Virus record (IMG/VR): IMGVR_UViG_3300047159_000049
Length of the DNA: 64,000 bases
Direction: 5' to 3' (one strand)
From: a virus
Lineage: Duplodnaviria; Heunggongvirae; Uroviricota; Caudoviricetes
A model generated the notes under the pieces. It did no database searches. It had not been told where the DNA came from and was given only the letters and a program-made list of their open reading frames with translations. Positions 1 through 64,000 of this stretch are shown in pieces. The position numbers and the translations under genes were made by a program. How positions within the stretch are numbered: the stretch's first letter is position 1; the number at the start of each line of letters is the position of its first letter.

Positions 1-2
1 CC

Positions 3-1424
3 ATCATAGACACGAAGAATTCCGAATACGGGACCAAGAGCGCCAATCTGACGAAGCTCGAGATCCTGAACAAACGCCCATTGGCGTGCACGACGATCGA
101 CAGCTGCCCGTTTATCAGCGACGCGCTTAAATACGTCAATCTTCCGTCTGAGCTAAAAACTCTGGATAAGGAGATCTACGACGCCAAAGCGCTTCTCAAA
201 GAAGACCAACGCGCGGCCGACCGTCTGTCTGAGATCGTTCACCTATACGATGAATTCGCGATCTATTATTCAGCCATGAAACCTCGCGAGAATCCTATCA
301 TCGCGTATTTCGTGGCTCAGTCAAAGACGACTTTCTCCAAGACGCTTCAAAAGCCGATCAATGATCTCAACGCTTTGGCGCAATCGGTCATCTCGTCAGC
401 CAAGAAAGGATTGGAGGATCTGCAGTCGATCACGTCCCTCGAAGGAGAGATCGAGCAGCTGAAGACCCGCTACAAAGCCATCTCCGATTCCGAGAAGAAC
501 CGGCAATATTTCAATTCCGAAGCATCGACGAAGACCGATATGGAAGCCGCCGAGAACAAAAAGCTCGCCGCCGCCGTAGAAGCCATCCTGAGCCTCGATA
601 AGCAAAAGGCATCCCAAGAGGCTGCCCTCAAGGAAACCGAGGAATACATCAAGAGCAAGACTGAGTCCAACGGATTGAATGCTGAAGCGACTAAGCTTAA
701 GGCTATCGTCGATGATTACAACAACAAGCTGTCGATGAAGACCGCCAATGACGCTGAACTGGTCACGGTAAACGCCGGGCTCAGCAATGCCAATGGCACC
801 AAAACGCGGCTTCAGGAAAGCATGCGAAACGCCGAAGCCGCGATCACGAACATCGACGCGCTCGACAAAGAGCTCGCGTCGGTAAAAACCGTCTATGCCG
901 ATCAGAAGGCCATCCGCGAATCGCTCGATCCGCGCAAAGGCATCCCATTGCTGTTCGTCCAAGCGTATCTCGGGCAAACCGAGAAGATCGCCAACGAATT
1001 GCTCGATCTGGCATACAACGGCAAGTTCAAGATCATCTTCGCTCCGACCGACAAAGACTTCTTCATCAAAGTCCAGACCGGAACCAACATGAAAGACGAC
1101 ATCACCTTGGCATCGCAAGGCGAGATCGCCATGACCACCGTGTCCATCAGCCTTGCCCTAATCGAGCAGAGCCTTGGGCGGTTTAATTCCGTATGCCTGG
1201 ATGAGATCGACGGCCCTCTGGATTCAGAGAACCGAAGGTCATTCATCTCGATCCTCAAATCGCAGATCTCAAAGATGAGCATCGAGCAGGTGTTCGTCAT
1301 CTCGCATAACGACGCGTTCGATTCGGAGAGCATGGACATGATCCTGCTTCCTGGGTCCCATGTCGACCGAGACAGCGAGTTCTTCGCCAATAAGAGAATC
1401 GTGTTCGATTCAGAAACCCTCTGA
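3..1424 (+). CDS. Rad50/SbcC-like ABC ATPase, C-terminal part (5' end lies outside the window)
   Basis: Reading frame is open to the window start. There is a long coiled-coil region. C-terminal motifs LDEIDGPLD (Walker B/D-loop) and VFVISHN (H-loop) are typical of the SMC/Rad50 family. Confidence 0.6.
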   Translation: MIDTKNSEYGTKSANLTKLEILNKRPLACTTIDSCPFISDALKYVNLPSELKTLDKEIYDAKALLKEDQRAADRLSEIVHLYDEFAIYYSAMKPRENPIIAYFVAQSKTTFSKTLQKPINDLNALAQSVISSAKKGLEDLQSITSLEGEIEQLKTRYKAISDSEKNRQYFNSEASTKTDMEAAENKKLAAAVEAILSLDKQKASQEAALKETEEYIKSKTESNGLNAEATKLKAIVDDYNNKLSMKTANDAELVTVNAGLSNANGTKTRLQESMRNAEAAITNIDALDKELASVKTVYADQKAIRESLDPRKGIPLLFVQAYLGQTEKIANELLDLAYNGKFKIIFAPTDKDFFIKVQTGTNMKDDITLASQGEIAMTTVSISLALIEQSLGRFNSVCLDEIDGPLDSENRRSFISILKSQISKMSIEQVFVISHNDAFDSESMDMILLPGSHVDRDSEFFANKRIVFDSETL

Positions 1425-1470
1425 GAGGATGCCGAAAGGCATTCCCTCAGGGGATTATTTTTTATTTTCC
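1421..1470 (+). terminator. terminator-like hairpin plus T-run
   Basis: CTGAGAGGATGCC...GGCATTCCCTCAG then TTATTTTTTATTTT. Confidence 0.5.
1451..1470 (-). repeat. AT-motif copy (GGGATTATTTTTTATTTTCC)
   Basis: Intergenic, after a terminator hairpin, about 25 nt before the 1496 start. Confidence 0.7.
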
Positions 1471-1495
1471 TTCAAGGAAAGAAACACAACACATT

Positions 1496-3841
1496 ATGTA
1501 TGACAAACCATTCGACCGAGAGAAAGCCATAGATAATCTTCGCGAGCTTGCGACTGTAAGCCTTTCAACAAGAGAAGGCGTCGTATACGGCCAAGCGCTG
1601 TTCTGCATATTAGCCGGATTGCCTCTCAGCGTTCTGGTTGATCCGGAAACTCAGAAAATCGTCGAAGGTATCACTAACCTAAGAACATACGATTCGTATA
1701 ACTACACCAATCCTACTAAGATAAACTTCATCAGCGGCATGCTTGGATTGTACAGAAACTGCTATGTCGACGTCGATTCGAAGCTCAGCGTAGACATCGC
1801 AAAAGTGATCCTTTCAAGCATCGTCAGGGAAAACAAATATTCCTGGTTCGGCGATAACGCGTCAAACGTATTTCAGATGCTTAACAAGATCTTCAAATTC
1901 GAGACTTCTAGGATAGGCGACGTCGTCACGCTTCTTCTCAAAGCGCCAGATTCGTTTTTCGTTTCAAGCGGAAATCTAATGGACTCCGATGCGTCTTTCG
2001 CAGGGATCCCGTTTTCGCCGTGCAACCTATTCCAATACTATCTTGATTGCGAGATCATGTACGACACCGATATCAGCCGAATCATCAAATTCGTGAATAA
2101 GTCCGAAGGAATCCTCAAGGCTTCGTTCAAAGAAGACCCGGATGGAATAGGGCTGTTCCAATGCCCGGCTGGGATGACCTATGACGTCGTCTCCGTCAAC
2201 GCCGCCAATAAGATCCGCATCAACCGCGAGCTGATTTTAGTCAATCCCAACATCGACGACGCCAGCAAAATGGCATTCGTGTCGTCAGATCCGAAGGCAT
2301 GCGTAAAGAAAGCCATACCGGTATATGCGGAGATATTCGATCTCAAATTCACAGATTTTTCTCAGGTTTCGGCGCTTGCGGACATCATCGCCAAGTGCGA
2401 GCATCCTACTCTGACGAAAGGCAGACTTGCGTCAGAAGTTCTCAACGTCCGAGAGCAGATTCTCGTTCCTAAGCTTGAAGCCGCCATCAACACGGTTTAC
2501 AAATACTCGAAGGCTTCCGGAGTCAGCACCGAAGAGAACATCTCCAAGGCAACCCGGGCTAAACACTACAAAGGCATGCCTGGCGCCAATGACTTCTTCT
2601 CATCGGTAAAAGGCTATCGCAGCCTTGAATCCGCCATGTCAAAATTCAACGCCAGAGCCAGCTATGTCGTATGCCCGAGCAATAATAACAACAAACTAAT
2701 CTCAGCCATCGCGATAGACTACAGCGCATGCGAAGGAGATCCGACATATATCATGAAGGCTTCTTTGGCCCATGAATACATCATCGGAACGATATCGTGC
2801 ACAGATCCTGAGGAGATGATCCAATATCCTGGTCTATGGAATATGTTCGCCACAGACAAAGGAGCCCTTCCTTACGACCCTGGAAACAGCGACAGATCAT
2901 CGGCATCTTTCATGTCAGTCGTGAAGCGGTTCGCCAAATTCAGTCCAAACGCCAACAAGAAAGCGTCGTGCCGAATGATATTCGACGCGATGATACGAGG
3001 ATTCGGCGTCTTTGCGTCTAATTGGCAGCTTAACGGAAAGCATCTCAATGCCGCAAATGTCATAATGAACGATTTCTATGACGTGTTCATCAATAAATGC
3101 GTAACTCCAAACGACGATGATCCTAGAGCAAGCGTCTATGACATCTCCAATCTCGACATGACCGACGCCGACAGAGAATCTCTGGCGGCCATAGTCGGGT
3201 CATGCTACGACAGCGGGATAATCTCCGATCAGTATTACGACATCATCTATTCGAAGATCGAAGAATCGTCCATAAACGGTCAACGCTTCGATTATTATCA
3301 CATTCAGCCTATCACTAGGCTTGTCGCCATGTGCGGAAAGGCCGCTTCTAACAAATTGCTGGAAATGGCCGCCGCCCAGAAGACCTATCTTCCAATGGTG
3401 CTATTCGTATCCGGGGCTCTTCCTGGTTGCGTCTATAGTGGACGCGCTGCATTCGAGCAAGCAGCCAGGACTATCAGCGATCAACTGAAGAGCGATATCT
3501 CAAATCCGCATTACGACACGGCATTCAGCCAGATCGATGGCGATCCTGATCTCCCATTAATGACCGCGCTCGGAATCATCGTCGCCAACATCAACAACGA
3601 CTCCGCCGTTACTTATCGCCAAACAGCGGCTATCGCTAATTCCGTTAAGCGAGCTTCTGCTAACGAATATTATCGCGGAGAGGTCTCCTTTACTCCGGCT
3701 TTGCGAAATCAGTTCTCGCAGACATATTTCGAAGGGCTTTTCAAATACTACTTCTCAGATCAATCATCTCCGGAAGCGGTTGAGTTCAAGCATAATCTCG
3801 AGTATATGGACGCGTCAATATCCCTCAATCTGTCAATCTAG
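1496..3841 (+). CDS. hypothetical large protein (781 aa)
   Basis: Long ORF with an ATG start after a terminator-like hairpin. No catalytic motifs recognised. Confidence 0.6.
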   Translation: MYDKPFDREKAIDNLRELATVSLSTREGVVYGQALFCILAGLPLSVLVDPETQKIVEGITNLRTYDSYNYTNPTKINFISGMLGLYRNCYVDVDSKLSVDIAKVILSSIVRENKYSWFGDNASNVFQMLNKIFKFETSRIGDVVTLLLKAPDSFFVSSGNLMDSDASFAGIPFSPCNLFQYYLDCEIMYDTDISRIIKFVNKSEGILKASFKEDPDGIGLFQCPAGMTYDVVSVNAANKIRINRELILVNPNIDDASKMAFVSSDPKACVKKAIPVYAEIFDLKFTDFSQVSALADIIAKCEHPTLTKGRLASEVLNVREQILVPKLEAAINTVYKYSKASGVSTEENISKATRAKHYKGMPGANDFFSSVKGYRSLESAMSKFNARASYVVCPSNNNNKLISAIAIDYSACEGDPTYIMKASLAHEYIIGTISCTDPEEMIQYPGLWNMFATDKGALPYDPGNSDRSSASFMSVVKRFAKFSPNANKKASCRMIFDAMIRGFGVFASNWQLNGKHLNAANVIMNDFYDVFINKCVTPNDDDPRASVYDISNLDMTDADRESLAAIVGSCYDSGIISDQYYDIIYSKIEESSINGQRFDYYHIQPITRLVAMCGKAASNKLLEMAAAQKTYLPMVLFVSGALPGCVYSGRAAFEQAARTISDQLKSDISNPHYDTAFSQIDGDPDLPLMTALGIIVANINNDSAVTYRQTAAIANSVKRASANEYYRGEVSFTPALRNQFSQTYFEGLFKYYFSDQSSPEAVEFKHNLEYMDASISLNLSI

Positions 3842-3891
3842 CCAAAAACGCCCCTCCGAACAACGTATTATTGATCGGAGGGACGTGTCCA

Positions 3892-4353
3892 ATGGCTGCA
3901 CCAACACCAGAAACTAAGCAATTCGAAGATTACTTCAAAGACGATTTAGACGCCATAAACTCGACCATTTCCGATATCGAGCTCTACAAGAAGGGCATCG
4001 ATGGACGAATCGGTTTGATGCAAGGCGCCGGATCAAGAGGAGGCGAGCATTATCTCACCGACCATTACAAGAACGCCATCGCATTGGAAACGATGAAGGC
4101 GACGTTGCTTGAGGATCGGTTCGAGATCCATAAGACCGTCATGGACTACGCAGTCAAAGCCACCGTCACAGGCGGAGGAGACAACGAGTCCGCGCTCATT
4201 TCCATCGCAAGGAACCTTTACAAGGCTCAGGTCGCTGATCTTAATTCGGCAAACGCCGTCATGAACTCCATAGGGCCAAACGGGATCGTCCCTCAAGCCG
4301 CCAATGGAGAAACAGCCGACGCCGCGATTGACAAGCGCCTCGATAAGAAGTAA
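3892..4353 (+). CDS. hypothetical protein
   Basis: ATG at 3892 is preceded by a GGAGGGA ribosome-binding site. The ORF ends before a terminator-like hairpin. Confidence 0.5.
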   Translation: MAAPTPETKQFEDYFKDDLDAINSTISDIELYKKGIDGRIGLMQGAGSRGGEHYLTDHYKNAIALETMKATLLEDRFEIHKTVMDYAVKATVTGGGDNESALISIARNLYKAQVADLNSANAVMNSIGPNGIVPQAANGETADAAIDKRLDKK

Positions 4354-4406
4354 TATCAAGCCTGAGCCAGAGATGGCCCAGGCTAATTTTTAGAAAGGAC
4401 AATAAT

Positions 4407-5468
4407 ATGGACAAAATCATCGCATCGGCAAAGGAGCTTCAAGCCGCGATCAACGCAGGAGAGAAATCCTCCGTTCAGATCGAAGGCTCAATCTCAAGGG
4501 TCGTCTCTGTCCCAAAAGACAACAACGACAACCATCCGATGCATTTCATCATCAAGCTCGAAGCCACCGGAGATGACATCAGCGTATCCAGCTGGGACGC
4601 CGATACCATCGCGCTCATCAAGGCTTCCGAGAACAGCTCCAACGTGTTCGTCGTCACCGGCATTCCGGCGTCATACAACAACTACCCCGAAATCAAAGGC
4701 GCCAAAGCCAAAGACTCCGGAGTCGCGTCTAAGCGCAAAGCCAAGCCAGCATATCCGCAAGGAGACGTCACGATGAAATTCGTCAAGGAAATCGTCGACA
4801 AAAACGTCACGGATCCCACTTGCCTGGCCATTCTAAATGACCTTATTTTCAGCAGCAAGGATTTCTGGGCATGGCCGGCGGCAAAGCGCAACCATCACGC
4901 AGCTATCGGAGGATTGGCGTATCACTCCCTCGGCGTCTGCATGACTGCCATGAAGATCTCCGCCAACTACAACTATCAGAATATCGACAAGAGCATCCTC
5001 ATCACCGGGGCGCTTATCCACGACATCGGAAAGCTGAAGGAATATCAGCAAGACGGCACGTACGTCGATGAGTACGGAACCCTTCTTGGGCATACCGTCA
5101 TCGGCGAGATGATGCTTGAAGACGAAGCCAACAAGCTTGGCCTTTCGTTCGATGACCTTACCATCAGGCAGCTAGCCCATATCATCGCGTCGCATCACGG
5201 CACGAGAGAGAAAGGCGCGGCGGCCGTCCCGGCTACGATGGAAGCTGTGATCGTCTACAAATCAGACGACATCGATGCCACCGAAGACGCTTGCGTCACG
5301 GCTATGGCGCAAACCGTTTCGTACGGTGAGTCGACGAGCCCGATCAAGATGCTCGGACAGGATGAGAACAGATTGATCAGAATGCATCCGGCCCAGGAGG
5401 CTCCGGCCGAAGCAAAGGCCGATGCCCCTGAGGAAAAGCAATCATCCGAAAGCGACGTTCCGTTCTGA
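4407..5468 (+). CDS. HD-domain phosphohydrolase with N-terminal OB-like domain (YhaM-like)
   Basis: H...HD motif (HHAAIGGLAYHS ... GALIHDIGK). RBS AGAAAGGA is upstream. Confidence 0.6.
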   Translation: MDKIIASAKELQAAINAGEKSSVQIEGSISRVVSVPKDNNDNHPMHFIIKLEATGDDISVSSWDADTIALIKASENSSNVFVVTGIPASYNNYPEIKGAKAKDSGVASKRKAKPAYPQGDVTMKFVKEIVDKNVTDPTCLAILNDLIFSSKDFWAWPAAKRNHHAAIGGLAYHSLGVCMTAMKISANYNYQNIDKSILITGALIHDIGKLKEYQQDGTYVDEYGTLLGHTVIGEMMLEDEANKLGLSFDDLTIRQLAHIIASHHGTREKGAAAVPATMEAVIVYKSDDIDATEDACVTAMAQTVSYGESTSPIKMLGQDENRLIRMHPAQEAPAEAKADAPEEKQSSESDVPF

Positions 5469-5476
5469 GACGCCGC

Positions 5477-5493
5477 TTTTTTTTATTTTTTCC
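5477..5493 (-). repeat. AT-motif copy (T-run variant)
   Basis: Intergenic, immediately 5' of a sigma70-like promoter. Confidence 0.5.
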
Positions 5494-5503
5494 AAGCGCG
5501 GCA

Positions 5504-5531
5504 TTGACAACCGGGAAAGCTTCACGTAGAA
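5504..5531 (+). promoter_or_regulatory. sigma70-like promoter TTGACA-N16-TAGAAT upstream of the polymerase gene
   Basis: Read directly from the sequence. Confidence 0.5.
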
Positions 5532-5556
5532 TTGTATCCGTAAAGAAGGAGATCGT

Positions 5557-7596
5557 ATGGGCAAGAAGATAGGCACTCTGATCAAGTCGTTTAAAGGCAG
5601 ACGAAAGTCTTCGTCTGGAGCCGAATATGACACGATTCTTTTGATCTATCGGGATGAGAACGGCGTCAAGAAGACGTTGTTTTATGACCGGCCAGAGGTA
5701 TCGTATTACATCATCAAGGACAAGGAATCCCCAGAGGCGATCAAGCCTCCGATGTACATCGAGAACTATAAGGTCCAGGAAGTTAAGGTTTACAGCGATC
5801 TTCTTCTAAGAGACATCGCTTCGAAAACCAACGCGCTCGGTTTCTATGAAGCGGTAGCCACCACCAAAGGCATCTACTCTTATGACATGCACAACATCTT
5901 CAAGCATCCGTGGATCTATGGAGCGGATATGGATCTCAGCGACAGATACATCGCCAAGTTCCAAAATGAGTATGATCCAGATCCAAACTATAAACTTCAC
6001 AAATGCTATTTCGATATCGAGGTAGATCTCATGCCGAACGGATTCCGCGATAACGGATTCTCAGGTTTCCCAGACGAAGACGTCGCGCCATGCCCGGTCA
6101 ACGTCATCACCCTTATTGATGGCAAATTCAAAAAGATCTACACGTTTGTCAATCATAATCCTCTTAACAAATCTCTTGAGGAATTCGCTGGAGATCTGCA
6201 GGGATTTCAGAAAGACATGGCGGACCAAATTTTCAAAGAAGACAATTTGAAGCTTGATGTCAACGTCATAATGTGCGAAGGAGAGCTCAATACGATTGAG
6301 GCGTTCTTCAAGAAAATCCACGAAATAGATCCAGATTACGTCCTTGGCTGGAACTGCAACTTCGATATCATCACTTTGATCAATCGGCTCAGATATCTTT
6401 ATCGCAAAGTCGAACGCCCGGCAGGAGTTACTGCTGATCAAATGATGCTTGAGATGGTCTGTGACTCAAAATACGCGCATCAGAAAGCGGCCGACGGAGT
6501 CACCGATGTCTGGATCTCTCCTCGGGCTTTCTACCAAAAGAACGAAACCAAGAAGATCGGGTCTCGGCTTGATAACTTCATGGTGCTTGATGGCATCAAC
6601 TGGGAAGACCAGATGCTTTATTATGCGGTCATTCACTTCAGCGAAGGAAAACGCGATAGCTATAGACTAGACGCGATCGCCAACTTCGAGTTGAAGAAAG
6701 AGAAGCTCCCGTTCGCCCCAGGCGAAACCGTCAAGAATCTTCCTTGGAAGAACTTCCGCAAATTCACGAACTACAACATGCACGACGCCTTGCTTCTTCT
6801 CATGATCGAAGACAAGACTCTCGATATCGATCTTCTTCAGACGCTTTCCGAGATTACCAACACCCGCAAGGAAAAGGTATTCTCAAAGTCCATCTCGCTG
6901 CCGAACTTCATCAACAAGTATTCCATCGAGAACGGATTCATCATGAGCGGCAACAAGAATGCCGATTATGGCGATTATGGCAAGGTCTACGACACCGACT
7001 ATCGCGATGTGTCCCCTATCGTGGACAGCGATCCGGCATACACCGCCCAGATCAATCACGCCGACAAATACGGCGCGCTCGTCTCCGATCCTAACCTCAA
7101 TGAGCCTGTTGGCATGATGATGCCAAGCGGCAAGAGATCGAACCGCGTGTTCGAGAACGTCTGCGACCAAGACCTCTCATCTCTGTACCCTTCGATCCTT
7201 CGCACGCTCAATCTTGATTCCAGCACCGAGATCGGAAAGTTCATCCTCGTCGATGACGCGATCAAGTCCAATCTCAAGAAGAAGTATGGATACAGCGGCT
7301 TGTTCAAGCTCAGCGAGAAAGACGACGGAGCCGGCCAGATCGACGACGTTTCCGTTCCAGGAGAGGATGAATCGGCCGCTTCGGATGACACATCCGAAGA
7401 CGACAGCGACATTCTGTCCGACGACAAAGGAAGCTTCGCCGAGACCAGCGACTTGGGCCCGACGCTGTCAGACGAGATCGAAAGCCAGAACTGGTGCCGC
7501 CTCGGAGAGAAGTACATGTTCCTTCCGTCCGTCGACGACAACATCAAGAAAGTCGCCTCGATCATCGCGGCAAGAAAAGCGGAGGCCGGTAAATGA
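5557..7596 (+). CDS. family B DNA polymerase, exonuclease domain plus motif A; motifs B and C not found in this ORF
   Basis: ExoI YFDIEVD, ExoII WNCNFDI, ExoIII YNMHDALL, motif A DQDLSSLYPSIL. The C-terminus is acidic low-complexity, then a stop. Confidence 0.75.
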   Translation: MGKKIGTLIKSFKGRRKSSSGAEYDTILLIYRDENGVKKTLFYDRPEVSYYIIKDKESPEAIKPPMYIENYKVQEVKVYSDLLLRDIASKTNALGFYEAVATTKGIYSYDMHNIFKHPWIYGADMDLSDRYIAKFQNEYDPDPNYKLHKCYFDIEVDLMPNGFRDNGFSGFPDEDVAPCPVNVITLIDGKFKKIYTFVNHNPLNKSLEEFAGDLQGFQKDMADQIFKEDNLKLDVNVIMCEGELNTIEAFFKKIHEIDPDYVLGWNCNFDIITLINRLRYLYRKVERPAGVTADQMMLEMVCDSKYAHQKAADGVTDVWISPRAFYQKNETKKIGSRLDNFMVLDGINWEDQMLYYAVIHFSEGKRDSYRLDAIANFELKKEKLPFAPGETVKNLPWKNFRKFTNYNMHDALLLLMIEDKTLDIDLLQTLSEITNTRKEKVFSKSISLPNFINKYSIENGFIMSGNKNADYGDYGKVYDTDYRDVSPIVDSDPAYTAQINHADKYGALVSDPNLNEPVGMMMPSGKRSNRVFENVCDQDLSSLYPSILRTLNLDSSTEIGKFILVDDAIKSNLKKKYGYSGLFKLSEKDDGAGQIDDVSVPGEDESAASDDTSEDDSDILSDDKGSFAETSDLGPTLSDEIESQNWCRLGEKYMFLPSVDDNIKKVASIIAARKAEAGK

Positions 7597-7985
7597 ACCG
7601 CCGCCGGAAAGCCAAGATGGTCTCAGACGATATGGCCGATCCTATTTCGGCGATAGCGTCGTTCATCCTCTTCTGCGAGGTCAGCCAGGATCAGAAGATA
7701 CAGAAGAGGATGGATGTGCAGTTCTACCGCGAGAGGTTGATGACCAAAGTCGCTGACGGCATATCCAAAGCCGCATACGACTGCGCCATCAACGGCATGG
7801 CCGACGAGGCCAAGTTCATCAACCTCAACATGAAGAACTCTCTTTCGGTGATCGTCAATGATCTGTTCTCCAGAGGCTACTCCCAGCAGAATCAGATGTT
7901 CCTGATCGACATCCTGGAAGAGGATTCCAAGGCGCTCGATGGCGCCATTTCGATCCTGAAAGACAACCTTAGCAAGCTAAAATAG
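7593..7985 (+). CDS. hypothetical protein
   Basis: ORF overlaps the polymerase stop by 4 nt (ATGA). Confidence 0.45.
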   Translation: MNRRRKAKMVSDDMADPISAIASFILFCEVSQDQKIQKRMDVQFYRERLMTKVADGISKAAYDCAINGMADEAKFINLNMKNSLSVIVNDLFSRGYSQQNQMFLIDILEEDSKALDGAISILKDNLSKLK

Positions 7986-8014
7986 TCTCGAACAATCGAT
8001 TATACGATTGTTTC

Positions 8015-8036
8015 GGGATTATTTTTTTTATTTCCC
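8015..8036 (-). repeat. AT-motif copy GGGATTATTTTTTTTATTTCCC
   Basis: Intergenic, hairpin upstream, 17 nt before the ATG at 8053. Confidence 0.7.
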
Positions 8037-8052
8037 TCACGGAGGATCGCAC

Positions 8053-9486
8053 ATGGCTCAAAAACTAAGAAGAGAGAAGGACATCGTCCGCAAATCTGTA
8101 GACAGCTACGTCAAGGCCACGTCGCAGGATTACTCCAAATACATGGAGGGAGGCCCGACCTATCTGACCTACTACAGCTATGACGACATCGCTTCGAAGC
8201 AGGACTATGACCTTGAGGACGTCCATTCGTTCACCGGGGCAAACTCTCCGCGCAAATACAAGAAGATAAACGACGTCGTCGCCTATGGCGTCGATCCGCT
8301 TGCCATCCAAAACGAGCTGTCGAACAGAGGCCTTGAGACGAAGATCACCGGAAAGCTCGTCCTTCTTCCGAACAGCATCCAGCCTTCGTCCGAGGATTTC
8401 TTCGCATTCGACACAGATGGGCTCAGAGACCATCTTTTCAAAGTAACAGAGTACCAGTTCGATAAACCTACAAACAACACTTTCTATGAGGTGCAATGGG
8501 AGCTATACCCAGACGACACCAGCACCATTCTGTCAAATGTCGAGGACGAGTATGAAACCCAGTACGAGAACATCGGCGGAAAAGACAAGACGATCATCAA
8601 GAAAACGACAGCCGACCAAGCCGACAAGGCCAAAGTGGTCGTCGATGACATGATCGACCGCTTCTCTGAGGATTTCTACGACGCCGAGATGGACGAATTC
8701 GTCTATCGCGAATACGACGACGAAGGAAACGCCTCTGACGTCTGGAGCCCATATCTTCAGCATTTCTTGCATAAGAACAAGGTTCTGGCCAAATATTCCC
8801 CAAAGGTTATGGATGACTTCTTCATCCTCGACGTCAATGAGATCGAGAACCCGGGATTGTATTTGGACAAGATCTACCATAAGAGCATCTACAACGCAGT
8901 CGAGACTCAGACCAATTGCGTCGGAATGGAGAGCTCGTTCGCGATGGTTGCCGATTACGGCCTCAAAGACAACCGCAACCTTCCGTTCTTCCTGAATCCT
9001 CGAAAGAGCTATGTTCTGGAGTTCTATGACAGCAAGGAATCGTTCTGGCTCGGCGCGTTCCATTACATCCTGGCAGACGAGAACACCAAATTCGCAAGCT
9101 CTGACGCAGACCACAGATTCGTAAACGAAGCCGATCTTGAGACCAAGAGCAATCTGTCTGTCGGAGACCTGATCTATCAGGTGTCGTCATCGACAAGCGC
9201 CATTCCGATCGACGTGTACAAGATCGTGTCGAACGGAACAGCCGCCGACGTTCTGGCAGCCGGCCTCAACGACATGCTCAGCAGCGAGATGGCCGAAGAA
9301 TATTCAGACGACGTTCTTTTCGATCTTATCAGGAAGTACGTCTTAGGAACAACGATCGAGCTCAGCGACGATCTCCTGAAGAAGCTAAATTCTCGCGAAT
9401 ACACCAGAAGCGTGCATGACTACATGCTCATTCCTGCAGCGATATTCGTCATCAAAAAAGTGATTGATGAGGTGTATGCCCAGTAG
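8053..9486 (+). CDS. hypothetical protein (speculative relation to the polymerase palm: KINDVVAYG and FAFDTDG)
   Basis: ATG at 8053 follows a GGAGGA RBS. Acidic protein. Possible degenerate motif B/C-like strings only. Confidence 0.5.
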   Translation: MAQKLRREKDIVRKSVDSYVKATSQDYSKYMEGGPTYLTYYSYDDIASKQDYDLEDVHSFTGANSPRKYKKINDVVAYGVDPLAIQNELSNRGLETKITGKLVLLPNSIQPSSEDFFAFDTDGLRDHLFKVTEYQFDKPTNNTFYEVQWELYPDDTSTILSNVEDEYETQYENIGGKDKTIIKKTTADQADKAKVVVDDMIDRFSEDFYDAEMDEFVYREYDDEGNASDVWSPYLQHFLHKNKVLAKYSPKVMDDFFILDVNEIENPGLYLDKIYHKSIYNAVETQTNCVGMESSFAMVADYGLKDNRNLPFFLNPRKSYVLEFYDSKESFWLGAFHYILADENTKFASSDADHRFVNEADLETKSNLSVGDLIYQVSSSTSAIPIDVYKIVSNGTAADVLAAGLNDMLSSEMAEEYSDDVLFDLIRKYVLGTTIELSDDLLKKLNSREYTRSVHDYMLIPAAIFVIKKVIDEVYAQ

Positions 9487-9503
9487 TACAATTATGAACG
9501 AAA

Positions 9504-9523
9504 GGAAATAATAAAATAATTCC
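9504..9523 (+). repeat. AT-motif copy GGAAATAATAAAATAATTCC
   Basis: Abuts the ATG at 9524. Confidence 0.7.
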
Positions 9524-10135
9524 ATGGATTACTATTACAATATCTTAAACACTGGAAATTTCCTGGGAATCAAATCCCCGGCACATAAGGTTCTCCTTCC
9601 GGAGTCCATGGCCGTTTTGGCCTCGAGAATGGGCGCGCAGATCGAACGATGGACGCCTGAGAGCGACGCCGTCGCCGAAGCGCAGCCTAAAAGCGCCAAG
9701 ATAGGATCCCCCGCCATAGAAGATATCGGAAACGTCGACAAAATCATAGAGAAAGAGGCTTACGCAGAGCAGCAAAGAAAGCTCCATCGATACGGCTATC
9801 TCACAAGAAACAGCCCAGAATGCCAAGTAAACGCAACCGTTGCCAAGATGACGTCGTACACGAGGCAGCAGCTGAAGGCGATGCCTACTGGCATGCTCGT
9901 CAACATCATCCTCGCCCGCGGGGATAGCCTTGGCCACACATTCAGGCGCGAAGGCTACATCGCCATCATCATGAGAGGAAACATCATACCCGAGCCCGAG
10001 AAGCCTATCACGCATAACGCGATGGTCCAAAAGATCAAGCGGCACGCCGCCCCAAAGGATCCGGACGTTCTCCCAAGAGGGCATCCGACCAGAGAGTACT
10101 GGGCGACTCATAGGAAAAAGCACGATTATGAGTGA
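9524..10135 (+). CDS. hypothetical protein
   Basis: ORF with the AT-rich motif immediately upstream of the ATG. A terminator-like hairpin lies downstream. Confidence 0.5.
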   Translation: MDYYYNILNTGNFLGIKSPAHKVLLPESMAVLASRMGAQIERWTPESDAVAEAQPKSAKIGSPAIEDIGNVDKIIEKEAYAEQQRKLHRYGYLTRNSPECQVNATVAKMTSYTRQQLKAMPTGMLVNIILARGDSLGHTFRREGYIAIIMRGNIIPEPEKPITHNAMVQKIKRHAAPKDPDVLPRGHPTREYWATHRKKHDYE

Positions 10136-10267
10136 TCAAATACCTAGCCTTAGCGGCTGGGTATTTTTTTCTGTAGAAACGGATTAGCACTCTCAACAAT
10201 ACATTGCTAAATGGGAATGCCCATTTTGCGCCAATGTATGAATCGGCGCCATTGAGGTTTTTCATTT

Positions 10268-10786
10268 ATGTTCGAGGATGACTACAATAACGGAATGAAT
10301 GTCGAAGTTCCTACGTTCGGCGATTGGTTCGATTCGTTTTTCAACGGAGCCGCGCCGTTCAGCAAGAGCTGGATCAGATATAACCGTCCGCTTCATGAAG
10401 TCGATGGCTACAAAGTCTATCCGGCAAAAGGGAATCCGAACGGATTAATCGTTGTCGTCAACACCGCCGGAATCCAAGCGAAAGACGTCTCCGTCACATG
10501 CACGCAGAGCAAGACGCTTCACATCTGTGGCAAGACTACTATCGATGCCATTGGCGAAACGAACTCTGTCGACATCTCGCTCAAGATCAATGTCGTCAAT
10601 CCGATCGAGAAGATCGCTTCGAAGACGATCGATGGGTACACCTATATCTATATGCTGTTCAAGTCTAAAGACGCCGAAGCCGTCAAAGTGACTAGCCTAG
10701 AAGACAATCACGACTTCTTCGAGCTCGAGGATAAGAAGGCAGATAGCAAAGCAGACACCAAGTCAGAAGCCAAGCCTTCCAAGTGA
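10268..10786 (+). CDS. hypothetical protein
   Basis: ORF with an ATG start. Confidence 0.5.
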   Translation: MFEDDYNNGMNVEVPTFGDWFDSFFNGAAPFSKSWIRYNRPLHEVDGYKVYPAKGNPNGLIVVVNTAGIQAKDVSVTCTQSKTLHICGKTTIDAIGETNSVDISLKINVVNPIEKIASKTIDGYTYIYMLFKSKDAEAVKVTSLEDNHDFFELEDKKADSKADTKSEAKPSK

Positions 10787-10940
10787 TACTTTTAAGCTTT
10801 TGTCGATTTTTGGCACATCCCATTTAGCACTAGACAGCCGGCCTATAGCCGGCTTTCCGGTGCCTTTGCATATTTTGCATTTTCAAGCCTTTTATAGTAA
10901 ATAGTTGCGTTTTAGGCAATAATACATTATATTAGAGTCT

Positions 10941-10960
10941 GGAAATAAAATATTTTATCC
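10941..10960 (+). repeat. AT-motif copy, palindromic variant GGAAATAAAATATTTTATCC
   Basis: Intergenic, 20 nt before the 10982 start. Confidence 0.65.
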
Positions 10961-10981
10961 AGGAAGCGAGGCACATTTCAT

Positions 10982-11224
10982 ATGAGCGATAGCGTCAAGA
11001 AGCCCGAGAAAGACTCTCAGAAACCGAAGATCATCAAAGCATCGGATCTCGCCAGGATCATCGGCGTGACCTCCCAGACGATCAGAAATCACGTCAATGA
11101 GGGATTGCTTAATCCTCTCATCATCAACGGAAGGTACTATTTCACGATGGACGAGGTCGCAAGATACCTCGGCGAAGGCAAGAAATCCGGAGATCATAAA
11201 TCATCAAAGAAGGATGGCGAATAA
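10982..11224 (+). CDS. small HTH DNA-binding protein (MerR/excisionase-like)
   Basis: IIKASDLARIIGVTSQTIRNHVNEGLL helix-turn-helix pattern. Confidence 0.5.
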   Translation: MSDSVKKPEKDSQKPKIIKASDLARIIGVTSQTIRNHVNEGLLNPLIINGRYYFTMDEVARYLGEGKKSGDHKSSKKDGE

Positions 11225-11227
11225 GCC

Positions 11228-13297
11228 ATGGCAAAGAAATACTTAGTCTTAGTCGAGTCTCCAGGCAAGGTTCACAAGATATCTCAGATCCTTGGGCCGA
11301 ATTACAACGTTCAGGCGTCGATCGGGCATATCGCCAGGATCGCCGACAGCGGAAAATACAGCCTCGGCATCAACGTGGACAAAGACTTCGAGATGGATCT
11401 TGAAGTCGATCCTAAGAAAGCCGAAGTCGTCAAGAGCCTGCGCTCAGCCGTCAAGAACGCCGACATCGTCTATCTGGCATCCGACGCCGACCGCGAAGGG
11501 GAGATGATCTCCTATTCGCTTAAGCGCTTCCTTCAGATCCCCGATGAGAAAGCGAAGAGAATAACTTTCACCGAGATCACCGAATCGGCCATCAAGGAAT
11601 CAGTCAAGAAGCCAGGCGTCATAGACGACAACATGGTCGAAAGCGCCATGACGCGCATGAGCCTTGACAAGATCATAGGATACCGCCTGTCCGGAGTCGT
11701 TCAGCGCAAGCTATGCTGCAAATCGGCAGGCCGCGTCCAATCGGCAGGACTGAAGATCCTGTGCGACAGGGAGAATGAGATCAAGGCATTCGTCCCCGTT
11801 CAATATTTCGAGCTGTATCTCCCGTTTGATAAGAATGGCGTCATATACGAAGCCAAATACCGCGGAACTGACGCCAAGCGCATGTCGACGTTCAAGAGCC
11901 GAGACGACGCGATCGCCGTCATGAACGAATGCAAGCCCGGCAACTACAACGTCGGAAAGATCGAAAGCTCTGACAGAGTCGTCAAATCAAAGCTTCCGTT
12001 CACGACAAGCACGTTTCAGCAGGATTGCTCGTCGAAGCTAAACTACACTCCGAAGAAAGCCATGGAGATCGCCCAGAAGCTGTATGAGCAAGGGTTCATT
12101 TCGTACATGAGAACCGACGCCGTCAGATTCTCCGACGAATTCATCGAAGCCGCCAAGAACAAGATCGTCGGCGAGTTCGGGAGCCAATACTACACCGGGC
12201 TCCGCATCCCGAAGGATCAGAACAAGGATGCCCAGAACGCGCATGAATCGATTCGCCCGACGCACATCGAAGACACCCCCGAAGCGCTGGCCCTCAAATT
12301 GGACTCGGAGCAATTCAACGTCTATAAGCTCATCTATTCCAGATCTCTGGCGGCTTTGATGGCCGATGAGATCATGACGGATCTCGAAACCTCGATCTAT
12401 AACGGGGCCAACAGATTCTCGTTCATCGCGCACTCTGTCAAGTTCGACGGATTCGCCAAAGCCTACAATTACACCGATCCGGACGAGGAAGACGCCAAGT
12501 TCCCGGTCATGTCGATGAATGAGCATGTCAAAGACGGTCCGCTTCGGCTAGACGAGAAATCGACTAACCCGCCAGCCAGATACACGGAAGCTGGGCTCGT
12601 CAAAGCCCTCGAGGATTCCGGCGTTGGCCGCCCATCGACATACGCGACGATCATCGGCGTTCTCAAAGACGCCGCCAGAGGATACACCGAGATGGTAGGC
12701 AAAACGATGAAGCCGACAGACAAGGGTCTGCTTCTGTCAAAATTCCTCGACGATCATTTCTCAGACATCATCTCCCTCGAATACACGTCAGAGATGGAAT
12801 CCAAATTGGACGAGATAGCCGGAGGCAAAGCCACCCGCGTCCCGACGCTGAAGGATTTCTACGGCAAGTTCGATCCTGAGATCAAAGCCGTCAAGGACAT
12901 CGAGGTCGAAGGCCGCCCCGTCGTCGAGAAAGTCGAAGGCCGCAAATGCCCGCTGTGCGGACACGATCTCGTCTATCGCAACGGCAGATACGGCAGATTC
13001 ATAGCCTGCTCAAACTACATGAGAGGCCACTGCAAGTACACCGAGCGCCTGGATGCCAATGGCAACCCCATCCCGTCAAGCGCCAGCGACAAGAAGCCAG
13101 CCCCGGAAAAGACCGGGTTCAAATGCCCTAAATGCGGAGGCGACGTCATCAAGCGCCATTCCGCCAAGACCGGCCAGGACTTCTACGGATGCTCAAACTA
13201 CCCGAAATGCCATCAGGTATGGTCTCAGGCATCCTTCGATGAGACGTTCAAAGGCGCCAAGAAGAAAATAAATAAAATTTCCGTCGATAAAGACTAA
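11228..13297 (+). CDS. type IA DNA topoisomerase (TopA/Topo III-like) with C-terminal zinc ribbons
   Basis: Toprim LVLVESPGKVHKI. Active-site region GFISYMRTDAV. Two Cys4 ribbons (CPLCG...CSNY, CPKCG...CSNYPKC). Confidence 0.85.
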   Translation: MAKKYLVLVESPGKVHKISQILGPNYNVQASIGHIARIADSGKYSLGINVDKDFEMDLEVDPKKAEVVKSLRSAVKNADIVYLASDADREGEMISYSLKRFLQIPDEKAKRITFTEITESAIKESVKKPGVIDDNMVESAMTRMSLDKIIGYRLSGVVQRKLCCKSAGRVQSAGLKILCDRENEIKAFVPVQYFELYLPFDKNGVIYEAKYRGTDAKRMSTFKSRDDAIAVMNECKPGNYNVGKIESSDRVVKSKLPFTTSTFQQDCSSKLNYTPKKAMEIAQKLYEQGFISYMRTDAVRFSDEFIEAAKNKIVGEFGSQYYTGLRIPKDQNKDAQNAHESIRPTHIEDTPEALALKLDSEQFNVYKLIYSRSLAALMADEIMTDLETSIYNGANRFSFIAHSVKFDGFAKAYNYTDPDEEDAKFPVMSMNEHVKDGPLRLDEKSTNPPARYTEAGLVKALEDSGVGRPSTYATIIGVLKDAARGYTEMVGKTMKPTDKGLLLSKFLDDHFSDIISLEYTSEMESKLDEIAGGKATRVPTLKDFYGKFDPEIKAVKDIEVEGRPVVEKVEGRKCPLCGHDLVYRNGRYGRFIACSNYMRGHCKYTERLDANGNPIPSSASDKKPAPEKTGFKCPKCGGDVIKRHSAKTGQDFYGCSNYPKCHQVWSQASFDETFKGAKKKINKISVDKD
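13261..13282 (+). repeat. AT-motif copy
   Basis: Encodes the last residues (KKINKIS) of the topoisomerase. Confidence 0.55.
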
Positions 13298-13302
13298 CCG
13301 CG

Positions 13303-13327
13303 GAAGGGCCTGGGCAACAGGCCCTTT
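13303..13327 (+). terminator. intrinsic terminator after the topoisomerase gene
   Basis: GGGCCTG-GGCAA-CAGGCCC plus TTTTT. Confidence 0.6.
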
Positions 13328-13345
13328 TTCGTGCTTAAAAATAGA

Positions 13346-13376
13346 GATATATGATTTTGGTGCCAGGAAGGAAGAG
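13346..13376 (+). promoter_or_regulatory. GATATATGAT-family element copy 1
   Basis: GATATATGATTTTGGTGCCAGGAAGGAAGAG. Confidence 0.45.
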
Positions 13377-13464
13377 ATCGCCAAAATCCCCTTGTACAAA
13401 GGCTAAATTGGTTGGCGACTTCTGCCATTTCTTGGCTGTGCCTCCTAACACAAAGGCATGATTT

Positions 13465-13524
13465 AAAGACCCATACAGCATCCTATAGGAACTGAATATT
13501 TCACTCCCGCAAGGGATGGGTCTT
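13465..13524 (+). ncRNA. structured element A1: TTTAAAGACCCATACAGCA ... ATGGGTCTT (9-bp stem, about 41-nt loop)
   Basis: Inverted repeat read directly. A paralogous copy lies at 15521. Confidence 0.3.
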
Positions 13525-13570
13525 GCATTATGCCCAAATAAGAGGTATAGTTAAGCAGTCTCAAATAAAG

Positions 13571-13860
13571 GCGCGCACAGCAACCACAACATTTTATCAC
13601 TGAAAATGGTAAGGCCTCATGGCCCCGCGCCTTGTTAAATCTATTCTATATAATCAACATAAATATTAGGCACTTGCAGCAACCAAACCAAACAAAATCC
13701 ACATTTTTGTAAAAAGGTGCCTAGCTAAATCGATCAATACGACTTAAGCGCTCACAGCAATAAGATCACAGAACCAGGCTATTGCTAGCGTGAAAGGCGC
13801 CGGCGTTAAGTAGCAACGTTTCAAAAGCCGTTCGTTAATACGGGTCAGCGCTTAGACAGT
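13571..13860 (+). repeat. four spaced iteron-like repeats GCRCTYRCAGCAA (13571, 13669, 13748, 13847)
   Basis: Read by eye in a 600-bp ORF-free region. Confidence 0.4.
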
Positions 13861-13894
13861 CGTTCTACATGATAACCACAGGAGGTACACAATC

Positions 13895-15517
13895 ATGGAC
13901 AACAAGAATTTCATGGCCGCGATGCAAACCGAGGCCGACAAAGCTCAGAATTATTCTGAGACCGAGAACGGGGCGGTCGGCTACAAGTCGACCGGATCCG
14001 AACTTCTCAATATCAATTTCGCGGCATCGTCGTTCAGATCGATGCCGGAATCCGGAATCGCCGCCAATTTCGAGAAAGCCTATGATGAGAGCAACGAGCT
14101 CGCCATGAAATGGGCCTTCTATCTTCGCGACGTCCGCGGCGGAATGGGCGAGCGCCGTTCTTTCAGAGCCATCATCAAATGGCTCGCCGACAATCATTTG
14201 GATGACTTGAAGAAAGTCATTTCTATGATCCCGGAATACGGCCGCTGGGACGATCTCTTCGTCCTGTTCGGAACCAAAGGCGAATCGGCGATGGCCGAAG
14301 TCGTCAAGGCCGAATGGGCCGCCGAGACCAAAGACGCCGCGGCCAACACCCAACGGATCTACGGCCTTGCGAAATGGGCTCCGTCCGAGAACGCCTCGAG
14401 CGAAGAGACCAAGATGCTCAGCTCCAAAGTCCGCGGGATCCTCGGAGTCAGTCCGAGAGATTACCGCAAGGCTCTTTCGAAGATGCGCGCCATCAGCGGC
14501 ATCGTCGAGACTAAGATGTCCGCCAACGATTGGAAGGACATCGACTTCTCGAAAGTTCCGTCGAAGGCGTCTGCGAACTATGCCAAAGCATTCGACCGCC
14601 ACGATCAGTCGAGATATGAAAAGTACCTCGAGGACGTCAAAGCCGGAGTTGCCAAGATCAACGCCGGAGCGATCCTCCCGCCGGACATCTATCACAAGGT
14701 GTCGACGATGATCTATCTGACATACGGCAAGGCCAACTACCTTCTACATTGCAGCGGATTCAGAAAGATCGACGGATACACCGTGCCCACCCAGAACAAA
14801 GCCGCGGTCGATGCGCTGAACCTCCAATGGAACAGCCTGCCGGCCCCAGCCAAAGATCTTCCTACGACTCTCGTGATCACCGATGGCAGCGGATCAATGA
14901 CCGCATTTGCCACCAAAGGATCCGATGTCATGAACATCGACATCGGCCGAGCGCTCGGCATCTATTTCGCCGAGCACTGCAAAGGCGAGTTCCACAACAA
15001 GATGATCACTTTCAGCGAGCGTCCTGAATTCATCGATCTCGACAAGGCTCCCACTCAGGACCTTGCCGGAAAGATCGCTTACGTCAGCCAATACGACGAA
15101 GTGGCCAACACCGATATCAAGAAGGTCTTCGACCTGATCCTTAAAACCGCCAAAAACGGCAATATGGCTCAGTCTGATCTTCCTGGGACCGTGCTGATCA
15201 TCTCCGACATGGAGTTCGACCAAGGAGCCACCGGACTTGACGCGGCGTACGATCCTAGCGTCAAAGATCCGACTTTGTTCGGCGAGATCGGAGCTGAGTT
15301 CGAAGCCGCCGGCTACAAGCTGCCCCGCCTCGTCTACTGGAATCTCGGATCGCGCTCCGGCACGATTCCGATGACCCAGAACGACAAAGGCGTCTGCCTC
15401 GTCAGCGGATACTCCCAGAACGCCGTCAAGATGTTCATGGACGGAGACACGGACCCCTACAAGGCCTTGGTCAAAGTCCTAATGTCCGACAGATACGCCG
15501 CGGTCACCCTCAAGTGA
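13895..15517 (+). CDS. vWA-domain protein
   Basis: MIDAS-like VITDGSGSMT. Preceded by RBS AGGAGG. Confidence 0.6.
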   Translation: MDNKNFMAAMQTEADKAQNYSETENGAVGYKSTGSELLNINFAASSFRSMPESGIAANFEKAYDESNELAMKWAFYLRDVRGGMGERRSFRAIIKWLADNHLDDLKKVISMIPEYGRWDDLFVLFGTKGESAMAEVVKAEWAAETKDAAANTQRIYGLAKWAPSENASSEETKMLSSKVRGILGVSPRDYRKALSKMRAISGIVETKMSANDWKDIDFSKVPSKASANYAKAFDRHDQSRYEKYLEDVKAGVAKINAGAILPPDIYHKVSTMIYLTYGKANYLLHCSGFRKIDGYTVPTQNKAAVDALNLQWNSLPAPAKDLPTTLVITDGSGSMTAFATKGSDVMNIDIGRALGIYFAEHCKGEFHNKMITFSERPEFIDLDKAPTQDLAGKIAYVSQYDEVANTDIKKVFDLILKTAKNGNMAQSDLPGTVLIISDMEFDQGATGLDAAYDPSVKDPTLFGEIGAEFEAAGYKLPRLVYWNLGSRSGTIPMTQNDKGVCLVSGYSQNAVKMFMDGDTDPYKALVKVLMSDRYAAVTLK

Positions 15518-15520
15518 CCG

Positions 15521-15585
15521 TTTAAAGGCCCATACAGCAATCAACCATTAAATTGCACATTTACCTCTGCGTCAGCAGATGGGCC
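15521..15585 (+). ncRNA. structured element A2: TTTAAAGGCCCATACAGCA ... ATGGGCCTT
   Basis: Same 19-mer and stem with compensatory changes (A/G, T/C). Confidence 0.3.
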
Positions 15586-15593
15586 TTGTTACT

Positions 15594-15640
15594 CCAGAAG
15601 CTTAGGTCAAACGCCTATGCTTCTGGGGTTTATTTTTTTA
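15594..15640 (+). terminator. intrinsic terminator
   Basis: 8-bp stem CCAGAAGC/GCTTCTGG plus T-run. Confidence 0.55.
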
Positions 15641-15647
15641 TTTCCCC
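15625..15647 (-). repeat. AT-motif copy GGTTTATTTTTTTATTTCCCC
   Basis: Follows a terminator hairpin. Confidence 0.65.
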
Positions 15648-15673
15648 GGCTCCGTATTTCAAGAGGATAAGGA

Positions 15674-15700
15674 AATATATGATTTGAATGAAGAAGATGG
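15674..15700 (+). promoter_or_regulatory. GATATATGAT-family element copy 2
   Basis: AATATATGATTTGAATGAAGAAGATGG. Confidence 0.45.
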
Positions 15701-15781
15701 ATCGGATGCTTGGTCTATGCCAGTCCATCTCCGGGGTTGCTCGCCTGCCAACAGAAAGAGCATTGCACAAGGAGGCGCAAT

Positions 15782-16318
15782 ATGATTCAAATCGTTAACA
15801 ACTATGAATTCGAAAGGAAGCCTTTCAGCAGCTCAACCGAGCTGTTCAATCAGCTTTTAGCTGATTCCGAGGCTTTGATCTTCAGAAAGATCATCAGCTA
15901 CAACGGCAGCGACGCGCATGAGTTCACGACTCACGCGATCATCATCACAGCCAGCTATGCCAAGAAATTCGTTTCGCGCAAGACCGGGACCACCGAAGTC
16001 CTTCCGGTCGCGGCCAAGGACATCTTCAAGGTGGATCCTTTGGCCAACGGGAATGGAACGACGACATTCCAATTCCGTTATACCGATCCGAAGACTGGCG
16101 AGGTTCGCTATAGCAGCGGCGAACTTGTTGTTATCCTTCAGATCTACGTCGGAGACGACCATGGCCGCCCGGAGCGGATCGAAGTCGATCCGGCGTCTAT
16201 CTGCGGCATGTCCGCTGAGGACATCTTCAAGAAGTATGCCTATGACTTCTTGGAAAAGAAGTACGAAGCCGCTGAGCAGCGTTTTCAGCAACGCAAGCAG
16301 CAAGGCGGCCAGCACTGA
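15782..16318 (+). CDS. hypothetical protein
   Basis: ATG after an AAGGAGG RBS. Confidence 0.5.
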   Translation: MIQIVNNYEFERKPFSSSTELFNQLLADSEALIFRKIISYNGSDAHEFTTHAIIITASYAKKFVSRKTGTTEVLPVAAKDIFKVDPLANGNGTTTFQFRYTDPKTGEVRYSSGELVVILQIYVGDDHGRPERIEVDPASICGMSAEDIFKKYAYDFLEKKYEAAEQRFQQRKQQGGQH

Positions 16319-16356
16319 TCAGCAAGCGCCGGGAAGACAGCATCTTCCCGGGGCTG

Positions 16357-16557
16357 ATGAATCCCGCCAAACGGCGGAAGGAGTTGATTCCTATGCCATC
16401 AACAAAGAGCAACGACAAACTTAATCTATACTCTAGCTCTACCAAGGATGCTGGCTTCGTGCATCACGTTTGCGCCAATCTAAACATCCTTGGATTATTC
16501 GGATGCTCAGGATTCGAGGTGTCGAAAGACGATCCGAGAAAACTAAATCTCAAATGA
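16357..16557 (+). CDS. possible small protein
   Basis: Short ORF ending just before a terminator hairpin. Weak RBS. Confidence 0.25.
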   Translation: MNPAKRRKELIPMPSTKSNDKLNLYSSSTKDAGFVHHVCANLNILGLFGCSGFEVSKDDPRKLNLK

Positions 16558-16590
16558 ACCCGATCCGATTCGGGTTCTTTTTTTTATTTC
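16558..16590 (+). terminator. intrinsic terminator
   Basis: GAACCCGA-TCCGAT-TCGGGTTC plus T9. Confidence 0.6.
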
Positions 16591-16593
16591 CCG
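16579..16593 (-). repeat. AT-motif copy (T-run plus ATTTCCC)
   Basis: Follows a terminator hairpin, 30 nt before the ATG at 16623. Confidence 0.55.
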
Positions 16594-16622
16594 GCGGCGT
16601 CCGGCGTCCCGAACAATTGATT

Positions 16623-18299
16623 ATGACCGAAGAAACACGCAAAATGATAGAAGACGTCCTTAATACAGAGGAGACCATAATGCTCATCGAATCAGCCGGA
16701 TTCGGAGCTGAGAGCATCTCCCAGACCAGAGCCGAAGTCAAGAAGAAATCCCACTCCAACGCAGTCGAGGATTACAAAAGGGCCAAGGCCGAGCTTGCCA
16801 GACTCGAAGTGGCGATGTCATCCGCTCAAAATCCTGCCGATAAGGCTCAGATGCAAGCGGCCATATCCGCAATGAAAGCGAAGATAATGGAGCTTGATGC
16901 CAAACGCACCAGCTCATTCAACGATCAGAAGGATGCCGTCGCCAACGTTAAGAAAGAATCGGAAGACCCGCTTGAAGGAATATCTCTTAAAGACATCGCC
17001 GATTCCATTCTTAGAGAATCCGAGAACGTCGCTCCGGCCGAAGCGACTCTTCCTGATCAGGCTCAGCAATCGGTGAAAGCATCCGCGCGAAGCAATCCGG
17101 AAACCCAAGCGGCCCAGAAGTCCATCCTGATGCTCAAGTCGAACAAAGAGGCCCTCGATAAGCGCGAAGAGAACATCAAGGATCATACGAATAAGCAGAT
17201 CGATCAGATAACGAAGAGCAAGCAGATCATAGATGACAAGATCTCCAGGATAGAAGCTGCGTCTAAGCCGATCAACGGCAGCCTTGAAATGGATCCGTCA
17301 GCATTCGAGACGTCGATCAACGAAGAGCTCGACGAGATAGATGAGGAGCTTTCTTATCTTGAAGAAGGCCCGCTGTCCGCGCTGATCGGAAAAATAAAAA
17401 AAAGCCACATCGACAAGAAGTCTTCCGCCCTCAAGCAGAAGCAAGTCGATCTCAACACCCAGCTCACAAAGCTTGAAAGTGAGCTTTCCATCTTGGGAGA
17501 CAGCCATCCAGGCAAAGCTAGGTCTCTCGAAGATAAGATCGAATTCCTTCGTTCTGAGATCGATCAGATCAGCCAAGAGCTTACCGATCTTGATTCAAAG
17601 CGCATATCGATCAAAGAAACGTCTGATCCCGAAACCAATCTAAGCCAGATGATCGATGAAGGCATATCGTTCAGCCGAAAGAAAGTCGAATACTACAAGT
17701 CGCAAATAGACAGCCTCACGAAGCGCATCGACGAATATCAGGCAAAATACGATGACATCGGCCCAGGCCACGTCGTCGCGAGATATCAGCTTCGCAAACG
17801 CATCGCCGAAGCCCAAGCCAAAATAGACAGAATCAATGACAAGCTAAGCAAATACGACGCCGACCAATCCGAGCCTTCGGATCCATCGACAGGAGCCCCG
17901 ATCGGAGCCGCCGCCATGGCCGAGGATTATGAATTCGCGCCAGATCTTAGATTCACGCACAAGATGTCTCCGTCTCCCGTGAGATTGGCTCAAGAGAAGA
18001 GCATCGTCCCGTTCGACACCAAGCAAAAGGAGCTCGCGGCCAAAGCAATAAGCAATGACACGAACTCAGGCCTGGCTTTCAGCGGAACGTCTGGGAAAGT
18101 CCTCAATTATCTGGTCGGAGGAGATGACGACGGCGACCCTGACACCCAAGCCAAAGCCGAGCAGCTGATGTCCGATACCACAGCAGCCAGCATGGTCCGA
18201 GCGCTTAGGCGGGCATTCAGAAACCCTGACGCCGACCCCAAAGAGATAGCCAGGCTCAAGATGAAGATCGACATGGCCTATCGCAAGACAGTCAGATAG
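16623..18299 (+). CDS. coiled-coil protein
   Basis: Long heptad-like, K/E/Q-rich sequence. ATG at 16623 downstream of a terminator plus AT-motif. Confidence 0.5.
   Translation: MTEETRKMIEDVLNTEETIMLIESAGFGAESISQTRAEVKKKSHSNAVEDYKRAKAELARLEVAMSSAQNPADKAQMQAAISAMKAKIMELDAKRTSSFNDQKDAVANVKKESEDPLEGISLKDIADSILRESENVAPAEATLPDQAQQSVKASARSNPETQAAQKSILMLKSNKEALDKREENIKDHTNKQIDQITKSKQIIDDKISRIEAASKPINGSLEMDPSAFETSINEELDEIDEELSYLEEGPLSALIGKIKKSHIDKKSSALKQKQVDLNTQLTKLESELSILGDSHPGKARSLEDKIEFLRSEIDQISQELTDLDSKRISIKETSDPETNLSQMIDEGISFSRKKVEYYKSQIDSLTKRIDEYQAKYDDIGPGHVVARYQLRKRIAEAQAKIDRINDKLSKYDADQSEPSDPSTGAPIGAAAMAEDYEFAPDLRFTHKMSPSPVRLAQEKSIVPFDTKQKELAAKAISNDTNSGLAFSGTSGKVLNYLVGGDDDGDPDTQAKAEQLMSDTTAASMVRALRRAFRNPDADPKEIARLKMKIDMAYRKTVR
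17388..17406 (+). repeat. AT-motif variant GGAAAAATAAAAAAAAGCC
   Basis: Intragenic, encodes GKIKKS. Confidence 0.4.
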
Positions 18300-18352
18300 C
18301 CTAAAGCCGCCGGAAAAGATCCGACGGCTTTTCTTTCGCTTTGCCGCCGGAC

Positions 18353-18380
18353 GATATATACTTCTTATGAGAAAGGAAGC
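18353..18380 (+). promoter_or_regulatory. GATATATGAT-family element copy 3 (variant GATATATACTTCTTATGAGAAAGGAAG)
   Basis: Upstream of the RNase H gene. Confidence 0.4.
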
Positions 18381-18388
18381 GACAATTT

Positions 18389-19216
18389 GTGAAATTCGTT
18401 TTGTTTAACATCAAAACATTCGGATGGGCCTCAATGCGAATAACCGATGAATGCATAGTCAAAAATCTTCCCTATGCCAAGAAGACCAAAGACCGGATGA
18501 CCGGCGAAGCCAGCTATGAGTTCGTTTTATCCAAATGCGACGAAAACGCATCCGACCCTGTAAGCGACTACGTGAATGCGATAGTAGCCGATCATGCGAT
18601 TCCATCAACGGTTCCAGATTACATGCTTAACACGATTTCCGATTCCATCGCCAAAGCATTCGCTGACAATACGGAGAAATTGGACCAGGATCACATCAAG
18701 GTCTATCCGTTGGCGGTCATTGATTCAAAAGATATCGGCATGAGCTACTGCGACGGAAGCTCAAGCTCTAAGAAGCCAGCCGCCGGATTCGCGTCGGTGA
18801 CTTTGTATGATCCAAACGAATCCGATTCGCCGATGATCGAATCGTTCTCCGGGCTTCCGAAATGCTACAACGCTTTCAGCGGGTCCATCAAAGGAGGCAC
18901 CAACAACGTCGGGGAGCTTACCGCGATCGGGTCATGCGTCAAAAACTCCGACGCCCACACGATACAGATCATCGCGTCAGACTCGGCATACGCCATCGGC
19001 GCGTTCCGCGAATGGATCGACAATTGGAAATCCAATGGATACAGAGGATACTCCGGCTCCAAAATAACCAATGCCGACCTAATCAAAAGCGTGGAGTCGA
19101 TGATCGACGACCGCAAAGGAGACGTGTTCCTGTTCAGATGGATCAAAGGCCACGACGAGGACAACTTCAATGAGATCTGCGATCGGCTCGCCAAAGACGC
19201 CATCGGCGTGAAATGA
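18389..19216 (+). CDS. RNase HI-domain protein
   Basis: C-terminal CDGS...NNVGELTAIG...DSAY...WIKGHDEDNFNEICDRLA matches the RNase H1 motif order. Confidence 0.6.
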   Translation: MKFVLFNIKTFGWASMRITDECIVKNLPYAKKTKDRMTGEASYEFVLSKCDENASDPVSDYVNAIVADHAIPSTVPDYMLNTISDSIAKAFADNTEKLDQDHIKVYPLAVIDSKDIGMSYCDGSSSSKKPAAGFASVTLYDPNESDSPMIESFSGLPKCYNAFSGSIKGGTNNVGELTAIGSCVKNSDAHTIQIIASDSAYAIGAFREWIDNWKSNGYRGYSGSKITNADLIKSVESMIDDRKGDVFLFRWIKGHDEDNFNEICDRLAKDAIGVK

Positions 19217-19265
19217 CTTGCGAACGGGCGATACGTGTCCTATAGTTAGAAAGGAAGCGATCGGC

Positions 19266-20042
19266 ATGGACACCCAGACAGAAGCAATCGTAGCCAGGAC
19301 GACTTATCTCGATCCTGACATCAGCTACATCAAGAATGCGACGATAACCGAATGGGATATCCATTCAGCCGGCCTTTCCGTGCTTGAGCATAAGCATCTG
19401 CTTAGCCAAACGGAGATCGACTCCCTCAAAGCCATGAGCAAAGAGGACCGAGTCGTTTCCATCGGCAAGAAGATAATCAGAAATCCTGAGCTGTCGAAAG
19501 CGATACTCGATGGCCTGGCCGAAGTCCGAAAGGAATTCGCCGAGGCCAACGGATTAACGTCACGAGACATACTATCGATCAAGAAAGACGCTATCTTCGT
19601 CATCAACAAGTATCCTACGGTCTCCGTGTTCGGAGACGGCGTGTTCGTGTTCAGGCCCAAGAGTACCTACTCGACTTACATGAGATTGGGCCATCAGCCG
19701 TTCGAGGCATACTACTCGGCGGCCAGCCGAAGCGTCGAGATAAAAGGCGTTTCAGAAGACGCCCGAGAGCGGCAGAAAGATCATATCATAAAGGACATTG
19801 GGCGGATGCTCGGCCAAGCAGAGATGCTTGAGCATGACCGGATGTTCAAAGTCCTCGTCGATTATCGTAGGGATTATCTGTCGAAGAGCTTGGACAAAGA
19901 GACTTACCGAAGCCTGATCGACGGCAAGTTCTCATTCGGGAGATACGAAGCCGATGAGATATCGGACGACGATCTTCCAGACCTCGATGTGTCAGCCAAC
20001 TTCAACGAGGCGATACTTCCGCTGATCGCCAACATCATTTAG
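19266..20042 (+). CDS. hypothetical protein
   Basis: ATG after a GAAAGGAAG RBS. Confidence 0.5.
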   Translation: MDTQTEAIVARTTYLDPDISYIKNATITEWDIHSAGLSVLEHKHLLSQTEIDSLKAMSKEDRVVSIGKKIIRNPELSKAILDGLAEVRKEFAEANGLTSRDILSIKKDAIFVINKYPTVSVFGDGVFVFRPKSTYSTYMRLGHQPFEAYYSAASRSVEIKGVSEDARERQKDHIIKDIGRMLGQAEMLEHDRMFKVLVDYRRDYLSKSLDKETYRSLIDGKFSFGRYEADEISDDDLPDLDVSANFNEAILPLIANII

Positions 20043-20051
20043 GAGGCCGCC

Positions 20052-20366
20052 ATGGAAAATAAAAATAATTCCGCTGAAGACAAGGCAGACAAAGCCTGCC
20101 TCAAAGCGGCGAAGGAGAATGGCATCCTCGAGTCTGATTTCTCTCTGTCGAAAGACACCGACACCGGATTCTGGTGGGCCAATCTCAAAGCGACGTCGTT
20201 CGTCATCTTCGGCATCGGCGAAGGAGTCCATGACTTCGAGCCTGTGACCGACGATGAGTCGAAGAAGCGAGCCTTGCGCCAGGCGATGATCAGGACCGGA
20301 AAGGCCTTGCTCAATCCCAGGCTCAAAGACAAGCTGCTCTTCGACATCAAATCAAATCGATCCTAA
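20052..20366 (+). CDS. hypothetical protein
   Basis: ATG after an AGGAGG RBS. The AT-rich motif encodes residues 2-7. Confidence 0.5.
   Translation: MENKNNSAEDKADKACLKAAKENGILESDFSLSKDTDTGFWWANLKATSFVIFGIGEGVHDFEPVTDDESKKRALRQAMIRTGKALLNPRLKDKLLFDIKSNRS
20054..20072 (+). repeat. AT-motif copy GGAAAATAAAAATAATTCC
   Basis: Begins in the start codon, encodes MENKNNS. Confidence 0.7.
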
Positions 20367-20425
20367 AACATTCGATTCCTTCACAAATTCTTCAACAATG
20401 AATTATGACGTCGGAGGCTTAAGCG

Positions 20426-21229
20426 ATGAGTAAAAAAACATTCAAATGCCCGTTCTGCTCCAAGAAATACGTCCTCAAAGACGCGATCTATGACCACATG
20501 GAGAAAGAGCATCACGACGACCTTTGCGGGCTGCCGGCATGCCAGGTGTGGTTCAATTGGAACAACGGATATCCCATCACCAAAGCGACAGGCAGATCCG
20601 TCATGAGCGGAAAGCCGACGAAGTTCAACGTCAATTCATGCAGATACGAGAGATTCGCCGACGACGAAGAGCGCAAGCAATATCGCGAATACTTCCGCCA
20701 GAATATGATAAAGGCGTTCGGCAAAGACAATCTTCTCAACGACATCGACCATCAAAAGGAGATGCTCGCCGACAGAGGGATATCAGGCCAATACCTTTGG
20801 AGCGATGGAAAGACGCGTACGACGTACACCGGCTCATATGAGAGAAAGTTCCTGGAGTTCCTCGATCTCTACATGGGATGGGACAATCCAGAGGACGTGA
20901 TGGCGCCTGCCCCTATGACGTTCCCCTACACGGACGACGAGGGAAAGAGCCATCTGCACATACCGGACTTCTACATATCCTCGCTCAATATGATCATCAA
21001 CGTGAAAGCAGCCGATAACATGCATTATCGCCTGAGGGACATCGCATATGAAAAACTTGAAGATGCCGCCATAAAACAGTCATCGTTCAATTACGTCAAG
21101 GTATACGACAACAATTTCGAGCCATTCGCAGACGCAGTCCAGACCATAAGGGAATCGGATCCAAAGGATAAGATACGAGTGTTCCTTGAGGATCCGGCGC
21201 CATCGGCAGACAACGGCATCGTACTGTAA
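20426..21229 (+). CDS. zinc-finger protein, possible nuclease-like C-terminus
   Basis: N-terminal CPFCSKKY...H..EKEHH C2H2-like finger. Confidence 0.4.
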   Translation: MSKKTFKCPFCSKKYVLKDAIYDHMEKEHHDDLCGLPACQVWFNWNNGYPITKATGRSVMSGKPTKFNVNSCRYERFADDEERKQYREYFRQNMIKAFGKDNLLNDIDHQKEMLADRGISGQYLWSDGKTRTTYTGSYERKFLEFLDLYMGWDNPEDVMAPAPMTFPYTDDEGKSHLHIPDFYISSLNMIINVKAADNMHYRLRDIAYEKLEDAAIKQSSFNYVKVYDNNFEPFADAVQTIRESDPKDKIRVFLEDPAPSADNGIVL

Positions 21230-21248
21230 ACAGCAAATTCCGTTATCG

Positions 21249-21278
21249 GGATATATGATTTGTATGCATTGAGAAGAG
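21249..21278 (+). promoter_or_regulatory. GATATATGAT-family element copy 4
   Basis: GATATATGATTTGTATGCATTGAGAAGAGG, about 50 nt before the ATG at 21327. Confidence 0.45.
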
Positions 21279-21326
21279 GTTCCTTTAAATCGGAGCTTCT
21301 TTTTATGCCAATGAAGGAGGCCATGT

Positions 21327-22895
21327 ATGGCAAACATTGAACAGGCGAAACGAATCGCCAAAATCGCCAGCTATCTCAACATAGTTGACGGACACAAAGG
21401 ATTAGCGATCACACCGCTGATCTCAGGAGCTCAGGGCATCGGCAAATCGCAGATCTGCTCTGGAGCCGCCAAGGAAATGGGTGGATTCGGATTCACCATT
21501 GAAGGCGGCACCCTCAAGGACGGCGAGATCACCGGCCTTCCGCTTGCTTATCACGATCCGGTAACCAATGAAGACAAATTCAAATTCGTTCCGTATCACG
21601 TCACTTATTCGGTCATGAAGCTCCAAGACGAGATCTATTCTCACGCCACCAAAGAAGGCTTCCTCGGCGGCCGCGTTCGCATTATCGAAAAAGACATCAC
21701 AGATACTTTCAAAGGCCCCGATGGCAAAGATACTACCAAGGTCATCGCGCATGCCGGAGACACCGTTGTTTTCGATACGAAAGGGCACGTCTATCAAGTG
21801 GTCAGCAAATGGACCAATGAAGAAGCTGCCGTCAAAGGCGATCAGAATAAGCATCAGTTCGGCGAGGATCTCCTTCCTGAAGTCAAGCGCGAGCTCATCG
21901 AATCCGGAGACATCAAGCCGGTGATTCTGTTCTTCGATGAAATCAACCGCACTCCTCAAGAGACCATGAAGGAGCTGATGAACGTCATCCTCAACCGCGA
22001 GGTCAACGGCTACGAATTCCCGTGGTGGGTCTCCATCATCGCCGCCCAGAACCCGAGCTCTCAGAACTCGAGCTTCTCCGTCAACCAGATGGACCCTGCG
22101 CAGCTCGACCGTTTCATGAAGATCAAGGTCAACCCCGACTTCGAGAAATGGTGCCAGTGGGCGCTTGACCATGGCATGAACCTGGAATATCTCCAGGCGC
22201 TCACCGCGGCCAACTCCGGCCTTTCCAAGAACGACAACAACACGGTGTTCTGCGTCAAAGACGCCGGCACCGAAGATACCGAGAACATGGATCCGTCTCC
22301 ACGGTCTCACGAAATCTGCTCGAACATCATCAGCGGATACGATCTGGTCAAGTCCAGCAATCTCTTCACGAAGGAAGAGAAGGAAAGCCTCGACGCCGAT
22401 ATCGAGACCATGATCCTCGGCAAGATCGGCACCACCGCCGGCAACTCGATTCTCAAGTGCTTGCAAGATAAGAGCTCCCGCATCAATCCGAACGAGGTTC
22501 TCACCGGCGCCAGCAAAGAGATCGACAAATCGACCATGATGAAGCTCTCTCAGATGCGCTTCATGGCGAAGACGATCATGAGCCGCAGCATCGTCAACTA
22601 CATCGCAGACAACTACGATGCTTGGTTCGCAGCCCGCAAGGCAAATCCGAAATTCTTCGACAATGTCTTGGGCGCCGACGGCCAGTTCATCCAATTCGTC
22701 AAGTCCCTCGACCGCGCGAATGAGGTTGACCTCTATCGCTACGTCCGTGGCAAGCACACCGCTGAAGGCCGCGATCTCCGCCACGAGCTCGACGACGGCA
22801 AGTGCGCGCGGCTCGCTTCGGCGTTGATCAACGGCGTCAACTCGTCCTGCGAAAGCATCGACAAGCTCGACGCGATGACCAATCCGAAAAAATAA
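21327..22895 (+). CDS. MoxR/CobS-like AAA+ ATPase (AAA_5)
   Basis: Walker A GAQGIGKS. Walker B VILFFDEINR. AAQNP sensor. Confidence 0.65.
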   Translation: MANIEQAKRIAKIASYLNIVDGHKGLAITPLISGAQGIGKSQICSGAAKEMGGFGFTIEGGTLKDGEITGLPLAYHDPVTNEDKFKFVPYHVTYSVMKLQDEIYSHATKEGFLGGRVRIIEKDITDTFKGPDGKDTTKVIAHAGDTVVFDTKGHVYQVVSKWTNEEAAVKGDQNKHQFGEDLLPEVKRELIESGDIKPVILFFDEINRTPQETMKELMNVILNREVNGYEFPWWVSIIAAQNPSSQNSSFSVNQMDPAQLDRFMKIKVNPDFEKWCQWALDHGMNLEYLQALTAANSGLSKNDNNTVFCVKDAGTEDTENMDPSPRSHEICSNIISGYDLVKSSNLFTKEEKESLDADIETMILGKIGTTAGNSILKCLQDKSSRINPNEVLTGASKEIDKSTMMKLSQMRFMAKTIMSRSIVNYIADNYDAWFAARKANPKFFDNVLGADGQFIQFVKSLDRANEVDLYRYVRGKHTAEGRDLRHELDDGKCARLASALINGVNSSCESIDKLDAMTNPKK

Positions 22896-22906
22896 ATAAA
22901 ATCGCC
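22884..22906 (+). repeat. AT-motif variant
   Basis: Spans the stop codon of the AAA+ gene. Confidence 0.4.
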
Positions 22907-22963
22907 GAATGCCCCCAGGACCAACAATCCTGAGGGCGCCCCGATTTGGAAAGGGTATCAGAA

Positions 22964-24655
22964 ATGTCATCAGATTTAACCTCGGCTCAGGTAGCCGAGA
23001 AATACCGAGATTGCCAAGAAGCGATCCGGGCTGCAATGAAGCCTCATCCATCCGAAGACGGCGATCAGTCTGCAGCTGCGATGGTGGCTAAGATAGCGGC
23101 CTCGACGCCAGGAGTCATGGCGAGCCAGCAGCTAAACGACGAAGCCAGCCCGCAGAAATTCGACATCGACAAGTCGTTCATCCCCGTCATCGAGGACACG
23201 TTCCTTCCGGTCTATGACTGGATCAAGGCGTCGCTTGTCGTCTCAGAAGATTGCTACTTCGGCATCCTTTTGATGAACATGGATATGAAGTTCGACCTCA
23301 GCCAGCAAGGCTTCGTCGACATCGACGTGTCCAACGTCATCATGAAGCTCAAGATCAATCCGTTTTACATCATCAACTACACGATCAAGGAAGCCCGCAC
23401 GCTGATCGTCGCCGAACTGACGAAGATCACGATGCAGCATCCTCTCGACTATCTCAACATCAACCGCGCCAATGACCAAGGCGTCCACAATGAGCTTGAG
23501 AAAGCCTCAAGCGCGTCCATCTCCGAGATGCTGATCCACGATCTTTCGCTCAAGGCGAAGATGGATCCGACTTCCGGCAGCGGGCTTTCGATCCCGAAAG
23601 GGTACTATACGAAGTCCGATATGGAGCATGAAGTCGGGTACACCGCTCAGAAGGAATCCGACCTCAAATACTATTACGATTTCTATCATTCTCATCGCAA
23701 GCCTCAGAAGCCTGGCCAAAATCAGCAGAAACCCGGGCAAGGCCAAGGACAAGGTCAGGGCCAAGGACAGGGACAAAGCGACTCCGGTCAAGGCCAAGGC
23801 CAAGATCAGGGCGATCCCAATGGGATCTCAGCCCCAGGAAACTCGAACGGGCATCCTACTCATCAGTGGGAAACCCAAGGCGATCCCGACCTCGTCAAGA
23901 ACAACATCTCAGACAGCGTCAAGACCGCATGGGAGAAGTACCTTGAGCAAGACAATGATTCGTCGTCTCGTCTCAGAGGTCTCATGCCAGCCGATATGGT
24001 CGCGTCGATCGAGGATCTCCTCAAGAAGCCAAGAACCTCTCTGTGGAAGATCATCAAGAACATGCTCGGGACCCTTCCGGTTCCGTACAGAGCGACGAGA
24101 ATGCGGCTCAATCGCCGGCAGCCTTATCGCCCAGACTTGCCTGGACGCCTTCCGAAGTACAAGATCAAGATCATCGTGGCCATCGACACATCAGGGTCTG
24201 TCTCTGACGAAGCAATCTCATACTTCCTCAACGAGATCGCCCTTTTGTGCAAGAGCTATGAATCCGAGATCATCGTCATCGAATGCGATGCCGCCATCGG
24301 CGCCATCTACACGATGAAGAAGCCCGGCGACATCCATAAGGAAGTCAGCGGGCGCGGCGGAACCAGCTACATGCCGGTCATCAGATGGATCAACGGCGTC
24401 AAAGACGAATACTCCGACCCGAAATGGTTCGACGATCCGAGATGCGGCCGCCTTCAAGACGCGCTGCTCATCTACTTCACCGATGGCTTTGGCGACGACG
24501 AGATCGACAAGCCGAAGACCTCTAAGAACATCTGGGTCGTTCTGGATGATTCCGACAATCTCTCGGTTAAGAATCCGTACGGCCAAGTTCTGTCGATGTC
24601 ATCCGATCCGAATCCTGAATGGAAGAGCATCCACGGGAACAGCAGAGGCTATTAA
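22964..24655 (+). CDS. vWA-domain protein (CobT/ViaA-like partner of the AAA+ ATPase) with a GQ repeat
   Basis: MIDAS IVAIDTSGSVSD. (GQ)n low-complexity linker. Confidence 0.6.
   Translation: MSSDLTSAQVAEKYRDCQEAIRAAMKPHPSEDGDQSAAAMVAKIAASTPGVMASQQLNDEASPQKFDIDKSFIPVIEDTFLPVYDWIKASLVVSEDCYFGILLMNMDMKFDLSQQGFVDIDVSNVIMKLKINPFYIINYTIKEARTLIVAELTKITMQHPLDYLNINRANDQGVHNELEKASSASISEMLIHDLSLKAKMDPTSGSGLSIPKGYYTKSDMEHEVGYTAQKESDLKYYYDFYHSHRKPQKPGQNQQKPGQGQGQGQGQGQGQSDSGQGQGQDQGDPNGISAPGNSNGHPTHQWETQGDPDLVKNNISDSVKTAWEKYLEQDNDSSSRLRGLMPADMVASIEDLLKKPRTSLWKIIKNMLGTLPVPYRATRMRLNRRQPYRPDLPGRLPKYKIKIIVAIDTSGSVSDEAISYFLNEIALLCKSYESEIIVIECDAAIGAIYTMKKPGDIHKEVSGRGGTSYMPVIRWINGVKDEYSDPKWFDDPRCGRLQDALLIYFTDGFGDDEIDKPKTSKNIWVVLDDSDNLSVKNPYGQVLSMSSDPNPEWKSIHGNSRGY
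23736..23812 (+). repeat. tandem hexanucleotide (GGMCAR)n encoding a (GQ)n linker
   Basis: GGCCAAGGACAAGGTCAGGGCCAAGGACAGGGACAA... Confidence 0.6.
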
Positions 24656-24661
24656 AGGCCT

Positions 24662-24877
24662 TTGCCGTTTCCTGGACGGCCTCCGTCTGCTAAAAAGAAA
24701 GCCAATGATGGCGATTTCATCGACGGCAACGACGGAGACGCTTCCGACCATTATAATGGGCCCGACTACGAAGAAAACGATATGGAGTTCGAATCCGCTA
24801 AAGAGTGTTCTCCGTCAAAGACCAAGGAATTTTGGAAAGAGATGGGAGAAGGTTATCGTGATTACGATGATCAATAA
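24662..24877 (+). CDS. small acidic protein
   Basis: ORF of 71 aa. Confidence 0.35.
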   Translation: MPFPGRPPSAKKKANDGDFIDGNDGDASDHYNGPDYEENDMEFESAKECSPSKTKEFWKEMGEGYRDYDDQ

Positions 24878-24913
24878 GATGGAACGATAGTTTCATCGGA
24901 AAGGAAAAAACTT
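24878..24913 (+). promoter_or_regulatory. conserved intercistronic leader GATGGAACGATAGTTTCATCGGAAAGGA copy 1
   Basis: Starts right after the upstream stop and contains the RBS of the 24914 gene. Confidence 0.55.
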
Positions 24914-25267
24914 ATGGATAGAAAATGCATCGAATACCTGCTTGCGCAAACCGCGAACATGGCAAATGGCTATCATGGATTCGATTTCTACGCGCAAGAC
25001 GCCGAAGTCGAAAATGAGGTCATTGACGACGGAGTAATCAACGCTGTCATTTACTTTCGCAAGGAAGGATTCAAACCATGCTATATCCTGACGGATGACT
25101 ATCAGGCGGCGGCGCTTGAGAAAGGACTCACCGGAATCGCCATCGTGGGCGTCTATAACCCCGACTCACATAGCGATCTGAAATATGACGTCTTCCCTGT
25201 GCGTTTCGTTAATGGGGAAGAAGTCGATATGGTCACCAAAGAGCCGAAAAAGAAAGGAGGCAAATAG
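24914..25267 (+). CDS. hypothetical protein
   Basis: Preceded by the conserved intercistronic element and RBS. Confidence 0.5.
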   Translation: MDRKCIEYLLAQTANMANGYHGFDFYAQDAEVENEVIDDGVINAVIYFRKEGFKPCYILTDDYQAAALEKGLTGIAIVGVYNPDSHSDLKYDVFPVRFVNGEEVDMVTKEPKKKGGK

Positions 25268-25448
25268 TATGATCGTCGTCTATATCTACGAGGACATGTC
25301 GTTCCTTGTCGATTACGAAGGCTATGGATATTCAAACGAACCGAGTGTCGTTAATGCTTACGTCAATGCAATCAAAGCAACAGTCTCTGAAGAAGATTTC
25401 AATCGTATTCAAGACTATTGTATCAGACACAAATACGAACAGCTTTAA
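25268..25448 (+). CDS. small hypothetical protein
   Basis: ATG after an AAAGGAGG RBS. Confidence 0.45.
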
Positions 25449-25453
25449 TTTAG

Positions 25454-25487
25454 ATGGAACGATAGTTTCATCGGAAAGGAAAAATTT
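25454..25487 (+). promoter_or_regulatory. conserved intercistronic leader copy 2
   Basis: Identical 30-mer. Confidence 0.55.
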
Positions 25488-25658
25488 ATGAAATATACCT
25501 TAACTATTACTATCAACGCCAAAGACAAGGAGGAGGTTGCCGATAAATTAGCGAACAAAATTGAAATCGCCAACTCTGAGTTCCAGTTACCCGATTCAGA
25601 ATGGCTACACAGAGCCGGTTTCCATTTTGCGCGTCGTCATGCCAAGGAGGGCAAATAA
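25488..25658 (+). CDS. small protein, paralogous to the N-terminus of the next gene
   Basis: MKYTLTITINAKDKEEVADKL...EIANSEFQ versus MKITITATVNADDDSEALEQF...DIANEKFQ. Confidence 0.45.
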   Translation: MKYTLTITINAKDKEEVADKLANKIEIANSEFQLPDSEWLHRAGFHFARRHAKEGK

Positions 25659-25664
25659 TATGAA

Positions 25665-26271
25665 AATCACTATTACTGCCACAGTCAATGCCGACGATGA
25701 TTCCGAGGCGCTTGAGCAATTCCAGCAAAAAATGGATATTGCCAACGAAAAGTTCCAAATCGATGCGGGCAATCCGCCCGATCTGAAATGGGCCAAAGCC
25801 GTTGGTTTGAAGTTTAAAGACTTCATTCCGGGCTATGGCTACAAACTCATCATAAAAGACTGGGCCGACACCGATAATTTCAACGGCCCGAGTTGCTTTA
25901 CCGATTCCGTTGTTTTCACGACTGAAGAACTGGCTAAGCGCGCGTTGCGTTTGGTCTTCATCGCGAAAGCTGACGGATACTGCGATGTCGATGGCGGCCT
26001 GCTGACGCCCGACAAGACCGATGTCATCCAAAACTGCGACGACCTGTATCGTGTCCTTTTGACAAAAGATAAAGCCAGCGTCATGTTCGGCGATGGGTGT
26101 GGGTTCGGCCTGAAAATCCAACGGGTCAAACTCGCCAATCTGAAACATAAACCGCTTGCGGCCATCAGCAAGAGCATCGCTGATAACGAAATCACAAAGG
26201 AGGTACAGGAAATCGATGCCAAATTAGTTAAGGCAATCGACCGAGGTCATGACGATTACGATAAGATTTAG
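25665..26271 (+). CDS. hypothetical protein
   Basis: ATG after an AAGGAGGG RBS. Confidence 0.5.
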
Positions 26272-26308
26272 GTGAAACGATAGTTCCATCGGAAAGGAGG
26301 CGATAGCA
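26271..26308 (+). promoter_or_regulatory. conserved intercistronic leader copy 3 (GGTGAAACGATAGTTCCATCGGAAAGGAGG)
   Basis: One or two substitutions. Confidence 0.5.
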
Positions 26309-26464
26309 ATGCCAATGTACGCAATTACATATTACACACAGACAAAAACGGTTTATGTGCGTGCGAACAACCCCAGTCAAGCAAAAAACCTGGTTACGAA
26401 CGATGACCTGGCTCATGCAGAATCCAACGATGTCGTCGATGATGATCCGCTTGTCGAAAAAATA
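26309..26464 (+). CDS. small hypothetical protein
   Basis: ATG after a GGAAAGGAGG RBS. Confidence 0.4.
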
Positions 26465-26487
26465 AAAGACTAAAGGAGGCCCAAATA

Positions 26488-26505
26488 TGGACTAACGATA
26501 GCATC
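26488..26505 (+). promoter_or_regulatory. degenerate copy 4 (GGACTAACGATAGCATC) before the ClpA-like gene
   Basis: Partial match. Confidence 0.3.
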
Positions 26506-28770
26506 ATGACCTCTCCGATCGATGACGATGTCAACAGCATCTTCAACGAATTCATGGTGAAGTTCGCGTGCGATTATGGCCATACCACGATCGGCACTCA
26601 GCATCTTTATCTTGGAGTCATGGCTTTCTTAAACAAGCACTCCGGATCCGGAGACAAATACAGCGATCTGTTCGGCAAAATGCAAGCGATCCTTTCCAAG
26701 TACGGAATGTCGGATCTCGCTTTCGCCACGGCGATGTTCAGCATCTATCCGAAGTGCCATATCATCGATCCAAGCACCGATCCTGAGATGAGCTCTGACA
26801 ACGATATCCAGACCATTGTCTCAAAGCTTCAGCGCCAAGCGATCAAAGAGAGCCGAACGCTTGGGGTTCCGAATCTCATGATCCAGCTCTTCGCCGACAG
26901 CGACAAAGCTCCGTTCAATCTCAGAAAGATCTTCATCAAGGCTTTCACCGATACGAAGCGGCCGGAGAAAGTCCAGAGCATGTACGATGAATTCATCGAG
27001 ATGTTCAAGCCCGACGCCGAGACCAAATCGAGCAATCAAGGAATCGCTGATATCTGCGAGAAAACCGATTTCCTCACCGACATCAACGCTCTCGTAGCCG
27101 ATTGTCCGCATTCGATCGTCGGCGGAGACGATCTCATCAAGTCGATCTCGGTCGGCCTGATCGGAAAGAACAAACGCAGCGTCGTGCTCACTGGCATGGC
27201 CGGCGTCGGAAAGACCGAGGCGGTGTATGACTTGGCTCAGCGCATCAATGCTGGCAAAGCCCCTTCCGCCATCAACGTCAAGCATATCTATCGTCTCAAT
27301 CTCGATAAGATCTCCGCTGGCGGAACCTATCCCGGCATGATCGAAGGCCGCCTTGGCGTCGTTCTCGATGCCGCGGCCGCAGACCATAATTCGATCTTGT
27401 TCGTCGATGAGGCTCAGTATCTGTTCACCATCGCAGAGATGGGATCTCCGATCATCAGCATCATCAAGCCGTATCTTTCCGATGGAAGCGTGTCAATGAT
27501 CATGACGATCACCGACAGCGATTTCCACAAATACTTCTCCAAGGACAGCGGGTTCTCCCGCCGGCTTCGCGAGATCCATGTGAAAGAGCCGTCTGACGAA
27601 GACACCAAGACCATCCTGCTTGGCATCCGCGGCGACAAAGACAAATTCTATGGCATGACGCTCTCCGACGACATCGTCAGCGAGATCGCGACATTGTCGA
27701 AGAAATACTCGCTCAACAAAGCAAATCCTGATAAGTCGATCGACATGATGGACCTCGCTTATTCTTATGCGAAGGTCACTCATCCGGCAGACAAGAACGT
27801 CACCAAAGACGATTTGGTCGACGCCATCACGCAGCAATACGGAATCCACGTCTCGAAGGACAATGCCACCGAGACCGAGAAAGCGCTGCATGAGAAGCTG
27901 CTCGGGCAAGACGAAGCGATCAATCAGATCGCCTGGTCTCTCAGAACGATCGATCTTGGTTTGTACAATCCTGAGAAGCCGATGCTCTCGATGCTCTTCG
28001 CCGGACCGACCGGAGTCGGCAAAACCGAATCCGCCCGCATCATCGCGAAGAACTATTTCGGCAAGTCCGATGCGCTCATCAAACTGAGCATGGGCGAATA
28101 CGCGGATGAGATCAGCTACAACAAGCTCATCGGCTCCGCTCCTGGCTATGTCGGCTATGATGACGACACCGGCCTGCTCGCAAGCATCAAGCGCAATCCG
28201 TGCTCGCTCGTTCTCTTCGATGAGATCGAGAAGGCGCATCCGAAAGTGCTCAAGACCTTGCTCAGCATGCTCGACGACGGCATCGTGAATGACTCTCATG
28301 GCGACGAGGTTTCGTTCCGCAACGCCATCATCGTGTTCACGACAAACCTCGGATACGATTCAGAATCGACCAATACGAGCGGCATGGGCGAGATCAAGGT
28401 CATGGACGACAAGCACGACGCTGAGATGGCGATCACCAAGTACTTCCCGCCTGAGTTCAAGGCGAGAATCAACAAAGTGGTCATCTTCAACCGTCTTGAC
28501 GATCGCGTGTTCGACTCGCTGATCAAGAGATACCATGAGATGTATGAGACGCTCTCCGGAGGCAAGGTCAAAGTGGCCTTCACCAAAGAAGACATCGACG
28601 CGATCAAGGTCGCTGCCGACATCGAGAACAAAGGAGCCCGCGGGCTTGACGAGGCTGTTCGCAGCCAGATCCAGACCGCATATGAGCGCCAGATCTCCGA
28701 AACGGCTAAGCTCTTCGCGGCGTCTAAGCTGGCCACGGCGTCCAAAGCCACGGCCAAGAAAGGTAAGTGA
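26506..28770 (+). CDS. ClpA/ClpC-like double AAA+ unfoldase
   Basis: Clp-N-like IGTQHLYLGV. D1 GMAGVGKTEAV...ILFVDEAQ. D2 FAGPTGVGKTESAR...LVLFDEIEKAHP. Confidence 0.8.
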   Translation: MTSPIDDDVNSIFNEFMVKFACDYGHTTIGTQHLYLGVMAFLNKHSGSGDKYSDLFGKMQAILSKYGMSDLAFATAMFSIYPKCHIIDPSTDPEMSSDNDIQTIVSKLQRQAIKESRTLGVPNLMIQLFADSDKAPFNLRKIFIKAFTDTKRPEKVQSMYDEFIEMFKPDAETKSSNQGIADICEKTDFLTDINALVADCPHSIVGGDDLIKSISVGLIGKNKRSVVLTGMAGVGKTEAVYDLAQRINAGKAPSAINVKHIYRLNLDKISAGGTYPGMIEGRLGVVLDAAAADHNSILFVDEAQYLFTIAEMGSPIISIIKPYLSDGSVSMIMTITDSDFHKYFSKDSGFSRRLREIHVKEPSDEDTKTILLGIRGDKDKFYGMTLSDDIVSEIATLSKKYSLNKANPDKSIDMMDLAYSYAKVTHPADKNVTKDDLVDAITQQYGIHVSKDNATETEKALHEKLLGQDEAINQIAWSLRTIDLGLYNPEKPMLSMLFAGPTGVGKTESARIIAKNYFGKSDALIKLSMGEYADEISYNKLIGSAPGYVGYDDDTGLLASIKRNPCSLVLFDEIEKAHPKVLKTLLSMLDDGIVNDSHGDEVSFRNAIIVFTTNLGYDSESTNTSGMGEIKVMDDKHDAEMAITKYFPPEFKARINKVVIFNRLDDRVFDSLIKRYHEMYETLSGGKVKVAFTKEDIDAIKVAADIENKGARGLDEAVRSQIQTAYERQISETAKLFAASKLATASKATAKKGK

Positions 28771-28775
28771 TCGTT

Positions 28776-29456
28776 ATGTCAAAGCCAGTTATGGAAGGAT
28801 ACGAGCCTGAACAGCAGGCCGTCACATTCCAAGATTCTATCGCGACTTCCTTGTATAAGGATCGTGTTGTTCTGCTTTACGGCGAGGTGTCGGAGCAATC
28901 CGCCAGCCTCGTCATCGCGGAGCTCAAGAACCTCAGCAAGAAAGATCCAAAGAAGCCTATCGAGCTCGACATCATGTCGGGCGGAGGCGATATCACGGCA
29001 GGGCTCGCCATCGTCGATCAGATGATGGAGATCCAAGCGCCGATCATCACGGTCTGCAAAGGCTTCTGCGCCTCGATGGCGGCGGTCATCTTCTCGAGCG
29101 GCGATTACCGGCTCGTTCAGAAACACGGGTTCGTCCTGATCCATCAGGGCCGCACGTATCATCAGAACGAAATGGAGACCGTCCTCGACGCCGATGCCAG
29201 CCAGAAGATGATGCACATGCTCAATGACGCATGCCTCAATCTCTTGGCGGACAACTCCGGCAAGACCTATGAGCAGATCAACGCCGACACCCAGCGCGAC
29301 AACAACATGTCCGCCGAAGAGACCGTCAAATACGGTTTGGCCGACGCGGTCATGGAGTATGGCAAGCCGCTCGTCTTCAACAGCGACGACGTGTCTAAGC
29401 TCCGCAAGCGATACGTCCAGAATGCCGAGCGCAAAGCCAAGCAGTCTGGGAAATAA
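28776..29456 (+). CDS. ClpP-family serine peptidase
   Basis: GFCASMAA (Ser), VLIHQG (His) and a downstream Asp in the ClpP arrangement. Confidence 0.7.
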   Translation: MSKPVMEGYEPEQQAVTFQDSIATSLYKDRVVLLYGEVSEQSASLVIAELKNLSKKDPKKPIELDIMSGGGDITAGLAIVDQMMEIQAPIITVCKGFCASMAAVIFSSGDYRLVQKHGFVLIHQGRTYHQNEMETVLDADASQKMMHMLNDACLNLLADNSGKTYEQINADTQRDNNMSAEETVKYGLADAVMEYGKPLVFNSDDVSKLRKRYVQNAERKAKQSGK

Positions 29457-29470
29457 ATAAATAAATCCGG
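29448..29470 (+). repeat. AT-motif copy GGGAAATAAATAAATAAATCCGG
   Basis: Spans the ClpP stop, then a GC hairpin. Confidence 0.6.
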
Positions 29471-29514
29471 GATCGGGCCATTCCGGTCCCGGGCTTATGG
29501 AAGGAGGCACTATT

Positions 29515-30759
29515 ATGCCAATCAAAGTCAACGGAATCAATTTCAAGAACATCAAAACCAAGGATGACGACAGCAAGTCATCCGACGATGATGAGACATC
29601 GAAGAAGATCGATAAGCTCGCCGGAGATCAAGAAGCCTTGAAGAAAGCCGCTCTCAGCGACGATCCGGTTCAGTCCTTGGCTGAGTCCCAGGCTGAGCAA
29701 AGCGGCAAGATCGACATCCCGGATCACAATCCGATCTTCGAAGCTCTTTTGGACAACCGCGGGCCGATCGATTCGTTCCCGATCAGATTCTCCAGCAGCG
29801 ATCTTTCGAAGACGGAAGCCGCCCTCGGAGACGTCCAGGAAGCGAAAGACAAGCTCGGCGTCCCGAGCCTTTCGATCGCCTGCCTTAATCTAGACGCCAT
29901 CGATTACGTCCATTGCGACCGATATGACGACGTCCTCGGGATGCTCTCGCAATATTGCGGGGTAAGCCTCCCGACCAAGGATTCGCCCGAGAAGCTTTCG
30001 GTCGCTCTCAAGAGCGTCAAAGACACCCATGGCCTGAAGAACGCGCGCAGCATCATCGACGATTATGACATCGCCACGCCGATCCTTCACACCGATTGCT
30101 TCGTGCTCATCATGGCGTCCGACAGCAAAGACGAAACGAACACCGAGGCCTATTTCGCTCTGTACATCAAGGACGGCGACGCCCATATGTACATCCCGTC
30201 GTTCGGCAACACGTTCGACGTCAGCGACGACGGAAACAGCCTCATGACCTATGACAGCACCCCTGGTGCCTTCGTCAGCATCCAATGCGACCAAGACGCC
30301 AACGAAGAGAAGTGGGTCTGCGTCGTTTCCGATCCTGAGAGAATGGCGGCCGAGCTCAATCTCGCCGTGCGCGAAACCCCGAATATTTACGGCAGAACTT
30401 TCGTCAGCGAGTTCGGCGATCCGCAGGCGCTCATGGTCTCCTCGAGCCTTGACAGCGACATGATCCGCGTAGGATCGATCGCCAGCAACGGCAGCAAGGA
30501 TGCCCAGCGTTTCCTCATCGGCAATGGCAGCTCAGACGGAGTGGCCGACGGAGACTATGACTTCGCCGTCACGCCGACAGAGCATTTCTCGAGCACGAAT
30601 ATGCGCGCTCTCAAAGCATGGATCGGCACGTTCAAAGACGCGTACTGCCTGTCGTTCGTCAAAGACGCCCCGATCGCGATGACCCCGTCTGGGGCGATCG
30701 TGGCCCAAGTCGATTTCGGGAATCTCTCCGAGCATATGGCGGAGTGGTTCATCATCTGA
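29515..30759 (+). CDS. hypothetical protein
   Basis: ATG after a GGAAGGAGG RBS. Confidence 0.5.
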   Translation: MPIKVNGINFKNIKTKDDDSKSSDDDETSKKIDKLAGDQEALKKAALSDDPVQSLAESQAEQSGKIDIPDHNPIFEALLDNRGPIDSFPIRFSSSDLSKTEAALGDVQEAKDKLGVPSLSIACLNLDAIDYVHCDRYDDVLGMLSQYCGVSLPTKDSPEKLSVALKSVKDTHGLKNARSIIDDYDIATPILHTDCFVLIMASDSKDETNTEAYFALYIKDGDAHMYIPSFGNTFDVSDDGNSLMTYDSTPGAFVSIQCDQDANEEKWVCVVSDPERMAAELNLAVRETPNIYGRTFVSEFGDPQALMVSSSLDSDMIRVGSIASNGSKDAQRFLIGNGSSDGVADGDYDFAVTPTEHFSSTNMRALKAWIGTFKDAYCLSFVKDAPIAMTPSGAIVAQVDFGNLSEHMAEWFII

Positions 30760-30855
30760 TAAAAGATCCGCTGAGACCAATCATCTCAGCGGATTTTATT
30801 TTCCAGTGAATAGGAGCAACTTGTCAATATCAGCAAATCAAGCAATGCTGTTACT

Positions 30856-31284
30856 TTGCGCGATGGAACCAGTTTCGCAATAAACGGAAAGTACTATCAC
30901 GATCCAAGCGTAGCCATGCAAGACATCGTCGATAAAATCATGAATTCGTCAGGATGCAGCTCCAAGGAAGCATTCACCGTAGTCGATGGAAACAAGACTC
31001 TAACCGGATTCATAGATGACTGCCTTGCCAATCCTACTACTTATGGCAGCCTTTATGACGAAGGAAACGAGGGCAAAGTTCAATTTGGCGAAAACATGTG
31101 CATCGAATGCGAGCACACCAGCGGCGGAGACAATTGCGTTGATGTCTGCGTACTTGACATGTCGGCGGCATCGAAAGCCAACATGGACGAATACACCTAT
31201 ATGGCCTATTGCGCTGGATCCGAATTCTATTTCTCTGATCCACGCAATGGAAAGATGTACGCATTAATCGTCAACGTCGATTGA
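30856..31284 (+). CDS. hypothetical Cys-rich protein
   Basis: ORF with uncertain start. Confidence 0.35.
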   Translation: MRDGTSFAINGKYYHDPSVAMQDIVDKIMNSSGCSSKEAFTVVDGNKTLTGFIDDCLANPTTYGSLYDEGNEGKVQFGENMCIECEHTSGGDNCVDVCVLDMSAASKANMDEYTYMAYCAGSEFYFSDPRNGKMYALIVNVD

Positions 31285-31361
31285 TGAAAGAAGACAACGA
31301 TGGCTGGGCCCGCAACGGCGAGTCAGCCGAATGAGCCATTGGCTCAAAGGAGTTTAAAATT

Positions 31362-32669
31362 ATGACAGCATTGATCTGCACGATCGTGTTCGGCGTCCTG
31401 TTATTGGTCGCCGGGCTGATCGCAGCCATTTATCTGTACAATCGTTCTAAAGAAGACGCCGAGGATTCCAGCGGCAACACGCTCGTGTCCATGGCCGAAG
31501 AGGAATACGCCAAGGTCTATCCCGGCAATCCCATCAAGACATACGGCAACAAATACACAGCCGATTTCGTCAAGTTCTACAAAGGATACAAGAATTCCGC
31601 CGCCGCCAAGAAGAACGCCCCGAAGGGAAATAAAAAATATTTCGGCCTCGCGTTCGTCTGGCTACTCATCGGGATCATCCCGCTCTGCAATTCGTTCACC
31701 AAGGTCGGCCCGAATGAGGTCGGCATCGTTTACGATGAGCTGAACGGAGGCATCCAGGACTGGACTTATGGCGAAGGATTCCATTCCAAGTCTATCTTCC
31801 AGCACGTCACGACGATCCCAACCACCAACGTCGTCGTTCATCTCGAGAGCAACGAGACGAAGAACGACAGCCTAACCTGCCAGACGATGGATGGCCAATA
31901 CGCCAGCCTTGAGATCAGCCTGATCTATCACATCACCAAAGACAACGCCCAGTCGTTCTATCGCATCACGCAAGCGAGCAAGATGCCGGAGGACGCGATC
32001 AAGTCGATCATCAAGAACGTGATGAAGGAAGTCACGCCCCAATACACCATCTTCGAGCTTCTTTCGACGAAGTTCAACGACGCCAACTCCCAATTCCAGA
32101 CGAAATTCATCGTCGCCATGAAAGAGCAATACTACGTCACCGTCACCAATGCGTCGCTTGACGACATCGACGCCGGATCCGAGATCGAGGCGATCCTGAA
32201 GAAGGAAGCCGAGGCGAAGAAGCAGATCGAGATCGCTCAGGAAGAGGCCCAGGCCGCCGGCATCAAAGCCGCGTCAGACGCCGCCGTCCAGAGAACGCTC
32301 GCCGACGCAGACGCCTATGCGACCACCGTCAAAGGCAAGGCCGCAGGAGACGCTTCCGCGGCTTACATCAAATCCGTTGAGTCGATGATCAACCGGCTGT
32401 ACTGCTCCGTCAACGGAGTGGCCGACGCCGACATCGTCGTCGACAAGGACGGCTACGTCACATCGTTCAAGCCGGTCGAATCGTCCAAGGAGACGCTCAC
32501 TTATTCCAAGTGCGCCAATCTTATCCTTGGCATCATCTTCTATGATACCTGGGACGGCAAGCTCCCGGAAGTTCTCACCTCCGATCAGCTCAGCGCCCTC
32601 ATCGGATCGCTTCTCGCCAACGGAGCGTCGAGCTCTTCGAGCACCAGCTCCAGCTCGGCAGGAGCCTGA
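31362..32669 (+). CDS. SPFH/band-7 (HflK/C-like) membrane protein
   Basis: N-terminal TM helix. KVGPNEVGIVYDELNGGIQDW...LEISLIYHI SPFH pattern. Confidence 0.6.
   Translation: MTALICTIVFGVLLLVAGLIAAIYLYNRSKEDAEDSSGNTLVSMAEEEYAKVYPGNPIKTYGNKYTADFVKFYKGYKNSAAAKKNAPKGNKKYFGLAFVWLLIGIIPLCNSFTKVGPNEVGIVYDELNGGIQDWTYGEGFHSKSIFQHVTTIPTTNVVVHLESNETKNDSLTCQTMDGQYASLEISLIYHITKDNAQSFYRITQASKMPEDAIKSIIKNVMKEVTPQYTIFELLSTKFNDANSQFQTKFIVAMKEQYYVTVTNASLDDIDAGSEIEAILKKEAEAKKQIEIAQEEAQAAGIKAASDAAVQRTLADADAYATTVKGKAAGDASAAYIKSVESMINRLYCSVNGVADADIVVDKDGYVTSFKPVESSKETLTYSKCANLILGIIFYDTWDGKLPEVLTSDQLSALIGSLLANGASSSSSTSSSSAGA
31625..31645 (+). repeat. AT-motif copy GGGAAATAAAAAATATTTCGG
   Basis: Intragenic (SPFH gene), encodes GNKKYFG. 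Confidence 0.6.
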
Positions 32670-32671
32670 TC

Positions 32672-32992
32672 ATGCGCAAGCGCATCTTAATGGCGGCGAT
32701 CCTGCTGCCGATGGCGCTGGCATTAGCCGGATGCACCGATGGAAACGCCAATACCGCCAATTGGGACTACCCGGCGGTATATGGCGCCCATTTCTACGAG
32801 CCGCTCAAGAGCGGAAGGAACGACGTCAACATCGTGTCTTACTCGATGCTCGGGTATCACGACAGCGTCGTTATCAAGATCGTCACCGAGGACGACGTTT
32901 ATCTCGTCAGCCCGACGCAGGTCCTGCTGTTCCACGAGACCTGCCCGCATTGCGGGACGACGTACAAGTCAGCCGCCACGGCTGACAGCTGA
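32672..32992 (+). CDS. lipoprotein
   Basis: Signal peptide with lipobox LALAGC. Confidence 0.55.
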   Translation: MRKRILMAAILLPMALALAGCTDGNANTANWDYPAVYGAHFYEPLKSGRNDVNIVSYSMLGYHDSVVIKIVTEDDVYLVSPTQVLLFHETCPHCGTTYKSAATADS

Positions 32993-33234
32993 TGCCTTCC
33001 GAAGGATTCGTCCCGGAGTATTACGTAAGCATGCTCCGGGGCGTTTACAGAAAAGGCCAGCACGTCATCTGCGATCGGATGGTGTCAAACGGCCCCGGCC
33101 GGATGATACCGAGCGGATTCGACGGGACGATCAGCTTCGTCAACGACGACGGGAGCCTGGCCGTTCTGTGGAACGACGGGTCATCGATCCCGCTCGATCC
33201 GCTGAGGGATGACTTCCATGTCGTCCCTTGGTGA
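32992..33234 (+). CDS. hypothetical protein
   Basis: ORF of 80 aa, start overlaps the upstream stop (TGATG). Confidence 0.4.
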   Translation: MPSEGFVPEYYVSMLRGVYRKGQHVICDRMVSNGPGRMIPSGFDGTISFVNDDGSLAVLWNDGSSIPLDPLRDDFHVVPW

Positions 33235-33251
33235 AAAATAAAATTATTCCA
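33232..33251 (+). repeat. AT-motif copy GTGAAAAATAAAATTATTCC
   Basis: Just upstream of the AGGAGGA RBS of the 33264 gene. Confidence 0.6.
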
Positions 33252-33263
33252 GGAGGACACAAC

Positions 33264-33731
33264 ATGCCCAGAAAAGCATTGACTGACTATGACGTCTCAT
33301 ACCGGTGCCTGCTCACGCTGGAAGCGGTTGTGCCGGCATTGAGCGCCAGCGAGGCGAAGTCGGCCATCAAGGCCGCGCTCAAGAAGAAGGACAAGCTCGA
33401 TCCGTTCCCCGACGATTCCGGCAAATTCCACGACAGCAACGACGCTTGGGCGTGGGAGTGCGGGACCGAGAGCGACGGATGGAACGTCATATCCTGCAAG
33501 GACGTCGGAAACGGCCGATACAAAGTCACGCTGCGAGAGTACGCGTATTACACCGTCCTCAGCGTGATGGCGTACGACTGGCAGGATGCCTGCGACACAG
33601 CGTCCGATCTGGCAGATCTGCCAGGCACGAACGCATGCGTCAAATCGCTGAAGATCTCCGGAGGCAAATCAGGGAAGTCGGTGTCGTACGTGCTAAGCGG
33701 CTCTGACTGGGAGATGCAACCGGAGGACTAA
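33264..33731 (+). CDS. hypothetical protein
   Basis: ATG after an AGGAGGA RBS. Confidence 0.5.
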   Translation: MPRKALTDYDVSYRCLLTLEAVVPALSASEAKSAIKAALKKKDKLDPFPDDSGKFHDSNDAWAWECGTESDGWNVISCKDVGNGRYKVTLREYAYYTVLSVMAYDWQDACDTASDLADLPGTNACVKSLKISGGKSGKSVSYVLSGSDWEMQPED

Positions 33732-33810
33732 TATCTTCTCATGCGCCATTGTCGTCTAAGCCAAAGCGGTGAAGAAGCGGTTGGTACGGTCATATCCGCC
33801 AATCGTTTTC

Positions 33811-33839
33811 TTGACTATCTCCCCGCCGTGGTTTATGAT
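33811..33839 (+). promoter_or_regulatory. sigma70-like promoter TTGACT-N17-TATGAT with about 190-nt leader upstream of nrdD
   Basis: Read directly. The leader contains a hairpin plus U-run at about 33880-33935. Confidence 0.5.
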
Positions 33840-34030
33840 GAGTCCGCGCAAAAGAAAGGAGCGCCTGAATGACAATATCATGCATGCGTTTCTTTTTTTG
33901 GGAAGGGCTTCTGGAAAATATTTTTTTTCGCATAAGAGGACGATTCTCGAAGAAGAAACCGTCTTGGATATAAACCGATCCGGCCCCGAACAAAGCATTA
34001 CACCATTTTTTAGAGGAAGGTTAACACCAC

Positions 34031-37000
34031 ATGGAAACAGCCGAGCTGAAAGTAGTCAAAAGAGACGATAGCGTCGAGGATTTCGATATCAAGAAGATCG
34101 AACGCGCCATTGCGCGCGCCTGCCAGGAGACCCATGACGCGGAAGGCGAGAAGAACGCCAGCATCGTCGCCGAGAAGGCCCTGGACGAGTTCTCCGGGAA
34201 AATAAAAAATAATTCCGTCGGGATCGAAGACATCCAGGACGGGGTCGAGCTCGCGCTCATCGACACGGGCCACAAGCAGACCGCTTTGGCATACGCCAGA
34301 TACCGCGAGAAGCACGCCCAGATGAGAAACGGGCTGAACTACGGGAAGCTCGTCGACGACTACCTCGGCCAGAACGACTGGCGCGTCAAGGAAAACGCAA
34401 CCGTCAACTTCTCGCTCGGAGGGCTCGTGCTCTCGAACAACGGAGCGGTCACTGCCAACTATTGGCTCAACGACATCTACGACAAGGAAATCGCCGACGC
34501 GCACAGAAACGCGGATCTTCACCTGCATGACCTTAGCTTATTGAACGGTTATTGCGCAGGCTGGTCGCTCAAGCAGTTGATCAACGAAGGCCTCGGCGGA
34601 GTCCCGGGCAAGATCGCGTCTACCCCGGCTAGCCATCTTTCGACTCTCTGCAACCAGATGGTCAATTTCTTGGGCTGCTTCACCGACGATACCAGAATCG
34701 TGTTCGCCGATGGGACTAATCACAGCATCCGCGAGATGCTCGATTCAGGAAAGACAGAATTCATGGTCAGGTCATTCGATCCCAACACCGGCAAATACGT
34801 CGCGTCGAAGATGGATAACTTGCATAAGACGAGAACCGTTAGTCAGCTCATTGAGCTCACGACCGAAGACGGCCATAAGATCAAATGCACTCTTGACCAT
34901 AAATTCTATACGCTTAACCGTGGATGGGTTGAGGCGCAGGATTTAACCGAAGACGACGACGTCCTTCAATACAACTCAAAGGTTATGTACGTGTACAAAT
35001 TCACTTGCAAAGACACCGGAGAGTGTATGAAAATCGTATCTAAGAGAATTATCAATCAGACATCCGATGTTTATTGCGGAACCGTCCATAACGATTTTCA
35101 CGCATTCTTCGTAACCGATTCGGAATCATCAGACACCAGTATCTGTGCGAGAAATTGCCTACAAAATGAATGGTCGGGTGCTCAGGCGTTCTCGAGCTTT
35201 GACACGTACCTGGCCCCGTTCGTCAAGAAGGACAATCTGTCATACAAAGAAGTTAAGCAAGCCATTCAGAGCTTCATCTTCGGTGTCAACACCCCGTCCA
35301 GATGGGGCTGTGTCGACACGGACACCGAAGTGCTGTCGACCGGTGGATGGAAGAAATACGATCAGCTTAAAAAAGGCGATGACATTTACGTTTGGGACAA
35401 TGGGACGCTGACGACCAAAAAGGTCAACGAAGTCGTCGTGAAACCGTACAAAGGCGAGATGCACCGCTATCTTGGAGCCGGATACGAGCAAACCGTCACA
35501 CCTGAGCACCGTATTCTTGTCAAAAAATTCAATTTGAACGAATACGAAATCAAACATTCGTCTGACATTTTCAGTGTCAAGACTTCTTATTACCTCCCAG
35601 CATCTTTTTCGGGCAACGATTTGCCTGAATGCGGGGCTGAGCGATGACGAGATAAAACTGGCGGCGATGGTCTATACCGATGGAAGCATAGACGTAAGAA
35701 ACGGATCGATTCACAAAATAACGATATACAAATCTCCGAAAAGGCCAGGAAACGCCGACATCGCAAATGTGGCAAATTCGCTTTCTCTAGCTTTTTCGCT
35801 TTGCGAAGTAAAAGGCGGGTTTGATACTCCAGTAAATAAATACGTCTTCTTCGGTGACTCAGCAAGAAAGATTTTCGAACTCGTTGGCGGAACCAAAAAA
35901 GCCATTGATGACAAGTTCGTCAAAATGAGCAGAAGGCAATCGGAGCTGTTCCTTAGAACGTGGTCGAGTTTCGACGGAGATTTCGAAAAATTCAAACTTC
36001 AGTACGACAATGACGAAATAGCGGACAGGCTTCAAGAAATAGCATTGAGAGCCGGATTTTTGAGTTTCAAGAAAAAGACGAGTAAAGCGAACTACGTCCG
36101 CGTTCATGACGTCAAAAACATCCAGCCAAAACATAGGGAAGCCATTCAATATGACGGTCTTGTATGGTGTCCGAACGACGACGCCGGAACAGCCATTTTC
36201 AGAAAGAACGGATGCGTTTTCATTTCAGGACAATGCCAAGCGCCATTCACGAACGTCACGCTCGACTGGGTCGTTCCTGACGATCTGAAGAACCTGCCTG
36301 CCGTTGTCGGAGGCAAGATGCAGGACTTCACGTATGGCGAATGCCAGAAAGAAGCCGACATGGTCAACAAGGCCTTCATCGAAACGATGATCGAAGGCGA
36401 TGCCAATGGGCGCGGCTTCCAATACCCGATTCCGACTTACTCCATCACCAAAGGCTTCGACTGGTCCGATACCGAGAACAACCGTTTGCTGTTTGAGATG
36501 GCGGCCAAATACGGCATCCCGTATTTCTCAAACTACATAAATAGTTCGATGAATCCTCAAGATTGCAGGAGTATGTGCCCTTTGACGTCAGACACCGAGA
36601 TTCTCGTCAAAAACTCGCGTGATGGAATCGTCGTCAGAAAGATAGGAACTCTTTATGATGGATACAATCTCAAGAAAACGAACTATCTTTTCTGGAATGG
36701 GCATAAATGGGTGTCAGGCCATCCGGTTCAGATGCCGATGACACCGGTTTTCAAAATCGTCCTTTCGAACGGAACGACCGTCAAAATGGGCGAAAACCAT
36801 CTTCAGCCGACAAAGGATAGAGGAACGTTGAAAGCGAGCGATCTCGAAGTCGGCGACTGGCTTCCTTTCAACAAGACCCCGATTGAGACGGAAAGGCTCG
36901 GTGATTCCGACCTCGGTTTTGCGATAGGTGCTTACGCAGGAGACGGAAGTCACGACGAAGGAGCAGTTGTTTATTCTCTTAATGTCGATGTCGATCAAGA

Positions 37001-39830
37001 CACGGTTTCGCGCCTCACGGCTTTCTGGAACAGAGTAGGCTATCCGGTGAAAACGACGGTTTCCGAAAAAGTGGAATATGTCAGAGTCGATAAGAACCCG
37101 TTCGCCATTGTGTCGGAATACATCGATGGCGATGCTTTGACGAAGAAGCTTTCCAATCGTTGTTTCAATGCTTCGAACGAATTCAAAGAAGGATTCATAT
37201 CGGGTTTGAGAGCCAGCGATGGGTCGAAGGAGAAAAAGAGGATATACACTTCATCGGAAACGATGAAAAACGATGTGATGAAACTTTTGGCATCCATGGG
37301 GCACAAAGCTTTGTCAAACTACGTCGACAACAGAGAAAGTCGCTTATCCGACAAGCCGAATTACAGAATTGACTTCCCGGATCGCGAGCGCTATGGCGAG
37401 CTTTTCGATCAAGACGATTCCTACAATTATTACAAGATAGTGTCGATAGAGAAAACCAATGACGCATCAAGTGATTTTCTTTACTGCTTGGAGATAGACA
37501 GCGACGATCATGTTTTCGCTTTGGCATCAGGTCTCATGACTCACAACTGTCGTCTTCGCCTCGATCTTCGCGAACTGCGCAAGCGCAACGGCGGGTTCTT
37601 CGGAGCCGGAGAATCCACTGGCAGTATCGGCGTCGTCACCATCAACATGCCGCGCATCGGCTACCTCGCCGCCGACAAAGACGACTTCTACGCCCGGCTC
37701 GACCACATGATGGACATCGCCGCCCGCTCGCTTGAGATCAAGCGCAAAACAATCACCGACCTCTATAACCGTGGCCTCTATCCGTACACCAAGCGCTATC
37801 TGGGCGAAACCGCGTTCAAGAACCATTTCTCGACGATCGGCCTCGTCGGCATGAACGAAGCCTGTCTCAACGCCAAATGGCTGAAAGACGACCTCACGCA
37901 CAAGGACGCCCAGGACTTCACCGTCGAGGTCCTCAATCACATGCGCAACCGGCTATCTGACTACCAAGTCCAGTATCCATCGACACTTTTCAACCTTGAA
38001 GCGACGCCGGCGGAGTCAACGTGCGTTTCAGGAGACACCAATGTTTGGACTGATAAAGGCCGTATGACCGTCAACGATATCATCGCCGATAAAAATAAAA
38101 ATATCGGCATCATGTCATTCAACGCCGAAACCAACTCAGTCGAGTTCAAGAAGCTCGTCGACTGCTGGAAGACGAAGAAAGACGCCGAAGTGATGAAGAT
38201 CACCTTCTCCAATGGCGACAGCGTCAAAGTCACGCCTAACCATAAGATGGCGAAGCGGTTCGTCACCGGATGCGGTCCCAGTCGCAAATGCTGGATCGAT
38301 TACGTCGAAGCCGGATCCTTAAAAGTCGGAGACAGATTATTCGCGTGCCATGTTTATACTAAGAATTCTAAAGCATATGGAGAAACGTATCGCAATGTCG
38401 AATGCGTACTTGGCAAAAATAAAGGATCTTTCCCGATGCATCGTCTTCTAGCTGAATATTACTATGGCAAGATCCCAGACGGATTCGTAGTCCATCATAA
38501 GGATTTCGACAAGACCAACAACGCCAAAGACAACCTTGAGATAATGTCGGATGCCGATCACCGCCGGCTGCATGAGCATGACGAAGGCCGTAATTTTGTA
38601 AGATGCGTAGACGGCTCCGCCAACCCATTCTTCGGCAAGCATCACACCGAAAAATCAAAAGAGCTTATTTCCGAGACGAAGAGGGAAACCAAAGACGAAT
38701 GGTATCCTAAGTTCCTTGAGAACATGGCATCCGAAGACACCCGCAGAAAGATGTCTGAAGGGAATAAGAAAAAGAGCTTCGAGCAGTATTCGAGATACAT
38801 GCCGGAATGCTCAACCGAAGCCATAATCGCTAAATGGAAGGAAAACAAGAGCATCGGCGAAATCGCCAAAGAGCTCGGAGAGCCTTACACTTACTCGCTC
38901 GTCAAATCGCGCCTGAAGCATGCCGGCCTGCTTCCAAACCATCAGATCGTCAAGATCGAATACCTCACCGAGAGGGAAGACGTCTACGATCTCGAAGTCG
39001 AAGGCAACCACAACTTCTTCATCAGCGGCGGCGTTGACGACGCGGTGCTGGTGCACAACTGCTTCCGCCTCGCCAAGCACGACAAGGAAATGTATCCCGA
39101 CATCATCACCGCCGGCAAATCCGGCGAGACGCCTTACTACACCAACAGCTCGCACCTCCCCGTCGGATACACCGACGACATGTTCAGCGCGCTTGACGTC
39201 GAGGACCGCTTCCAGACCCTATACACCTCCGGTACCGTCTTCCACGCCTTCCTCGGGCAGCGTCTGCCCGACTGGCATTCGTGCATGAGGCTCGTCCGCA
39301 AGATCGCGGAGAACTACAAGCTGCCGTACTTCACCATGTCGCCGACCTATTCCATCTGCCCCGACCACGGCTACATCGTCGGCGAGAAATGGAAGTGCCC
39401 GATCTGCGGCAAGGAGACCGAGGTCTACAGCCGCATCACCGGATACTACCGCCCGCTCAAGAACTGGAACGCCGGCAAGATGCAGGAGTTCCATGACCGC
39501 AAGGAATACGATTCCTCGAAAGAGGAAGTCCATGACGGATGCAACGCCTGCTCCCTGGAAAATAAAAATATTTCCGCCGAGGCGCCCAAAGTCGATCATC
39601 TGATGCTGTTCACCAACCCGACGTGCCCGAACTGCAAGATGGCGAAGATGCTGCTCGACAAAGCCGGGATCAAGTACGACAACATCGACGCGTCGACGCA
39701 TCTCGACCAGGTCAACGCGTTCGGCATCACCGCCGCCCCGACGATGATCGTCCCGGATGGGGCCTCGTTCGACGTCTACAGAAACGCCTCGGAGATCGCC
39801 GGATGGATAAAATCGCGCTCCAACGCGTGA
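34031..39830 (+). CDS. nrdD: anaerobic ribonucleotide reductase NrdD with ATP-cone, four inteins and a C-terminal glutaredoxin/NrdH-like domain; apparent +1 frameshift near 35.6 kb
   Basis: Extein strings NQMVNFLG / LQNEWSGAQAFSSFDTYLAPFV / NTPSRWG / QAPFTNVTLDW / RSM|CRLRLDLRELRKR / FNLEATPAEST|CFRLAKHD. Zn ribbon CPDHG...CPICG. Glycyl-radical RITGYYRP. CPNC redoxin domain at the C-terminus. Confidence 0.9.
34195..34215 (+). repeat. AT-motif copy GGGAAAATAAAAAATAATTCC
   Basis: Intragenic in the NrdD ATP-cone, encodes GKIKNNS. Confidence 0.7.
34676..35155 (+). mobile_element. intein 1 in NrdD (mini-intein, about 160 aa)
   Basis: Cys start after NFLG. Internal TVHN. Ends ...ICARN followed by Cys and the extein LQNEWSGAQAF. 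Confidence 0.6.
35309..36233 (+). mobile_element. intein 2 in NrdD (LAGLIDADG type; C-terminal boundary uncertain; contains the frameshift)
   Basis: Starts RWG|CVDTDTEV. LAAMVYTDGS motif. Extein resumes at CQAPFTNVTLDW. Confidence 0.55.
35574..35647 (+). other. frame change (+1) between two NrdD ORFs inside intein 2
   Basis: Two ORFs overlap here in different frames. The second frame carries the LAGLIDADG motif. A T5 run lies at about 35604-35608. Confidence 0.6.
36576..37547 (+). mobile_element. intein 3 in NrdD (double LAGLIDADG)
   Basis: RSM|CPLTSDTEILV ... LGFAIGAYAGDGS ... FISGLRASDGS ... LMTHN|CRLRLD. Confidence 0.8.
38022..39059 (+). mobile_element. intein 4 in NrdD (HNH endonuclease type)
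   Basis: AEST|CVSGDTNVW ... HHKDFDKTNNAKDNLEIMSDADHRRLH ... VLVHN|CFRLAKHD. Confidence 0.8.
38088..38108 (+). repeat. AT-motif weak variant
   Basis: Inside intein 4, encodes DKNKNIG. Confidence 0.3.
39557..39575 (+). repeat. AT-motif copy, palindromic GGAAAATAAAAATATTTCC
   Basis: At the junction of the NrdD core and the redoxin domain, encodes ENKNIS. Confidence 0.7.
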
Positions 39831-39839
39831 GGAATCGAT

Positions 39840-39971
39840 TATGAACGACCAAGACAAGCTGAAGTCGATGGGCCAGGAAGCGGAATCTCAGGATCCCACG
39901 ATCGACCCGCAGGAATTCGAGGACGCCATGGATCTGGCGATGAGCCCGGACCCCGAAGTCCAGAAAGACTG
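39840..39971 (+). CDS. small acidic protein (43 aa)
   Basis: ATG after GGAATCG. Ends before a strong terminator. Confidence 0.3.
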
Positions 39972-39976
39972 AAAGA

Positions 39977-40004
39977 AGAGCCATCCGTCGAGGATGGCTC
40001 TTTT
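39977..40004. terminator. bidirectional intrinsic terminator between convergent genes
   Basis: AGAGCCATCC-GTCG-AGGATGGCTCT plus TTTT. Confidence 0.65.
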
Positions 40005-40010
40005 CAATGG

Positions 40011-40958
40011 TTATTTGAGATCGGATATCTGCTTCTTTCGCTTGTTGGCTCTCGCTTTCGCGACGGCCGCGGCTGCCCCAAGACCAAGCCCGGCGACGGC
40101 CCCTCCGACTTCCATCGTATGGCCGATCGCGTTCTTGGTGTCATACTTCGCCTTGGTCTCTTTGCCGTATCCGGTCGAGCTGATGTTCTTGACGGTGGTG
40201 TACAAGCCGTTCATCCCGTCATTGTCCTTCTCGGTCCCGGCGGTTCCGTCCGGCCTCTCGCCATACATCCATTTGTTGGCTTTGTCGAGCTTGCTTGATG
40301 CGTTCTCAACGTTTTTGTCGACATATGCGATCTTCTCGTCGGAGGTATCAGGCGTGCCGATCTTCTTATGCTCTTCCTCTTTGGCTTTCTCGGCCGCGTC
40401 AAGCTCATTCTGCGCGTTTTTGACGATGGCCTTCACGTTGGTGAGCTGCGTCTCGGTGGAATACGGGTTGTCGCTCTTGGTCCCAGCGATAGGAACCGTG
40501 TACGTGGTTTGGCCGTAATCGTTGGATCTCGTCGTTGTAAGATCTGAATCCATGACGGACCTGACGGTTCCCTTGGTGACAGGATTGGTGAATACGGCGG
40601 TCTTGGTTCCGTCGTCTGATTTGATGTCGGAAGGCTTCGTCTCGCCTTTCTCAAGCTGACGGCCGACGTTTGACGTCTCGGTTCTATTGACGTATTCGTC
40701 CTTGGCCTTGACGTTGTTGACGGCTCCGCCGACGAGTCCCGTTGCCGCAAGTCCTGCCCCGGCGATTCCGAGCGCGACGGCTTTGCCGTTTCCCTTCGAT
40801 TCGTCAAGCGTGTATGCGCTGGCGCCGTTGGCCTGATTGAACTGCTTGCTGAAAGAGACCCCTTCCATCAGAAGGTAATCTTCGACGGTTAAGAACGATG
40901 GGTCAAGCCCCTCGCTCATCATGTAACTCTTCAATGCGTCTTCGCTGAGTGTGACCAT
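40011..40958 (-). CDS. Gly/Ala-zipper membrane-associated protein
   Basis: ATG at 40958 is preceded by RBS AAGAGGA. The upstream extension of the ORF overlaps a promoter-like motif. Confidence 0.5.
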   Translation of the reverse strand: MVTLSEDALKSYMMSEGLDPSFLTVEDYLLMEGVSFSKQFNQANGASAYTLDESKGNGKAVALGIAGAGLAATGLVGGAVNNVKAKDEYVNRTETSNVGRQLEKGETKPSDIKSDDGTKTAVFTNPVTKGTVRSVMDSDLTTTRSNDYGQTTYTVPIAGTKSDNPYSTETQLTNVKAIVKNAQNELDAAEKAKEEEHKKIGTPDTSDEKIAYVDKNVENASSKLDKANKWMYGERPDGTAGTEKDNDGMNGLYTTVKNISSTGYGKETKAKYDTKNAIGHTMEVGGAVAGLGLGAAAAVAKARANKRKKQISDLK

Positions 40959-41016
40959 ATTGCCGTAATCCTCTTGTAAATACTGATAATCAATTGTTGC
41001 TGGATTGGCGATTCTT

Positions 41017-41037
41017 GGATTTATTTTTTTATTTTCC
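41017..41037 (-). repeat. AT-motif copy
   Basis: About 60 nt upstream (- sense: T-run orientation) of the 40958 start. Confidence 0.6.
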
Positions 41038-41090
41038 TTGAAAACGGGCCTTTGCCATTGTATCGTATTCCCGTAGAAAGAAGGGACAAC

Positions 41091-41744
41091 ATGCTCTTTT
41101 ACTTCAATCCTCTCGCCATCAGAACGATGGCTGACGTGCAACGAACCAACGAGCGCATTTCAAAGCTGTGCTCATGCAATCTTAATGGGTCATATGGAGG
41201 AACCGATGACATGGATTCTTCGATGCTTCCATGCATGGTTGAGATTAACTCAGCCGACGGATTCGGCGTCATGCACGCGCATGACCGCTCATCCATGTCC
41301 GGCACGTCATCCAAGCAATTGCAGGTGTCCATAGGCAAAGTCGCCATCAACACGGACAGCATCGTCAGCATCGAGCCGGCTCTCATTTTCAAAGCAAACG
41401 AAATTCGCGATTACCAGTCTAAGATAGAGAACTATCAAACGGCATACAACCAATCGCAAAACTGGTCATATACCACGTCGTCATACAGGAATTCGGCGTG
41501 CAGCCGTCTTGCCAGCATGCTGGGAGGCGGATCGCCCACCGTATCCCCGGTAGATGACCAGGCAATGATGAAAATGGCCACTGAAGGCAGCATCATCATC
41601 TCCGGAAACGGCGGATCCGAAAAAGTCGTATACATTCTCAAAGAGCCGATTTCCGACGTGATGTCTCTGATGATCAAATGCGGCATCAGCACGAACGCCG
41701 ACCAGGCTGAGCTGGACTCGGACAGCCTGCAGAGAAAAGTGTGA
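41091..41744 (+). CDS. hypothetical protein
   Basis: ATG after an AGAAGGGA RBS. Confidence 0.45.
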   Translation: MLFYFNPLAIRTMADVQRTNERISKLCSCNLNGSYGGTDDMDSSMLPCMVEINSADGFGVMHAHDRSSMSGTSSKQLQVSIGKVAINTDSIVSIEPALIFKANEIRDYQSKIENYQTAYNQSQNWSYTTSSYRNSACSRLASMLGGGSPTVSPVDDQAMMKMATEGSIIISGNGGSEKVVYILKEPISDVMSLMIKCGISTNADQAELDSDSLQRKV

Positions 41745-41804
41745 TATTTGTCTTTTCTTTTAGAATAGACGGTGATATCATTTCAGTAGCATAAGAAAGG
41801 AGCA

Positions 41805-42548
41805 ATGAATCCTATGCAAATCGACAACATCGGAAGCACCAACTTACCGGCAAGCGTCGTCTCAAAGATCAACGCGCTGCCTCAAATCCCGACAAAGGAC
41901 GAATATGAATCCAACAAAGAGATCTATCTCCTCAAGATGGTGGTCGCCATCGTCGACTCTAAAGAGAAGCACGTCACCGACGAGCTCATCCGCAGAGCGG
42001 CAAAAGCCACCGGCATCTACGACTACGCCGACAGCAAGATGCGCAAACGCGCCGTCAACAACTTCTTCCAATACGGCATGATCGACCGCCGCAGGACCAA
42101 ATTGCTTGATCCGGTCAAGCACGTCACTAATCTGACCGGCAAGGTCATCAACGCCCCGTATTACAAAGTGCGGAAGCTCACCATCAGCGAAGCGAGGGAG
42201 ATCATGCGCGAATGGCTCTTCACCGGAATCCATCTCCGCCCGTTCATCGAGAAGCACAATCTCTGCTATTCGCAGCTGTACACCATGATCAGAACGCTGT
42301 CTGTCAGCGGGCGCATCTATGGCTATCGCACGATCAAGAGCGGCAAGGACGCCGGCAAGGAGATCTACTCCTACAAGACGATCTTCAACTACATCAAGTA
42401 CGCCAAAGTCGATATCAAGACCCTGGCGCATCTCACCAAGTACGGGACGTACCGCAAGAGTGTCTACCTCGAGAAGCATCCCGGCCTCAGCACGGCTGAG
42501 CTGCTTCAATATCAGCGCTCGATCAGCGTCCTTCAGAAGTATCTCTGA
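41805..42548 (+). CDS. hypothetical protein
   Basis: ATG after a GAAAGGAG RBS. Confidence 0.5.
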   Translation: MNPMQIDNIGSTNLPASVVSKINALPQIPTKDEYESNKEIYLLKMVVAIVDSKEKHVTDELIRRAAKATGIYDYADSKMRKRAVNNFFQYGMIDRRRTKLLDPVKHVTNLTGKVINAPYYKVRKLTISEAREIMREWLFTGIHLRPFIEKHNLCYSQLYTMIRTLSVSGRIYGYRTIKSGKDAGKEIYSYKTIFNYIKYAKVDIKTLAHLTKYGTYRKSVYLEKHPGLSTAELLQYQRSISVLQKYL

Positions 42549-42580
42549 TCGAAGCCTCGCCTAAGATCCTCGGCAATCCG

Positions 42581-42601
42581 GGGATCTTTTTTTTATTTTC
42601 C
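42581..42601 (-). repeat. AT-motif copy GGGATCTTTTTTTTATTTTCC
   Basis: After a hairpin, about 50 nt before the ATG at 42654. Confidence 0.6.
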
Positions 42602-42653
42602 TTGAACGGGGCATCGGCAAGATGTATCCTTATGTCGTAAGAAAAACGCAAAT

Positions 42654-44442
42654 ATGAATAGCGACATTGATTCTTACGCAATCAAAATGCAAATCAAGAA
42701 TCCTTCAGACTTTCCTAAGATCGACGGACTTGGGGCATACGCATCGGCCCTAATGAGCATGAACGGGATCACGGCTGATTCCTTTTTCTCGTCCCTACCA
42801 GACACCAAGATGCATTACGAGCTAGAAGAATGGATGAAGATCATGGAGCCTATGCCTGGCCAGCATGATTTCTCGGACATGGTCCTCAAGAACAAATCGC
42901 GCCATTTCTGCGTGATCGGGGATTACGACTGCGACGGAATCATGGCGACCGCCATCGTGGCCAAATCACTGAGATTGGCCGGAATCAAATGCGATTTCAT
43001 AACCCCGAACAGATTCGTCGACGGATACGGCATGTCCGTAAAGCACGTCACCGAAGCCCTTTCCAAAGGGGCCAACGCGATCATCACCGTGGACAATGGA
43101 ATAACCTGCAAAGACGAGATCGCCTTCGCCAAGGAGCATGACGCGATAGCGATCGTAACCGACCACCATATCTCGCAAGGACCGATCCCGGCCGATCTCG
43201 TCTGCGACCCTTTCTGCGACGGATCAAAATTCACCGAGATCAGCGGAGCTACCGTGGCGTTCAAGCTATGCCGCCAGCTTCTCCTTGACAAAGGATTCGC
43301 TGATTCGCAGCTGAAAGACATGGCCGCGATGGCAGCCATAACCGTGATGTCGGACTCGATGCAGATGATCGGCGAGAACAGAATCCTCGTCAAAGCCGCC
43401 CTGGATTACCTCAACTCAGAAGAGAACGATCCGAAGACGTTCTCGAACAGACTGGCCAGGATGATGGGATACTACCGCTTCCCGTCAGACAGCGGGATCC
43501 TTCGCAGATACACCGTGTCTGGTCTGCAGTTCTCGCTGATCCCGGTCGTCAATGCGGTCAACCGCATCCTCGGAGACCCGACCAAGCTGGTGTCAGACAT
43601 CGTCAAGATACTCGACGGAAACGAGCCATCCGAGGATCTCGGATCAAAATACGTCGAGATCAACAACCTCCGCAAGCAATGCAAGAAGGATCTGCTGAAG
43701 CAATACCATCCGAACGGAGACAAGATCGCGATCGTCGTCCTCCCAGGATCCGACACGATGAACTATTCCGGGATGGCCGGCCTCGTCGCGTCGCAGATAG
43801 CCGAGGACGAAGGCAAGCCCGCCCTCGTCGGAATCGACGACGGCCATACGGGGAAAAATAAAATTTTCCGGACGAAGCATCAACGGATTCCCTCTATACG
43901 ATTTCCTGATGGATCTGTCCAAAGACCATCCTGAGCTCAACATGGAATTCGGAGGCCACAGCGAAGCGCTTGGCGGATCCGTGCCCAAGCAAAAAGTCCC
44001 GGCTTTCAGAACGGCCGCAATCAGGGCAATGCTTTCCGTCAATCTCCCGAAATCCGAGGAAACGGTCGTGTCCATGTCCACCGGATCGGAAGCCATGAAA
44101 GCCTATCTCGACTTCGCCCCGTATGGCAAGGGATTCAAATTCCCTGAGCTGTACACCGAAGGCAATATCGTCAGCGGAGGATTCGACCGCAGATCGAGGA
44201 CGTTCACGCTCGATTCGGCGCCTAGCCTCAAAATCAAATGCTACGACAAGGAGCTGTACAAATACATCTCGGAGATCTATTACAACAATCTCTGCTCCAA
44301 AGTCAAGATCGATGCGGTGATCTCCATCTCAGACGGGGATGACGGCATCCCATCTCCCGACCTCCGCAAGATCTGCAACATCGACAAAAACGTCAAATTG
44401 GCTGCGGATCTGCGGGAATATCAGTACAACTCTAGAAAATAG
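42654..44442 (+). CDS. RecJ-like DHH/DHHA1 single-strand exonuclease, apparently frameshifted near 43855
   Basis: VIGDYDCDGIMATAI, TVDNGI, VTDHHI motifs. After the frame change come SGRSINGFPLYDFL and FGGHSEALGG (DHHA1). Confidence 0.7.
43850..43869 (+). repeat. AT-motif copy GGGGAAAAATAAAATTTTCC
   Basis: Coincides with the RecJ frameshift site. Confidence 0.65.
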
Positions 44443-44444
44443 GA

Positions 44445-44472
44445 TTGCTTTGCAGAGAGCTTGTGATATAAT
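44445..44472 (+). promoter_or_regulatory. sigma70-like promoter TTGCTT-N16-TGaTATAAT
   Basis: Extended -10 region, upstream of the phosphoesterase gene. Confidence 0.5.
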
Positions 44473-44499
44473 TTTTACGTGGAAAGCAGGTATTCTATC

Positions 44500-45105
44500 A
44501 TGGATAACTCAAAAACATTCGTAACTTCGGACTTTCACTTCAATCACAACAACATTCTCAGCTATGAGCGATCTGGGTTCAAAGACATAAACGATCATAA
44601 CGAGACGATCATCCGTCTATACAACGAAACCGTCGGAGAGAACGATAAGTGCTATATTCTCGGCGACGTCGGATTCGGGAGCATCGATAAGCTCCGCGAG
44701 CTCATCCATCGCCTCAACGGGCATAAGATCCTCATTTTCGGAAACCATGACAAGTTCACGGTCAGCGCCGCCATATCCATGGGATTCGACAGAGCCATGC
44801 AAGGGCCGTACTTCTGCCCAGAGGGAAAGGGGCATATCGTCCTCTCTCACTTCCCGGTAAGAGACGCCCTCGACAATCCGTATGAAATCAACGTCCATGG
44901 CCATTTGCACAGCAGCAAGCTGAATCTCCCTCATTATTACAACGTCAACGTCGCTCTCACAGACTATAAGCCAGTCGACATCCATACATTCGTGGACGAG
45001 CTTGATCGCTTAGGCATCAAGAGCAGACGCGAAGACTTCCATGACGAATGGTATAAGGATCATGTCGTCAAAGCCGACGGATCCTGGAAAGGCCATGACA
45101 GATGA
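44500..45105 (+). CDS. calcineurin-like metallophosphoesterase
   Basis: TSDFHFNH, GDVGF, GNHD motifs. Confidence 0.7.
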   Translation: MDNSKTFVTSDFHFNHNNILSYERSGFKDINDHNETIIRLYNETVGENDKCYILGDVGFGSIDKLRELIHRLNGHKILIFGNHDKFTVSAAISMGFDRAMQGPYFCPEGKGHIVLSHFPVRDALDNPYEINVHGHLHSSKLNLPHYYNVNVALTDYKPVDIHTFVDELDRLGIKSRREDFHDEWYKDHVVKADGSWKGHDR

Positions 45106-46214
45106 GCGAAGGAACTTACGGAGACGGCATCTTCGAGGCCAGGCCAAACTACCAGGCCCTTGGCAAGATACTGGGACCGAAATTAACCGATGTGACGTTC
45201 TCGAAGAACGTCAATCTCATCATCGACGTCAAGCAGCTATTCCGCAAAGCCTTCAGAAAGGGAAGCGGATATGACGACATCCAAAGCATCAACGCCGCGA
45301 TGGCCGTCCAATCCATATCGTCGGAGATCATCAACGTCGTCGGCCATTACCGAAACTTCATTTTCAAGGAGTACGGAAAATACACGACGGCATACCTTCT
45401 GTACAGCACAAGCACTTGCAAAAGGATCCTAAAAGACGTCCCCACTTACAAAAGCGAATACTACACCAAGTACATCTACGGAACCGAAGCCGATTCCATC
45501 CGCCCAGGAATCGTGATCAGATGCGCCGCGGCGATCAAGATGGTGTGCGACAGAGTCCCGCATTGCTATTTCATCGACACCAGCAATTTCGACGAATACG
45601 CCGTCGCAAGATACATCACCTCCAAATCGCAGCCGTCAGACCTCGACATCATCCTGAGCAACGACGAAGCGATGCTGACGATGATCGGGCCTCGCGTATG
45701 CGTTCTGTCAGCCAAAGGCCAGCTATCGAAGCTGTCTGACGAATCAAGCGCCCTTGAGAATTTCCTAGGAAGCGACTATTTGGGCAAATCGATCGGGATG
45801 TCCTATCATATGATCCAAACGATTTTGGCCATAGCCGGAGACGAAAGATGCTCGCTTAAGCCAATCCCAGGGGTAGGACTGTCGGGGGCGTCGAAGATCG
45901 TCGAGAAGCTGATCTCATCCGAGTCTATCACGGACGCGGATCACGTCGACTTCCCGATCAAGCCTGAGTTCCTGAGAGGATCGTCCTCCGTGGAAAATAA
46001 AATTATTTCCCATATCAATGACGTGTCAAAGGCCTACGAGATCATCGGAGGAAGGCATATCATGCTGATAAACGAAGAGCCGATAGCCGAGCTCTTGATA
46101 GGATGCTCCAAGAAAGCCCCTATTGACAAACGGCTGTATATGGATATAAACTCGAAGGCGTTCCCGGACTTCCCGGTGAACTTCGAGATGCTCATGAAAG
46201 GAGAGCAAGCGTAG
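45102..46214 (+). CDS. FEN/5'-3' exonuclease (T4 RNase H-like)
   Basis: NLIIDVKQLFRK, ILSNDEAML and the H3TH PIPGVGLSGASKIVEKL. Confidence 0.6.
   Translation: MSEGTYGDGIFEARPNYQALGKILGPKLTDVTFSKNVNLIIDVKQLFRKAFRKGSGYDDIQSINAAMAVQSISSEIINVVGHYRNFIFKEYGKYTTAYLLYSTSTCKRILKDVPTYKSEYYTKYIYGTEADSIRPGIVIRCAAAIKMVCDRVPHCYFIDTSNFDEYAVARYITSKSQPSDLDIILSNDEAMLTMIGPRVCVLSAKGQLSKLSDESSALENFLGSDYLGKSIGMSYHMIQTILAIAGDERCSLKPIPGVGLSGASKIVEKLISSESITDADHVDFPIKPEFLRGSSSVENKIISHINDVSKAYEIIGGRHIMLINEEPIAELLIGCSKKAPIDKRLYMDINSKAFPDFPVNFEMLMKGEQA
45992..46010 (+). repeat. AT-motif copy GGAAAATAAAATTATTTCC
   Basis: Intragenic (FEN gene), encodes ENKIIS. Confidence 0.65.
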
Positions 46215-46535
46215 ATGGAACACAAAAGCAAATGGGAGATCATGGAGGATTCCCAGAAAGTCGTCATGAAGAAACTCCATGACACGTCAGAGGTTCGCGA
46301 ATTCCTGGCCCACAAGACCGAGCAAGGCAAGGTCTGGGATTCCAAATACCACGTCGAGCGCGATCTGTCGAAGCTCACCAACACGCCGACGTCGATGCTC
46401 AGCCGCTTAGGCAAAGAGCTCGATGCGTTCTACAGAGTCGTCACGACGCCGGAAGACCGCAAGTACATCATCAGCAAGAAGACGGAGATCGACTCAGAGA
46501 TCTCCAGGCGCGCCAGCGAACCCGTTTCGGATTAG
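46215..46535 (+). CDS. hypothetical protein
   Basis: ORF immediately after the upstream stop. Confidence 0.45.
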   Translation: MEHKSKWEIMEDSQKVVMKKLHDTSEVREFLAHKTEQGKVWDSKYHVERDLSKLTNTPTSMLSRLGKELDAFYRVVTTPEDRKYIISKKTEIDSEISRRASEPVSD

Positions 46536-46546
46536 AAAGGACATCC

Positions 46547-47029
46547 ATGGATTTCAATTTAGGAAGCAACTCAGACGATGACGGAGACGATCAGTCTAAT
46601 TCGATCAAGCTGCCTTGGGGCATAATCTCTGACACCGCGGCTATGTACGGGGCCAGATTCCTTATCAAAGGGATCGTCGGATTGTCGTTCCTTCTGGCTT
46701 GGACCGGAGTCATCCTCGGATTCGGGATCGCCATCTGGGTCAACGCATGGCAGGTTCCGGCGCTGTATTGGGCCGGAGTGGCCGTCATGGGAGCCCATTG
46801 GGTGGCGGCTCCGTCATTCATCACCGACATCACCAGCGCATCAGATCTGCTGATGATCAAGAAAGTCGTCAGCAAAGGATCCTCTGGAGACGGCGGAAAA
46901 GACGATGATGACAAAGATGACGACGATGACGGAGATTCAGACGCCGATGGATTCCCAGACGACGATGACGATTGGGGAATGCCAAATCAGACGAATGGCG
47001 GCGGCCACAATAGCGGCAACCAAGCCTGA
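46547..47029 (+). CDS. membrane protein with poly-acidic C-terminus
   Basis: Two TM-like segments, then a D-rich tail. Confidence 0.45.
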   Translation: MDFNLGSNSDDDGDDQSNSIKLPWGIISDTAAMYGARFLIKGIVGLSFLLAWTGVILGFGIAIWVNAWQVPALYWAGVAVMGAHWVAAPSFITDITSASDLLMIKKVVSKGSSGDGGKDDDDKDDDDDGDSDADGFPDDDDDWGMPNQTNGGGHNSGNQA

Positions 47030-47061
47030 TAGACGCCATAAAGATCCGCAAATCACGGATC

Positions 47062-47077
47062 TTTTTTATTTTTTCCC
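47062..47077 (-). repeat. AT-motif copy (T6ATTTTTTCCC)
   Basis: After a hairpin, about 30 nt before the 47107 start. Confidence 0.5.
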
Positions 47078-47106
47078 GAGAGACGCGAACCGGAACAAAT
47101 GATTAT

Positions 47107-47583
47107 ATGGTCCATATAACCGAGAAAGCCATTCTTGAAGCGGCTGAGCAAAACACAGCCTATGACGTCTATTCAATGACAGCGGCAGACATCCTTTGCG
47201 AAGAAGGGATTCCTTATACCGAATCAGGCGATGGATTCGACATCGAAGAAAGCGTTATCGCGGAAGCCAAACCTAACTCATTGATTGAAAATCTGTTCAT
47301 GACCGATACAGAGCGCGCTAAGATCGAGCATGCCAAAAGAGTTAAGCAAATGCAAGAGTACAAAGCTAAGCAAATAGCTATTGCCGAAGCTAAGCGGAAA
47401 GCTGCCGCAGCGCAAGATGAACAATCCAAAGACGATGAGGCCATTCAGACAACCGTTGCCTTGCATTATCCTTGGCTAAGCGGAATCCAGGCCAGTCAAG
47501 CTGTCAAATACATAAAATCAGGGCATGAAGATTATGTAGATCAGCAGTTCCCTAAGCCTCCTGAAGAACAAGAATCCCACTAG
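47107..47583 (+). CDS. hypothetical protein
   Basis: ORF after a terminator plus AT-motif. Confidence 0.45.
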   Translation: MVHITEKAILEAAEQNTAYDVYSMTAADILCEEGIPYTESGDGFDIEESVIAEAKPNSLIENLFMTDTERAKIEHAKRVKQMQEYKAKQIAIAEAKRKAAAAQDEQSKDDEAIQTTVALHYPWLSGIQASQAVKYIKSGHEDYVDQQFPKPPEEQESH

Positions 47584-47614
47584 CAAAACAGGTCTGAAGA
47601 CAGATCTGTTTTCT

Positions 47615-47643
47615 TTGCTTATGCGCCGTCGCAGGCGTATCAT
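47615..47643 (+). promoter_or_regulatory. possible promoter TTGCTT-N17-TATCAT
   Basis: Follows a terminator-like hairpin. Confidence 0.3.
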
Positions 47644-47664
47644 ATTCCTGTAGGAGTGATAATC

Positions 47665-49164
47665 ATGCGAAAGACATGGCCAGACAAAGACGAGATGATC
47701 CGATGGATAACTGAAAACTCAGCCACCAGGACAGACGTGATGGCGCATTACGGATTCTCAAAGCAATCCATGCGCACCATCAGCGCCAAATACGGGCTTA
47801 AGGAATATCTCAAACCCATCTCCGAAGACGAGAGGATCGCCAGAAGCAAGGAAGCTGTCAAAGCCAAGTACGGCGTCGACAACGTCTTTAGGCTGAAATC
47901 GATCCAGGACAAATCCGCCAAAACCAACGTCGAGAGATACGGCTTCAGCTCCCCCAACAAGAACAAGGAAGTCGTCGCTAAGCGCAAGAAGACCAATCTA
48001 GTCAGATATGGCTATGCCATGCCGATGATGAACAAAGTCATAAAGGCCAAAGCCAACAAGACGAACCTGGAGAAGTACGGATCGGCATGCGTCCTGGCGT
48101 CTCCGGAAATAAAAAATAAAATCTCCAAGACGAGCGACGCCAAATACGGAACGCCTGTCATTCAGTCGAGAGATCTCACAGACATCGGCAAATCAGCCAC
48201 GCAATCAAAGGAAGCGATGTCCGCTTTCATAGAATCGCAATCAGACCGCACCAGCAAGCATCTCATGGACGAGCTCGGATACGAGTCAAGAACCGGATTC
48301 TTCATAATGATCCACAAGTACGGCTTGTTCGATCTGCTTGACTGCGACAAGGAAACGTCTTTCGCCGAGAAGGAAATAGCCGATCTGATAGAGTCGCTCG
48401 GATTCAAAGTCGATCGCAACAGACGCGATCTTCTTGGCGATGGGCGCGAGATAGACATCTACGTCCCAGACAGGCATCTTGGGATCGAATACAACGGGAC
48501 GTATTGGCATTCCGATCTCAAGAAGGATGACAAAGAGTATCATCAGCGCAAAGTCCTCGATGCCGAGAAGAACGGAATCCATCTGATTCACATCTACGAA
48601 TTCCAATGGGAGAATCCCGTCCTTAAGCCGATAATCATCTCAGTCGTAAAACTGTTCTTAGGCCTTAACTTCAATCGCGTATATGCGAGAGACTGCGTCA
48701 TCAAGACGATCCCGGAAAGCGTGAGCAGGCCATTCTGCGAGAGCAACCACATGCAAGGATATGTCTATGCCAAAATCACTTATGGGCTGTTCTCCAAATC
48801 AGGAGAGCTTCTTCAGCTGATGAGCTTCGGAAAGCCAAGATACAGCCATCTGGCCCAATGGGAGATCATCAGAGGATGCCCAGGATCGAATAACCTCGTC
48901 GTCGGAGGCGTGTCCAGGCTGTTCTCGCATTTCGTCAAAGACAACAGCCCGGAGTCCGTGCTGTCATACTGCGACCTCAATATGTTCGACGGCAAAGGAT
49001 ACAAAGCCATCGGAATGAATCTCGTCGGCGTGACAAAGCCAAACAAATGGGTGATCCTCCCAGACGGAAGGGTCATCGACAGAGACCCGTCAAAGTACGA
49101 AGAGTACAAAGGCTATCCGTCCATATACGGAGCTGGAAGCGCCGTGTACCTGTGGAAAAAATAA
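47665..49164 (+). CDS. homing-endonuclease-like protein: NUMOD-like K..TN..KYG repeats plus DUF559/Vsr-like PD-(D/E)xK domain
   Basis: Repeats ...KTNVERYG / KTNLVRYG / KTNLEKYG / SDAKYG. IDIYVPDRHLGIEYNGTYWH...GIHLIHIYE. Confidence 0.45.
   Translation: MRKTWPDKDEMIRWITENSATRTDVMAHYGFSKQSMRTISAKYGLKEYLKPISEDERIARSKEAVKAKYGVDNVFRLKSIQDKSAKTNVERYGFSSPNKNKEVVAKRKKTNLVRYGYAMPMMNKVIKAKANKTNLEKYGSACVLASPEIKNKISKTSDAKYGTPVIQSRDLTDIGKSATQSKEAMSAFIESQSDRTSKHLMDELGYESRTGFFIMIHKYGLFDLLDCDKETSFAEKEIADLIESLGFKVDRNRRDLLGDGREIDIYVPDRHLGIEYNGTYWHSDLKKDDKEYHQRKVLDAEKNGIHLIHIYEFQWENPVLKPIIISVVKLFLGLNFNRVYARDCVIKTIPESVSRPFCESNHMQGYVYAKITYGLFSKSGELLQLMSFGKPRYSHLAQWEIIRGCPGSNNLVVGGVSRLFSHFVKDNSPESVLSYCDLNMFDGKGYKAIGMNLVGVTKPNKWVILPDGRVIDRDPSKYEEYKGYPSIYGAGSAVYLWKK
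48105..48126 (+). repeat. AT-motif copy
   Basis: Intragenic, encodes EIKNKIS. Confidence 0.55.
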
Positions 49165-49172
49165 AATAAAGG
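49154..49172 (+). repeat. AT-motif copy
   Basis: Spans a stop codon and precedes the bidirectional terminator. Confidence 0.55.
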
Positions 49173-49197
49173 CCGGCGATTGAGCGCCGGTCTTTTT
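49171..49197. terminator. bidirectional terminator between convergent genes
   Basis: GGCCGGCG-ATTGA-GCGCCGGTC plus TTTTT. A-run on the other side. Confidence 0.6.
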
Positions 49198-49201
49198 AGT
49201 G

Positions 49202-52200
49202 TCAGTAGTCCCAGATGGCTTTTATCATCCGCCCTAGCTCAACGAGTACTTTGTTCGAGTAGAGGTATGAGAAGAAGTCAGATGTCATGCGTCCTAATAT
49301 TCCTGTAGGAGTGCATACTGCATTGCATGGAAGCTCGCTATGATATTCCGACGTAGGAGATTCTCCTGCGGCAAACACCTTAGACACGACTCCCTTGAGA
49401 GCGCTCGTGTAAGTGATCTTGTCTCCAGGGCCGATCGGGTCGAGTATCTCAACGTAGTATTCGATGAGAACGCCTTGATACTGGCTTCCGTTGACCTTGG
49501 ACTTTCCTGAGCTGTCGGTTCCCATCTGGTTGGTCGTGTCTATATGCACGCTTCCGCCATGAGGGACGTTGTATTTGGTGAGGAACTCAGATCTGTCAAG
49601 CTGGATGCCTTTGTATTCCGATATGAGCTTTCTGAGGGTCGGGCTGAGCTCAGCCAAAGGCATATTGTAATACACCTTCACAGAAACGACGCTTCCGGAG
49701 TATCTAGAAAGGATCTTATCGCGTGATATCTCGTTCACGGCATTGGCGCCCAAGACATCTTTCATGTTGTTCATGTATTCGGCAGTCGATGGATCGAGAT
49801 AGCTCTTGGAGTATTCCAGAAGGGTATCCTCAGATTCAACCTTGTCTCCGGCATGAACCGTGCTGTAGATCGTCGCATTGGGGCCAAGCGCCACCGATGT
49901 CATCATCGTGAAGTAAGACGCGCATTCGTTTGACAGAGTCTCATCGACCATCGTCGAGTCCTCAAACGCGCCATCCGATGCGGCAAGCGCAACCTTGGCA
50001 AGCGTTCCAGGCATATAATCGATGTCCTTTCCCTTTCCGCTGAAATAAGACGGGTTGTAGGCAATGACGTCGCCTTTATTGAATCTCTCGCCTTGGCTGT
50101 ATTTGATGAGGAAGTGCTCTTTGATGAAGAATCCGCTGTTCGAGTTCTTAACGAGAACGTCGCCGAGATCGATCGCGTCGTTCGTCCCATCGTCATATGC
50201 CAGAATGGCGATGTGCTTATTGGTGTCGATTGTCTTGATTACTCCGTTCTTCTTGGCTTTGAAGCAGAAGTCATCGGATATCATGAACGCCATCGTCTTA
50301 TTTATTCCTGATCCGACAAGCTGCTTATGGGCTTTGACGACGGGCATCGTGTGCTTAGTCTGCGAAATCTGCATCGCTGAGCGAGGCGCATCCGACTGAG
50401 CCGACACGAACGATGCCAGCATCTCGGCAGGGCTTAGGATGTTCGTAGCCGACAGACTGCTCTTATCGACGTCTGGGATGTATCCGCGGATCGTCGAGAT
50501 CTTAGGATCATATGAAATCGATCGGCTCATTCCGGCCGTTCCGCCGAACTGAGTGTCGTTTCCTGACAGGAATCCGATCATGCTAGGATCATAAGCGCGC
50601 ATCTTCATGGTGTACGCCTTGTCCAGGTTGACGCCGTTGAATCCCTTTGCCGTGCAGTTTGAAAGGCTTTCAAGCTCAAGCACCGGGTTCAATACGCTTG
50701 CCGGATTGACGTTTACCTGGTTGGTCAGGGCCTTGATGAGGGCGTTCTTAGGAAGATCAAGCCCTCCTCTGTGCCCATTAAGGCGGCCGTTCTGATAGTT
50801 CTTGTATGCGTCGGCAAGGACTTTGTACAGAACAGCGTATATCTCTTCGTTTCCTCTGATGCGGTAGTTTCTTGCGTCGTTTAGCGATCGGCAGGTATTG
50901 GTCGTCAGAAGCGTGTTGGCGAATAAGAGCATCCCGACGATATCCGTAGGCTGCTTAAGATCTTTCTGAACGTCGTAGGTAATAGGATCGACCATCGCCG
51001 ACAGATGAAGCTTGATGGTGTTTCTGGCATACGAGTTGTATCCAAGGACATTGACGAAGAAATTGACATACGGATCCTCAGTGTCAAAGTCTCTGAAGTC
51101 GTATTGGTCGGTCTCCATCAAGCGAAGGACGTTAAGAAGCATCGTGTTCTTGAGATTGTCCAGGAAATAAAAATATTTATCCCTGAAACGGATCTCGACG
51201 TAATTGGAAAGAAGCGTTCTGTCGCGCTTGTCTGAAAGCGTGTATTTGACTCCGTATCTTCTCAAAACGCTGGTGATTCCTTCCATGAATCCGCACAGAG
51301 AGAAGATCGGATAGAACTGCTCGATCATCTTGGCTCTCGAATAGACGAAGCTCTTTCCGATAGACGGGATATCCGCATTCTGCAGCCCCAATGCAGCCAG
51401 AACGAATGCCTGGATGCAATCGGCAGCTTTGTTGTCAGACGCGATAGATCCTCCGTCTTTAGTCGGAATGGCCAGATAGACAGCTCCGTCAGGCTTGATG
51501 TGAATGACGTTGGATGAGTTCTTCTCGATCGCTATAGGGGTGTCCATCGAATCGTCTTTGAAGAATCCGTCTGGGAAGTCCATCGCGGATATCTTGCTCA
51601 TGATGCGCTGACGATCGAGGTCGATATCGTATCTCGGGGCGTCTATCGAAGAGATGCTAGACGCTAGCTCTTCATATTCGAAATCGCTGACGTATCTGTC
51701 GTTATGGACAGAATTGTCTCCCCAAAGGACAGTCCATCCCTTGGCAGAAGGCTCGGCGGTTTTGATCATCTTCAGAAGACGGACGTTTCTGCGCGAAACC
51801 TTCTCATTGGTGCGTTCAACCGTGATCTTGCTGTATGATGTCGAGATCTCGACGACGTTTGGCTTGGTCTTGACGATAGGAAGACGGAGAAGCTGCTTCT
51901 CGATGAACATCTTGTTTCCGTTGATGAAGATGAATCTGCCATCGATCACCTCAGGGATGTCGAGCGTGAATCCAAGCGACGATCCGTCGTCAGCTTTGTA
52001 ATGAGCCGTAAGGGTCATCTTCTTATTGAAGTCATCGCTCGAGTCAACGATGTTGATTCTGTCCATCGCGATCGGAAGGAACTGCGAGTTTGAGAAATGG
52101 GTGAGGATGCTCATCAGGTCTTTCTTGGCCTGCTTGGTGTTATAGTCTTCGTCAAGCGCCATCAATGAGCTATGCCTAACGCGGCTGTCGAAGTTGGCGA

Positions 52201-53539
52201 CATCGACGTCTATTTCCTTGTCATCGAGGAGAGACTCGGCATCGACGGCTATAGGAGAAGCCTTGCTTTCATCATCGTCTTTAGCGGCATATTTCGCAGC
52301 CGCCGCGGATTTCAGAGCCGACAGAACCGATGGCTTTACAGCGGTTCCGGCAGTTTGCTTCGATTTGTCTTCCGGCTCTTCTTTATCGGATGCAGACGAT
52401 TTTTCGAAATCATCTATGACTTTGGCCTCTTTCTCAAGGCCCTTGGCAAGCTGATTGAGCTTTTGGCTGTTGCTCTTCTTGGTCTCGACGTACTTAATGG
52501 CAGCCGCTTTCACATCGGGATCCGCTTCGATCGTTGTCTTTAGATCGTCATAGGACTTTCCGGCATTCTCTTTCTTGGAAAGATATCCGTCGATCTTCTT
52601 ATCGACGACAGCCGCGATGTCTCCTTCGTCTTTGGTGGCGGCGTCAAATGTCTCAGGAGCTCTGATCTTAAGTGACTTAGAGACTGACGTGAATACGAAA
52701 TTTTTTATTTTTTCCTTCGCTTCGTCGCTCTTGTCGGAGTCATCAGCCTCATCAGATCCATCGGAATCGACGTCATCTCCTTCTAGGGCCTCTCCCTTAT
52801 TCGCGTTATTGAGACGCGATATCTTAAGGAGATAGTCGTTGATCGATTTCTCAAGAGTCGGATCTGACGGATCCATGACCACGACAGCCTCGTTGTTAGG
52901 ATTATAGAAGATGATCCTGTCGAACATCTTATAGACGGACATATCGGCAAGGCCTTTTCTGAGCGTAAGAAGGAATAATGACATAGGGGTCACGTCTTCA
53001 ACGCTTGTGTCAAACAATCCCATTTTGGCGACTGATCCGAGTTTGTCAGAATAGTCGCAAATAGGGAAAATCAAATAATTCTTCTGATATCCTACTGAGG
53101 AAACAGCTTCAGGAAGGAACTCTTCCAGGAAGTCCTTCATCGCGATATACCTTGCAAATCCCTGCTTGTTTTCACGAAGAGCAAGGGTTTCTTTGAAATC
53201 AGGAATCATATCGTACACCAGATTTTTCTCGGCATACGATGTGACAAATGGCTTTCCAATTTTTAATCTACCGGAGCTTTTGTCTCTGAGCGAGGCATAA
53301 ACGGCAGCTTGATCCTCGCGAACGATCTTTCTGTTTAAAGGGCGGACCACACGAGGCGTGTACATGCAGTAAAGCTGCTGAGGCCTAAACAGCATATGAG
53401 TCATCACCGAAGCTATGTCGTCATAAGAATCCGTGGCCAGAACCACAAGATTTCCGTACATCTTTCTCTCTGTGTCGAAATTGATCGTGCGCCCTAGAAG
53501 GATACGATCCAACTTCATCTTACTCGGTGATACGAACAT
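49202..53539 (-). CDS. giant divergent RNA polymerase beta-subunit-like protein (1445 aa)
   Basis: RAYDPSMIGFLSGNDTQFGGTAGMSRSIS resembles the beta R(D)VHP..YGR.CP.ETPEG.N.GL.NSLS region. GDKITYTSALKGVVSKVF resembles GDK...RHGNKGVVS. Confidence 0.45.
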   Translation of the reverse strand: MFVSPSKMKLDRILLGRTINFDTERKMYGNLVVLATDSYDDIASVMTHMLFRPQQLYCMYTPRVVRPLNRKIVREDQAAVYASLRDKSSGRLKIGKPFVTSYAEKNLVYDMIPDFKETLALRENKQGFARYIAMKDFLEEFLPEAVSSVGYQKNYLIFPICDYSDKLGSVAKMGLFDTSVEDVTPMSLFLLTLRKGLADMSVYKMFDRIIFYNPNNEAVVVMDPSDPTLEKSINDYLLKISRLNNANKGEALEGDDVDSDGSDEADDSDKSDEAKEKIKNFVFTSVSKSLKIRAPETFDAATKDEGDIAAVVDKKIDGYLSKKENAGKSYDDLKTTIEADPDVKAAAIKYVETKKSNSQKLNQLAKGLEKEAKVIDDFEKSSASDKEEPEDKSKQTAGTAVKPSVLSALKSAAAAKYAAKDDDESKASPIAVDAESLLDDKEIDVDVANFDSRVRHSSLMALDEDYNTKQAKKDLMSILTHFSNSQFLPIAMDRINIVDSSDDFNKKMTLTAHYKADDGSSLGFTLDIPEVIDGRFIFINGNKMFIEKQLLRLPIVKTKPNVVEISTSYSKITVERTNEKVSRRNVRLLKMIKTAEPSAKGWTVLWGDNSVHNDRYVSDFEYEELASSISSIDAPRYDIDLDRQRIMSKISAMDFPDGFFKDDSMDTPIAIEKNSSNVIHIKPDGAVYLAIPTKDGGSIASDNKAADCIQAFVLAALGLQNADIPSIGKSFVYSRAKMIEQFYPIFSLCGFMEGITSVLRRYGVKYTLSDKRDRTLLSNYVEIRFRDKYFYFLDNLKNTMLLNVLRLMETDQYDFRDFDTEDPYVNFFVNVLGYNSYARNTIKLHLSAMVDPITYDVQKDLKQPTDIVGMLLFANTLLTTNTCRSLNDARNYRIRGNEEIYAVLYKVLADAYKNYQNGRLNGHRGGLDLPKNALIKALTNQVNVNPASVLNPVLELESLSNCTAKGFNGVNLDKAYTMKMRAYDPSMIGFLSGNDTQFGGTAGMSRSISYDPKISTIRGYIPDVDKSSLSATNILSPAEMLASFVSAQSDAPRSAMQISQTKHTMPVVKAHKQLVGSGINKTMAFMISDDFCFKAKKNGVIKTIDTNKHIAILAYDDGTNDAIDLGDVLVKNSNSGFFIKEHFLIKYSQGERFNKGDVIAYNPSYFSGKGKDIDYMPGTLAKVALAASDGAFEDSTMVDETLSNECASYFTMMTSVALGPNATIYSTVHAGDKVESEDTLLEYSKSYLDPSTAEYMNNMKDVLGANAVNEISRDKILSRYSGSVVSVKVYYNMPLAELSPTLRKLISEYKGIQLDRSEFLTKYNVPHGGSVHIDTTNQMGTDSSGKSKVNGSQYQGVLIEYYVEILDPIGPGDKITYTSALKGVVSKVFAAGESPTSEYHSELPCNAVCTPTGILGRMTSDFFSYLYSNKVLVELGRMIKAIWDY
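51163..51183 (+). repeat. AT-motif copy GGAAATAAAAATATTTATCCC
   Basis: Intragenic in the - strand RNAP-like gene. Confidence 0.6.
52697..52715 (-). repeat. AT-motif copy
   Basis: Intragenic in the - strand RNAP-like gene, encodes KEKIKNF. Confidence 0.55.
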
Positions 53540-53598
53540 TATCTTGATGCCTCAAATTAGTCTGCAATAATCTATTGTTCGAGGCCCCTTTGCCAGCA

Positions 53599-53622
53599 GG
53601 GGAAAATAAAAAAAAGATCCCC
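53599..53622 (+). repeat. AT-motif copy GGGGAAAATAAAAAAAAGATCCCC
   Basis: About 60 nt upstream (T-run orientation in - sense) of the RNAP-like gene start. Confidence 0.65.
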
Positions 53623-54025
53623 ATGCCGCACGAATGCAGCTCACGACCGGGGATTCAGCATAGGATACAGCTTCTGGCTCGTTGTTATGCAGTTGTCGTA
53701 AGCAAAGCGGTTTGATACGGACTGATTCAGAGTTCGGCCATACCCGTTAGATCTCTGATCTCATTGTGCGCATGATCAGGCATGCTACAAATCCTATGCT
53801 AATTTGACAACTTAGCGCAGCCACTGGCGTGAATCACGCAGTTGGACTATTTGTGCAGCATGCAAGCTACCTTCGTGTATAGCGCATGTTTTAACGGCCG
53901 CCGTATGCCAGAAGTCTTAGGTTCACGGCCGGCAAGTCAGCCCGCTAGAAATCAAACCCTAGCCAAGCAATCCCTGCAATAAGACTTTACCATACGGCTT
54001 CCGTCTAGTCAAATGCAAGATAGCG

Positions 54026-54051
54026 GATATATGATCTTGTTGAAAGAAAGG
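54026..54051 (+). promoter_or_regulatory. GATATATGAT-family element copy 5
   Basis: GATATATGATCTTGTTGAAAGAAAGGG, about 50 nt before the start at 54102. Confidence 0.45.
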
Positions 54052-54101
54052 GCACTGATCTAATCCGTGCTTTGCCTTTTTTCAGAAAGGAGTAAATAAA
54101 A

Positions 54102-54404
54102 GTGTCAGATTACGACAAAGACAAGAAGATCCATGAGCTGGAAGCCACAATCGACAGCCAGCATCTAATGCTTGAGCAATACGCAAAGTTTTACATTCTG
54201 TCAAAAGCGGACCGGGAAGAATACTCCAAGAGCATCCTCAGCGTTCTTAAGATATGCTCGGATATGCTTTCAGTTGCGCTCGATGAGAATACGCCAAGCA
54301 AATACAAAGACATTATGATCAAAGACTGTCAGCAGTCGCTGCAGAAACTGTCAGACAGCATCGGAAAAACTCTGCCGTCTAAAGGCGAGTCTGAAAAGAA
54401 GTGA
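54102..54404 (+). CDS. hypothetical protein
   Basis: GTG start after a GAAAGGAG RBS. Confidence 0.4.
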   Translation: MSDYDKDKKIHELEATIDSQHLMLEQYAKFYILSKADREEYSKSILSVLKICSDMLSVALDENTPSKYKDIMIKDCQQSLQKLSDSIGKTLPSKGESEKK

Positions 54405-54411
54405 TGCCATA

Positions 54412-54762
54412 ATGCGAATGAGACATCACCACGATAATACTCTGCACGCGATCAAGCGAACGGATGAGAGGATGGGCGTTAGAGATAACGAACAGGCCAA
54501 TCGTCTGATCGCCGAGGCGCGAAATAACGGAAAGCTCTGGTACGAGCTTCCGCCGGGCCCGACTGCTGACTTTGTCAAAAGAAAGTCAGATAAGCAAGGC
54601 AAGATAGTCAAGTACTACAAGGGATGGATCTACGTCTTCTTCAAGACGAGCAAGAGATGCATCACCATGTATGATTCTGCCGTCAAATTGCCTGAAGACT
54701 CAAACAATAAGCCTTCAAGCTCTGACGGATATTCAGATCCTGCTCTTAAGAGCGTCAGCTGA
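54412..54762 (+). CDS. hypothetical protein
   Basis: ATG start, basic protein. Confidence 0.4.
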   Translation: MRMRHHHDNTLHAIKRTDERMGVRDNEQANRLIAEARNNGKLWYELPPGPTADFVKRKSDKQGKIVKYYKGWIYVFFKTSKRCITMYDSAVKLPEDSNNKPSSSDGYSDPALKSVS

Positions 54763-55975
54763 CATTATCCAACGATGCGGATCACCGAAAGCATCTTTCG
54801 GCTACTGTTTAGACTGCTGTTTTTATGGACTTGCGATAGGCTCGCATTCTCTGAATCCCGCTTGCGGATATCTTGCTTAGGTCGTCTTCGACTGGCGTAA
54901 GATATCCAGCAAGCTGTAGATTCAGATCGTTTGCGAGCGTCGCACCGCGCTGACTGGCTTACATGGCACCGGTGATCTTCATCTCAGAAGTGCAGGCACT
55001 TCTGAAGATGAGTTCATCCGGTGCATCCGCCAAGCAGATCTGCTAGAGCTCGTGCGCAGCGGGGATCCAGGCATGGATGCCTGGATCACCGCTGCCATGT
55101 AGCTCTTGCATCTCTGCTTCACCACAGCGCTAAGTCCATAGGCTCTTTGAACTGAGATCCTGATCATGAGCTTCAGACCGTTAAGTCACATGCTGTGGCT
55201 AAACGGTTGAATTCATGATCAGGATTCATTTCTAATTATTAAAGGCGCATCGTCTAGAAATAATAAGGCATAGTTTTGCGCAGGATTCCTGCGATTGCGC
55301 GATATGATTCTCAAACATGACGCTTTCCCAAATCCAGAAGCTTTCGGCTTGAACCGGCGTTTTGCGCACGGAGCGAACGCCGATTCAAACACAACAGCCT
55401 CTGGACTGGGACGCATCTGTCTTTCAATTATCGTATGCCTTTTGCACAAGCATGGAAAATACCGGGGCATCCTCGGTTGTACTATAAGCTATCGCTTAAA
55501 GCCTTACGCTATCTGATGACGACCATGCGATCCGGATCTTTGACGTCGGGCACAGACGCCTCGTTAAATATCCTGATCCCCAGGCGTCAACAGATAAGCT
55601 TCAGACCAAATAGCGATATCCCGTCCGGCCCGCGAAGAACTCCCCGCTCTACAGACATAGCCAAGCAACTATTTCTGTTTCGTGGAGGAGTTCACACGCG
55701 GGCCCGATCGGGATACGCTGTCATGTGAAAGCATGCTTGAGATACACAATTAAGTCTGTGTCGTAGTAAATCGCTGAGGCTCTCAGCAGTTCAAATGCCT
55801 GAAGCGCATGTTCGCTTCTTCCCTCAGGCGCCTCGCCTGGGACTTGCTTTTGGAACTCTCTCAACACGGAATATTCAAGATTTCCAAACTTGAGAACGGC
55901 GTGCAAGTCCCCGCAGGCGCCTCAGGTCAGAGTTTCGATATCGTATCTCGTACGGCACTAAAAAAGCCAGACAGT
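54763..55975 (+). other. 1.2-kb ORF-poor, hairpin-rich region closed by an intrinsic terminator (candidate structured ncRNA locus)
   Basis: No ORF over 100 codons. A 15-bp perfect palindrome at 54981-55013. A palindrome at 55066-55086. A 13-bp inverted repeat pair at 55155-55226. Confidence 0.4.
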
Positions 55976-56004
55976 TAGTCTGGCTTTATTTTTTTTGTTT
56001 CCCG
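55966..56004 (+). terminator. intrinsic terminator closing the ORF-poor 54.8-55.97 kb region
   Basis: AGCCAGAC-AGTTAG-TCTGGCT plus T-run. Confidence 0.55.
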
Positions 56005-56400
56005 CGAAGCCATCAGGCATTGAATGCCGTAAACTTGCGATTTAAGGCTACTAATATCAGAAGTCATGTCCTTCAATGAAGAAAGCCCATATGCGTTGAC
56101 GCGATTTGAATACTCAGTCTGAACTATGGCTTTTGTAGGATGCCCGTCGACGTAATTAACCTGGTTGGGATATATGTCTCTGAATGACCCATCCTCAAAG
56201 AAATCCTTGTCTTGGACGTATCCGCCATCGGTGATCTTTATGAAATCATTCTGCACCCTATTGCACAGCATCGAAAGATTGGCTTCTAGATTGTCCAGTC
56301 TGGCGTTTATCTCGTCGATGCTTTTTAAGATATAGACATCGATCTGAGTCACGACGATCGCGTATCTGGGATCTTCGTAATAATCATTTGGCATATTCAA
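55975..56400 (-). CDS. hypothetical protein
   Basis: ORF of 141 aa, ends at a bidirectional terminator. Confidence 0.45.
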   Translation of the reverse strand: MNMPNDYYEDPRYAIVVTQIDVYILKSIDEINARLDNLEANLSMLCNRVQNDFIKITDGGYVQDKDFFEDGSFRDIYPNQVNYVDGHPTKAIVQTEYSNRVNAYGLSSLKDMTSDISSLKSQVYGIQCLMASRETKKIKPD

Positions 56401-56410
56401 GTCCTTTCTT

Positions 56411-57040
56411 TCATACGCGCATATCCATCATTGCGCTCTCGATTGCTGATTTGACGTCTATCGTCTTGCCTTGGAGAACCGGAGCCAATTCTTTGAGCTG
56501 CTCAGTGATGATGTACGTCAGATCTTGAACGGGGTCTCCATTGGCTTTCTGATAGGCATCGACGTCGCCATATCGCATATACGTCCCGCACATATGAATC
56601 GCGTTTGACGGCGAATTATTGCTCTTTGACGTCCCAGACAGCACTCTGATCTTGGCATGATCTGATTTTTTCTTGACTTGCTTGAACACCAGGAGCGTTT
56701 CGACGGCATAATCATATTCTCCGTGGTGATGAACTTTCTTGGTGATGATGAACGTCGCTTCGACATCATCGATGTAGGATTTATTTATTATTATGTAATA
56801 CCAAGGCTTGCGAACTCGCCTCGGGGCATCCAGCTTTCTTGAGACCGGGATTATCTCCCCGTTTGCCACCAGATCATCGACGTCCTTGATATCGACGTTG
56901 TCCCCATCGATTGAGTCATATCCATATCTTGAATTGACGCAGATGCCGTCGCTCATGTCAAAAGGATCGAACGCAAACGTAGTCCGATCGTTAGGAGTTT
57001 TTGAGTAGAAGAGCCCTGCTATGATTGATTTGTATCTCAT
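56411..57040 (-). CDS. hypothetical protein
   Basis: ORF. The ATG at 57040 is chosen to avoid overlap with the upstream gene. Confidence 0.4.
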   Translation of the reverse strand: MRYKSIIAGLFYSKTPNDRTTFAFDPFDMSDGICVNSRYGYDSIDGDNVDIKDVDDLVANGEIIPVSRKLDAPRRVRKPWYYIIINKSYIDDVEATFIITKKVHHHGEYDYAVETLLVFKQVKKKSDHAKIRVLSGTSKSNNSPSNAIHMCGTYMRYGDVDAYQKANGDPVQDLTYIITEQLKELAPVLQGKTIDVKSAIESAMMDMRV

Positions 57041-57098
57041 CGCGATTATTGTACACCGTAAGCCAAGCAAAGAAAAGGCCAATCTTCTAAGATCGGCC

Positions 57099-57416
57099 TT
57101 ACTTAGCAACGGATGGCTTCTTGGCAGCCCTTGCGGCCATGATGGCTTTGAGCTTCGCCTTGATCGGATTGTCATCATCTGAGCTTTCGTTGAGAATGCC
57201 TTGATCGGCATATGGCTTTATTCCCACGTTGACGCAGCTCTCGGCGATGTAGTGCTCGGTGTCTCCGCCGAAGCGATATTGGAATTTGCCGTCGTAATAT
57301 CCGCACTCATATGAGATTCCCTCATTGATGAGATATTCTTCCGGGGTCCATCTTTCCTGGTCGAACCCGAGATCTTTTAGAACGGCGTATGCCTGGTTTT
57401 CATTTAGTACGATCAT
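57099..57416 (-). CDS. hypothetical protein
   Basis: ATG at 57416 downstream of a promoter, long leader and terminator arrangement. Confidence 0.45.
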   Translation of the reverse strand: MIVLNENQAYAVLKDLGFDQERWTPEEYLINEGISYECGYYDGKFQYRFGGDTEHYIAESCVNVGIKPYADQGILNESSDDDNPIKAKLKAIMAARAAKKPSVAK

Positions 57417-57438
57417 AATCAGTTGTTCCCGCCTTAGC

Positions 57439-57459
57439 GGGAAATAAAAAAAATAACCC
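57439..57459 (+). repeat. AT-motif copy GGGAAATAAAAAAAATAACCC
   Basis: Overlaps the - strand attenuator/terminator. Confidence 0.6.
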
Positions 57460-57470
57460 TTACGGGTTAT
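57439..57470 (-). terminator. intrinsic terminator or attenuator in the leader of the 57416 gene
   Basis: Hairpin ATAACCCGTAAGGGTTAT followed by a U8 run on the - strand. Confidence 0.5.
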
Positions 57471-57703
57471 TCTCTTAGCCAAGGTCTTTGCCATTTCTGG
57501 CTTCCGTGGGACTACCTTAGCGAGCCCTTACCTTTCCATCTGAGACGCGCGCGTTCCGTGATCTTGCGATCATTGGGAACGGAATCGAATCTCGCCGGAT
57601 AGACACCGCCCGTTTCTTTTCCGACGGCCGGAGATCGGAGCCCTTCAAACGTGCCGATCGAGCACTTGGGCAGCTTCTTAGGTTTCCCCGAGATGCAAGT
57701 ATG

Positions 57704-57731
57704 ATTATAATAGCTATTTTAGAAGTGTCAA
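57704..57731 (-). promoter_or_regulatory. consensus sigma70-like promoter TTGACA-N16-TATAAT on the - strand
   Basis: Perfect hexamers. It drives an approximately 240-nt leader that ends in an intrinsic terminator before the 57416 start. Confidence 0.55.
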
Positions 57732-57737
57732 GTGAAA

Positions 57738-58676
57738 TCAAACAATTTTGTTTAAAATCGCCGAAGACACTTTAGCTCGTAGCTCATCGGCATCGACAAC
57801 TCCCGCATCTATAAGCTCTTTTACGACATCTTCGACGTCCATGCCTATTTCAGCGGGGTCGTTATCGTCTCCGATAACGAAGTCCTTAGACTTGACTGGT
57901 ATCTTCACGTCATAGCTTCTTTGCTTGAACGCGATGCCTCCGACCGTATATCCGTTTGATTTAAGCCCATCGTCGATGTAAATGCTTCCGGTGGTCGTCG
58001 TGCTTCCTTTTATGACATACGCCAAACTTCCCAAGGCATTGATGTCATCGATAAGCTCATCTGACGAAATGCAATTGTCGCTGTATTTTCTAGGCTTCTT
58101 CGATAATCCGCTGTAGGACACGGAAGGAGTAGCCTCCGTGTCATCGTAATTAAGGCATAAGTCCGCGCCTATCGTCATATTGATGCGATAATCTTTGGCC
58201 AACGCGTCATATTCCCAGGTCTGCGTGATGCTTACCAGCAGCCCAAGATCTTTCTTTAAACGGTCGCTGACCAAGAGAGTCCATTTTCCATTGGGGGTGT
58301 CGTTCGACATTATGGCGCTTGCTTTTCCGTTGAGGAACTCGCTGATATCCGAAACGGATACTGACGAATCGTCGCAGGCGCAGAATCCAAGATATTGGTA
58401 ATCCTTTCCTAAGGTCTTTGACGCAGCGCTTTTCGGATCGGCTTTCCTTGACATGACAAGAACCCTGATCTTAGACGATGAACTAATCGGGCATCCTTTG
58501 CCAGAGTATGCGTATATAGCTTCGACCGTCTCATCCTCAGGATCGGCAGTCCCTTCATCGCTGTCGCACAGCTGAAGCCCTGTCAACGCCCCAGAAAAAG
58601 ACGATTTGATAGAATCTATTAGTTTCACTTCGTAATTGGTTGATGACAACATTGAGCTACCGACGGTAAGATTCAC
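57738..58676 (-). CDS. hypothetical protein
   Basis: ORF of 312 aa. Confidence 0.5.
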   Translation of the reverse strand: MNLTVGSSMLSSTNYEVKLIDSIKSSFSGALTGLQLCDSDEGTADPEDETVEAIYAYSGKGCPISSSSKIRVLVMSRKADPKSAASKTLGKDYQYLGFCACDDSSVSVSDISEFLNGKASAIMSNDTPNGKWTLLVSDRLKKDLGLLVSITQTWEYDALAKDYRINMTIGADLCLNYDDTEATPSVSYSGLSKKPRKYSDNCISSDELIDDINALGSLAYVIKGSTTTTGSIYIDDGLKSNGYTVGGIAFKQRSYDVKIPVKSKDFVIGDDNDPAEIGMDVEDVVKELIDAGVVDADELRAKVSSAILNKIV

Positions 58677-58713
58677 AATTCCTTTCTCCTCCGCATACGA
58701 ATTGTATCATACA

Positions 58714-61245
58714 TCACTTCGAATGTGAATATTTTTGTTTTTCCGGAATCCTTGAGAACAGATTATCCATAGTGAAGTACACGACAGGCATCGCCAGAAC
58801 GCTGATCAAAATCATCAGCCAATCCCCGCTGGATAATGCGCTAAGCGTTCCTCCGAGATCGAATATCTTTGAGAACGCGTCATAGTACGCGCCATCTATT
58901 TTTATAACCCATAAATGCATTACGCCATCGGATGCGATTTTGAAAAGGCTGGTAGAGCATCCGCCAAACGCGCTGAGAGGAAGGAACATCGAGTATATCA
59001 CGGCCCCAGCCATGTTGCCGATGAACACTCCGGACCTATATCCGTTCATAGGAACGCTTATGCGGAACAGAACCATGAACGACGCTATCGAATAAAGCAT
59101 GCAGATCAGAGTTTTGTCTTTCATCGTCGGAGCGACTATGCTCCATGTCTGCCCGCCCGAAAGCCATATCTTTCCAACAAGAACCGACCCGGCAAGCAGC
59201 AACGCGGCCGGTATCGCTCGCACCATGATATTGCGTTTGAATGATCCTGAAAGCCTTTCCTGGCAAGGCTCGACCGACAGGAAGAACGAGGCGATCCCGA
59301 TGACGAATGTCTCCATCAAGGCAAGATTTTCCATCTCGAGAGGGAAATAATAAAATAATCCGCACAGCGTCATTATCCCAAGAAGCATCATCGAGAAAGT
59401 CTTCATCAGGAACAAAGTTGAAGTCCTGGTTATGTTGTTGACGACTCTGCGCCCTTCGCCTATAGCAGCCGGAAGATCATCGAAATTAGAATCGATGAGA
59501 ACGATGTTGGAAACCGCTTTGGCGGCATCCGCCCCTCCGGCCATGGCGACCGAGCAATCCGCTGTCTTCAGAGATATGACGTCATTGACCCCGTCTCCGG
59601 CATACGCCACTTTATGGCCTTGCTTCTGAAGAGCCTTGATGATCTTAGCCTTCTGCTCCGGGCTAACGCGCCCAAACACATTGAAATCCGCCGCCATCTG
59701 AGGGATATCCTCATCTCGGATCCCCTCCATAGAAACCGCCTTGTCCCAATCTGGGACTCCGGCTTCTTTGGCGATCTGCGACACGGTTGATGGATTGTCG
59801 CCAGAGATGATCTTGACGCTGACGGAATTGTCTTTGAACCATTTCATCGTGCTGATGACCGCTGGCCTGACGCCATCCCTAAGCACTATGAGAGCCAGCG
59901 GATCGATGTCAGCCGATCTGTCCTCTCCTTGCGGCTGCAGGCTTCCATGGCGCCTTGCGAACAAGACGACCCGAAGCCCTCTGGAAGCCAGCTTCGCGTA
60001 TTCTGAAAGTATGATAGAATCCCCGGTGATATATTCCGGCGCTCCCAAAACGTAAATGAATCCGTCAGGCATCCCGGCAGAAGACGTCTTCCTGTCGCTG
60101 GAGAACTCAAGCACTTCCTGAGCCGTCATCGACCCTACGGATCCGAACTGAGCTATCAGAGCGGCTGACGTCGCGTTGCTCGTCTTGAATGAGCCGATGA
60201 AAGATGACAGAAGATCGACGAGCTGATTGTCTTTGACCTTTCGGCTGAGGCTGATTATGGAATCAACCTTCATATGCCCGTCCGTAAGGGTTCCCGTCTT
60301 GTCGAACGCGACGGTGTCTACCCTGGCCAGCATCTCGATGGAATACATGTCCTGAACGAGCGCTTTCTTCGACGCTAATTTGATTATTCCGACGGCAAGC
60401 GCTATGGACGTAAGGAGAATCATCCCTGAAGGAATCATGCCGACCATCATGGTCCCTGTCGGGATTATGACGTCGGACTCAAACGAAGTCGTGTACGCCG
60501 CCGGCATCCCGTTGGTAAGCCAAAGCTTAAGCCCCAGGGCGAATCCGAGCGGGACGATGATGCACGCCAGAACCTTGAGCAGCCACATGATCGTGGTCAT
60601 CAGCTCAGACTTGGCTCTCTTGAATTCCTTGGCTTTGTTTTGGATGCCGGACGCGTAAGTCGATTGCCCCACGGCCGTAGCCACGATGGAGCATGACCCC
60701 GAAATGATGAACGACCCGGCAAGAACCTTAGCCCCGGATTCCTTCTTTATGGCGTCGGCCTCTCCGGTGAGAAGCGACTCATTGGCTTCGGCGCTTCCGT
60801 CGATGACGTCTCCGTCGACAGGGATCTGATCGCCAGATCTCAGAATGACGACGTCTCCCAAAACGATGTCGTCGGAATTTATTTTTATTTCCTTCCCGTC
60901 TCTGCGAACAGATGCCTTAGATGAGCACACTATCGACAGCTTCTCTACGGCTTTCTTTGACCTGATTTCCTGGATGATTCCGATTGCCGTATTGAGGACA
61001 AGATTGATGCAGAATCCGTATTTCGACCAGTCATCCACCCCGAACACGAGGAAGCATATGGCTATGCCGGCAAGCAACGCGTTGAAGAATGTGAACACGC
61101 TGTCCCTGATGATATCCCAATAGGACTTCGAGCATTTCTTGTTGGTGACGTTTGCCAATCCATCTGACTTAAGCTGAGCGGCTTTCTCAGACGTAAGCCC
61201 CTGCGAACGGCTGTCGACGATCTTTGCATTTTGGTGTGTTTTCAT
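58714..61245 (-). CDS. P-type cation-transporting ATPase (P2-like)
   Basis: DKTGTLT, TGEADAI, GDGVNDV motifs. N-terminal GLTSEKAAQLKSDG. Multiple TM segments. Confidence 0.85.
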   Translation of the reverse strand: MKTHQNAKIVDSRSQGLTSEKAAQLKSDGLANVTNKKCSKSYWDIIRDSVFTFFNALLAGIAICFLVFGVDDWSKYGFCINLVLNTAIGIIQEIRSKKAVEKLSIVCSSKASVRRDGKEIKINSDDIVLGDVVILRSGDQIPVDGDVIDGSAEANESLLTGEADAIKKESGAKVLAGSFIISGSCSIVATAVGQSTYASGIQNKAKEFKRAKSELMTTIMWLLKVLACIIVPLGFALGLKLWLTNGMPAAYTTSFESDVIIPTGTMMVGMIPSGMILLTSIALAVGIIKLASKKALVQDMYSIEMLARVDTVAFDKTGTLTDGHMKVDSIISLSRKVKDNQLVDLLSSFIGSFKTSNATSAALIAQFGSVGSMTAQEVLEFSSDRKTSSAGMPDGFIYVLGAPEYITGDSIILSEYAKLASRGLRVVLFARRHGSLQPQGEDRSADIDPLALIVLRDGVRPAVISTMKWFKDNSVSVKIISGDNPSTVSQIAKEAGVPDWDKAVSMEGIRDEDIPQMAADFNVFGRVSPEQKAKIIKALQKQGHKVAYAGDGVNDVISLKTADCSVAMAGGADAAKAVSNIVLIDSNFDDLPAAIGEGRRVVNNITRTSTLFLMKTFSMMLLGIMTLCGLFYYFPLEMENLALMETFVIGIASFFLSVEPCQERLSGSFKRNIMVRAIPAALLLAGSVLVGKIWLSGGQTWSIVAPTMKDKTLICMLYSIASFMVLFRISVPMNGYRSGVFIGNMAGAVIYSMFLPLSAFGGCSTSLFKIASDGVMHLWVIKIDGAYYDAFSKIFDLGGTLSALSSGDWLMILISVLAMPVVYFTMDNLFSRIPEKQKYSHSK
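59342..59361 (+). repeat. AT-motif copy GGGAAATAATAAAATAATCC
   Basis: Intragenic in the P-type ATPase (encodes GLFYYFPL). Confidence 0.6.
60875..60892 (-). repeat. AT-motif copy GGAATTTATTTTTATTTCC
   Basis: Intragenic in the P-type ATPase (encodes KEIKINS). Confidence 0.6.
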
Positions 61246-61342
61246 GATAATTGGTTGTTACTTGCTTGCAAATTCACTTGGGGAAAACGCTGATTAGCAG
61301 ATTGGCAGATATATCATTTCTCTGAGAAAGAAGGATTAGCAT

Positions 61343-61882
61343 ATGCTGATTCACTGTATCAAAGCATCACGAAATCGCATCGTCGGATTCTGCGGAGACG
61401 ACGAATACGATTATTATGTCGTCTACAAAACGGCATCCACCGCAAAGAACGAATTCGTTGACACCGAAGACACCATACATGAGCTGGTCGGAAGATTCCC
61501 AACGGCCTCAGGAGAAAGCTTCATCGAGGCCATATTCCCGGAGCTCGCAGGGCATCCTCGCCTTGCCAAGCGGCACTACTTCGACCAAGCGGTCATCGAG
61601 CTTGCCAAAGCGGCTATCTTAGTCAATGGCAGCAAGATCGACGGCGAGGTTAGGCTCCCAAGCAATCCGTTCGTTCGCAAAGGAGGCCCATTCGACAGAC
61701 GCCTTGACTTCAAGACGCTGAAGGATACCGCAATCCTCTATCACAGAGACCGCGCCCATGGCTGGATAGTCGATAAGGTATTCGACTGCCAGACTAAGTA
61801 TCAGGCCGTTGTTCTTGAGGCTTTCAAAAACGGAGCCAATGACTCCGAGCTTGAGGATCTCGCTAAAGAAAAGACCGAGTGA
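61343..61882 (+). CDS. hypothetical protein
   Basis: ORF with an ATG start. Confidence 0.45.
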   Translation: MLIHCIKASRNRIVGFCGDDEYDYYVVYKTASTAKNEFVDTEDTIHELVGRFPTASGESFIEAIFPELAGHPRLAKRHYFDQAVIELAKAAILVNGSKIDGEVRLPSNPFVRKGGPFDRRLDFKTLKDTAILYHRDRAHGWIVDKVFDCQTKYQAVVLEAFKNGANDSELEDLAKEKTE

Positions 61883-61894
61883 CGACCACCCGAT

Positions 61895-61909
61895 CTTTTT
61901 TTTATTTCC
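61895..61909 (-). repeat. AT-motif variant (T-run plus ATTTCC)
   Basis: Between convergent genes. Confidence 0.4.
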
Positions 61910-62246
61910 ACCGGCGAATACGGCTTCCTTTAGAATTGATCGTCTTAGGATGCGCAAGCGCTTCTTTCTTGTGATTCTTAAGCCATTCGTCAACGGTATA
62001 TTCGAGCTCTTCTTCCCAGCAAGGATTGAACGATCCTCCGGAATAATCGCTGCCTTTGAAATACCAATATTCCTGCTGGCCATTATCGTCGCAGAACACG
62101 TCTATGTTGTACCCGCGGTATTTGACGCGCTTTTCAAAAACCGTTTCGCGCTCTTCCTTGGTAGCATGGCGATGCCCCTCTGAGAAAGCGTCGTATCCGC
62201 ATTTAGCCTCGTTGCCATTTTTGTCAATAATCATAGCAAATCCCAC
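61902..62246 (-). CDS. hypothetical protein
   Basis: ORF of 114 aa. Confidence 0.4.
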   Translation of the reverse strand: MGFAMIIDKNGNEAKCGYDAFSEGHRHATKEERETVFEKRVKYRGYNIDVFCDDNGQQEYWYFKGSDYSGGSFNPCWEEELEYTVDEWLKNHKKEALAHPKTINSKGSRIRRWK

Positions 62247-62259
62247 TTAGATTATATTA

Positions 62260-62943
62260 TTATTTTCCTGTTCTTGCAATCTTCGAATTGCTCGGAAGCG
62301 GCTTAAGAGAAGCCGACTTCAGTATTTTCTGAAGCTTATCCCTTTCAATAACCTTAATTCCATATTGCTCGGCAAGCTCTCTGGAAGGCTTCATCAAATA
62401 CCCATTGGTTATGATCATCAGATCTGAATGCCTATGGAATCTCTTTGATATGGCGAATTGCTTTATCAGATCAGGGCTGATTCTCCCTATAGCCAATTCG
62501 CAGCGCACCCTTGTTCTCCTGATGCCGCGCTTCTTGACTATTATGGAAGCGCCTTCCATTGAGTCAGGGCTCCCAAGCTTAACTCTGTATCCGCACTTGA
62601 GGAACATCATCGTGCACACTATTGAGAACTGCTCGGGGCTGACATCGTCTATCTCGGTAGCCTTCGAACTGGCCACTCCGTATACCTCGGACATGAATCT
62701 GTTCTTTATCTTGTCCTCGGCGCGCCTGTTTATGATCATCATGACGATCATGCCTGACGCTATAAGGAACAGCACGACGGCCCCGGCTATCAGCAGCGGC
62801 TGCTCAGAATGCGAAGCGATCGCTATGAAAAACAAGAACGTCGCAACGATGAATATTACGAATGCGGCAACGCCGATTATGACGTTCGCCTGCCGCTTCA
62901 ATTCGTTGGCTGATTTCTCACGCAATATCTTTAGATCTGACAT
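62260..62943 (-). CDS. membrane-anchored Mrr-like restriction endonuclease-domain protein (start uncertain)
   Basis: Two TM helices. The C-terminal GSPDSMEGASIIVKKRG...VRCELAIG resembles Mrr_cat. Confidence 0.4.
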   Translation of the reverse strand: MSDLKILREKSANELKRQANVIIGVAAFVIFIVATFLFFIAIASHSEQPLLIAGAVVLFLIASGMIVMMIINRRAEDKIKNRFMSEVYGVASSKATEIDDVSPEQFSIVCTMMFLKCGYRVKLGSPDSMEGASIIVKKRGIRRTRVRCELAIGRISPDLIKQFAISKRFHRHSDLMIITNGYLMKPSRELAEQYGIKVIERDKLQKILKSASLKPLPSNSKIARTGK

Positions 62944-62983
62944 AATTGATTGTTGAGGATCCCGTATTTTAGCCAGGATCAAG

Positions 62984-63011
62984 GATATATGATTCTTATG
63001 AAACAAAGGAG
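62984..63011 (+). promoter_or_regulatory. GATATATGAT-family element copy 6
   Basis: GATATATGATTCTTATGAAACAAAGGAGG, directly upstream of the 63022 start. Confidence 0.45.
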
Positions 63012-63021
63012 GCATATGCAT

Positions 63022-63600
63022 ATGCTTGTTTCAAAAAATGTCGCAGCGATCAGAGAATTGGTCGCACATCACCAAGCCGATAAAATCGGCTACATCGTGG
63101 ACAGATTCCACAATGAGTTGTCTTTGATCAGAGACAACGAAAATTTTGATCTGTACGTCGTTTATGAGCCGCACAACTTTGTCCCTAATCAGGACAGAGC
63201 TTTCGTTGTCATCTCGACAATGAAAGCAGCCAAAGAATTCATGGCCGCCATGATTGTCAGAGATGTCATCTCCTACAAAGATTTCTGCGATGCGAAATTT
63301 TCGTACATCGCAAAAACAAAAAAATCTTCGCCGGATGATTCGGCGAAGGTTTTAGCAAACGCGACGAACAGCGCTTACGAAAAGCTTATCGCGGCGATTT
63401 CGGCTCCGTCTAAGGCCGCGATGGAATCGGCGACGATCATCGTCTCTGGGGTTTCCCCTGAGGAGCCGTCAGCCATTCCGCAGCCTGAGCCGAAGCCTAA
63501 GCAGCAAACCGCTTCTCATCGCGACATCGGGTACCAGCCAACGGCTGCCGATATCGCAGCCAAGTTCGCGGTTGGCCGCAACGCTGCCTTAAAGAAGTAG
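63022..63600 (+). CDS. hypothetical protein
   Basis: ATG after an AAGGAGG RBS. Confidence 0.45.
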   Translation: MLVSKNVAAIRELVAHHQADKIGYIVDRFHNELSLIRDNENFDLYVVYEPHNFVPNQDRAFVVISTMKAAKEFMAAMIVRDVISYKDFCDAKFSYIAKTKKSSPDDSAKVLANATNSAYEKLIAAISAPSKAAMESATIIVSGVSPEEPSAIPQPEPKPKQQTASHRDIGYQPTAADIAAKFAVGRNAALKK

Positions 63601-63608
63601 CAAAAGAA

Positions 63609-63646
63609 AGGCCTGACAACAAGTCAGGTCTTTTTTTTTATTTTTT
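63609..63646 (+). terminator. intrinsic terminator
   Basis: AGGCCTGAC-AACAAG-TCAGGTCT plus T9ATTTTTT. Confidence 0.6.
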
Positions 63647-63841
63647 ACGAAGATCGTCTCGGATCGTCTTAATCGCGGATATCACGAACCAGATTCCGCA
63701 TAGCACGAGCAGAATGCACGCTACCAGCATGTATGTGTCGTGCCAGTAAAGAACGTTGTATGGTATCAGCACGGCCGAGGCTACGCCGATCAGCCCATAC
63801 ACGAAGTCGCATAAGACCCAGACGATGTCCATTCCCGGCAT
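63638..63841 (-). CDS. small membrane protein
   Basis: Two hydrophobic helices. Confidence 0.4.
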   Translation of the reverse strand: MPGMDIVWVLCDFVYGLIGVASAVLIPYNVLYWHDTYMLVACILLVLCGIWFVISAIKTIRDDLRKK

Positions 63842-63842
63842 A

Positions 63843-64000
63843 TCAGAATCCTAATGCCGACGGAGTCGCCGGAGCTTGAGGCTGAGATTTGGCGTCGTCT
63901 TGGCTCTGAATCTGCGTAGGCTCGGCAGCCGGGGCTTGGGTCGAAATGGTCTTGAGGCTGTCTTTGATCTCTCGATCCTGGGTCTCGATTTCTCTTCCGG
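63843..64000 (-). CDS. 3' end of a gene continuing beyond the window
   Basis: Open frame to the window edge, stop at 63843-63845. Confidence 0.3.
   Translation of the reverse strand, partial: GREIETQDREIKDSLKTISTQAPAAEPTQIQSQDDAKSQPQAPATPSALGF

Follow-up and report, generated by a model that had tools for sequence, protein, structure and literature searches.

Phage genomes are densely packed with genes. GOLLD and ROOL are phage- or prophage-borne structured RNAs of at least 500 nt that contain no open reading frame (ORF), and their function was unknown at the time of discovery. In the CsrB/RsmZ sponge RNAs, many stem-loops on one transcript jointly titrate a protein. The untranslated region of the T5 left terminal repeat (the injection stop signal) is a cis-acting stretch of more than 1 kb without an ORF, described as rich in palindromes and in inverted and other repeats (bioRxiv 10.1101/866236).

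Here, we analysed positions 54763-55975 of a 64-kb stretch of DNA (hereafter the window) from an uncultivated jumbo phage, a distant relative of AR9/PBS1 that encodes a multisubunit RNA polymerase (RNAP). The locus resembles the T5 region as an ORF-free, palindrome-rich stretch of more than 1 kb, situated in a part of a large virulent phage genome that is, here presumably, expressed early. The array is phage-borne, ORF-free and strongly structured, as are GOLLD and ROOL, and it places many stem-loops in one predicted transcript, as do the sponge RNAs. The hairpin array found here matches no known RNA or DNA element.

Genomic setting and non-coding status

ORFs cover about 91% of the window. 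The stretch, which makes up 1.9% of the window sequence, is its longest ORF-free part, the next being about 600 nt long. It lies 3′ of two small + strand genes, ORF1 and ORF2, which are themselves situated behind a promoter-like motif (Table 1). At the 3′ end of the array, a convergent 141-aa ORF has its stop codon inside the terminator loop, while the other convergent junction of the window (49164/49202) measures only 38 nt.

ORF1 is probably a coiled coil, judging by eye from its sequence, and the two relatives described below, L002 and L020, carry small ORFs at the equivalent position that look coiled-coil by eye as well. ORF2 shares 52-58% protein identity with its homologues in L002 and L020 and ends at its own stop codon, at a comparable position in all three phages. 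Its family counts 74 representatives and has invariant residues H12, R16, R20, T85 and Y87. DUF4258 (Pfam PF14076) was matched by 3 of 38 family members (best E 0.008) and not by ORF2 of the window itself, so that a DUF4258-like character is weakly suggested by sequence. The AlphaFold model of ORF2 reached a pLDDT of 65, and fold and PDB searches gave no significant match. Since the distant family members examined have no comparable array downstream of the gene, no protein partner is implied for the array.

The motif GATATATSAT occurs in five exact copies in the window compared with 0.45 expected, all on the + strand and all upstream of + strand ORFs, and in L002 a counterpart, GGATATATCAT, precedes the small genes at the equivalent position. 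The motif may act as a promoter, as is suggested by comparison with AR9, whose early promoters have an AT-rich consensus (PMC5312081). The intrinsic terminator predicted for the + strand at the end of the region is confirmed and strong, with a 10-pair stem (55963-55987) followed by TTTATTTTTTTT, the longer of its T-runs. In L002 the terminator is arranged alike, its T8AT6 being oriented with the array, and in both phages the longer T-run faces the array. An ordinary terminator of these two phages is a short hairpin with a long T-run. Of 35 long hairpins, none has a T-run behind it, whichever strand is considered. The motif precedes the small genes in the window as well as in L002, the array has no internal terminator, and a suitably oriented terminator closes it; this layout resembles a transcription unit and suggests that the array is transcribed on the + strand.

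The claim that positions 54763-55975 hold no credible ORF was borne out by four approaches. Each of the six frames contains 14-20 stops of all three kinds, so that no frame is opened by any single stop reassignment. The longest ORFs in the stretch (44-97 aa) had no convincing match in Pfam or PHROGs, and no Shine-Dalgarno-led ORF of at least 15 aa was found on its + strand. Furthermore, tblastx among the three related stretches detected nothing, while the adjacent gene was detected at E 1e-29 to 1e-40. Eleven strains of the window phage from different samples are at least 99.95% identical, with one SNP in the array; they are uninformative as relatives, but their agreement excludes sequencing error.

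A decayed pseudogene, or a protein gene masked by frameshifts, recoding or introns, might be suspected on account of the 61-aa ORF at 55721-55906 (-) of some public gene calls, which is not conserved, or of the ORFs of up to 138 aa within the GC-rich L002 stretch. However, the stops in every frame, the lack of translated similarity next to a readily detected gene, the empty domain searches, the + strand ORFs devoid of ribosome-binding sites and the concordant strains all oppose this explanation. The frameshift-hidden gene that the original prediction had named as its possible undoing is therefore unsupported, and we consider the whole explanation extremely improbable and effectively refuted already.

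A tandem array of long hairpins

The stretch is a string of about eleven simple, independent, almost perfect long hairpins, with roughly 30-50 paired positions per hairpin and loops of 3-4 nt. The minimum free energy of the whole stretch is -495.7 kcal/mol, compared with -337.6 ± 9.3 kcal/mol for dinucleotide shuffles (z = -17.1), while three coding controls of 1.2 kb gave z = -1.4 to -1.9. When the entire 64 kb was scanned in 120-nt segments, the array accounted for 11 of the 31 most extreme ones and was the sole such cluster. The unusually structured character of the region and its long inverted repeats, as originally described, thus stand. The palindrome at 55066-55086 is present, centred at 55075, and forms the tip of a repeat with 43-nt arms (55032-55119). 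The nested 13-bp arms reported at 55155-55226 correspond to 55157-55169 and 55213-55225, which are 100% complementary and enclose a nested inner hairpin. Only the 15-bp stem at 54981-55013 has to be qualified, as 10 bp are perfect (arms 54984-54993 and 54996-55005) and the full 15 bp need one bulge.

The only SNP of the array among the eleven strains, 55574 T/G in H8, toggles a stem position between mismatched and paired. Five independent assemblies break within the array; breaks at palindromes are a known technical artefact. Annotation of such loci calls for caution, as the array breaks metagenomic assemblies and attracts spurious gene-caller ORFs (61 aa in the window strains, 48 aa in L002).

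Table 1. Features of the predicted transcription unit and hairpin array (window coordinates; free energies for the individual folds).
Feature	Coordinates	Strand	Description
Promoter-like motif GATATATGAT	54026-54035	+	76 nt upstream of ORF1
ORF1	54102-54404	+	100 aa; poorly conserved
ORF2	54412-54762	+	116 aa; conserved neighbour of the array; ~100-aa protein family, mostly metagenomic
h0, short hairpin	54785-54801	+	CCGAAAG-CAT-CTTTCGG; begins 23 nt past the ORF2 stop codon
H1, long hairpin	54819-54954	+	136 nt, -64.5 kcal/mol
H2, long hairpin	54955-55032	+	78 nt, -40.0 kcal/mol; includes the 54981-55013 stem
H3, long hairpin	55033-55118	+	86 nt, -61.5 kcal/mol; includes the 55066-55086 palindrome
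H4, long hairpin	55149-55232	+	84 nt, -44.0 kcal/mol; 13-nt perfect arms and nested inner stem
Conserved AT-rich block TTCATTTC..ATTAAAGGCGC	55225-55248	+	besides h0, sole alignable stretch among relatives
H5, hairpin	55245-55300	+	56 nt, -16 kcal/mol; weakest of the series
H6, long hairpin	55302-55436	+	135 nt, -45 kcal/mol on +; - strand fold more stable
h7, short hairpin	55461-55477	+	ACCGGGG-CAT-CCTCGGT; one G-T pair, paired on + strand only
H8, long hairpin	55508-55599	+	92 nt, -40.3 kcal/mol
H9, long hairpin	55610-55721	+	112 nt, -66.1 kcal/mol
H10, branched hairpin domain	55725-55815	+	91 nt, -23.3 kcal/mol
H11, long hairpin	55817-55931	+	115 nt, -47.5 kcal/mol
Intrinsic terminator, bidirectional	55963-55997	+	stem GCCAGAC/GTCTGGC within AAAGCCAGAC..GTCTGGCTTT

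Only three diverged loci, those of the window, L002 and L020, were found in a collection of 5.8 billion proteins, and the comparison set thus comprises three diverged sequences, one of them truncated. An ORF-free stretch occupies the same place in L002 (1.9 kb) and in L020 (at least 0.8 kb). L020 is a contig of Logan run SRR32022426, and a further contig, from run SRR35183702, corresponds to positions 54258-55573 of the window. Scans of IMG/VR and JGI metagenomes with the flanking proteins returned no relatives. In the lineages keeping the stretch, the neighbouring proteins have diverged to 23-58% identity, and in relatives at about 45% RNAP-beta identity the stretch is absent altogether. The three stretches could not be aligned with one another by blastn, tblastx or MAFFT, against the identity retained by the adjacent gene. 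In spite of this, each consists of successive hairpins 60-150 nt long with free energies of -40 to -80 kcal/mol, with 11-18 long hairpins spanning 1.2-1.9 kb across the loci, and the two relatives fold with z = -17.5 and -7.6. A hairpin array is thus maintained in three diverged phages, its pairing being kept while the sequence turns over, as a sequence-independent need for duplex would predict.

Across the stretches, MAFFT aligned only h0 and a block containing TAAAGG, the counterparts of which are TTCATTTCAATTAAAGGCGC in L020 and TAAAGGTGCGC in L002. This block is AT-rich over about 50 nt in the window, while its L002 counterpart is not AT-rich. The distance from h0 to TAAAGG is about 455 nt in the window, 451 nt in L020 and 513 nt in L002. 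Mountain plots of the window and L020 correlated with r = 0.76 near the anchored offset, but r values of 0.61 and 0.71 at about +200 and +490 nt indicate that this similarity in hairpin position is not specific. A scan of IMG/VR and GTDB genomes for TTCATTTC..ATTAAAGGCGC yielded 44 loci, approximately the chance expectation, none of which encodes a flanking protein. The stretch had no match in the phage collection or among plasmids and only 13-16-nt chance matches in the rest of the window. Antisense targeting of the RNAP-beta gene was rejected, as the two short identities, 23 nt apart, were not reproduced in L002 and are attributed to chance.

Short hairpins of the form G-(C/G)AT-C (G-SAT-C) recur in the three stretches, always in one orientation, and h0 lies within about 25 nt past the ORF2 stop codon in all three phages. 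Its orthologues, GTCGGGG-CAT-CCCCGAT in L020 and CCGAAG-CAT-CTTCGG in L002, keep the loop invariant while the stems have changed on both sides. Among ten short hairpins, G-SAT-C is invariant and 6 of 7 stem pairs show both-sided changes, a score reached by 0 of 500 shuffles, although the set was picked as hairpins and the count is partly circular. Three-nucleotide loops (n = 19) read CAT or GAT in nine cases and the complementary ATG or ATC in none; the SAT loop is common only to a few short hairpins, and the loops of the long stems are unrelated. The invariance of G-SAT-C, the 9:0 loop orientation and the + strand-only G-T pair in h7 are strand-specific features. Complementarity runs on into the loop in 8 of 37 hairpins, approximately the chance rate, which indicates that the loops are true spacers and that selection acts on a single strand in its folded form, not on a perfectly palindromic DNA duplex. 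On the other hand, interior single mismatches in the stems show no bias (34 G:T vs 41 A:C), and in each of the three loci the fold of the - strand is 3-4% more stable. The stems thus bear no mark of selection at the RNA level, and a DNA-level or strand-neutral constraint is equally compatible with them.

None of the described families accounted for the stretch. Rfam at gathering thresholds matched nothing in the whole window, and permissive searches (E up to 10 on 53400-56200; E up to 1 on the L002 and L020 stretches) returned generic long-hairpin matches only. The best of these were miRNA-precursor models and a terminator-bearing sRNA, far under threshold; since the precursor models scored 20-27 bits against gathering scores of 83-97, the array is not a member of these families. 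The degenerate group I/II intron proposed earlier finds no Rfam match even permissively, and a linear series of independent hairpins is not an intron-like multi-domain fold; an intron interrupting a host gene is also rejected, because ORF2 has its own stop and no coding continuation exists downstream. The tmRNA and RNase P families named alongside it were absent from Rfam results, and ARAGORN reported 0 tRNA or tmRNA genes. GOLLD, ROOL, HEARO, OLE and other large Rfam ncRNAs did not appear at permissive E-values. A CRISPR or ToxI-type array was rejected because the direct matches returned by the repeat search were all 10-22 nt long and in two copies, as chance would give, and an integron attC array because no RYYYAAC/GTTRRRY core pair lies 40-130 nt apart on either strand of the three stretches. 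An iteron or DnaA-box origin, including a T5 iss-like one, does not fit one TTWTNCACA match in the window stretch, none in L002, and no direct repeats; GC skew has no turning point at the array. GATC is common in all three stretches, yet it is not among the tetranucleotides enriched over the flanks. MITE or REPIN-type repeats were rejected as well, since searches of the 64-kb window, 24 kb of L002 and the phage and plasmid collections gave no second copy of any hairpin; the hairpins thus do not behave as mobile repeats.

A proposed RNA array weighed against other functions

Given the gene density of phage genomes, a gene-free stretch of 1.2-1.9 kb that is kept in diverged lineages points to a function. 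We tentatively favour, with a little less than even confidence, a transcribed, sequence-independent double-stranded RNA (dsRNA) array over a DNA-level cis element. The stretch would then be the non-coding 3′ part of a small self-contained transcription unit that runs from the motif at 54026 through ORF1, ORF2 and about 1.2 kb of array to the terminator at 55963-55997. Its + strand transcript would consist of about eleven independent long hairpins, interspersed with the short conserved G-(C/G)AU-C hairpins, and the function would reside in the double-stranded stems per se, not in their sequence. Such an array may titrate, or be cut by, a factor recognising duplex RNA, such as a host sensor, an enzyme of the RNase III type or some other protein that binds dsRNA; alternatively, its output may be a set of stable hairpin RNAs. 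The short hairpins could be protein-binding or processing marks. From these features we infer that + is the acting strand and that the array works as a decoy or is processed, and we know of no dsRNA decoy of this kind in any phage. The more specific proposal is an undescribed class of long phage ncRNA, transcribed early and carrying at least ten dsRNA hairpins of drifting sequence, that serves as decoy or substrate for host RNase III, another duplex-RNA nuclease or an immune sensor, with G-SAU-C hairpins as protein-binding or processing marks; this we regard as unlikely. Of the possibilities raised in the original prediction, one or more stable non-coding RNAs remain viable as the leading explanation, the stretch being non-coding, structured and terminator-ended, and a replication or packaging cis element as the second.

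The palindromes could instead act on the DNA level as extruded hairpins, cruciforms or single-stranded DNA hairpins in replication initiation, packaging/ejection or recombination, with transcription being incidental or only an aid to extrusion. This explanation is somewhat unlikely. Several observations suit it: the mismatches are strand-symmetric, the strands fold about equally, the requirement is sequence-independent, and an AT-rich, partly conserved block (55225-55275) lies among the hairpins. Loops are of 4 nt or less in 27 of 37 hairpins; three-nucleotide loops, the dominant kind here, are more typical of DNA hairpins, while selected RNA hairpins favour GNRA or UUCG tetraloops. The five assembly breaks would also fit difficult or heterogeneous DNA, although the artefact mentioned above explains them too. 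Against it, iterons, direct repeats and a skew turning point are lacking, with a single DnaA-box match in the window stretch, and the one-way CAT/GAT loops would be needless in a symmetric duplex element. The array also lies inside a promoter-to-terminator unit with no terminator ahead of it. A transcriptional insulator or RNA-stability element, halting or slowing phage RNA polymerases between convergent units or shielding the upstream mRNA from 3′ exonucleases, is hardly probable. The array does sit exactly between convergent units with a bidirectional terminator at its end, and hairpins are the usual device for both roles. However, one or two of them would suffice, which the array far exceeds, no T-run follows its hairpins, the other junction copes with 38 nt, and these phages terminate ordinarily with short hairpins and long T-runs.

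It is also quite unlikely that the stretch has no dedicated function and is a tolerated spacer at a convergent junction, its palindromes arising from template switching, arm-to-arm conversion or selfish palindromic elements. The lack of sequence conservation, the variable length (1.2 to 1.9 kb), the symmetric mismatches, the absence from relatives at about 45% RNAP-beta identity, and a lone SNP that merely opens or closes one stem pair would all agree with this. In contrast, phage genomes are compact and no other gene-free stretch of the window comes near this one in size, its location is unchanged despite the divergence of its neighbours, and its hairpins have no second copies in the places searched. 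In addition, h0, the TAAAGG block and the SAT hairpins have each kept their position and orientation, and the other convergent junction is short.

If the array acts as RNA, it would represent a new type of phage non-coding RNA, a long transcript composed solely of dsRNA hairpins that are free in sequence. This would suggest that phage and host contend over duplex RNA, by nuclease titration or sensor evasion. Such an array would also be simple to handle in experiments, as it could be deleted or expressed by itself. As a DNA element, it could mark the first site acting in cis on replication, packaging or ejection in the AR9/PBS1-like branch of jumbo phages, for which none is known to us.

Comparison with known systems

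The T5 region differs from the array in that T5-like phages share its sequence, that it contains direct repeats and eight ordered DnaA boxes, and that it is located in a terminal repeat; the array has no direct repeats, one DnaA-box match and no sequence conservation. GOLLD and ROOL have conserved sequence and covariation-backed multi-stem junctions or pseudoknots and often lie near tRNA genes, whereas the array is a linear series of simple hairpins with almost no conserved sequence, no match to their Rfam models even at E up to 10 and no tRNA nearby. The CsrB/RsmZ sponges present a conserved GGA loop on short stems, unlike the unrelated loops on the long stems of the array.

The G-SAT-C hairpins presumably share their geometry (6-7 bp stem, 3-nt loop, central purine, one orientation) with the early promoters of the phage N4 virion RNA polymerase. 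However, the N4 enzyme is a single-subunit polymerase, while the window phage has a multisubunit RNAP and its own linear promoter-like motif. As in type III toxin-antitoxin systems (ToxIN), a small gene, possibly of an RNase-toxin-like family given the weak DUF4258 signal, adjoins a structured array. ToxI, in contrast, precedes the toxin gene, from which a terminator separates it, and is built of units of about 36 nt directly repeated in tandem; the present array is downstream and has no direct repeats, ORF2 is not of the ToxN family, and other members of its family have no array.

The herpesvirus pre-miRNA clusters and adenovirus VA RNAs are similar in that tandem 60-140-nt hairpins, each unique, function through the duplex RNA of a non-coding viral transcript, and the only Rfam near-matches of the array are miRNA-precursor models, a generic hairpin resemblance. 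They differ in needing eukaryotic machinery (Drosha and Dicer, PKR), and no bacterial counterpart is known to us. If the dsRNA decoy reading is true, the array would be the bacterial-virus counterpart of these hairpin and decoy RNAs of eukaryotic DNA viruses.

Source phage and architecture of the hairpin array

The window derives from an uncultivated jumbo phage, and about 91% of it is covered by ORFs. The 1445-aa ORF at 49202-53539 (-) matches PHROG families that comprise beta subunits of multisubunit phage RNA polymerase (RNAP) (E 1e-142); AR9, PBS1 and vB_BsuM-Goe21, all jumbo phages of Bacillus, hold its nearest cultured relatives (~36% amino acid identity). The DNA surrounding the stretch had no match in the phage collection, nor did the stretch itself match plasmids. 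ORF2, the small gene adjoining the stretch, is encoded on 23 metagenomic contigs (longest cluster member 219 kb), and the ten of these that were retrieved share 99.95% identity or more with the window. The window also carries a P-type (E1-E2) cation-transport ATPase of ~845 aa (58714-61245, -), an uncommon cargo for a phage genome, and an HNH/homing-endonuclease-like gene (47656-49164, +; PHROG 3339, E 5e-96), whose 3' end is 38 nt away from that of the convergent RNAP beta gene. Endonucleases of this kind are located within introns of RNAP genes in AR9-like phages, whereas this one is free-standing.

The original prediction of an ORF-free region at 54763-55975 holds, since all six frames contain stop codons of all three kinds, 14-20 per frame. 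The stretch begins immediately after the stop codon of the 116-aa ORF2 (54412-54762, +) and ends at the first stop-codon base of a convergent 141-aa ORF (-), whose stop codon sits within the terminator hairpin loop. It is the longest ORF-free run in the window and the sole cluster of extreme local folding energy in all 64 kb. Its predicted high degree of structure was borne out by a whole-stretch folding z of -17.1, whereas three length-matched coding controls gave -1.4 to -1.9; 150-nt windows from 54775 to 55975 gave -3 to -10. The intrinsic terminator was likewise recovered: its stem of 10 pairs spans 55963-55987, and TTTATTTTTTTT comes next. The named inverted repeats are present, but in the supposed 15-bp stem only 10 pairs are perfect, and it extends further through a bulge.

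When the base-pair span was limited to 150 nt, the stretch folded as consecutive, mutually independent hairpin domains, with linkers of only a few nt between them. The long hairpins each contain ~30-50 paired positions with few mismatches (-40 to -66 kcal/mol), and the loops are mostly 3-4 nt. Complementarity runs on into the loop in 8 of 37 cases, which is not above chance; the long stems are therefore true hairpins and not perfect palindromes. No array hairpin has a second copy elsewhere in the window, and the stretch contains no direct repeats. The sole array SNP among 11 near-identical strains lies in H8 at 55574, where G (eight strains) restores a C-G pair and T (the window and two others) leaves a C-T mismatch.

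Positions of the array domains from the span-limited fold and of short motifs (S = C/G)
Feature	Locus	Position	Strand	Description
h0	window	54785-54801	+	7-bp stem, loop CAT
H1	window	54819-54954	+	hairpin domain
H2	window	54955-55032	+	hairpin domain
H3	window	55033-55118	+	hairpin domain
H4	window	55149-55232	+	hairpin domain
AT-rich block	window	55225-55275		between H4 and H5
H5	window	55245-55300	+	hairpin domain
H6	window	55302-55436	+	hairpin domain
h7	window	55461-55477	+	7-pair stem, loop CAT; G-(C/G)AT-C type, ORF2 orientation
H8	window	55508-55599	+	hairpin domain
H9	window	55610-55721	+	hairpin domain
H10	window	55725-55815	+	hairpin domain
H11	window	55817-55931	+	hairpin domain
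Terminator	window	55963-55997		closes the chain
G-(C/G)AT-C short hairpins	L002	near 8900, 8369, 7932, 7571		ORF2 orientation
G-(C/G)AT-C short hairpin	L020	1188		ORF2 orientation
GATATATSAT	window	13346, 21250, 54026, 61308, 62984	+	exact copies
GATATATSAT variant	window	15674		one change
GATATATSAT	L002	2383, 9895, 14728, 16385	-	
A-rich tract	L002	377-394, 1764-1783, 7329-7354, 14261-14286, 22663-22684		
A-rich tract, related copies	window	53597-53621 and 55985-56012 (-)		

Diverged relatives and conserved small features

Among RNAP beta homologues, one (P0001) shares 68% identity and the next only 45%. P0001 is carried by contigs L002-L007, which are mutually identical at this locus. L002 is syntenic with the window, with the P-type ATPase (2457-5006), diverged small genes, a gap, an ORF2 homologue, an ORF1-like gene and RNAP beta. 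Its 1.9-kb gap (7325-9217; sole gene call an implausible 48 aa) runs from the ORF2 homologue to a terminator, with the long T-run T8AT6 facing the gap, and the promoter-like motif GGATATATCAT lies 5' of the small genes. A third lineage is represented by L020, a 1515-nt contig in which 805 nt without an ORF extend from an ORF2 homologue (58% identical) to the contig end. The stretch is absent from relatives at ~45% RNAP-beta identity, where the gene order also differs.

The ORF2 gene aligns readily across these three diverged loci, of which L020 is truncated; the stretches themselves gave no alignment by blastn, tblastx or MAFFT. Those of L002 and L020 are also hairpin chains (60-150 nt and -40 to -80 kcal/mol per hairpin); L002 has 18 domains of at least 10 pairs and the truncated L020 stretch has 6, and whole-stretch z is -17.5 and -7.6, respectively. 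Assembly stopped within the array in five independent cases: L001 (window 54258-55573), L019 (~55697), L006 and L007 (starting at L002 positions 8417 and 8915, respectively) and L020. The simplest explanation is that assemblers break down at palindromes, and further relatives may be hidden among fragmented contigs. L001 and L020, short contigs holding the small genes and part of the array only, would fit assembled transcripts if their runs are RNA libraries. Elsewhere in L002, a called 196-aa gene (423-1013, -) contains many short hairpins with perfect stems, and the smoothed folding score of that locus reaches its minimum there; the translation resembles an ordinary protein, with no window homologue and no convincing Pfam match.

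The short hairpin h0 lies just 3' of the ORF2 stop codon (CCGAAAG-CAT-CTTTCGG), with counterparts in L020 (GTCGGGG-CAT-CCCCGAT) and L002 (CCGAAG-CAT-CTTCGG). In the three phages, loop and closing G-C pair do not vary, and the remaining stem pairs are replaced on both sides. No G-(C/G)AT-C hairpin was found in L002 outside the stretch; in the window, ATCCGAG-GAT-CTCGGAT occurs at 43628-43644, within ORF 42654-43934. CAT or GAT accounts for 9 of the 19 three-nt loops in the three stretches and the complement for none. Ten G-SAT-C instances show double changes at 6 of 7 stem pairs, a partly circular count as most were ascertained as hairpins. The terminator design is also conserved, and ~450-510 nt 3' of h0 the three phages share a TAAAGG block (TTCATTTC..ATTAAAGGCGC at window 55225-55248; TTCATTTCAATTAAAGGCGC in L020; TAAAGGTGCGC in L002). 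Long-hairpin positions look alike in the first 450 nt of the window and L020 stretches, with a mountain-plot r peaking at 0.76 near the anchored offset, but unrelated offsets also gave 0.61-0.71, so the plot is not specific evidence of positional homology.

The ORF2 family comprises ~100-aa, mostly metagenomic proteins (74 representatives) with invariant H12, R16, R20, T85 and Y87; a few members match DUF4258 weakly. The AlphaFold model of ORF2 (pLDDT 65; three helices, then three strands) had no significant structural match, and its profile found no relative in the PDB. Three distant members (33-47% identity) lie in gene-dense phage contexts with no hairpin array. The pairing of ORF2 with an array is thus confined to this small clade, which gives no grounds for claiming a protein-RNA partnership.

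Proposed transcription unit

The decamer GATATATSAT has five copies in the window (0.45 expected), all on the + strand, four of them 35-77 nt and the fifth 549 nt 5' of a + ORF. Being over-represented and orientation-consistent 5' of ORFs in both the window and L002 phages, it is a candidate promoter consensus of this clade. No - strand operon of the window is preceded by it, which points to a separate temporal class. The copy at 54026 precedes ORF1 (54102-54404) and ORF2, and would be a phage promoter by analogy with the AT-rich AR9 early-promoter consensus (PMC5312081). Neither the decamer inside the stretch nor a T-run after the long hairpins on either strand was found, and the first canonical terminator 3' of 54026 is the one closing the array. 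The most economical reading is a single unit in which a promoter is followed by two small genes, the 1.2-kb hairpin chain and the terminator, and which runs opposite to the - strand operons on both sides.

The second-longest ORF-free run (13298-13894, ~600 nt) opens with a terminator-like hairpin (13300-13330) and holds the promoter-like motif GATATATGAT at 13346, 549 nt 5' of the ORF at 13895. The run may represent a long leader or a further non-coding RNA; the window-wide folding scan detected no unusual structure there. A conserved A-rich tract, GGGGAAAA(AA)TAAAAAAAAG, accompanies terminator hairpins directly 3' of several L002 genes, suggesting a common bidirectional terminator design or an additional signal.

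RNA or DNA element

The data require selection for many long intramolecular duplexes of any sequence, maintained while neighbouring proteins diverged to 23-58% identity across the lineages with the array. We tentatively favour a transcribed dsRNA array that would act as a decoy, a substrate or a source of stable hairpins and in which the conserved short hairpins may serve as recognition marks, because this agrees with how the unit is laid out and with the loops being strand-specific. A strand-specific element is also suggested by the direction of the long T-run, seen in two phages, and by a G-T pair in h7 that works on the + strand only. Against an RNA-specific constraint, interior mismatches at the three loci comprise 34 G:T and 41 A:C, the - strand is the more stably folded at every locus, by 3-4%, and three-nt loops predominate. 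However, a single A-C mismatch costs little in a long helix, so a requirement for mostly duplex RNA need not yield a G:U excess, and the mismatch comparison is neutral rather than negative for RNA. Two exact same-strand identities with a 52-nt segment of the RNAP beta gene (55935-55950 with 51621-51636, 16 nt; 54864-54877 with 51585-51598, 14 nt) would make + strand array RNA antisense to that mRNA; L002 has nothing comparable, and they are probably due to chance.

A DNA hairpin or cruciform element in replication, packaging or ejection is a less likely explanation; of the elements described, the untranslated, palindrome-rich region of T5 comes closest to it. The stretch lacks the DnaA boxes and repeats that define that region: a single DnaA box was found in the window stretch, whereas L002 has none. 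No iterons were found in the stretch, no attC cores in the stretches, no skew turning point at the array and no repeated copies as for a mobile element. Neutral or self-propagating palindromes, which fit the sequence turnover and variable length, seem improbable, and an insulator or stability element still more so, as the hairpins far outnumber what that function needs. A hidden gene was tested and is effectively excluded.

No counterpart of this architecture was found in Rfam 15, the phage and plasmid collections or the literature searched, and we therefore place the architecture outside the known kinds of element. Like the array, the T5 untranslated region is palindrome-rich; unlike the array, it is defined by DnaA boxes and repeats (bioRxiv 10.1101/866236).

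Follow-up and report, generated by a model that had tools for sequence, protein, structure and literature searches.

A P-type ATPase gene in a phage genome that groups with the CtpE-like family

A phage genome that carries what looks like a complete ion pump raises the questions of whether the gene belongs to the phage, which P-type family its product joins, and which ion it might move. The first report of primary ion pumps encoded by phages dates from 2026 and covers calcium pumps of the P2A family only (PMC12880540), and because of that publication the general idea of phage P-type ATPases is no longer new. The gene described here lies in the window, meaning the whole 64,000-nt stretch of DNA that was analyzed, and indicates that huge gut phages also carry pumps of a second P-type family, the little-understood CtpE-like or "P6" family. 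The explanation that we favor, taken as a whole, is that the gene encodes a motif-complete ATPase of the CtpE-like lineage, within a clade found almost wholly in huge phages of gut Bacillota; we consider it quite probable.

The ATPase gene and its product

The gene and its catalytic motifs, the latter located by script, are as follows.

58714..61245, minus strand: P-type ATPase gene, grouping with CtpE-like family 23 ("P6") (ORF, Pfam, NCBIfam, AlphaFold, trees)
60757..60768, minus strand: TGEA, A-domain dephosphorylation motif, residues 160-163
60283..60303, minus strand: DKTGTLT, residues 315-321, holding the phosphorylated Asp315
59578..59598, minus strand: GDGVNDV, residues 550-556, P-domain hinge and Mg site

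The ORF encodes 843 amino acids from an ATG start and contains no internal stop. A preliminary description of the window had named a P-type cation ATPase with a characteristic N-terminus at this position, and both statements hold: all catalytic motifs are intact, the gene is surrounded by a phage genome, and GLTSE at residues 16-20 corresponds to the conserved N-terminal GLxxxE...GxN segment. T160, G161, and E162 are invariant in both alignments (A1 and A2), as are D315, K316, T317, G318, and T319; G550, D551, G552, N554, and D555 of GDGVNDV are likewise invariant in the alignment. The sister-phage ATPases have TGES where the window protein has TGEA. Further motifs found by script are GAPE (residues 401-404) and SGDN (481-484). 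Two observations count against the favored explanation: in the CtpE-like family Leu or Phe replaces the Lys of the nucleotide-site motif KGAPE, and no Shine-Dalgarno sequence was found upstream of the ATPase ATG.

Pfam detected only two domains, E1-E2_ATPase (7e-41) and HAD Hydrolase (2e-21), and the protein passes the generic P-type model TIGR01494 of NCBIfam (234.7 against a cut-off of 62.3). An AlphaFold model (pLDDT 84, pTM 0.78) contains the A, P, and N domains and ten transmembrane (TM) helices in a type II topology, with TM4 unwound at the P-x-G motif. Foldseek TM-scores of the model against SERCA, SPCA, Pma1, NKA, and MgtA were 0.57 to 0.71. Because P2, P3A, and P3B structures score alike, the fold search gives no subfamily and was rejected for that purpose.

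Family placement

The protein passes none of the P-type subfamily cut-offs of the NCBIfam equivalog models. Its scores were 172.5 for TIGR01116 and 198 for TIGR01522 (P2A; cut-offs, 703.4 and 798.3), 245.1 for the H+-ATPase model TIGR01647 (P3A; 615.5), 174.4 for the Mg2+-ATPase model TIGR01524 (P3B; 610.75), 120.2 for the KdpB model TIGR01497 (527.9), and 247.8 for TIGR01525 (P1B; 346.25). No CPC motif was found in its TM helices, compared with (A/S)CPCA in the P1B outgroups, and the model has ten TM helices where P1B pumps have eight. MgtA/B (P3B) fall in the outgroup, and the P3B motif TPEMLP is absent from TM4.

Trees were built by neighbor joining (NJ) with Kimura distances, with P1B, P2, and P3B pumps as the only outgroups; in them the ingroup separates from P1B, LMCA1 (P2A), a second Listeria P2 pump, and MgtA/B with 100% bootstrap support. 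The ingroup comprises sequences from Streptomyces, Nakamurella, Enterococcus, Listeria, Streptococcus, Clostridia, and phages, in agreement with the published taxa of family 23, which include Clostridium, Enterococcus, Listeria, and Roseburia. A sister-phage copy (P0003) carries the JGI KO label "P-type ATPase E." In trees of this scope, the ATPase groups with TCDB family 23, CtpE-like or "P6" (Palmgren 2023, PMC10654040), and what links the ingroup to CtpE itself comes from outside the trees: the KO label, the taxa published for family 23, and a feature that both have in TM6. The phylogeny proposed in the preliminary description, once run, thus put the protein with the CtpE-like ingroup, inside a mostly phage-borne clade.

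The P6 family has been described as carrying (V/I)PEGL in TM4 (Gupta 2017; Palmgren 2023), and the window protein has IPSGM instead. Among the 147 nonredundant representatives of the family, position 273 is S, A, T, or similar in 105, and most Clostridia-type members are without PEGL; the published motif therefore covers only part of the clade. The window protein is accordingly filed as a PEGL-less clade member rather than a canonical P6 pump. The survey contradicts the published generalization of PEGL in P6 pumps, and pipelines that demand four classical Pfam domains will miss CtpE-like phage pumps.

The clade of mostly phage-borne ATPases that includes the window protein has 85 to 86% bootstrap support (NJ) and is marked by one structural feature.

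58831..58983, minus strand: extended TM9-TM10 extracytoplasmic loop, residues 755-805, clade marker (AlphaFold model)

The loop is modeled as a small beta-sheet (strands 765-770, 776-783, and 786-789; pLDDT 60-74). It is 39 to 67 residues long in all 11 of the 11 clade members, against a mode of 13 to 23 elsewhere in the family, so that a long loop is restricted almost entirely to the phage-associated clade. In L091, a 333-kb phage, the ATPase gene is next to those for an RNAP beta-like protein and a head protease; in L093 it is next to a Gp23-like capsid gene and in P0025 next to a T4-type PNK/RNA ligase, and P0021 lies among ORFans on a contig of at most 340 kb. The copy of Clostridium sp. 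CAG:568 (L077) has a cellular context, and the clade is therefore not exclusively viral.

The ion site and candidate substrates

Three positions, located by alignment, describe the membrane site.

60421..60435, minus strand: TM4 ion-site motif I-P-S-G-M, residues 271-275, with Ser273 in place of the PEGL Glu
59401..59403, minus strand: Lys615 in TM5 (LFLMK-T), an invariant basic residue and candidate built-in counter-charge
59311..59313, minus strand: Glu645 in TM6 (LMETFVIG), the sole carboxylate at the examined positions of TM4, TM5, and TM6

In the AlphaFold model the TM4 helix break spans residues 271-274. The position of Lys615 is Lys in 203 of 204 family sequences and in 145 of the 147 nonredundant representatives. 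The register of TM6 against SERCA and LMCA1 is ambiguous by 3 residues (HMMER versus manual anchoring on the I-G pair): when I649-G650 is matched to the D-G of P2 pumps, 187 of 204 family sequences have Ile at this position, and in the HMMER alternative the equivalent of the P2 Asp is Thr646, likewise no Asp. Either Ile649 or Thr646 thus occupies the site of the Ca-binding Asp of P2 pumps. Across the family survey the carboxylate sits in TM4 or in TM6, and the two never occur together (0/204 and 0/147). Eight phage-associated clade sequences have neither, and these carboxylate-less lineages fit poorly with a simple cation site shared by the clade.

Subfamily assignment from TM4 and TM6 residues, as the preliminary description advised, returned IPSGM plus Glu645 and none of the canonical Ca ligands: their positions hold Ser273, Met619 (the TM5 equivalent of E771), and Ile649 or Thr646. 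The same description had suggested that the pump could act on host Ca, Mg, or K. No such assignment is possible: the protein falls short of the cut-off of every Ca, Mg, K, and H subfamily model and has no canonical Ca ligands.

In the mechanism that we favor, the phage ATPase would be inserted into the host cytoplasmic membrane during infection and would drive cation movement with ATP through an Asp315 phosphoenzyme cycle and a single site, formed by the unwound TM4 (I-P-S273-G-M), Glu645 of TM6, and Lys615 of TM5. Lys615 would act as a built-in counter-charge, a role played by Arg in plasma-membrane H+-ATPases and LMCA1. In LMCA1 the one ion site includes a basic residue of the protein itself, and the membrane site of AHA2 combines one carboxylate with one basic residue (Asp684 and Arg655, TM5/TM6). 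The P3A pumps Pma1 and AHA2 share this logic and a TM4 without Glu, and the window protein aligns in a single stretch to TIGR01647 (residues 52-631) and to Pma1 (14-603). Its basic residue is Lys rather than Arg, however, with positional equivalence only a candidate, and it has no autoinhibitory termini; the P3A resemblance is limited to the one-acid-one-base site logic. The either-TM4-or-TM6 carboxylate rule, together with the invariant TM5 lysine, forms a testable ion-site hypothesis for the P6 family.

With one carboxylate, one lysine, and no canonical Ca2+ ligands, a monovalent cation or proton is our tentative first choice of substrate. Ca2+ comes second, also tentatively, because of the analogy with mycobacterial CtpE (M. 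smegmatis), and something else would be a less likely third. Against the first choice, the one experimental precedent in the family favors Ca2+ uptake over a monovalent ion. Homology would suggest Ca2+ specificity, but with its canonical ligands missing this was not made the leading reading. A monovalent cation or H+ would make the protein an electrogenic pump that could keep the infected cell energized or ion balanced over the long infection cycle of a jumbo phage.

A CtpE-type Ca2+ transporter, importing or exporting, might instead tune Ca2+ for replication, cell-envelope integrity, or the exclusion of Ca-dependent competitor phages; we regard this as rather unlikely. The two proteins belong to the same family clade, and the CtpE of M. 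smegmatis reportedly pumps Ca2+ into the cell (PMC5615198; PMC10654040). They share a length of about 800 amino acids, ten TM helices, the lack of a fitting P1-P5 subfamily model, Ile at the TM6 Asp position, and membership of a family (3.A.3.23) spread over Actinobacteria and Firmicutes. CtpE and the other literature members, however, have VPEGL in TM4 (PMC5615198; PMC10654040), whereas the phage-encoded protein has IPSGM, its single carboxylate moved to Glu645 of TM6, and an extra TM9-TM10 outer loop of about 50 amino acids. A carboxylate-lysine pair is also a poor divalent-cation site, and the Ca2+ assignment of CtpE, the sole experimental precedent in the family, comes from genetics in one species (PMC5615198).

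We give little credence to a repurposed clade that no longer performs simple cation pumping and has another substrate or a cell-surface role, such as superinfection exclusion or envelope remodeling. The near confinement of the long outer loop to the clade and the eight carboxylate-less sequences are what such a change might leave behind. The window lineage nevertheless retains Glu645, Lys615, and every catalytic motif, the loop is modeled with moderate confidence only, and no independent evidence points to another substrate.

Very improbable, in our judgment, is a P2A (SERCA/LMCA1-like) calcium exporter that lowers host cytoplasmic Ca2+, as in Jug phages. Among solved structures, LMCA1, a compact bacterial pump (PDB 6ZHF, 9EUQ), matches the sequence best (1e-47), and the fold scores 0.65 to 0.68 against SERCA and SPCA, but Pma1, Na,K-ATPase, and MgtA score equally well. 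LMCA1 is only about 20% identical to the window protein, has both the TM4 Glu and the TM6 Asp, and, with the second Listeria P2 pump, is split from it at 100% bootstrap; here the TM4 Glu is Ser, the TM5 E771 equivalent is Met, and TM6 has no Asp. Both P2A models score far below their cut-offs. The Jug and other gut huge-phage pumps are likewise full-length P-type ATPases, acquired from host lineages and thought to manipulate host ion homeostasis, and 85 further gut phages carry such pumps, some of them Bacillota-like (PMC12880540). Those pumps, however, are P2A proteins with Ca ligands and with all four Pfam domains that the 2026 study demands, of which the window protein has a detectable two. 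They are closest to Bacteroidaceae or Bacillota P2A pumps, whereas the relatives of the window protein are Clostridia-like. Jug-type pumps also have a co-transcribed upstream gene of 77 to 91 amino acids, where the upstream neighbor in the window is divergent. Jug phages have 27 to 30% GC against about 50% for the window, which was rejected as a Jug phage on GC content and host.

A wider reading of the favored CtpE-like pump is doubtful. Huge gut-Bacillota phages may have kept their own CtpE-like pump clade since before the split of the window lineage and L091, with an added extracellular beta-domain; in the wider family the single membrane carboxylate would have switched between TM4 and TM6, and several phage lineages would have lost it. 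If so, these pumps may be electrogenic H+/Na+ or new-substrate pumps that keep the infected cell energized, and they could control lysis timing or resist membrane-depolarizing defenses rather than pump calcium. The clade would also be a natural mutational series for the substrate of P6 ATPases.

Phage residence, neighboring genes, and a genome motif

At least six independent samples contain an identical ATPase gene in the same context (99.94% nucleotide identity), and six contigs have 0 differences within it. Within-strain polymorphism was of no use for selection because of this identity, and dN/dS between lineages was used instead. The gene is under purifying selection, with a dN/dS between lineages of 0.13 to 0.23. 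The sister-phage ATPases are 71 to 73% identical and lie in the same synteny, and the divergence of the ATPase (71% identity with L007, 39% with L091) parallels that of the RNAP beta-like protein (68% and 41%). Bacterial proteins reach 44% identity at most. The codon-usage comparison advised by the preliminary description showed a composition typical of the window: GC and GC3 are 0.517 and 0.646 (window means, 0.514 and 0.671), and the codon-usage fit, 1.4 SD below the window mean, deviates likewise in the adjoining minus-strand phage genes. Cellular relatives and other ATPase-bearing phages have 24 to 35% GC. From these comparisons the gene has long been resident in the phage and looks vertically inherited with core genes.

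That the region is host DNA, either through chimeric assembly or as a passenger gene captured recently and without a phage role, is effectively refuted and retains next to no probability: although close homologs outside the phage clade are all bacterial and the codon-usage fit is low, the junctions recur in six samples, synteny extends across lineages only about 70% identical, bacterial proteins are distant, GC and GC3 agree with the phage values, neighboring phage genes share the codon-usage deviation, and dN/dS is well below 1. The preliminary description had thought a host or chimeric origin unlikely because of phage motifs inside the gene; such an origin is excluded here on stronger grounds.

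The genes around the ATPase are as follows.

57738..58676, minus strand: 312-residue ORF, codirectional, 37 nt downstream of the ATPase gene, syntenic in L001-L010
61343..61882, plus strand: divergent 179-residue ORF upstream of the ATPase gene, with conserved synteny (ORF list, synteny)
62260..63021, minus strand: membrane-anchored Mrr-like nuclease-domain protein, two TM helices plus Mrr_cat (Pfam, PADLOC, TM, synteny)

The 312-residue ORF is preceded by a strong GGAGG ribosome-binding site and is possibly co-transcribed with the ATPase gene. Neither it nor the 179-residue ORF matched a family in Pfam, PHROG, or PADLOC, and PADLOC returned no match for the ATPase and its small neighbors. A membrane-anchored Mrr-like protein had been described as the neighbor of the ATPase. 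Its domain (Pfam Mrr_cat, 7e-11; PADLOC ZorD Mrr-like domain, 2e-09) and two N-terminal hydrophobic helices were found as described, but it is not adjacent, being separated by two small ORFs and 1014 bp. It is syntenic with the ATPase gene in the window clade only; in L131 and L135 the ATPase has no called Mrr_cat gene nearby. Elsewhere the window has a phage-like content: it encodes a phage multisubunit RNAP beta-like protein, DNA polymerase, a Lon-like protease, a virion structural protein, NrdD with HNH insertions, and SbcC-like and RecJ-like proteins. No tRNAs that could serve host inference were found in the window.

The earlier statement that ion-pumping ATPases are rare in phages holds for catalogued phages (BFVD, INPHARED). 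Full-length P-type ATPases in BFVD come from giant eukaryotic viruses only; the pumps of such viruses (chloroviruses, Yasminevirus, and others), also virus encoded and full length (PMC12880540), belong to the PMR1 or Mg type and have 12 to 19% identity with the window protein. Megablast of positions 56000-64000 against INPHARED phages gave no match. INPHARED tblastn gave matches of 36 to 38% identity, the better ones in unannotated multi-contig records; four were opened (H1, H4, H8, and H13), all were flagged UNVERIFIED_ORG, and the matches were rejected as evidence of phage carriage. An IMG/VR scan with the single ATPase protein found no relatives, and those reported here came from an alignment-based scan only. 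A literature search for "P6 ATPase" found nothing beyond the 2023 review (Palmgren).

The window also contains a recurrent motif, an A/T-only block of 12 to 17 nt bracketed by GG and CC, and 38 such blocks are 12 nt or longer. There are 16 matches to the strict form GG[AT]11-18CC, whereas shuffled sequences gave an expectation of 0.26 and never more than 2. Two in-frame copies had been noted inside the ATPase gene, and the motif scan and reading frame bear this out.

60874..60892, no strand assigned: GG-[A/T]15-CC copy 1, GGAAATAAAAATAAATTCC on the gene strand, encoding E-I-K-I-N-S, residues 119-124
59343..59361, no strand assigned: GG-[A/T]15-CC copy 2, GGATTATTTTATTATTTCC on the gene strand, encoding L-F-Y-Y-F, residues 630-634

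Copy 1 is present as an identical 19-mer at the homologous site in the sister phage L007. Copy 2 is not conserved in sister phages, whose ATPase genes carry copies at other sites. That the clade-specific motif lies inside the ATPase gene at lineage-specific sites, without indels, also speaks for residence of the gene in the phage.

A family-23 P-type ATPase gene

The gene at 58714-61245 (-) is an uninterrupted open reading frame (ORF) encoding an 843-amino-acid (aa) P-type ATPase, with coordinates exactly as in the preliminary description. The motifs claimed there (DKTGTLT, TGE(A), GDGVNDV, and a characteristic N terminus) were each located by script.

Sequence motifs of the ATPase (script)
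aa 16-20, GLTSE, conserved N-terminal segment
aa 160-163, TGEA
aa 315-321, DKTGTLT
aa 401-404, GAPE
aa 481-484, SGDN
aa 550-556, GDGVNDV

Two Pfam domains matched, E1-E2_ATPase at 7e-41 and HAD Hydrolase at 2e-21, and the protein passed the generic NCBIfam P-type model (234.7 bits; cut-off, 62.3). AlphaFold2, given an alignment of 65 sequences, produced a confident model (pLDDT, 84.2; pTM, 0.78) with A, P, and N domains and ten transmembrane (TM) helices, TM4 being broken exactly at I271-P-S-G274. The catalytic apparatus and fold are intact. No Shine-Dalgarno sequence is recognizable ahead of the start codon in 61246-61290 (-), aacaaccaattatcATG; a 312-aa ORF downstream has a strong GGAGGAG in 58677-58700 (-).

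None of the curated subfamily models was passed.

Subfamily model scores (cut-offs in parentheses)
P1B, 248 (346)
P3A, 245 (615)
PMR1, 198 (798)
PMCA, 195 (507)
SERCA, 172 (703)
MgtA, 174 (611)
KdpB, 120 (528)

The closest solved structures by sequence were LMCA1, Pma1, and SPCA (1e-47 to 1e-42), and P2, P3A, and P3B pumps scored alike in the fold search (TM-scores, 0.57-0.71; identity, 17-21%). A 71%-identical relative carries the JGI label "cation-transporting P-type ATPase E," which points to CtpE, the TCDB family 23 that was renamed "P6" in 2023 (PMC10654040). Its sole studied member, M. smegmatis CtpE, was reported to function in Ca2+ uptake (PMC5615198); Clostridium, Enterococcus, Listeria, Roseburia, and Butyrivibrio are among the published members. 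Named genomes, when scanned, yielded relatives (32-41% identity) from gut Clostridia, Christensenellaceae, Bacilli, and Mollicutes as well as from actinobacteria such as Streptomyces, Collinsella, and Nakamurella. By neighbor joining, these relatives grouped with the phage proteins and with the orthologues from Enterococcus and Listeria, apart (100% bootstrap) from the outgroups, namely, P1B, MgtA/B (P3B), and the Listeria P2 pumps LMCA1 (P2A) and one other.

[quoted passage not shown] The window protein would fail that four-Pfam filter and belongs to a different family; it is a family-23 P-type ATPase carried by a phage. No phage P-type pump was found in BFVD. The INPHARED tblastn hits H1-H10 and H12-H17 are multi-contig, unannotated records (OR846587-OR848668) titled "Enterococcus phage Efs 1-1-1" and "Listeria phage LM 4-11-1/4-14-1." All four that were opened are flagged UNVERIFIED_ORG, and one flagged record (L139) carries the gene for LMCA1 itself, which is host chromosomal. 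Records of this type inflate the apparent phage matches for host proteins.

Phage residence and the phage-associated clade

The window encodes a phage-type multisubunit RNA polymerase (RNAP) beta-like protein, a virion structural protein, a DNA polymerase, and a Lon-like protease. SbcC-like and RecJ-like genes are also present, as is an NrdD gene into which HNH endonucleases are inserted. The exact ATPase protein occurs on at least 10 contigs, with one parent contig of 103 kb and another of >200 kb. Six were retrieved, each from a different sample, and they match the window at 99.94% identity across 7-8 kb with unchanged neighbors. Chimeric assembly, already thought unlikely in the preliminary description, is excluded because six samples share the gene and its neighbors at this identity. 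Two diverged lineages (ATPase protein, 73% and 71% identical) retain the local order of Mrr-like gene, small divergent ORF, ATPase, ~300-aa ORF, and RNAP beta-like gene.

Codon usage was compared with the rest of the window, as had been proposed: the GC content (0.517) and GC3 (0.646) match the means (0.514 and 0.671), and the codon-usage fit is 1.4 SD low, as is that of the neighboring minus-strand phage genes. The cellular relatives and other ATPase-bearing phages checked have GC contents of 24-35%. Among the three lineages, dN/dS is 0.13-0.23, with dS near saturation. The ATPase is under purifying selection and has long been resident in the phage. Sample SRR35985047 holds both the window strain (L004) and a ~70% identical sister lineage (L008), each with its own ATPase, so related phages co-occur. 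Elsewhere in the window, the ORF at 32739-33212 (+) has atypical codon usage (GC, 0.589; GC3, 0.481; log-likelihood, -1.6 versus a mean of -1.0) and probably does not represent a true gene in this frame.

The phylogeny suggested for distinguishing host from phage origin placed the window lineage (100% bootstrap) inside an eleven-member, mostly phage-borne clade (85-86%, neighbor joining).

Contexts of clade members
L091, 333-kb IMG/VR contig: ATPase next to genes for an RNAP beta-like protein and a head-maturation protease and for the homing-endonuclease family also present in the window
L093, 214 kb: Gp23-like capsid gene 1.5 kb from the ATPase
P0025: T4-type PNK/RNA ligase and dCMP deaminase adjoin the ATPase
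P0021, contig up to 340 kb: mostly ORFans
P0034: neighbors all ORFans
Clostridium sp. CAG:568: surrounded by SDR, alpha-amylase, and DHH genes; no other member has plainly cellular surroundings

By contrast, P0004, the best cellular match outside the clade, is flanked by LeuRS, ValRS, and PGI. Identities to sister phage L007 and to L091 are 71% and 39% for the ATPase versus 68% and 41% for the RNAP beta-like protein, a parallel that would be expected if the pump had been passed down together with the core phage genes. The TM9-TM10 outer loop is 39-67 aa long in every clade member versus the usual 13-23 aa, and in the window protein AlphaFold2 predicts it with moderate confidence to be a small beta-sheet. 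In an exhaustive 50%-identity representative library, the window protein clusters alone, with 48% identity to the next representative and ≤44% to every other one. A homing-endonuclease gene (phrog_3339) at 47656-49164 (+) adjoins the 1,445-aa RNAP beta-like gene at 49202-53539 (-), and in L091 the ATPase sits between a phrog_3339-family endonuclease and the RNAP beta-like gene.

Ion site and candidate substrates

The TM4 and TM6 residues, proposed as a guide to subfamily, could be read, but the canonical Ca ligands of SERCA and LMCA1 are absent, and the protein passes none of the subfamily models.

Ion-site residues
60427-60429 (-), S273 in TM4, G-M-I-P-S273-G-M, not PEGL
59401-59403 (-), Lys615 in TM5, motif LFLMK-T
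59311-59313 (-), E645 in TM6, L-M-E645-T-F-V-I649-G

Relative to SERCA/LMCA1, Ser replaces the TM4 Glu, the TM5 equivalents of N768 and E771 are Thr616 and Met619, and the TM6 Asp lacks a counterpart, its position being taken by Ile649 (I-G anchored on D-G) or Thr646 (HMMER register). A 2023 review gives the same Ile-for-Asp equivalence in TM6 of CtpE (PMC10654040).

Lys615 is kept in 203 of 204 family sequences and in 145 of 147 representatives sharing ≤50% identity. A TM4 acid and a TM6 acid occur together in none of the 204 or the 147; these counts are not phylogenetically independent, and the exclusivity is complete. Among the 204, 42 have only the TM4 acid (PEGL type), 137 only the TM6 acid (the P[S/A]G[M/L] type of the CtpE-like family), and 25 neither (14 with PQGL); the representatives number 39, 84, and 24, respectively. 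Eleven sequences lack both carboxylates and the TM4 Gln, 8 of them in the phage-associated clade, and the window lineage keeps Glu645. These counts contradict the published statement that P6 pumps contain PEGL (PMC10654040), which holds for only part of the clade. Several phage-borne loci are among those lacking TM4/TM6 carboxylates while having Lys615 and all catalytic motifs (L091, L092/L093, L131 [P0021], L135 [P0025], L133 [P0034], and P0007). The Enterococcus faecalis family-23 orthologue (L136, OR846618.1) has Lys at the TM4 position (M-L-P-K-G-L, not PEGL). For specialists, the points of note are a mostly phage-borne clade with an added ecto-loop and the TM4/TM6 carboxylate swap.

The pump would follow a standard Post-Albers cycle with Asp315 phosphorylated, driving one cation through a single site formed by the unwound TM4 backbone, Ser273, Glu645, and Lys615, the last serving as a putative built-in counter-charge. 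We tentatively lean, slightly over Ca2+, toward a monovalent cation or proton as the substrate, because its one-acid, one-base site resembles that of P3A proton pumps and the TM4 Ser is reminiscent of fungal ENA Na+ pumps. Ca2+, by analogy with CtpE, is a slightly less probable candidate. Speculatively, the phage might benefit through sustained membrane energization, ion balance, or competitor exclusion.

Genome motif and neighboring genes

The AT-motif is real and sharply definable as an A/T-only block of 12-17 nt flanked by GG and CC. Although the genome has ~50% GC, the 64-kb window contains 38 A/T blocks of ≥12 nt with these flanks, and strict GG[AT]11-18CC matches number 16 versus 0.26 expected from composition-matched shuffles. 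Further examples lie at 1454-1468, 5477-5491, 9506-9521, 29451-29466, and 53603-53615. Both in-frame copies reported inside the ATPase gene were found, and both are translated.

Motif copies in the ATPase gene
60874-60892 (A/T block, 60876-60890), read as EIKINS
59343-59361 (A/T block, 59345-59359), read as LFYYF

Alignment with homologues showed no indels at either copy. Read in the direction of transcription, T-rich copies are mostly located 13-116 nt upstream of a gene start; A-rich ones are found within ORFs or across stop codons. The window shares the motif with sister phages L007 and L010, whose ATPase genes also contain it, at positions that differ in part: L007 has three such copies, including an identical 19-mer at the homologous position, and L010 has one at another site. 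It is absent from the low-GC phages with related ATPases that were checked. The motif might act as a phage RNA polymerase signal or be bound by a protein.

The Mrr-like protein (62260-63021), described as a membrane-anchored neighbor, is membrane anchored and Mrr-like but lies two genes away from the ATPase. Its gene is syntenic in the window clade, and in the more distant phage loci L131 and L135 the surroundings of the ATPase gave no Mrr_cat gene call. The 312-aa ORF is codirectional, begins 37 nt downstream of the ATPase, and has a strong ribosome-binding site; it had no family match in Pfam, PHROG, or PADLOC. This ORF is a likelier functional partner of the ATPase than the Mrr-like gene.

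NrdD is split and expanded (34031-35647 and 35574-39830, both +). In the 1,418-aa ORF, NrdD segments alternate with HNH endonuclease, helicase-like, thymidylate-synthase-like, and thioredoxin-like matches, an arrangement that suggests inteins or homing-endonuclease insertions. A 67-aa ORF at 63638-63841 (-), syntenic in contigs L001-L004, consists almost entirely of two hydrophobic helices and encodes a small membrane protein.
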